Part shown: piece after piece, positions 1-32,250 of the stretch
Numbering within the stretch: the first letter of the stretch is position 1
How the letters are laid out: the number at the start of each line of letters is the position of its first letter
Assembly: GCA_001642005.1 (NCBI GenBank)
Contig: LWCA01000324.1
Span: 1 to 32,250 of the forward strand
Source of the DNA: Intoshia linei
Lineage: Eukaryota > Animalia > Orthonectida
Length of the DNA: 32,250 nucleotides
Direction of reading: 5' to 3'
The notes under the pieces: generated by a model
The model's database searches: none
Told to the model about the DNA's origin: nothing
The model's input: the letters and a program-made list of their open reading frames with translations, nothing else
Program-made: the position numbers and the translations under genes

Positions 1-557
1 TTCTTATCAACGTACATAAGTAGAAGTATTACAAATACCCAGTAAAATATGATTAGGGCAAATGGAAAAAAAGTATTAATAAAGTTTATAAGAGGAATAA
101 ATGCTCAAGAATACCAGAGAATCCTTATAAAAGCAAACGAATAAAAATTTTGGATGGACTGAAGAAACATCAAGATTGTGAACCGTGTTAAACACCAAAG
201 ACAACCCGTCTATTTATAAAGGTAATTGTATAAAAAAATTAAAAGATTGACCGGTACAAAGTTCAGATTTAAACATTATTGAAGACGTGAAAAATTTGAA
301 AGATACGGTTTATAAGCTACATCCAATCAACTTAGAAGAACTATGGAGATATATACACGACGAATGGGACTGCGTACCTCTAAAAACTATTTAAGGGTTT
401 TATGCCTCATTGCCCAGAAGAATTGTATCAGTGATTAAAAATAAAGGATGGAATACTAATTATTAGTAATTTTATACATATTTATTTAATATTTTCATTT
501 AATTAACATAATTAATTGTATTATTTTATAGGTGCCTAAGACTTATGTCGGGCACTG
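1..557 (+). mobile_element. Decayed Tc1/mariner DNA transposon, 3' part (transposase pseudogene plus right TIR)
   Basis: Degenerate motifs HQDCEPC* (168-191, cf. QQDNAPCH) and D*PVQSSDLNIIE (245-283, cf. WPxQSPDLNPIE). C-terminus LEELWRYIHDEWD...SLPRRIVSVIKNKGWNTNY* (stop 464-466) is typical of Tc1. Has in-frame stops and a frameshift. Ends in GGTGCCTAAGACTTATGTCGGGCACTG (reverse complement starts CAGTG) followed by TA at 558-559. Confidence 0.85.
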
Positions 558-676
558 TACATTGTATTGTACTTTTGTATATTTTTCTGTACTATTGTAC
601 GTTGTACAATGTACTATTATTTATTCGTATACTACATTATTACTGTATTTTGTTAGTAATTTTTTTATATTTTTAG

Positions 677-1266
677 GGTAATTCCGCATTGCATTATACA
701 ATTCATTCCAATTCTCTTGAACTCAGTGAAATATTACTAAGCCAACCTTATATAGACGTTTCTTGTGTTAACAATGAAGGATTTACACCTTTAATGATAT
801 CATGTTCAAATATATTCATTTTCTCAAAATTGGAAACATGGTTTGAAAAACTTTGTTCTCCAATTTCAATTAATTATAAACACGAGGTACGTTAAAATGA
901 CGATTAAAATTTTAATTGTAATTTTTAGAATGGTAAAACAGCGTTGCATTATGCCATAAAATCAGGCAATGCAGATATTGTAAAAATATTATTAAAATGC
1001 AACGCCAATATTCACATTCCAGACAATAAAAACGAAAAAGCCTTACATAAAGCCATTAAATATTGTGATATCCCATGCTTAAAACTATTATTATCACATA
1101 AATCTATGCGATTGCATCATATTGTAAAACATTTAATGATAATTTTTAATTTTATAAAATTTAGCAGGAAATTGTAAACTCCAGCAATATAGTCAATTAC
1201 AGAATAAAAGAAATCCCCAAATTGATAAATATGACAATTAAAAGACTGCAAAGTCAATGTAAATAA
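677..1266 (+). CDS. Ankyrin-repeat protein, last three exons (5' part not found in window)
   Basis: Exons 677-886, 929-1123 and 1165-1266 (NAGNAG alternative acceptor at 1168), with phase-0 GT-AG introns of 42 and 41 nt. Ankyrin motifs GNSALHYTI, GFTPLMISC, GKTALHYAIKSGNADIVKILL, NEKALHKAI. Stop TAA at 1264-1266. Confidence 0.85.
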
Positions 1267-1275
1267 TGTATTTCC

Positions 1276-4200
1276 TCATTTGTAATTAATTAGTAAAATT
1301 ATTATACAGACTAGTATGGAAAAGGAAATTGTGTTACTTGAACTGACAATATTATTACATTTGTCACCTTTACAGCACAGTTCACATATCTAAATTAAAT
1401 TATTTGATTATTTTTATAAAAAAACAGGGTTGGAAACCAATGTACGTAAGTAAATTTCTTGGTGCAAAACTCATATCTGTGTACTCAAAAACTTTGCAAA
1501 AGGTGGAAATTTGTTCGGTTTTGGAGCAGATTATAATTAAGTACATGTATAAAATAAAATAATATACTTGAAGTATTTTCAATTTTTTAGTGTATTTTAA
1601 GACACCAAATCAAAAAGGTTGCCTACCCTGATATAAAGTATTCATACTTCTTTTCCTAAATTTTCATGGCAATACCATTTTTCAAAGTTGGCAAAATGAC
1701 AAAAATATTGACGACAGCTTCGTTGAATAATAACATTGTCTTTGGAACGAAATGTCTATATTTTACAGTGATGAATACATTCAAGTAAAACTTAAAATAA
1801 GGAAAATAAAACCATGCAATCCCCAATACAGCCATTGAGACCATAGGTAGCAGCGTTGTAGTAACAGTCTGATTTTTCAGTTTCATCACAAGAAAAACAA
1901 CGTTTGGGACCACACTGTTCACTGTTTTCACTTAGATGGAATGATTTTGCACACTCTGTACACATTTCTTTTTGATATTTACATAATTTACACCCTACGC
2001 CACATTCTAGAGTGTAACTTAAATAATTTTATGTTTTTGCAAACCTATACACTTGGTCTTATCTTTATTTGGAGTAAACTCTGCAATACACTCGTCGCAT
2101 CTAACGCGATCTATCCAATCTCTAGAACACAGATTACAATTATCAATTTCCGTTGAACATTCTAAATAAATATTTAATAAACTATAGAGATTTTAGGGTT
2201 ATGATATATTACTGGAGCATTGCTTTGGTTTCGTTTTTGTCATAAATGCTGAAGGTTCACATATGTTGCACAATTTCACACTTTTACAGGATTGGCAATA
2301 CTGATCGCAGACTAAGACATCAGATTACATTATTTGTATTGATAAAATGAAAAAAATTCGAGTTTTACCTGTACATTTATTTGTTGAAGAGTTATAAATC
2401 ATGTTATTTCTTAAACATTTACTACAATTATTATGTGCAGTACACTCTTTGCAGTTGTTTGGACATTCTATAAAATTTGAATAAAAATTAGCAAAACATT
2501 CCAAATTGATCTGAATTACCAGTACCATGTCCCCGTATAAAGGAACCAACCACCCGTACCCGAATGCAGAATATGAAAATAATGTATATCAATGTAATTT
2601 TAATATTTTGGCTTTAATAGTGAGTGATTTTAATTTTTTTAGAATTGTGAAGGTTTTGAAATGAATATATCGATAGAAAAAAGTTAAGATAGTAAATAGT
2701 ACATGATAAAATAGGGTTAATTAAAAAAAAATATATTTTATGTATTTTATGGCCTATTGATATTTATTATTAAAGTTTATGTACAGTTAACACGACAGTG
2801 CCATTAATGTACAATTTACATGTAGTTTAATTTATACCGTGACATTTTCCATCAAGTAAATATCGGTTCTCGTCACAAATGAGACAATGAAATAAATCTT
2901 TGCATTTAATACATTTATAGGCACATACTAGATTATTTTTGAAGTTTATATATTGGAAATAAACCTCCACATTCATTGACTATATTGTCATACCACATGT
3001 CTTTTGATACACAATCTGTGCAAGTGACATTTGAAGCACAAGTTCCGCAAAAATTCGGGCAAGCTAGAATATATTATACATTATTGTATTTAATATATCG
3101 ATACGGCCTAAAGTGCGCTCTTCATAAATTTGTAATATGAATAATCATCGATCAGAAAAAAGGGAAGAACTTTTAAAAAGTGGAATGGTAATTTTAGAAA
3201 ACCGTGCCATCTTCCGGGTTTAGAGCTTGGGCAATAAATTTTCAATTATTTTTTAATTTTCACTGGTCAAGGAGATTTTCATTTCGAGGGCAGGAAAGGT
3301 CTAGTAATTTTTCTCAGCTATTTTTAGGTATTTCGGGATATGCTCTCAACTATAATTTCAAAAATAATTTTGGAATTATTTATATGGTGTATTTTTATCC
3401 AATTTAAAAAAAATATGGTAATTTATTTTACCAAACTTTTAAAAACAAATTTAGGAAATTTTCTTTTATACTTTTAAAAGCATATCACAGGACGATCGAA
3501 AAAATTTAATTTAGAAATTTGGAACAATTTAAGCAAAAAAGTTTAAAAAAAATCTAGGGATATTAACGAAATAAGTAACGTTGTAGATTAATTTAATTAA
3601 AAAAATTTAAGAAGGGATTCTAGGATAATTTTTTAAAATGGTCAAAATTTAGGGTCAATTTTTATAAAACTTAAAATGGTTTTGATGGTAATTTCTTTCA
3701 TTATATTATGAAGGGATATACATGTATTAGCATAATTTTTTAATATAATTTTAAAAGTTGTTTCGGTTATTGTTAATAATATTAACATGTAAATAACTAT
3801 TAACTAGATAATTTTTTTAATATTTGGAATATTATATATCATAATATAGGTGGTCAACTGGTGGACTTTGGAGCAGTTGTGTGCAACTTTTAAAAATTTT
3901 CTAATTAAAATAAAAAAGATCAAAAATAGATTTAAAATATTAAACCATCATCATTCATCATTACTATTATATTTATGGGTTTCAATTATAGAATTCCTAT
4001 AATTTTCATCATGTTTTCATGTAGTATTATTTATTATCTACTTGTACAAATTTTAAACGTTTTTATAGTAAAAATTAAAATATCACCAGTATGAGTGTCG
4101 CTGATTTTTTCTATACTACATGTATATGTAAATATATAATACATATGTGTATCTGCAGAGTTATTAAAAAAATTTAGGATGATTGCATAGTATTAAAGTT

Positions 4201-7200
4201 TTTGGGGCTCTCCAAAATATTGAAGTGTGACATTATTGAAATTTATGAGAGGTGAATCACCGTGGATTCATCATATGCGGGGTTCTAGTCGAAAACAGTT
4301 CACCATCTTTTGACTAATACAGTGATGGCAACCAAATCAAATGTGATGTGTTAATTTTGAGATTATATTCTATATATATATATATCTCATATATATATCG
4401 ATTATACTCTAATATTAAATTATCTTATGGTGTATGTTTTAATCAAAAAAATTGTTACTCAGCTCTCCAATTGAAACAAAAGCTAGATTTTTTATCTATA
4501 TGAGTGAAAATGATTAACATTTTACAGCAAGTTTTTCAATAATACGTAACTGAATCTTGTATTCTCATCAAATCTAATTCTTTTATGATTTTTTTAACAT
4601 GTATAACTTTTGGAGTATTAAAAAATACCTCAAGTGTATATTTTTAACACGAAAACATATTTTGCCATCACTGGACAAATTTGATAATATGATAATTATA
4701 CGTTTGCATTTTCCACTTTCCAAAAAATAGGAGGATTTGCAACTATTACAAGTGTAAAGGTCATAACATGATTCGCATTCTGGAGGACAAGCTAAATAAT
4801 ATCTATATGATTTAATATTTTTAGCAGAATACGTGCACATGTTTTTAGTGTATATTTATCATTGCAATATAGGCAAGTAACGGTTGTCGGGTTTATATTG
4901 TTAATTTGACAAATATTGCAATTTCCGATGGTATCTTAAATTAATTAAAAAATATATAAAATAATTGGTTGGCTACTGTGGCAACGTAATATATATTGTC
5001 TATAAATAGCTGACATGAAAGGGTTAATAAATAGTGTATGCGATAACCAATTATATAATGCTCTATGTCATTGAGATCAGCATTAAATTATCTACAAAAT
5101 GATATCATTTATGAGTGTTGAATGGTGTTATAAGTATACATTTTTTCATTTAAAGAAATAAAAAACTAGGATGAATTATATATACATATTATTAATCCAT
5201 ACATTATTATAATAATCTCTAAAAATGATTTTAAATGTACTTGAACATTGATTATGTTGATTTAAACAATACGATTCAAAACATTTGGAACATTGCGTGA
5301 TAGATTCACATTCTTCGCATCCAATCGAACATTCTAATATGTGTAATGTATATTATTGGAATTTGAAGTAAAATTTTTATTTTAAAATAAATTATGAAAT
5401 TATATCTATATAAATTTTCAAATTACCATCACAAGTAAATGGTGCTTTTAGCTCATTTTTAAAATGACCCCTTTGACATTGTATACATCGATTCTTTGTA
5501 TCACATTCTAAGCAATTTTCTATACAAGCTAAAAAATACATGTTTACACGACAATCATTATAGATTTTACATAGGCATCTTCCTGAAGCAATATCCTCAA
5601 ACCTTTGGTCCTCACATTTATTACACGTATTTCCATTATCGCACAAGAGACAATTCATTGGGCATTCTATGAATCAAATTTATAATGAAATAAATAATTT
5701 TGAAGTCACAGATAAATAGTTGTGTGAAATAATGAATAAAGAAAAAAAATTAAAATTAATTATTATTATTTTTTTCATTAGTATGCAATTAAGATCATTA
5801 CGATACCAATATTATGTGTATTAATTGACTAATTAAAATTTGATAGGCCATAAAGTAACAAAAATGCTATGATGTCATTTTTTCCCTAAATCACAATAAT
5901 TTAGGGGTTTTTTCAGTTAATAAAATTATTAATTTTTTGACCCTAGCTGTCTAGTGGACTAAATTATATAATAAAAAAATTTATTAACTTTTGTTATTTT
6001 AATTGGATAATTTTTTGTTATTTATTACAGAGTTGCCAGACAATAGGAATTTATCCAAAGCCTAGATGATCGCTACATTATAATTTCAAAAATCCCACTT
6101 TTATCTCACCATTAATAAAATTTAATAAAAAATACCATTTCAAACCCTTAGCAAAAAATAAACTTTTACCAAATCTTCTGAAAAAAACCCCCTCAAGTAA
6201 ACTACAAAATAAAAAATCCAATTTTACCAACGCTTAAGGGAAAAATCCCAATTTTCCCATATTTTTTTGTAAAACACGATTTTACCAAATCCTATGAGAA
6301 AAAACATTTAATTTTTGTTGTTTTTGTTGTTTCCTTTGGAGTGCAAAAATAGTTTTTAAAAAACTCAGGGAAAAACAGAATTGTACCTATGGAAAAAGGG
6401 GAAAATCCACTTTTTTCAATATTTTTTTCAAAAATCCGATTTTACTAAATCTGATGAACAACAGCTTTTTAATCCAAATTCCAAAATAAAACATCAAATT
6501 TTACCAAACGTTTATGGAAAATTCCCATTTTTGCAACATTTTTTTGTAAAACACGATTTTACCAAATCATATGAGAAAAAACATTTAATTTTTGAACCTC
6601 AGGTTAGAATGTGACACTTTACAATAAGTCACTCGATTTTTAATTAATATGGATTGGGGAAGCAAAAAAAATTCAATACTTTTTTCACGACGGACCGGTA
6701 ATAAATTAAAACATTTATCGATGACCACATAACCGATATTAATAGGCAACATTATAAAAAATTCGATAAAAAACGTAAAAAATTGACTTTTAATTAGTAA
6801 ATTAATTTTTTCAAAATTATTTCGCAGACCGATAAAATTTTTCTCCGATCAGTATTGATCCGCGCACCGGCATTTGGGAAACGCTGCATTAAGTAACAAA
6901 ATTTTTTGCATTAAAGGTTAAATATAATTTACCAAGACATTCTTTCCTTGAATTTAAGGTATTAAAATAATACCCATCATCACAAAGTAGACAATTTGTA
7001 TCAGTATCACATCTTTTACATTTTTTCATGCAATCTAAAAATATCTCATATTAAGAATTATGCCTTATATGGTACAGAGTCGTTGATAAGAAGTAAAACC
7101 ATTTTCTAAAAGGGTGTTATTCATATTATCCTTTTGTATACCTTGGTCCTGTTAAAACAATATGCTTCCAAAAATAATGGTGACATAATTGCGTCAACAT

Positions 7201-10200
7201 CATTGTACAGATATTTAAAAGCACAGAAATTAATTATCAAATTTATAGGAAAAAGAATAATTACATCGTTAATTGTCGAATAATAATTTAAATAAAATCA
7301 AAAATAGAAAAAATACATAAAATTGTAAATGCTGTCGACTTTTTACACATTTATATCACATAAATTATTGATTGTTTCTTCTCAAAAATTTAAAAACTCA
7401 AAAAAATTAGTAGAATTTCAATTAAATTTCAACGAGTTCTGCATAATAAACAATGTATAATATACATTGTATAATATATATATATATATGTATATGCATT
7501 ATCAATTAAAAAACCTATGCATTGCCCTGCAGTGTCAGTAAATTTTTGTAAATATTTTCCATCCACACAAAGAGTACAAACTGATATGTCAGAACATTCC
7601 AAGCAATCTGGAATACATTCTAAATAAATTAATGAAAATTTTCTAGTAAAATTAAATTATAGGCCTTTTAATGATTTATAACAGTTGATCCCACTTTCAA
7701 TTTTTTTAAATGAGCCTTTAAAATAAATACAAAACTTATTTTTGGTACATAATGTATTGAGGAAGTTTATGATAATATACCCTAACACGGTATGTATGGT
7801 TAAATCGTGCCCACCCGAACAAGTGACTGTTGAGTTTATCAGAATTCTGGAGGGGATTTATTAATTAAATTTGCAAATTTCAGTAATAATCATAACAAAC
7901 CTGCACAAAAATTTTTTTGGTCATCCCAATAGACGCTTGCAGTTGTTATCATTGGCCCACATGTGTCGCACATACGCCAAGTGTATAATGTATCCAAAGT
8001 CCAATTTTCACATTCTATTCAAAATTATTAGTGTTTCATGGTTAATTTAAAGAAATTTGTAGAATAATTAACGACTAAATATAGACCGAACCTGTCGTAC
8101 TAGAAACCCCTCTTAAGGAGGGTTTAGCGAGCTTAGACTCGTAATATTTTAGTAAATGGGGTATGATTTTTCCAAAATGTGCATTAAAAAAATATTTTTG
8201 AATATCCTAACTATATTAAAAATGCATTTTTATGTTAAATTTAAACTGTCAAGTCCACACCCGTGAGCAAGTATGGTATATTACCATTACGCATCAATTT
8301 CTTAAATTTTAAGGCTTCGAGTATGGTAGATTGGACACGAATTAAATATGAATATTACGATGGCATAAGTTTTCATCTGTATCGAAATATTTTATTGTCA
8401 AATCAATTGAACATTGTGTGCAATCATCAAAATTTTCTGAATAGCATACTAAATATTATATTATATTAATAATTTAATATTGTGTGTAATTATTTTCATG
8501 AAAAAATGTACAAATGTATTACAGACACAAGCATCTTGATTATGTGACCAGACATGGTATTCTAAACATTGGTCGCAAGAAGTTAAATTTACACATTTTG
8601 TACAATTGTCGGCACAAGCTAAAATTTATGTTTTTAAATTAAAATCAACCTTTACTTACATTGTATTATCTACAATGTCAGTGTGTTATCGTTAATTTAA
8701 AAAATTAACAGTCCTAGAATTTACAAAAACCCAATTTCTAATATAGTTTTTCGGTGGTCATGTTTTTATCTATTTGTTTTTTGTTTTTGAGTCATTCAAG
8801 ATAGCAAACCCAATTTGGCCATTTTTTTAAAATAAAATCAACCAAAAATTTAAAAAAATATAAATTATGGGACGTTTTAAAATTATTAACGTTGTCTCAG
8901 CCTTAGAAACATACATCTTCATAAGCAAAGCAAAACCCCAAATTACCCTTGGTTTTAAAAATGAAAAAAGTGCTACAATTTTATAAATATAAATAAAAAA
9001 ATGCATTAAAAAATTAAAATAGTCCTAGAATTTTTAGAAAAAATACAGATGGGACAGTATATCCAGTTAACATATACAAAAATTTTTAATTTCACAAAGT
9101 CACGCCTTCACGGTCAAAAAAACCTTTAGTTTTTTTATTTATATGGTAACTATTTTATTAAAACAAAAAATATTAAATATCTAAGTCCTAGACAAAAAAA
9201 ATATTATTCTGATATAGCTTATTCCACTTAATCTAGATACAAAATTTCAACCTCAGAAATCTACGATATAGTTTATAGTAGAATTTGTAAAATATTATTT
9301 AATTTATTTTTTTAATAGAATTAAAAAAGTCGGCCCTTGGCAGAGCTAGCTGCTGTTTGTACAAAGTACATAACAGTAAAGCTAGCTCTAAATAAATCAA
9401 TATTTTTTATATTGAAATTACCCTCACAAACGGAGACGTTCCAAAAAAAATTATCGCAAGCGTTACAGTTTGTTTCGTCAGCTGTTTCATTACATATAGC
9501 AGCTACAGGTGTAGAAAAATAAATAAAATAAAAACTTTTACCTATACACGTCCACGTTTTTCGCTCAAAAATATAATTATCTTTACATTCCGCACCGTCA
9601 GCATTGCAATTTATACTGTTTGCAGTACACACTACATTACTATTAATAATGTATTTTATTTTATTATTTTTTATTATAGATATTCTCAATTTGAATCCAC
9701 CATTAGCAGTATTTATATGTTTTTTTGAATAAAATTTCAATGGTTTGGGTACTTTCTGTTAAACTTTAAAACTTGATTTTAAAAGGTGTAATATATTGAT
9801 TAAATGACAGGCTATGTTTTTAAAAAATAAACGACCTATAACCCTTGAAAAAATTGACTATAAATTAAATTTTTTAATTATTAAAACAATGACGAGATCG
9901 TTAGAAGGTTTTGTTATCAATTGAAAATATATATTCTTATACAATATTTTTACCATAGCAAGTATTAGAAATTGGTTTAAAAAACATATCACATCCCAGG
10001 CATTTATCTTCAGTATTCAGTGGTTGAATTGAGCAAACGAGAACTAAATATTTATAAGAAATTATTTATGTACATTGTACATTATGTAAATTTATATTTA
10101 TTTTTAATTTCATTATATTTTTATTGATTTACCAGTACAATAATCTACTTCCCAAACCAAACCCAAGCATGAATTGCATTCATCAGGAACTTCAATTAAA

Positions 10201-13200
10201 CCAGGATTTTGACAATTCGAATCTAAGGGGATATTAACTTTTAAAATACGATTAGTACTCTTAGACAATTCTGCACCAGGGTTGTAATGGATACCCGTTT
10301 TCAATGTAGCACAATATTCTGTGGCACTTTTACGAACCATTGTATTTCCAATATCATTCAAATAACTAACATTGCATTCCATTTCTAATAATATTTTATA
10401 ATGATATTTTTAATTCCAAAACATCTACCGACCTAGTTACTCTTATAATAATTTCGACACGGGCAATGGCCCGCTAAATTAAAATTAACGTTCAAGTTTT
10501 TTAAATGTCAGAGAAAATAAATGGTAAACATTTTTAATACCACATGGTGTTCCGCAAACAGTGGACATTTAGTGGATTGAATTTACCTATGCAAACATTG
10601 GCTGGTCGAAACAAACGAGTCATGCAATTGCAATGATTTGCATTAGAATAAACATTACAGTGATACGTTTCGCTAAAATAGCATTCATCGCCGTTCCAAT
10701 AATGGCTACCCAAAATTCTACTGACTATTTCGTTCACACTACAAAATCCCATAATATCTTGGTAGTTTAATTCGAAAAACGCTAAAAATATTTTTTTTAA
10801 ATTGAATAATAATAATAATAATTATTACATGTTCCAGGATTTAAAACCAACCCATAGCATCCATCTATATAATAATTTCCTCCAAATGTGCAAGGCAGTG
10901 CTATTTTAGTAAAATAAAAAAGCATTAAAATAGTATAAAAATGACTATGCCGTATAATGGTTTCCTGTACCAATCGGACCCAAGCTAAAATTGAGCCAAT
11001 TTTATCATTAGGTTTTTTTTGTATATTATTATTTATATTCCACCAAATTTTGATTCCGTCTGATGATATATTTTGAACCCAATTTTCTAATTTCAATTTT
11101 CAATCTCAATTCAATTTTCAATTTTTCAATCGGAACGTAGATTTAAAAAAATCAAAATGTTTTTAAATGGTAAGGTTAACAAGTAAATGATTTTTAATTT
11201 TTTTGGTAACAGTTCAACTTTTCCTCGGTTCTGATTGTTATAATGTGAATGAAGTAATAAATATTGTTGAAATTTTTATAATCCTATGTTTTTATAATAT
11301 TCTGGATAATAGACTCATAAATTACTATAAGAGTTTCAGATCACAATGTCAACACCCCGATTAGGCTATTTCACATTTTGAACAATGCTGTTATTTGTAA
11401 CAACTTTAGGTTACATGTTGTCTAGTCTGTGTCAAGAACACCTATTACCGGAGGAAAATGACATTAAATAATTACTAAATTTTATCAAAATATAATTACC
11501 TGCTATAACTGGTCCAGGTAGGATATATTCTTTTCCATAACAAAATTTGCATCTGTATTCCTGAATACATTATTATTAACTTTAAAAAGAATAATTAATA
11601 TTATTAAACGTTACGTCATTTTCTATATCCGTTGCTCCATCGCAGTTCACTAAATTATGTCATATTAAAGATATAAATTGTACATAAGCTACCTGCAACA
11701 CATGATGTACCATCCCATCTATGACCTTCACACATATCACAAATATTTTCGATGGTTTGTCCGGTATGACAATTCGCGTCTATTTAGAAATTACTTGATA
11801 TTATTAATGGAAGACAATAAAAATAATAAAATACAATAACAAATAAATAAATGTATTACTGTAATCATATATAACCCGACATTGGTTAAAATTTACATCC
11901 CAGTAAAATCCCAACCTTCTGCATCCGTAACACAGATTGTAGTACCTTGTTCCTAGAATGATGTCAACATTGTAACAGTTTACAACTATTATTCATTATA
12001 AATCGAAAATATAAATTAGATACTTAAACATTTTCTTCTTGTAGTATCCCAATATCTATTATTACACGCATTACATTTGTATTCTTGGTCTATTCTTATT
12101 TGATCATCACAATCCAATGCTTTAATTCAAATTAAATTCACATTACATGTATTAATGTCACTATAGATATTTTCATTTGATATGCTCATTTTTTTTATTT
12201 TGAAAAAACCCTAAACCCGTAAAATGACTGCGAAGTGTGACCATGGCAATTGAAAACTTTTATATAAAAAATATATACGTTGGCATTTTAAATTGTATGG
12301 GTCCCAGTAATGTGCGCAATGGATTGAAGACTCTGGATTCCAATCAGCATTATTGCAATCTATAATTACAATTTAATTTATAATTCAAAATATTGTTGTA
12401 ATTACCAACTACTTCTTCGCAAATATCATCACCAGGAAGGTTCATATATCTATTCTCGCATCTTTCACATTTTTCCGAACTCAAACGTTCTACATTGACG
12501 CCTGAATATATACATCCCTCTGTATCTTTTAGAACTATTAAAATAAAAACATTACATTTATATACATAATATGTATACAATATTATATTATTATATTATA
12601 TTATAATTGAACCTTACAGTTTGGTTAAAAAAAATCTTAAAAATCCCTCTTGAATGTTTACAAATGAAATAAAATGTTGTTGTAAATACAAAATGAGTTT
12701 GAGAAGCCCTATAGTGCAGAACACCCTAATATACATTATGTATTAACAATATACAATACGTTTATCAGGGCGGATCCAAGAGGCTAGTTAATGGGTGCGA
12801 GCCAAACGAGCAATATATTTAACTTCGCCGAAGCCGAAAAAAATTTTAGGGGCATCTCATTTAATTTCATTTAAAGGTTGTTATACAATAGTTTCCAAAT
12901 TTGTATTTTTTCGCAAAAGTAAAAAAATCATCAGCACAAAAAATTAGAGAAATTAATTTTGTTCATTAAATAATCCTAAATCAATTTGGTCCAGTCTTCT
13001 TGGATGAAGTATTGCAAATTCATTAACCAAACTTGCAATATCAAAATTATAGTCATAGTGGCAATTCATGAGGGCCAGTCCACATAACAAAAGGCTTCAA
13101 GTCACATGATCAATGGTTCATGTAATGACATTATGTAATGTTATGTACCATCTATATTGTTTTAATAAATTCAAACTTTTTTCAGTTATTTTACAAAACA

Positions 13201-16200
13201 TTAATTAAAAATTTAGGGGTGCAACTGCACCTTCTGCACCCCTTGAATCCGCCCCTGTAAATGTATATGTATATAAATGTAATGTCACTATATGGTCAAC
13301 TAAAACCCAAAATAATATTTGGTCCCCCAAGCAAATGAAGTCTGACACCTTTGATAAATACAATAAATTAAATTTACCCGTACATACATTCATGTTTTGA
13401 TCAAAATAATATCCAAAACAATGATGACATTCATCTGGATCTGTAACAGTTATTAAAATATAAGCAAGTGTGTATGTTTCACAGTTTATATCTAAAAATA
13501 ATATTTAGACGTTGATAACAATGTCATTTAATTTGGTCAATTTTCAACACAAATAAATAGAAAATAATTTATTACATTTGCAGGTAGTTCCTTGAGACCA
13601 ATAGCTTGACAAGGTATAATTGGAATGTATTCCACCACATCGCTTACATTCAATATTGGACGAAATTGTATTAACAGATTTACAATCTAATATAGTCAAT
13701 ATTACTGAAAATTGTATATTATATTATTTTAATTATAATGTAGAAAGTTCTACAACCCAAATTACCGTTTTTTAAAATAAAATCTTAAAATTTTATAAAA
13801 TAAATTCTGGTAGTTTTTCAAATATANAATAAAATCTTAAAATTTTATAAAATAAATTCTGGTAGTTTTTCAAATATATAAGCAGTGTCATTAATCTCAA
13901 CATCAAAACAGTGCTTTTTCACTATAAAATTACTAGATAATATTTTTTAATATTAAAAAATTGTATAATTTAAAAAAATTTAATCTCACAAATTTACGCC
14001 TTCACGGACAAAAAACCACTTTACATTATTAATGTTCATTGTTTTTAATTTTGTAAAATTACAGTTCTGTTATTAAAACAAAAAATATTCAATAACTTAT
14101 AGTCCTAGAATTTAAACAATAGATTATTCTGATTCATCTTATTCTAATTGATCTAGACACAAAATATCAACATTAGAAATATACGCATTTCCGGTTAAAA
14201 TAACTTTTAATATATTATCAACCAATATTTTACAAATTTTTTGATTAAAATTAAAATGTAAATATTCATCATAAAATTTCAAAAACTGTGGGAATTGACC
14301 GTATACATATATCAAATACAGAAATATGGGTTTCCATCTCATGAATTGATTCTTTCTGTTTTTTTATCATTCCTACGCAATTTTTTATTTTCAAAAACTT
14401 AAATTTAATTAAACAACTTAATTATAACTTTGTAATTTGTAACTATAATTGGATTAATTGTCTATAATTATAATCAACTAAAAAGTCGACCCTCGTTAAA
14501 AATATCTGTTGTTTGTACGAAGTGCATAACAGGCATGCTAGTTATACATTAAAATATATAAAAGTATACTTAAACATTTATCATTTTTATAATACAGTCC
14601 ATCACATTTGTGGCAACTGACTGAACCTGCTTTGATTGCAGATGCGTCTTGCAAAAATCCAGTACAAGCTATAAAATATAGTATATAATATATATGTTTA
14701 TTTTGTTAATAAAGATAATTTTGTAATTACAGGTACATCTGTTTAATACGGTATTAAATGCACTTTTTTCAACACAAAAATCTTGGAATTCACCACCACA
14801 GTCCTCCAAATCGTTACATTTCAAACAATTGTATTCACATTCTTTAAATTAAGGATAAAATGTATACATAATGAATATTACACATATAGGGCCGTGGAGA
14901 GGGACTAGGGTCATATGATCCTGGCCTACAACCATGAGGTAACTAGTTTTTTAATTTATTAATAGACCTGTTGGAAAATTTTGATAACCAATGGGATTTC
15001 CAACGCTTATTTTTAATTTTTAGATAATGAACGATTGATTAAGCAATGTATATTATATATTAATATATATTACGGTGTTAACTTTTTGATCGAATTTTAG
15101 AAATTAATAAAATACAGGGCAGTACGGTATGAGAAATGCAATAAAAATGACATCTGCGGTGTTTGTTTTTAATATTATTACAAAAACATCGGCCTGCTCT
15201 GCAATTTAAGAATAACCATAATATTTTGAACTGAAATTTATTATTATTATATTATTGTTTACGATTATTATTAATTTCAAGTCGATTAACAATGTCATTA
15301 TCTAATTCACCGTCAATACATGTAACCGATCTAATTTTTGTAGGCATTTGAAAGTATTTATGGTACTGTCGTTACTTTACCCCGTAAAGAATCTGAGAAA
15401 TAGTATGAATGATTTTTTTGAATACAAGTGGAAAGGTTGCTCTTTAGGAATGAATTCTATGGTAGAACACCTAAAAGTGAAAAAATATACATATAATGCA
15501 ACAAACTTTTATAAATGTATCATTATGATTCAACTTACAACCATACAACTTGTATAGGTTCAACAGTTACGAATTTGGCTTCCTTTCAACAGGCCAATGT
15601 TTTTCAAAATTTAGGCTTAACGAATAGTACCACCGTTCTTAGAATTTTTTTTCTCATCCTGTATAACTCTGTATTTTTGTTCTTAGAAAAAAGTTAACAC
15701 ACTAATATATATAGGTCCCAATTTTTATCTAGTCCGACCTACTGCTAGCTTTCCCAGTCTGTAACATATAACAGTGAATCGGTAGAATAATGTTATACCC
15801 AATCTACCGTAACTTGAGACCCCTATTCGGGTGGGGCTCGACGAAATTTTTGTAAAATGAGGTCGATTTTTTCCAAGTTGACCATTAAAAAATTATATTC
15901 TTAAATATCAACTATTTTGAGGTGTAAAAAATTGACTCTATACTCGATAGTTGGTTTATCTGTTTATTTTATGTAATTTATTGGTGACGACGACGGTAAC
16001 GAAAAGTTTTTAAAAATTAATCTAAACGCCAAACCATAAAATGAAACTACTATTAACTGAACTAAATGTCTTACTTTTACATCTTGTATCCCAAAAATGG
16101 CCAAAGTGATTGGTGATGCATTTGTTGCATTTTGTACTATTTAATGTAACACATTCTATAAATTTAAAAATAATAATATTACGTGTATATTACTAATACA

Positions 16201-17243
16201 AACATTATCATTCCTTAAATATCCCTTATTACATAAAGTACATCCAAAATACTGATCGCAATGATTTTCAGCACAATTTGAATCGCAAACTAGATTAAAT
16301 AAAATGGAAATAAATTTCAAAATTGATACGAGTGCATGTTTTTATCTTATCATTCCAATAATAGTTTACAACACACGTACTGCAATCTAATTTACTTACA
16401 CAAACTTGACATTTATGGGAACATTCTAAGAAATTTATAAAAGAGTCGATTAATGCAGTACTTTTACAAATATTATTTTTTAAATAGTGTCCAATTTCAC
16501 ACCTGTAACAGGTATTTTCATTTTTGCATTTTAGACAATTTTCTGGACATTGTACTAGAAAGAAAGATTAAAGTATAATAATTAAATTGAAAATGAGAAT
16601 AAAATAATATTAGTTTTCTAAATGTAATAAATTACTTATACACTGTCGACCCTCGATTAGATAATAATAACCCTGTTCACATTCATCGCAATTTGAAGAA
16701 TTTGTACAATAATTACAATTTGGGGAACAATCTAAGTATTAAACTTTCCAATAATATTAATAATAATCATACAAGAGCATTGTCGTAGATTGTCCACATA
16801 ATAATTTTTTTGGCAACGATAACCTTAATTTTAAGTTTAACATTATTGTTGATATTAATATAAATTTACTAAAATTGATAAAAATTACATTCCTGTGTAT
16901 TCATACACACGTTACAGTTATCCACACACTCTAGTTAAATAGTTATAATGTATTTAAAAGTGTAGTACTGGTACATCTCTTCCAGCGATGATTATAATAA
17001 TAATTAGATTTACAATCCAAACATTGGTTTATAGCCTTTTCACATTTAGTACAGTTATTTATTCCACACTTTGCAGTGACTATTAATATAATATACAAAT
17101 ATAAGTACATTTTTAATGTAATTTCCTTTATAAAAGTGGTATATAAAGTGGTTTATAAACTTACTTTGATAAAAAAACAGTATATGTAAATAAAATATAA
17201 AGATATGTGCAGGCCGAAATATAATTTGAAGTTCAACTTTCAT
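1276..17243 (-). CDS. Giant predicted GPI-anchored cysteine-rich surface protein: signal peptide + ~40 furin-like CxxC repeats + LU/three-finger domain + GPI signal (~1482 aa, 45 exons)
   Basis: Manually spliced, all GT-AG, open throughout (4449 nt): 17243-17165, 17079-16969, 16930-16889, 16823-16773, 16731-16636, 16554-16462, 16425-16330, 16289-16194, 16155-16075, 14841-14731, 14668-14570, 13686-13576, 13491-13378, 12534-12406, 12359-12279, 12119-12024, 11985-11860, 11779-11693, 11649-11615, 11560-11500, 10900-10829, 10781-10587, 10384-10259, 10222-10133, 10043-9954, 9631-9542, 9502-9422, 8618-8523, 8448-8359, 8014-7901, 7619-7515, 7034-6933, 5666-5571, 5528-5427, 5333-5241, 4934-4833, 4791-4702, 3063-2965, 2927-2838, 2467-2369, 2311-2213, 2161-2045, 2006-1813, 1755-1648, 1389-1276. 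N-terminus MKVELQIIFRPAHIFIFYLHILFFYQITAKCG. Example repeat CPPECESCYDLYTCNSCKSSYFLESGKC. C-terminus ...ICELCCKGDKCNNIVSSSNTISFSILVCIIILLINYK*. That all exons form one transcript is inferred. Confidence 0.8.
1354..1905 (-). other. LU (Ly6/uPAR, three-finger, Quiver-like) domain within the giant protein
   Basis: Spliced sequence RCFSCDETEKSDCYYNAATYGLNGCIGDCM|TFRSKDNVIIQRSCRQYFCHFANFEKWYCHENLGKE|ICELCCKGDKCN: N-terminal CxxC, an RSC motif, terminal CCxxDxCN signature, 12 Cys. Followed by NIVSSSN and a hydrophobic tail (GPI signal pattern). Confidence 0.8.
1425..1630. mobile_element. Small hAT-like MITE in last intron
   Basis: Imperfect terminal inverted repeats CAGGGTTGGAAACC (1425-1438) and GGTTGCCTACCCTG (1617-1630). 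No clear 8-bp TSD. Confidence 0.5.
6220..6594. repeat. Imperfect direct repeat (~95 bp, two close copies and one diverged middle copy) inside an intronic insertion
   Basis: ~6220-6317 and ~6498-6594 share ...TTTTGTAAAACACGATTTTACCAAATC(C/A)TATGAGAAAAAACATTTAATTTTTG. A diverged unit lies at ~6380-6470. A hAT-like end (TTTGGGAAACGCTG) occurs at ~6873-6886. Confidence 0.75.
8085..8210 (+). repeat. Dispersed repeat, similar copy at ~15795-15910
   Basis: AATATTTTAGTAAATGGGGTATGATTTTTCCAAAATGTGCATTAAAAAAATATT versus AAATTTTTGTAAAATGAGGTCGATTTTTTCCAAGTTGACCATTAAAAAATTATATT, each preceded by a CCCC...GGG GC-rich patch. Confidence 0.5.
8669..9385 (+). mobile_element. Non-autonomous Helitron-like element, copy 1
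   Basis: Candidate A|TC start at 8669. 3' hairpin CTGTTTGTAC-AAA-GTACATAACAG then CTAG at 9382-9385. Internal landmark CACAAAGTCACGCCTTCACGGTCAAAAAA is shared with other copies. Confidence 0.6.
12766..13257. mobile_element. MITE with GC-rich TIRs (hAT-type ends)
   Basis: CAGGGCGGATCCAAG at 12766 and CTTGAATCCGCCCCTG ending at 13257. Non-coding interior. TSD not recognisable. Confidence 0.7.
13730..14541 (+). mobile_element. Non-autonomous Helitron-like element, copy 2 (5' boundary approximate)
   Basis: Landmark CACAAATTTACGCCTTCACGGACAAAAAACC (~13988). 3' hairpin TGTTTGTAC-GAA-GTGCATAACAG then CTAG|T at 14538-14542. Confidence 0.6.
14887..15761 (+). mobile_element. Decayed TIR element, long copy (related to 21645-21886)
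   Basis: Left end TAGGGCCGTGGAGAGGGACTAGGGTC, internal GACCTGTTGGAAAATTTTGATAACC and right end CCCAATTTTTATCTAGTCCGACCTACT...CTG all have counterparts in the 21.6-21.9 kb copy. Confidence 0.55.
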
Positions 17244-18194
17244 TATAATTGTTACATAATATAAGTATGTATATTAATACATCACATGTTTTCTTTTAAC
17301 TTGAGAAAATTTAATTTGTTTTGGAAACAATTGTTACGTAATTTTAGTTATAGTTTTTTAATAATAATTGAGATATATGGAATCAACTATTTTAAAATTG
17401 TGTACTTTCTCTTTTATTTCAATACGCGAGGAGTTGGTAGTAATTTTTTGTTTTTTGATATATTTATTTAACAATTCAAATCTAAATAATATAAAAATAA
17501 TAAGTCGTGTCATCTATTGAAAATTACCAAAACCGTTCATTGAATAATTTCAGTTAAGGTAATATATAGTTATCGATATAATAATTTTATAATTAATAAA
17601 TCACTTTATTTTGTATAGTTGAAAGAGATGATTATATTCATAAATTAATTATTTAATTGTCAATTCCAATTTTTTACAAATTATCTAAAATTTGTCGAAA
17701 TATACATGATTCATTGATCTACTGTTTATAAATAGTAACACTCCATTATAGTGACTATAACAGAATAATTTTGTTTCAAATGATTACGTTAACTAAATTA
17801 ACAATATTATTCTTTTATATTTTATATACCAAAGATATTGTTATATTTTGTTAATCTTTTATTTATAGAATAGGTCAGTACTTTAATAAATATGCTATAT
17901 TTTTACTACTATACTTTTATTATCTATTTGATAGACTCTGTGATTTTAACGTTGCATATTAAATATATGTACGGCGTACATTGTACGTCCCTATTTCGTC
18001 AGTTTAATCATTAAAGATTTTTCAGGTATCTATTTTTAGTCTAGTAAAGTTTTAACAATTTTAAATTTTTAAAATCATTTTTTTAATTAATATAGTGTCA
18101 TAGTTACGCTAAATTTAAATTATTATGGGGTACGAAATTATTTTTTTCAGTTTAGGGTATCAACTTTGAAGTATGTTGGGAATGGCTGCCCCAG

Positions 18195-18780
18195 TATATA
18201 TAAAATAAAGTTTATTACATGTATGTAACTGTAAATATGTGTCTGTCTGCATGTACAATCATTTATTTAGAAAATTTAAAAAGTCCCAACAATTTATAGA
18301 ACACTAATTAAAATACTGTTTTTCCAGATTAATGCAGTCTCATAAATTTTGATTTTGACGGTCAAATCTTTAAATTACTCATTATTTTGAAAAGTATTAT
18401 TAATAAAAAAAAATTATAATTAAATTATTGATTACATATATTATATATTTCCAGCAGTTAAATTCAAATTTTTTTATATTTTTTTTTGGTAAAAGAATTA
18501 ATCAAATAAGAGAACAATTTAAATCTCTTTTTAACTCAATGATGGTTAAATCCGTTATTCAGTAATACGTCAAAAACCCAATTTTCCCTGTGTTTAAAAA
18601 TAAAATCAGCCCAAAAATTTTTAAAAAATAATTACAGATGATAGTTATATCCTGTTAACACACACAAAAAGTTTCAATCTGACAAAGTGACGCGTTTACG
18701 GTTAAAAAATAACTTCAGTATTAATTTTTTTATTTCGAAACTATTTTATTAACAAAACAAAAAATTTCAAATATTGGGTA
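18195..18780 (+). mobile_element. Helitron-like repeat, copy 3 (3'-truncated, boundaries approximate)
   Basis: TATATATAAAA...TGTCTGTCTG 5' region. AAAACCCAATTTT subrepeat and CCTGTTAACACACACAAAAA...GACAAAGTGACGCGTTTACGGTTAAAAA landmark match copy 1. Confidence 0.55.
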
Positions 18781-19043
18781 GCATTTTTGCAAAATTAAGT
18801 TGTAAAAAATGTATATATAAAAAATGTTCAATAAGAGTTCAGAAACGTGTCAAATATAAATATTTTCAGTTTATTTATATTTTATATACATGTTCTATTT
18901 ATATACAATTTATATAATGATAGAATATATTCATATTATCTATAAATACTGTATTTATGTATACAATATTTCGTTAGATCAATTAATACAGATTGTAGAC
19001 ACCATTGTTTCTGATATATGGCCAATTATTTAAATTAAAAAAA

Positions 19044-19114
19044 TGCGTCAACCGGGAATTGAACCCGAGTCTTAACCTTGGGAAGATTACATGATACCAC
19101 TACACCACTGACGC
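19044..19114 (-). tRNA. trnG-CCC: tRNA-Gly (anticodon CCC)
   Basis: Reverse complement GCGTCAGTGGTGTAGTGGTATCATGTAATCTTCCCAAGGTTAAGACTCGGGTTCAATTCCCGGTTGACGCA (71 nt). Acceptor stem GCGTCAG/TTGACGC, anticodon arm TAATC-TTCCCAA-GGTTA, T-loop TTCAATT. A T7 Pol III terminator follows immediately. Confidence 0.95.
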
Positions 19115-20524
19115 TCCAAATTTTGCTATTTCATCTATTTCTAATAGCAATTTGACACAATAGTTGTTAAGATGTGAAATTTATTTTTAACATTAATATC
19201 AACTGTAATTAAATTAAGTATATAAACATCAAAATGTATTTATAGATGTCTAATTATAATTGTATTTATGAAGTGATATACATTGTATGATAATTATGTA
19301 TTAATATAGAAAATCGTAATAATACTTGTATTGTATTACAATATAGCACCCTTATCCCACATTTTCAGTTGTAAGGCTCATTATTTTTAAATTTAATCTA
19401 ACCAAGCGTTTGTCGGTCGCTGAGTCCCAATTGATCAGTAGGGTCAGGAGAATTTAGCAATAATTTAAATTGTAAGTTTGTTAAAAAAAATTGGAAATAA
19501 TTTATCACTGATACTAATTTGTTTTAAGTACAAAAACCTAAATCCTTTTATTAAAATGAAAAAAAATCTAATGGTTTTCTATTTTACTGACACTGGGTTG
19601 TCAATTCCTACATATATTAAGTTATTTAGATGTATATTATTAAATATATGGTATATATTATATATATGCATTTTAAGTTATTATATATTATATTAGTTTA
19701 ATGTACGTTTAAGTGAATTAGTTTTAGTTAATTTAACTCATAATGAACTTTTTCCATTTTTCTAATATACCACTCGTTAAAAAAATCAGGTTTATATTGG
19801 ATAATATAAAACCGATGAAATAAGCATTAATGTAATACTGGTTTAACGTTTAAAGTTGGAACAAATTTGGTTGCATTATTTTAATTATTTTTATATTTTG
19901 TATGTTGTGAGATTAAGGTTATAACGTTAAAAATTGTTACATGCAGTTAAAACCTTCTTCAATATTACTCAAACTAAAAATGTTTGTTGGATTCATAAAT
20001 TATATTTAACGATGATGAATGACGTGGCTCCATGTTTATGAAAATTTAAAATGTAAGAGATTGAACGTTATCTAATTTTGTTACAAATGAATAATTTGTC
20101 AACTAACCTACGGCAATTTGTAATTAAGTCATCATTATTTACTCAGTTTGTCTTTGTAATTTAATTGGAATCTCACCAAATTTAGATAAATTTTTAATTA
20201 AATTTATTTAATTTGTAACTTTGTTCTTAAGTAAATATTTTTAGGCTAATCTGCAACTTTAAACAAATACAAGTATAAGCCAGTGGTGAATTTTTAATCA
20301 AAATTTTGGACTGGGCAGCAAAATTATAAAAAAATTTTGGGACTATCAGTTTTCTAAATAAATAGTAACAAATCGACACATATTTAGCCACTTTTATTTT
20401 ATTAACATTTTTTTCATAATCGAATCTACTGTACCAAGACCCATCTTCAGGTAACCCGACCAAATTTTTGTTATATAGTGGCTTAATTTATACACTTAAA
20501 TATTTTTACTACAGCAGGGTAATG

Positions 20525-20657
20525 CTGAAATTTTGGCGCAATTATTAATAATACTAATTTTATTTATGTGACTAATAATCATGGTAAATTTAAAAATATT
20601 ACCTGTCTGACATTTGGAGCAATTATTAATGATAATTTTATTTATGTGACTAATAAT
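20525..20657. repeat. Imperfect ~52 bp direct repeat
   Basis: CTGAAATTTTGGCGCAATTATTAATAATACTAATTTTATTTATGTGACTAATAAT (20525-20579) and CTGACATTTGGAGCAATTATTAATGATAATTTTATTTATGTGACTAATAAT (20607-20657). Confidence 0.8.
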
Positions 20658-21644
20658 TAAATAAAAAAAGTTTAAATTTTGAATTTTTACGGTAAAATTA
20701 TACTGATGAAATATATTTTTTATTTACATGTTAATGTTATTCTCTGTAATGTAAGTTCACTCTAACTTTCTGAAATTTATGTTTTAATTTAAACTTGTAT
20801 AATTATTAAATTACTTATGTGAAAATGTATGAAAATAAAAGAATAAAGTTTTTCAAAATTATGCTGTGTATAGTATAGAATACACAGATAGTAAAAGGGT
20901 TAATGCATTCTCATTTGAAACTAGCATTTATATTTAAAATATTATTATAGCCTCCCAAAGCGTCTACTGCCCTCACATTGCTAATTGCCCTCTGGGCGAT
21001 ATCTCCCATGTTAAGAAAAATTGGTCTAGTCTAGACCGCCATAAAGTAATGTAATTTGACTAAATTGTTATATTTGTTTATAAAGCAAAATATAAACATT
21101 ATCCATTTTGAAATCTATAAATTTACGCACACAGCCAAATAAACGAAACAAATTCTAATATATAACGGATTTTTAGAGAGTAAGACAATTGTATACATTT
21201 TTCAATAAGTGCATCTATTTATTCTTTCTTGCATTATTAAAATGAATACTAAACCAATAAAATGTATAAGAATTCAATTTTATTACTGTTGATTCAACAG
21301 TGTTGATACATTTACATAAAAATTTAATATATAAAAATTTTAAAAATGTAATATTATTTACATTTATTTACACTGGATATGTAATTAAAACTATTTATCG
21401 AATAAATGGAATTATTCAAATTTACAAATTTTTCAGATTAACTTGTAGCAATATGGATACTTCATACATGATCTAAATCAAAAATATTGAGAAATTATTT
21501 TTATAAAAATACAAATTCGTATGTAATTGTCTTTAACATTTTATTATGATGTATTACACATTGTAAAAATATTACATTTAATAATTTATATTTTTACAAT
21601 ATAACGGTATACTATATTTAGATAACATACATATAACATGTACA

Positions 21645-21886
21645 TATGGTCGTAGAGAGAAACTAGGGTCCTTATGGCGGCCTACTATTCGAAATTAATA
21701 GATGATGTATAAAACATTTTCCATTGTAGGCCAATTTTTTTTACTTCACCAGCTTTAGGACCTGCTGAAAAAAATGTTTGATAACCGTTTGATTAAAAAA
21801 ATGATAACGAAATCAAATTTTTTTAATTTGTATATACGCCCACAAATTTCATCTGATCGGGCCCATACTTGACTCTCCACGCCCTG
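21645..21886 (+). mobile_element. MITE, short copy of the 14887-15761 family
   Basis: TATGGTCGTAGAGAG...CTCTCCACGCCCTG imperfect TIRs. Internal GACCTGCTGAAAAAAATGTTTGATAACC. Confidence 0.6.
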
Positions 21887-22093
21887 TGTATAAAAAACAT
21901 TAAACATCAACGTTTCCCAAGTTAGGATTCCCATTTTTTGAATTGAAGACGAGAAAACATGAAATTAAGTAGAAAGGCAAAAATAGCACAAATTTAATAG
22001 TAATCTAAAACTTTAATTTTTAAAAAAACCACACAGGTTCAAATTTCTGGACTCGAGAAACAACGACTTAAAATGCATAAAAAATGAATTACA

Positions 22094-25000
22094 CTAAATG
22101 TTCTCAACATTGTCATTTGTTAAAATATTGAGATTAGTAAAATTGCGTGAAATGGATTGAATATCATCAGCTATTTGACATTTTGGATTAATTTTACCCA
22201 ATTTCCAAGTTCTTTTTCGACCAGTTTTTTTACACTTGTCTTGATATTTGTTATTTATAATTCTAAAAATAATTTAACTAATTTAAAAAAATCCTATACC
22301 TAAATATATAGTTTTTACGTTTTTCATCATTTTTTATTACAACATTGGAATCAATGTTGGTTTTTTTAAAATCATAACAACTTTTATTACGTTGAAACCC
22401 AACATCCTAAAACCAAATTACACCATTTTATTTTTTTATTCTTTTATTTACCAATTTGACTGAATTTTTGACCTTTAAAGACGTCATATTATTTTTTCTC
22501 TTTTTCCAAGTATCTTCATGATTTGATTCTAAAAACAATTGACAATGTGAAATAAAAACAACCTTTCTTAATTTCAAATTTAGTATGTTGATTATGTTTA
22601 GCTTTCACAAATATTTTTGATTTCAAGTTTTTTCTAATAATTTAATAAATAAAAATACAAAATTAACAACCCTCTATTTCTAGAATTTAATAATTTTTGT
22701 TTAATATTTTTGTCTTTTTTAGGAGTAAATTTATTTTGAATAAAATTATTCATACTTTTTGACAATACATTATTTGAATTTATTGAATTTACAGAAAATT
22801 CATCACACATTTTAAAATTGTTGGCAATTTTATTTTCTTTTAAAAAGTTATCTACATTTTTAAAACTAAAGGTTATAATTTTAGGTTCATCTTTTTGTTT
22901 GTGTTTCAATTTTTCACATTTTTTACGTAAATTTCGACGTATTACATCTCGGACATTATTTAAATAAAAATATTCACTGGTATTCAAACGACTTAGCGGA
23001 TTATCATTAATAAAATCCAAGGCTGATATTGCTAAAGCTCGACCAATCTAAAAAATTTTGAAGTTTTTTTACAATTATTTTGGTTAAACCTGTTCGTAAT
23101 GTGTTGGAGTGTATTTTGGTGGAAACTTGCATAATAATGGTGGTGATGTCCGTTCATAAACATCGTTTGGAACAGGAGATAATTTGTTAATTATTCGGCC
23201 CATATTGTAATTACATTCCAATGTATAACTGCAAATAGTCATTATCCTTACTTATATAATATGTTACGCAATATTTGTTTGTGTGTCTGTGTTCCCGTTT
23301 ATTTCAATAACTACTAGTCTTAAAATTTTATAACGTTCACATTTCAATTACAATTTTTTCCGGGTGTTAGTAAAAAAAATTTCAACCTCCCAAACTCACA
23401 TCCTACAGGTCAAAAACTACAATTGTCCTTTTTTTAAAAATCAAACGAATTGGAGAATTAAAAAAAATATATACTCTGATACGGATTTTAAAATTATAAA
23501 TATTATCATAAATTTAAATTTAAAAAAATATATCTTCAGGACCAAAACCACAAATTACCCTTTTTTTTTAATGAAAACAGTTCTAGAATTTAAAAAAAAT
23601 TACATGTGGTACAGTTTTATCCTGTTAACACACACAAAATAATTTAATTCCTAAAATAGTTTCGAAATAAAAAAAATGAATATTAAAGTATTTTTTTGAA
23701 CGTGAAGGCGTCACTTATTCAAACTGAAATTTTTTGTGTCTTAATAGTCATTCTTAATTAATAATCATCTTAATGTCAGAATACAAATATAGCATTTGTA
23801 ATTTTTTTAAATTTCTTGGGCTGTTTTTATTTTTAAAAAAAAAGGGGTAATCTTCGATTTGATCGTGAAAATTATCTTTTTTTAGGTTACCAATTATGAT
23901 AATAATTATAATTTTAAAAACTATCCCAGAATTTATGTTTTATAAAATTTTAGGACATGTTTCATATTTAAAACAAATGGTAATTTGTGGTTTTGACAAT
24001 GAAGGTATGCATTTCTGAGGCTGAGATTTACGACAATGTTAATGTTTTTAAACGTGTCCCAGAATATGTTTTATTAAATTTTTGGGATGATTTTATTTTT
24101 AACAAAAGGTAAAATTGGGTTTTTGACCCTGAAGGACTCAAATTCTGAAACTGAAAAATAAATATAAACACGTCCTGGGAAAAACTGTATTAGAAATTGG
24201 GTTTTTTAAATTCTACGATTGTCAATTTTTTAAATAAACAGTAACAGACAGACATTCAATTTTATATAACTATAATTAATGGATGTTTTCATATACATTT
24301 GTATAAGTCAATTATAAATGTACATAAAATGAGATACCGGAAGTGAAAATGATTAGTAGTGAATCAGTGCTACTAATATGATATTATTACTAAGGATTAT
24401 TTAGTTTCAATAACAAATTTAATCTGAAAATCAAACAGGCAGATTGACATAAATATTATTAATGACTACTGTTAACTGATTTAATTAGTTATTACAAGTT
24501 GTAATATTAAGTATATCTAGTTTTAATTTACAATTAAAGCTACGTAAAATCGTTACATAAAAATTTGCCAATACAACCTCAAAATTATCACACCACATTT
24601 TAGTTGGTTGTCATCATTTTTTTTCAATACCTTCATAGGATTCCAGAGCGAAAAAAGGTTATGAATACCTGGTTTACATGGAAAAATACATCAAGAAATA
24701 AAAATAGATATTTAAAAGAAACGTAAAAAATGTTTATAAATAACAAATTTGTGCGGGTATTGCAAAATCTTTAATCGGCACAGCATGGTGATGCCCCAGG
24801 CATCATGCCTGACTAGTGCATGTAAATAGTTATTTATATACATTTATTTATATTTATTCTACTAAAGTACTCAATTGCAATAGAAATAAAAATAACGAAT
24901 CTATAATAATAATCTTAATTTATTGCAACCAATTTAATTGCAATTCATTGGTAAAAATTATTGAAAAATAATCAATTAATTGTTCAAAAATTATTTTTCA

Positions 25001-27372
25001 ATTATTTTCAATCCCTGGTCACTAGTGACTCACTACACTGTAATACCATTTATTAGTCAATATTTATATATAATGGCAGATTTAGATGTGTTTAAAACTT
25101 TAAGTATTGCATGGGTTTATAAAATTAAATTATAATAGTATAAATTATCACGAATCAATTATGCCATTCAATATATAAATAAATAACTAAAACACTAAAA
25201 ATAAATAACCGTTTACAATAAATCATTTGAAAATAAATAAATAGATAGTGTAAAAAATATTATGTAAAAATTTAATAAGATTCAATGTCCCTATGTAATT
25301 ATTAATTTTTAAAAGTTGACATTAACAAAATATAAAAATGGCATTACCTATTAATCAATCCAAAAGTCTTACAAATAGAAACACGTCCAGATCCTTCTTT
25401 ACTAGACATTCTATTTGAATCTTTCATGTACATATTTTTGAAAGAAAAATTTGATGCATTAAAATCAAAATGAGGTGTATTCAAAGCCATTAATTTAGCA
25501 AAGAGAATATTATCAACTTGTTCATCTTCTGTTTCAAAGTGGTTTCCGTAAAAGAAACAGCCTCTTTTGGAAGCATGTGCATGTAAATCTAAAATTTGTC
25601 AAAAACAGATAAAAATGTTAAGTCGATATTGATGTTGTAGATTAAAACAACACAACTCTGAAAAAAAACTGTATCAAATTAATTTTGAATCTTTAAAATA
25701 AAATGTAACATTCTACAATTACACCCTCAATTAAATTCAAATCATTAATCAATTATTTTCCATATAATGCAATCAATCAAAAAGATGAGTAAACTGATTT
25801 AAAATTTGTTATGTAAATCAATAATGTAGTTATTTGACATTTGATTAAAAAACAAATGTAATTAAAATTACCAAAATAAAAAGCAATTCCGCTACAAGGT
25901 TTGTTTAAATTGTATAAAGTGTCAATATTAATGTCTTTGAAATCAGTATTAACCGAGATTAAATTTTTAGAACCATTTTTAGTAAAATCCAATTGATGAA
26001 AAAAAGATACACCATTTGATTTTTCGCAGACATTAAGACTTTTGGAACTTTCAGTGAAATCCGTTGTTCCCTAATATATTATATTAATTAGATTACTTAA
26101 AATCACCTTTTCATTATTAGTAATCATACTTGCATTACTCCCATTAGACTTCACAGCTGGTAAATTAGGTTGAGTAAAATGAGCCAAACACTTGCTAAAT
26201 TTACTCAAATGTGTGTATTTGCTTAAAGCGTTTATATAATTAAATTTTCCATTGGGATCCATTCGGTTCATAAAATGATAATAAATCAATAAAGATTTTA
26301 CAGCATATATTGAAGGATATTTTTCAAAATCTGGTATTCCCATATACATGCGGTTCAGATTAATTCCCTCTAAATTTGTACGATAGTGGCCACATTTTAC
26401 ACCGTCGGGGTTCAACATTGGTATAATTTTAAAGACAAATCGTTTTCTAAGTTTGACGCTACGTTCATCATTTTCTCGCAATAAAAATTCAATGAATCCT
26501 TTATAAACAAAACTCGATGGAGTTTCTCCAGGATGTACTCTAGCACTCAAAAAATAGACCTGTTTATAGGAAAATATAAAAACTTATTTTAAGTGAACCT
26601 TTTTGTCTCTAAAGGTTTGACACCGTGGTTTGGGTTCAGGAAACAGACGTTTATCGATTCGATCTTCGCATTCGGTCAATTTTGAAAAATTAGAAATTGT
26701 GATTAAATCAATACGATTTCCTCCTTTCGAAAGACATAACAATTCGCGGTAATAATAAATTTCCCTGTTGATATTAAATTAAAATTAAAAAATGAATAAA
26801 ATATACCCAAGTTTACAATTTGCGTACTTGCGATCCAATTTCTCCAACTGTGTTTGGCATTTTTCATAGGACCATGGATAAGTGAATGCGAAATATGTAA
26901 ACGATTTTAATGCTGCCGTAAATTTATGATGAAATGTCAATATTTTAGTTTCAGATGAAATAAAATCATACACGACACGACTACTCACTCTTTCCCAACC
27001 AAGTTTACCAGGAATAGTTCTAGTTACAGGTGCAAATCCTTGACCAAATAATTTTCCATGTCTATTCAAATTCATAATATTGAATTGCACCATTGAGCCA
27101 ATAGGTACGCCAGTTACAGAAAAATAAAACCACGATCTATTGTTAATGAGTATTAAAACAAATAAAATCACCTATTCGAATTTTCGTAAATGGTTCCTTC
27201 ACAATCCAGCCGAGTCCAAATGTTAAAAACGTAAATTTTATCAGAATCCTCTAAAAAACACTTGAAAAATTAAGAATCCAAGTGTACCTTCAATAGACGC
27301 CTCTTCTACTCGGGCCAGGTTTCCAGAATCAAATTTTGAAGAAAACACAATATTTCCAAAGGATTTTTCCAT
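22094..27372 (-). CDS. AGBL5: Cytosolic carboxypeptidase 5 (M14D tubulin deglutamylase)
   Basis: Exons 27372-27288, 27250-27172, 27136-26807, 26764-26599, 26559-26107, 26070-25872, 25588-25348, 23228-23090, 23047-22671, then four less certain low-complexity tail exons from 22633 to stop at 22096-22094. Motifs: [19 protein letters not shown]...[28 protein letters not shown] (HxxE), [45 protein letters not shown] at the extreme N-terminus and HASKRGCF fit the CCP5 subfamily. Confidence 0.93.
23250..23650 (+). mobile_element. Helitron-like repeat, copy 4 (partial) in AGBL5 intron 7
   Basis: GTGTGTCTGTG 5' region, AAAACCACAAATTACCC subrepeat, GGTACAGTTTTATCCTGTTAACACACACAAAA shared with copies 1 and 3. 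Confidence 0.55.
23690..24275 (-). mobile_element. Helitron-like repeat, copy 5 (partial, inverted) in AGBL5 intron 7
   Basis: Reverse complement reads TATATAAAATTGAATGTCTGTCTG...AAAACCCAATTTCTAATACAGTTTTTC... (matches 8726-8752) and ends near the GTGACGCCTTCACG landmark (plus strand CGTGAAGGCGTCAC at 23701). Confidence 0.6.
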
Positions 27373-27607
27373 TTCTAGCAAATTCAGTGTTCAATATTTT
27401 GTTTCCAAGCATAAATTGATCAATTGCTGAAATTACACGATAAAACAATGCGAAACAATTACAAAAGTGTACAGAATAAAAGAACAAAAGGAATTGGAAT
27501 TTTTAAAATGGAAATATAAAAATTTATTTATGTATTAATACACTATTAACTATATATAATTTTATAAATAAAAGATGATGCATTTATACACTATATCAGA
27601 AAAAATA

Positions 27608-29264
27608 TTAATAATTTGCTATTTTCTTGGATTTATTCATATTATTGTACGACCTCTTCAATAATAAATGTTTACCCTTCAATTTTTCAAGATGGCATTT
27701 GGTATTTTTTTCTTCTTTAACTAGTATATCAATATATTCGATAGCATCTTGTAAAATCGTAACTTTGGCTCGACGGTTTCTATTTTTCATGACTGGAACT
27801 AAATCTCTTAAAATTTCAAAATTTGTTTTTAAATCATTCCTGCGTTTTCTTTCTAAATCATTATGTTGGCTCCTTTTTCCACCGGTTTTTTCATTTTTAT
27901 ATACATAATGTTGTCTCTTATAAAAGCTGTGAGAATCGTGTTTTGGAGAAGGTCTATATTCTGTTTGGTCATTTTTCCAATTTGAAATCTCAACATCTTC
28001 GTCAGAATTGGAAGTATCTGAATTTGAAAAGCCGTGGTAAAAGTTTTTATTTGGTGTAGATTTATAATTTGCTTTTTGATAAGAAAATGGTATGTTGTAA
28101 TTGTGTATTTCAGCAACATGCGCTTTGAGGAGACCATAATTTATCTTAGCGGATAGACAGTTTTGTTTGAAATTTTCAGGACAATGACAACGATTTTTTT
28201 TCTCTTTTGGACTAGGTGGAGGAGTATCGTAGCTAGAATTAATTTTTAAAGTATTAGAGTGCGTTTTAAATTGATTTGATGGCATCGTTGTAGATTGATC
28301 AGACTCGGATTCAGTTTGTTCAATGTTGAAATCATAATCGTCTTGTTTTGCGTTTGAAAATTTGCGATATTTGTAATTGAATTCGGACGTACCACTGGAT
28401 CTACGACGACGTCTACGTCTGTAAATGTTTTTTTTGTATTGATTCCGATTTTGATATTTTTTACTCGAAAAAATTGAGTCGAAATTAATTTCAAAGTAAT
28501 TATTGGCAATGTCGATTTCATCGTCTAATGTAAAAAATTAAATTAATCAAGTTAAATTAAAGTAAAAGTAAATTACCTGAACTTTCAATCTCGGAATGCT
28601 CAAATTGTATAACGTGCCGATAAAAAACATTTTTTAAGGCTAGTTCGTAGTTTTTTATTGGCATGCGACCGGGTTCTTCGTCAATTCCCATTAAATTCTT
28701 GATGGCTACATTGGAGGATTTGATATCAACAGTAGAAGACCACATGCAATCGTGAATTAGAGGGTAATTGTTGTAGGCTTTTATGTGAACAGTGTGTAGA
28801 TTGTCTGTAGAAAAAGATTTGTGTAAATTTGTATCGTTTTGTATATTTTGAATAAACGGATAGCTCTGAGTTCGAACCACGTTCTTGTCGGTAAAATCAA
28901 TGCATCCTAATTGTTCCTGAGAAGTCTCTCGTGCAGGTTTCAGGAAAACGTCATCTTTGGTATTAAATATATCTAACGAAATATGTTCTAAAGGTACAAA
29001 ATTGATAGAATCTAAATTGGATAGAAATTCTGAATTGTCTAAAGCAGTCGAATCACTCCGGTACAACAATCCGGAATTTTTTATTTGGCAGTCGAAAGTA
29101 TCAGTAAAAACTTGACTTGAAACGGATTCACATGTGGATTCGCTTTCACTGGTATAATGTTCGTTTTTGTTAAATAACTCTGTTTCGGTATCAGATTTGT
29201 CCGAAAAATTGTCAATTTCAAATAGAGTACCAACTTCACATTTAACAAGATTAGAGTTAAACAT
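27608..29264 (-). CDS. myc: Myc family bHLH-Zip transcription factor (~534 aa, two coding exons)
   Basis: Exons 29264-28577 and 28524-27608 with a 52-nt phase-1 intron. Myc box II LIHDCMWS. Acidic MBIIIb-like SS|DDEIDI right at the splice junction, as in vertebrate MYC. MBIV-like EIHNYNIP. C-terminal KRSQHNDLERKRRNDLK...AKVTILQDAIEYI plus zipper. Confidence 0.93.
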
Positions 29265-29399
29265 AGTATAATTAGAAATCTAAATAAATAATTACACAAA
29301 GACCAATCATATGAATATATTTACAAATGAATGAAATAATAACATTTCAACAATGCGTAATATTACTCAAATTTGTAAATTCCATGATGCACAATAAAT

Positions 29400-29460
29400 G
29401 ACAAATATTCCAGACAAGACAAATATTCCAGACAAAATGGTTTATGTACGCTATTTATAA
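29400..29460 (-). promoter_or_regulatory. Putative myc proximal promoter: TATAAATA box and perfect 18-bp tandem duplication
   Basis: Minus-strand TATAAATA at 29459-29452, about 190 bp upstream of the ATG. GACAAATATTCCAGACAA occurs twice (29400-29417, 29418-29435). TATA-like words are common in AT-rich DNA, so the call is weak. Confidence 0.3.
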
Positions 29461-32250
29461 ATGCGACTGAAAACTAAATCTAAGAAAAATTGGGTGCGCG
29501 TCTGAATAGAATGGTTCATCAAGTACGTATTTATTCACTGTCTGTCTGTATTTGAACTTTGCGAAAAACCAATTCATTAATTGAGCTGATATGTAACACC
29601 AACTCTGTAGACTTTTCATTCATTTATTTGCAATTCGTACAGAATTGTAAATTTTGCAAAATTCACAAGTAAAAAAACACAATTTCATGTAAAATTTAAA
29701 GATAATGCAATTAAAATCAAACTATAAATTATAAAGGGTGACTGTAATCAATAAAACAATTGAATTAATTATAAATTATGCTATTACTTGAATTAATTAC
29801 CTAAATCTTGAAATAAATTTAAATGATGGTTACAAAATTGAATAAATACAATTAATGTATATAATGGATTAGTGACTGGATATAAAATCAAGCACTAGTA
29901 CAAGTCGTCTTTCGTTAATTGAAAGTAAATGAAAGTCGTAAATGATGTTCAAAGCTCTGTGACGCAGTGAAATTGTACACCGTCTCAATTATGCCATAAA
30001 CACAATATAAACGCACATTAATTGCAGTCACAAATTTTAATCAAATACCTGCTTTAATTTAAAAGCGTGAGAAAATGATGCACCGATTAACCTTTTTATA
30101 ATTTTTAGACAGAAGGTATTGCATGCATAAGAAATCCATAGTCTAGTTATAATTTTTAGGGACCAGGTTAAAATTAAAATGTCCAGTTTATATTATCGTT
30201 TTAGCAAACATTTACATTATTACAATTTACACTCATAAATGACATTTGGGTTAAATATTAATTTATATAAAATCAAAAGCTACCTATTTTGTGTATATTT
30301 ACAATAGCAAGATGAAATATTGTTAATTTTGAAAAATATTATATTTTAAAGTTTCATGCAACTCCATTTGTATTTTTTATAAACTGAAGCTGCACTTTTA
30401 TTTACTTATCTTCACGCCAAATTCAACGAAACACTCGTGTAACAGACAATTGCTAATTGGTAAATATTTACAATTGTTTTTACTTCTAATTTTAGTGTTA
30501 GCCTTCAATTTCACGCGTTTTTAAATGGTAAACTAGCCATGATTGCTTTTACTAACAAATTTATTACACCATTTATCCGTTTGTTAAATTGATTTACAAT
30601 TAAGTCAAATTAAATTCAACACGCTAACAGTAGCATCAATTTACGTGATAGGTAATTTGCTTTTTTTACTGCATATTTTTCAAAATTGCAATATGTTTAT
30701 TTTTTATTTACATACATTTCACATTTTATACCCTTGTCATTGTAAATCTAATAATTTTATTATCACCTATTAAATTTTACCCTCTAGAAAAATTCACAAT
30801 CGTTTTTATTTAAACCATAATTGGTGTGTATTTGTTGCATTGTAAACATTTTTATAATGTGATTTTTCTGTGAAAATTATTATAGCAATGAAAATCTTGC
30901 AGTTAAACTTTTAAAATTTAATTTTTTTTATGTATTGGTAGCGTTTTATAATTTTGTTAACTTTTGGTAATTATAAAATTTCGGTATTGAAATAAAATTT
31001 AATTTCGAAAAAATTGAAATTTCAATTTTTTTTAATTGTACGCAGCAATTAATACATGTACAATTTCAAGACTTAACTAACTGACCATTATAAATACAAA
31101 ATTACCTTCGCACTTGTAAATGCTTTTCATGTCCGGACCGTATAAATCAAATTGTAAAAGAAAATGTCTAATTTTATTTTTTATTTATTTACTTATGATC
31201 AGTATCAACTTTAACAAACGATACGCAAAAATAAGAGTTTACATATTGGAATGTCATGACTCGGGATACATCTATTATTTTATCTTAATTTCTTTTTAAA
31301 ATATTGCAATGGTTTTTTCTCTTTTTCAAAGTTAACTAAGACTGCAACAACTAACAAAGAAGGAGGCGAAGAAAACTATTGTTTTACAAGTAAACTAATA
31401 TTCGAAAAATGTAATTGTTTTATTGTATTGGGCGATAATCCATCTAACTTAAAAAAGCTGCTGTTTTTTGCAATTAATTTTTATTTTATTAATTATTTTG
31501 TTAAAAAAGATTGTAAAGAATCTTAATCGTAAAAATTGTAAAATTTGACCGATTCAGATGCAAATTCCTAAAAAAGAACGATTCCTTGGAATTCGTTGCA
31601 TCACTAATAATAACCAAAATTACTCAGATTTGAGTAATAGGAATGTAGAAAATATGCTAAAATTTCATATGCATTTTACAGGTCAAAATTGTAAGTTTTA
31701 TTGCTTACATTTATAAATTGACTGACAAAGTATTTTATATACACAGATTAATGTTTTTTGTGAATTAATTTGTTTATGTATTTGTGACTAACAGAGGATA
31801 GTAAGTAACAATCACTCCACAGCCTAGCAACACGAAGCTTTAACCTTGGATAATCCGTTACAAAGGCAAGGACATTGGAAATCAAGTAATAAGCACATAG
31901 TTACAGAACTTTCAATGATAAACAAAGTTATACTGGATTATATATTATTACTAGAGTCGACATTTTATAGCACTAAAAATTCGATGATAATGCTAATTTT
32001 ATTGACTTTATACAATTGTGAGCCTGTAATTTTGCACGAAATTATAAATGCTAGAAAGTAGTTTTTAAGTCAATAAGTTGCGTTGATAGTTCTATTTTTT
32101 TCATTTTAAATTCTAGAAATGCACGCATTTAAATTGCATTTAAGCACTTATGCATTTATGCAAAATTTGCACTAACCAATTTGTTTTTTACATAATAAAA
32201 ATTGTGAGTGCAATAACTATGTCACTTTTTGTGATTTAAGTTTATTTTAC

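Follow-up and report, generated by a model that had tools for sequence, protein, structure and literature searches.

The minus strand of a 32,250-nucleotide stretch of the Intoshia linei genome (hereafter the window) carries, from 17110 to 1279, a succession of cysteine-rich open stretches with AG/GT borders and consistent phase. These raise the question of whether they belong to one gene and what kind of protein it would encode. A sequence-only reading had joined them into a hidden gene of 45 exons and ~1482 aa in one frame. The best joined model has 43 exons, with GT-AG borders throughout and phase 1 in 39 of 42 introns, and its 4,437-nt coding sequence specifies 1,478 aa with a single, terminal stop (Table 1). 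Within exon 22 there is probably a 36-nt phase-1 mini-intron (10258-10223) that divides it in two; its removal, as in the public model, gives 44 exons and 1,466 aa. The single frame was upheld, with the size recounted to 43-44 exons and 1,466-1,478 aa. The 1,478-aa product contains 211 Cys (14.3%) and 80 CxxC motifs in ~40 furin-like (FU) or related modules, nearly all of which occupy one symmetric phase-1 exon each. The predicted start codon at 17110, with the nearest in-frame stop 14 codons upstream, opens a secretory-type N-terminus, and mean Kyte-Doolittle values above 2.0 (15-aa windows) are confined to residues 3-17 and 1459-1478. No catalytic or cytoplasmic domain was found in the predicted ~1,470-aa protein, in agreement with the earlier statement that protease, kinase and transmembrane-cytoplasmic domains are absent. 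The hydrophobic N-terminus, Cys repeats, 12-Cys module ending in CCKGDKCN and hydrophobic tail described at the outset were likewise recovered in the joined model.

Because symmetric phase-1 exons preserve the frame however they are joined, an open frame alone is no proof of one transcript. We compared transcript contigs from one public run (X1) with the window over 1250-7240. Spliced contigs matched 13 consecutive introns, joining the last 14 exons, exactly as predicted, and all 13 read CT..AC on the plus strand, that is, GT..AG on the minus strand. The joined exons form a continuous 500-aa frame leading into the 12-Cys module, CCKGDKCN and then 25 residues, so that the three end-module exons, the tail and the stop codon are all taken in. 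Exons 40-43 are joined within one spliced contig, the exon 43 contig crosses the stop, reaches 1250 and extends 519 nt further, and at junction 5666/6933 the shorter side carries 96 letters. The 3' third of the gene is thus transcribed with the structure given in Table 1. Intron 30 contains a dispersed repeat, outside the protein (6050..6900; at least 1,571 first-look candidates across the genome, 70-85% identical), which attracts many RNA contigs and chimeric joints.

The locus is not entirely hidden, as the NCBI entry A3Q56_03087 (P0001; Intoshia linei) covers it, but that annotation is truncated at 1,079 aa. Its model skips ~10 exons and reads into an intron, and as a result the tail is missing altogether, as is half of the end module; its 5' end is a 13-nt exon at 17540 spliced to an acceptor at 17079, unlike the ATG at 17110. 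This independent model nevertheless joins 17540/17079 through 1792 as a single gene, which bears on the alternative that the 16-kb stretch comprises two or more genes or pseudo-exons, the 5' two thirds lying outside the transcript that the 3' contigs establish. Such a division would fit the span of the transcript comparison, upstream of which 29 exons (beyond 7034) and the start are predicted, as well as several long upstream introns (803-1,233 nt) and the weakness of some predicted exons (18/19, 20). Against it, no alternative start or terminal exon is evident, and the paralogues P0003 and P0004 and the annelid proteins described below match in overall length and order. We consider a division very improbable, and the evidence supports one very large gene in Intoshia linei.

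Table 1. Features of the 43-exon model; all positions are on the minus (-) strand of the window.
Feature	Position (-)	Content	Evidence
Exon 1	16969..17110	ATG 17110; MYLYLYIILIVTA/KC, then first FU module	predicted
Exon 1, putative signal peptide	17110-17072	13 aa, very short	predicted
Exon 2	16889..16930	FU first half, 4 Cys	in P0001
Exon 3	16773..16823	second half of exon 2's FU module, 2 Cys	predicted only, absent from P0001
Exon 4	16636..16731	6-Cys FU, phase 1-1	predicted
Exon 5	16462..16554	6-Cys FU	predicted; P0001 retains 36-nt intron after exon
Exon 6	16330..16425	6-Cys FU	predicted
Exon 7	16194..16289	6-Cys FU	predicted
Exon 8	16075..16155	4-Cys	predicted only
Exon 9	14731..14841	6-Cys	predicted only
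Exon 10	14570..14668	4-Cys	predicted only
Exon 11	13576..13686	4-Cys W-type	in P0001
Exon 12	13378..13491	4-Cys	predicted only
Exon 13	12406..12534	4-Cys	in P0001
Exon 14	12279..12359	3-Cys W-type	in P0001
Exon 15	12024..12119	4-Cys W-type, CNACNNRYWD	collinear tblastn match to paralogue P0004
Exon 16	11860..11985	4-Cys, marker CYGCRRLGFYW	tblastn match; in P0001
Exon 17	11693..11779	4-Cys W-type	in P0001
Exon 18	11615..11649	35 nt, phase 1 to 0	in P0001; with exon 19 least certain pair
Exon 19	11500..11560	61 nt, phase 0 to 1	in P0001; with exon 18 least certain pair
Exon 20	10829..10900	2-Cys	in P0001
Exon 21	10587..10781	6-Cys, irregular	in P0001
Exon 22	10133..10384	252 nt, 6 Cys	P0001 removes mini-intron
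Exon 23	9954..10043	4-Cys	predicted
Exon 24	9542..9631	4-Cys	in P0001
Exon 25	9422..9502	4-Cys W-type	predicted only
Exon 26	8523..8618	6-Cys FU	tblastn match to P0003, 52% identity; absent from P0001
Exon 27	8359..8448	4-Cys	predicted only
Exon 28	7901..8014	4-Cys W-type	in P0001
Exon 29	7515..7619	6-Cys FU	predicted only
Exon 30	6933..7034	6-Cys FU	donor side read-confirmed; skipped by P0001
Exon 31	5571..5666	6-Cys FU	both junctions in transcript contigs
Exon 32	5427..5528	6-Cys FU	both junctions in transcript contigs
Exon 33	5241..5333	FU, 7 Cys	both junctions in transcript contigs
Exon 34	4833..4934	5-Cys	both junctions in transcript contigs
Exon 35	4702..4791	6-Cys FU	both junctions in transcript contigs
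Exon 36	2965..3063	6-Cys FU, after longest intron (1,638 nt)	both junctions in transcript contigs
Exon 37	2838..2927	6-Cys FU	both junctions in transcript contigs
Exon 38	2369..2467	6-Cys FU	both junctions in transcript contigs
Exon 39	2213..2311	6-Cys FU	both junctions in transcript contigs
Exon 40	2045..2161	6-Cys FU	both junctions confirmed; inside 1,277-nt contig
Exon 41	1813..2006	last FU module + N-terminal third of end module	both junctions confirmed
Exon 41, end-module part	about 1905-1813	KRCFSC...C...GC..DCM, Cys 1-5	
Exon 42	1648..1755	end module middle third, Cys 6-8, phase 0-0	both junctions confirmed; missing from P0001
Exon 43, coding part	1276..1389	3' UTR continues below 1276	acceptor confirmed
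Exon 43, Cys 9-12	1389-1354	ICELCCKGDKCN	
Exon 43, 25-aa tail	1353-1279	NIVSSSNT + ISFSILVCIIILLI + NYK, predicted GPI-type signal	transcript contig runs through
Stop codon	1278-1276		transcript contig runs through
Confirmed junctions	1389/1648, 1755/1813, 2006/2045, 2161/2213, 2311/2369, 2467/2838, 2927/2965, 3063/4702, 4791/4833, 4934/5241, 5333/5427, 5528/5571, 5666/6933		spliced contigs, run X1

Along the protein, ~7 FU modules come first, then divergent 4-Cys modules of the 'CxxC...W' type, which form a middle block, and then ~15 further FU modules, the 6-Cys modules being spaced C-x3-C-x2-C-x5-C-x2-C-x10-13-C. The repeats are furin-like, as first proposed, since the family profile A1 matches the Fu1-Fu2 chains of R-spondin-1/2 (E 5.7e-5 to 4.6e-4). 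The AlphaFold model of P0003 shows nothing but beta-hairpins over residues 620-1067 (pLDDT about 60-85 as block means, apart from a single dip around residues 770-810), and Foldseek matched this model to RSPO2 Fu1-Fu2 (prob 0.85-0.89), HER/EGFR, laminin-type EGF and a Chlamydomonas mastigoneme rod. Pfam models (Furin-like, UPAR_LY6, QVR, Toxin_TOLIP and others) found no match in the window exons, P0001, P0003, P0004 or the annelid proteins, where the sole signals were sub-threshold EGF_laminin and VSP hits to single exons.

Ahead of a GPI-type tail, the cysteines of the end module follow the Ly6/uPAR pattern, CxxC ... CCx4CN. In an alignment with the modules of Dimorphilus, Paralvinella and P0022, every one of the 12 Cys and also the final N match column by column, and an HMM built only from these annelid-type sequences scored the window's module at 24.7 bits and that of P0003 at 44.1 bits; among 2,000 Cys-fixed shuffles, one and none, respectively, reached those scores. 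Exon 43 was the top match of this HMM among 1,810 six-frame segments, and the last exon scored 15.1 bits, against at most 7.8 for FU exons. ESM-Atlas was queried with the modules of two independent family members, P0003 (Intoshia) and P0009 (Dimorphilus), in place of the window's own; where their neighbours carry a Pfam label it is exclusively of the LU clan (DUF753, UPAR_LY6, QVR, Toxin_TOLIP, Activin_recp), but with scores of 0.77-0.88 these are leads only. Sequence and profile searches gave no match among PDB LU chains, and two AlphaFold runs, in context and alone, left the module below pLDDT 50, the low-confidence model showing a central beta-hairpin. The LU ending first proposed retains its Ly6/uPAR signature, and a three-finger fold is probable rather than shown, since no Pfam model recognizes the module and AlphaFold gives no confident fold. 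A family-specific cysteine knot, or a degenerate repeat that happens to end in CCx4CN, would account for these silent searches and for a first loop longer than in classical Ly6 proteins. The CxxC start, the LU-compatible spacing of the 12 Cys, the hairpin, the HMM and ESM-Atlas results and the position directly ahead of a GPI-type signal speak against it, and we regard it as unlikely.

Small residues and a short hydrophobic run directly after CCx4CN constitute a GPI-signal layout, as in Ly6 proteins. All 14 family members compared end 25-36 aa past the CN in a terminal hydrophobic run without a cytoplasmic domain; the stop falls 0-12 residues beyond this short run, and small residues precede it (SSSN here, DGKAG in annelids). 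The Intoshia genome encodes PIG-T and GAA1, whereas an exon-wise genome search did not detect PIG-K. This last result, together with an uncharged run of just 15 residues before NYK in the window's protein, would suit a protein without GPI, either a component of the cuticle or extracellular matrix after secretion, or a tail-less single-pass protein whose C-terminal hydrophobic stretch keeps it in the membrane. With the GPI-signal layout kept directly after the module in 14 of 14 members, and with PIG-T and GAA1 present, we find this decidedly improbable.

The gene belongs to a family. Intoshia has about 10 paralogues, and nine full-length copies of the FU+LU exon (exon 41) are found on other contigs, where the ending again comprises three exons. 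The end exons share only 33-40% identity, which marks the duplicates as old. The exon 16 marker occurs exactly once in each of P0001, P0003 and P0004, which indicates a fixed module order. The sequence-only reading had suggested that the protein may belong to a lineage-specific host-interface or variant-surface-antigen-like family. This suggestion was not supported: the same architecture, with a signal peptide, occurs in at least nine complete proteins of Dimorphilus gyrociliatus (DgyrCDS833, 836, 843, 10779, 14434, 14465, 14640, 14891 and others) and in LSH36_15g03064 of Paralvinella palmiformis, both of them annelids and neither parasitic. Switched paralogues or exon cassettes at a parasite-host interface, in the manner of Giardia VSPs or ciliate i-antigens, might have been expected from the long CxxC arrays, the tail of lipid-anchor type, a parasite that carries a multigene family and symmetric phase-1 exons that would permit cassette skipping with the frame kept. 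Yet the family is expanded in Dimorphilus and present in Paralvinella, the Intoshia copies are few and old, the single marker module points to a fixed order and all 13 listed junctions join neighbouring exons (contigs can hide rare isoforms). The annelid occurrence weakens the host-interface and variant-antigen reading, which we judge exceedingly improbable. Because free-living annelids hold whole families of the same design, the locus encodes an undescribed annelid-type surface protein rather than a parasite-specific variable coat, its design inherited from free-living annelid-like ancestors and not invented for parasitism. The architecture had been called unrecognized, and a search of the paper library used here likewise found no account of an FU-repeat rod with an LU-like module and a GPI-type tail.

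Taken together, it is likely that one Intoshia gene encodes a secretory ~1,470-aa FU rod with an LU-like base and a GPI signal, homologous to annelid families. The precursor would enter the ER through its short predicted signal peptide, which may then be cleaved, and GPI transamidase would remove the hydrophobic tail at a small residue of the SSSN stretch and attach a GPI anchor in its place. The mature glycoprotein would rise from the outer leaflet of the membrane, a stiff rod knotted by disulfides and tens of nanometres in length, with the LU-like module at its membrane-proximal base, and may contribute to a cell-surface coat, structurally or by adhesion.

Several known systems share parts of this design. 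R-spondins, the PCSK5/6 Cys-rich region, FRAS1 and the EGFR/insulin-receptor CR contain the same 6-Cys FU module. The Intoshia protein differs from them in lacking a protease, kinase, TSR or other partner domain, in its far more numerous repeats, on which Pfam Furin-like is silent, and in its LU-like end and GPI signal. Chlamydomonas mastigoneme Mst1 (PDB 8tx1, 8wa2), the top Foldseek match of the P0003 model (E 8.5e-6), is likewise a long cell-surface rod of small disulfide-rich beta-hairpin modules; with TM-scores of about 0.07 the likeness lies only between repeated modules, and organism and anchoring differ. The GPI-anchored LU proteins CD59, Lynx1 and Drosophila Sleepless/Boudin also begin with CxxC, end with CCx4CN, hold 10-12 Cys and continue into a GPI-type signal. 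Known LU proteins comprise about 100 aa or a few tandem LU domains, whereas Intoshia places one LU-like module, with an inferred LU fold on which Pfam LU models are silent, beneath a ~1,350-aa repeat rod.

Ciliate immobilization antigens are GPI-anchored, coat-forming proteins with periodic cysteine repeats; they are protist proteins without an LU module, expressed in a mutually exclusive manner, and resemble the Intoshia protein without demonstrated homology. Giardia VSPs (PF03302) are also surface proteins with long CxxC arrays, and family member P0023 exceeds the Pfam VSP cut-off at 38.6 bits, but the window exons reach just 10-12 bits (cut-off 31.4), and VSPs have a transmembrane helix, a CRGKA tail and hundreds of copies where Intoshia has an LU-like module, a GPI-type tail and about 10 paralogues. 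The uncharacterized annelid proteins, although only 24-33% identical to those of Intoshia and without the middle CxxC...W block and the CYGCRRLG marker, have 1,400-2,000 aa, 13-14% Cys, about 90 CxxC motifs, a signal peptide, a conserved LDGKAG ahead of a hydrophobic tail and a homologous 12-Cys end module, which in one member ends in the identical CCKGDKCN.

From 17110 down to 1279 on the minus strand lie dozens of cysteine-rich, stop-free stretches. Nearly all of them carry an AG two bases ahead of the reading frame and, one base behind it, a GT, so that they form symmetric phase-1 exons. The clearest of these exons served to train a basic codon and splice-site model, and a dynamic programme then joined the stretches; because the number of exons it returned depended on the penalty (23–64), we took it as a guide only and built our best model from it together with read evidence and the public gene model. 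This model has 43 exons (numbered here along the minus strand), all bounded by GT–AG, with phase 1 in 39 of 42 introns; the exons have a median length of 96 nt, and 18 of the introns are no longer than 60 nt. Its coding sequence of 4,437 nt specifies 1,478 amino acids with one stop codon, at the end. The joined protein contains 211 Cys, 80 CxxC motifs and 13 N-glycosylation sequons, and its hydrophobic windows are confined to residues 3–17 and 1459–1478. Removal of a 36-nt phase-1 mini-intron within exon 22, as in the public model, gives 44 exons and 1,466 amino acids. The sequence-only reading, which had proposed 45 exons and about 1,482 residues, agrees closely with both versions. Mini-introns of 36–42 nt are frequent in the gene, and reads confirm four of the six that we list in the table; since some are in frame and stop-free, gene predictors keep them, as happened in the public model. 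The joined protein was built locally to check frame and composition, for alignment and for scoring against a local hidden Markov model (HMM) of annelid end modules, whereas database searches used single exons or public and family proteins as queries in place of the joined window protein.

Transcript evidence comes from the only public run containing the stretch, in which 28% of the sampled words are present, roughly equal to the exon share. Contigs from this run over 1250–7240 are spliced at 13 joints, all of them CT..AC on the plus strand and precisely at the predicted borders. Fourteen read-joined exons form an unbroken frame of 500 amino acids, closing with a 12-Cys module (KRCFSC ... CCKGDKCN; hereafter the end module, encoded by exons 41–43) and then NIVSSSNTISFSILVCIIILLINYK. 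The junction 5666|6933 reveals the use of exon 30, which the public model skips. A single contig of 1,277 nt links exons 40–43 and passes the stop codon. A ciliate-type genetic code is ruled out, as canonical read-confirmed introns connect the stop-separated pieces. Combinatorial splicing was also rejected: every joint shown in the contigs over 1250–7240 connects adjacent exons and none skips an exon, with the proviso that contig-based joints could let rare isoforms escape and that read support covers the last 14 of the 43 exons (30–43).

The window is a complete contig of the 41.6-Mb assembly and is AT-rich (GC 21–33%). Its remaining ORFs resemble ordinary animal genes, namely ankyrin-like, M14 carboxypeptidase-like and bHLH-zip. 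Beyond position 1250, the transcript contig that links exons 40–43 continues for 519 nt into the zone of the ankyrin-like ORFs, reflecting either a long 3′ UTR or overlapping convergent transcripts merged in an unstranded contig. One of the two high-copy elements in the window, of about 118 bp, recurs at the fetched family loci L001, L003, L004, L005, L006, L007 and L009, and lies less than 4 kb from the 3′ end in seven of nine fetched paralogue loci; being so abundant, its closeness to the paralogues probably has no real meaning.

Features of the window and of related family loci
Feature	Position	Strand	Remarks
Mini-introns confirmed by reads	2964–2928; 2044–2007; 4832–4792; 5570–5529	−	
Further mini-introns	16461–16426; 10258–10223	−	
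tRNA-Gly (CCC)	19044–19114	−	ARAGORN and Rfam (56.9 bits)
Ankyrin-repeat-like ORFs	689–1177 (+); about 731–1250		Converge on 3′ end of furin-repeat gene
M14 cytosolic carboxypeptidase-like and Myc/Max-type bHLH-zip-like ORFs	26071–27171; 27608–28285; 28557–29264	−	By-eye reading; bHLH-zip-like ORF sequence RSQHNDLERKRRNDLK...
Dispersed repeat, ~260-bp core	6050–6900		Inside intron 30; 1,571 or more first-look candidates across the genome, 70–85% identity; abundant among RNA contigs, where word depth reaches 774 and many joints are chimeric
Interspersed high-copy element, ~118 bp	23241–23345		At least 1,841 candidates, about 90% identity; frames read ...LYNMLR..CLCVCV...
Paralogue L002	G000:C1634, 2156–1926	−	Middle and last end-module exons fused in one frame
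Probable small stand-alone LU-type gene, L010	G000:C2313, 208–581	+	Last exon TCEQCCDTDKCN plus hydrophobic tail

The gene had been described as hidden. It is in fact already annotated, under the product name 'hypothetical protein A3Q56_03087 [Intoshia linei]', although that record lacks the end that tells most about the protein. The public protein (P0001; 1,079 amino acids) starts with a 13-nt exon at 17540 (MNGF), retains one mini-intron and leaves out about ten exons. It terminates in ...GCIGDCMVLFSLF, a read-through into the intron after exon 41, and therefore lacks the tail and two thirds of the end module. The truncated public model is corrected here. A 63-residue exon used as query against a representative protein library retrieved, apart from its own gene, just one repeat protein, which is unrelated.

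We considered the fold of the repeated modules. About 20 exons carry 6 Cys with two CxxC motifs, and follow the furin-like (FU) spacing C-x3-C-x2-C-x5-C-x2-C-x(10-13)-C. Pfam searches, which include the Furin-like and GF_recep_IV models, returned no family for P0001 up to E≤0.1 and, for the annotated paralogues P0003 and P0004, nothing up to E≤10; ten single window exons produced only sub-threshold EGF_laminin and VSP matches, P0001–P0004 and six relatives yielded nothing useful, and phmmer found no match for P0001 in the PDB. A family profile built from 13 members, excluding the window's joined protein, matched the Fu1–Fu2 region of R-spondin-1/2 in the PDB with E values of 5.7e-5 to 4.6e-4. 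The AF2 model of P0003 consists entirely of β-hairpins across residues 620–1067, with block-mean pLDDT of about 60–85 and a dip near 770–810; in its N-terminal half pLDDT falls below 50 (13-row alignment). Foldseek comparison of this model returned RSPO2 Fu1–Fu2 (prob 0.85–0.89), HER/EGFR, laminin-type EGF arrays and a Chlamydomonas mastigoneme rod. Judged by the profile matches, the predicted model and its structural neighbours, the 6-Cys modules belong to the furin-like class. The middle block (exons 9–25) is composed of divergent 4-Cys 'CxxC...W' modules for which model confidence is low.

The end module, taken from the read-confirmed frame, has the cysteine signature of the Ly6/uPAR three-finger (LU) domain: a CxxC start, 12 Cys and a CCx4CN finish, the last directly preceding a GPI-type tail. 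It aligns with the modules of 13 relatives. ESM-Atlas neighbours of the P0003 module and of the module of one Dimorphilus member (P0009) belong to the LU clan wherever Pfam-assigned (DUF753, UPAR_LY6, QVR, Toxin_TOLIP and Activin_recp), and at scores of 0.77–0.88 they are leads only. The Pfam models for these same LU families gave no match in P0003, P0009, P0017, P0021, P0022, P0023 or the isolated module, and neither the family profile nor phmmer of the isolated module matched LU chains in the PDB. Across the Intoshia genome, UPAR_LY6 (PF00021) picked up two unrelated weak exon matches and none at the family loci. AF2 gave pLDDT below 50 for the module within P0003 (13-row alignment) and a mean pLDDT of 42 for the module in isolation (L011:2767–3090, from member P0023), too low for a meaningful Foldseek search. 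On its cysteine pattern and position, the end module is probably LU-like. Elsewhere in the genome, the last exon of the window gene has a single match, L010 (E 0.057).

The C-terminal tail of the window protein, NIVSSSNT followed by ISFSILVCIIILLI and NYK, fits a GPI signal with small omega residues, a short spacer and a hydrophobic run. The window protein and 13 relatives end 25–36 residues past the CN with the same tail layout and no cytoplasmic domain. The N-terminus, read from a predicted start codon, is a candidate signal peptide, with its hydrophobic window at residues 3–17 and V-T-A preceding K14. The Intoshia genome encodes PIG-T (94.9 bits) and GAA1 (49.9 bits); PIG-K/Peptidase_C13 was not detected by exon-wise genome search, which does not prove its absence. 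We infer that the window protein is GPI-anchored.

The gene is one of a small family. Nine full-length paralogous copies, 33–40% identical, exist on other contigs for the exon that encodes the last FU repeat together with the opening third of the end module. Two paralogues are annotated: P0003, whose C-terminus is complete, and P0004. The fetched paralogue loci share the same three-exon ending, with CExCCxxDxCN and a hydrophobic tail. At L002 the fusion of two of these exons indicates the loss of one intron. P0001, P0003 and P0004 each contain a single copy of the marker CYGCRRLG..W, pointing to a fixed module order.

Beyond Intoshia, the C-terminal third of P0003 retrieved DgyrCDS837 (P0007) of the annelid Dimorphilus gyrociliatus, which in turn retrieved 12 more Dimorphilus proteins, one from Paralvinella palmiformis and three others; five of the 13 Dimorphilus proteins share one 3.6-Mb contig. 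This search was word-based and says nothing on absence from other phyla; a related-locus search with family member P0012 found nothing. Most annelid-type members start with a classical signal peptide and consist of 13–14% Cys, with about 90 CxxC motifs in Dimorphilus, 113 in Paralvinella and about 60 in the shorter P0012, P0022 and P0023. A homologous end module and hydrophobic tail are found in nine Dimorphilus proteins, the Paralvinella protein, P0012, P0022 and P0023, and CCKGDKCN is identical in one Dimorphilus member. P0007 itself ends within the end module (…KCYECRGNQEDCGND…IIDCEDV…) and is without a tail, which looks like a truncation of the same kind as in the Intoshia public model. 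An HMM made from annelid-type modules only placed the window's last exon at the top of 1,810 six-frame segments (E 0.0018). With the window module as joined locally it aligned end-to-end and scored 24.7 bits, which 1 of 2,000 Cys-fixed shuffles reached; for the P0003 module it gave 44.1 bits, which none of 2,000 shuffles attained. From the homologous ends and the HMM matches, an FU rod with an LU-like end is judged common to Intoshia and annelids, of which one or more are free-living.

Taken together, the product is most likely a GPI-anchored rod on an LU-like base, belonging to an undescribed annelid/orthonectid family. It would form a tall, glycosylated, disulfide-knotted rod, held by GPI through the LU-like base, and the architecture by itself suggests a surface-coat or adhesive role. 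In the literature that we searched, we found no description of an architecture combining FU repeats with an LU-type GPI module. Furin-like repeats and a GPI module of Ly6/uPAR type, both well known as building blocks, occur together here, without any new principle, in multigene families of an orthonectid parasite and of annelids. This shows the design to be older than parasitism. The family supplies a specific candidate for the surface coat of a parasite about which very little is known, together with a lineage-restricted character bearing on the proposed annelid affinity of orthonectids. A more far-reaching reading, which as a whole we regard as rather improbable, is that these are 'stalked three-finger' surface proteins restricted to Annelida and Orthonectida, standing as tall rods on a GPI anchor, with an LU base that docks on membrane partners; that Intoshia, for all the extreme reduction of its genome, has kept about ten of them because the host-facing outer coat is built from them; and that different paralogues serve the free ciliated stages and the plasmodium. 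If so, the architecture would also link orthonectids to annelids as a molecular character.

The sequence-only reading had likened the protein to variant surface antigens. Such a role is unlikely, because the paralogues are few and old, their modules keep a fixed order, the contigs over 1250–7240 show no alternative junctions and the families are larger in free-living relatives. Against the Pfam family of the Giardia variant-specific surface proteins (VSPs; PF03302), window exons singly reach 10–12 bits, compared with a cut-off of 31.4, and P0001 gives no match. The Giardia VSPs also end differently, in a transmembrane helix and a CRGKA cytoplasmic tail, whereas the window protein closes with ...IIILLINYK after its LU-like module.
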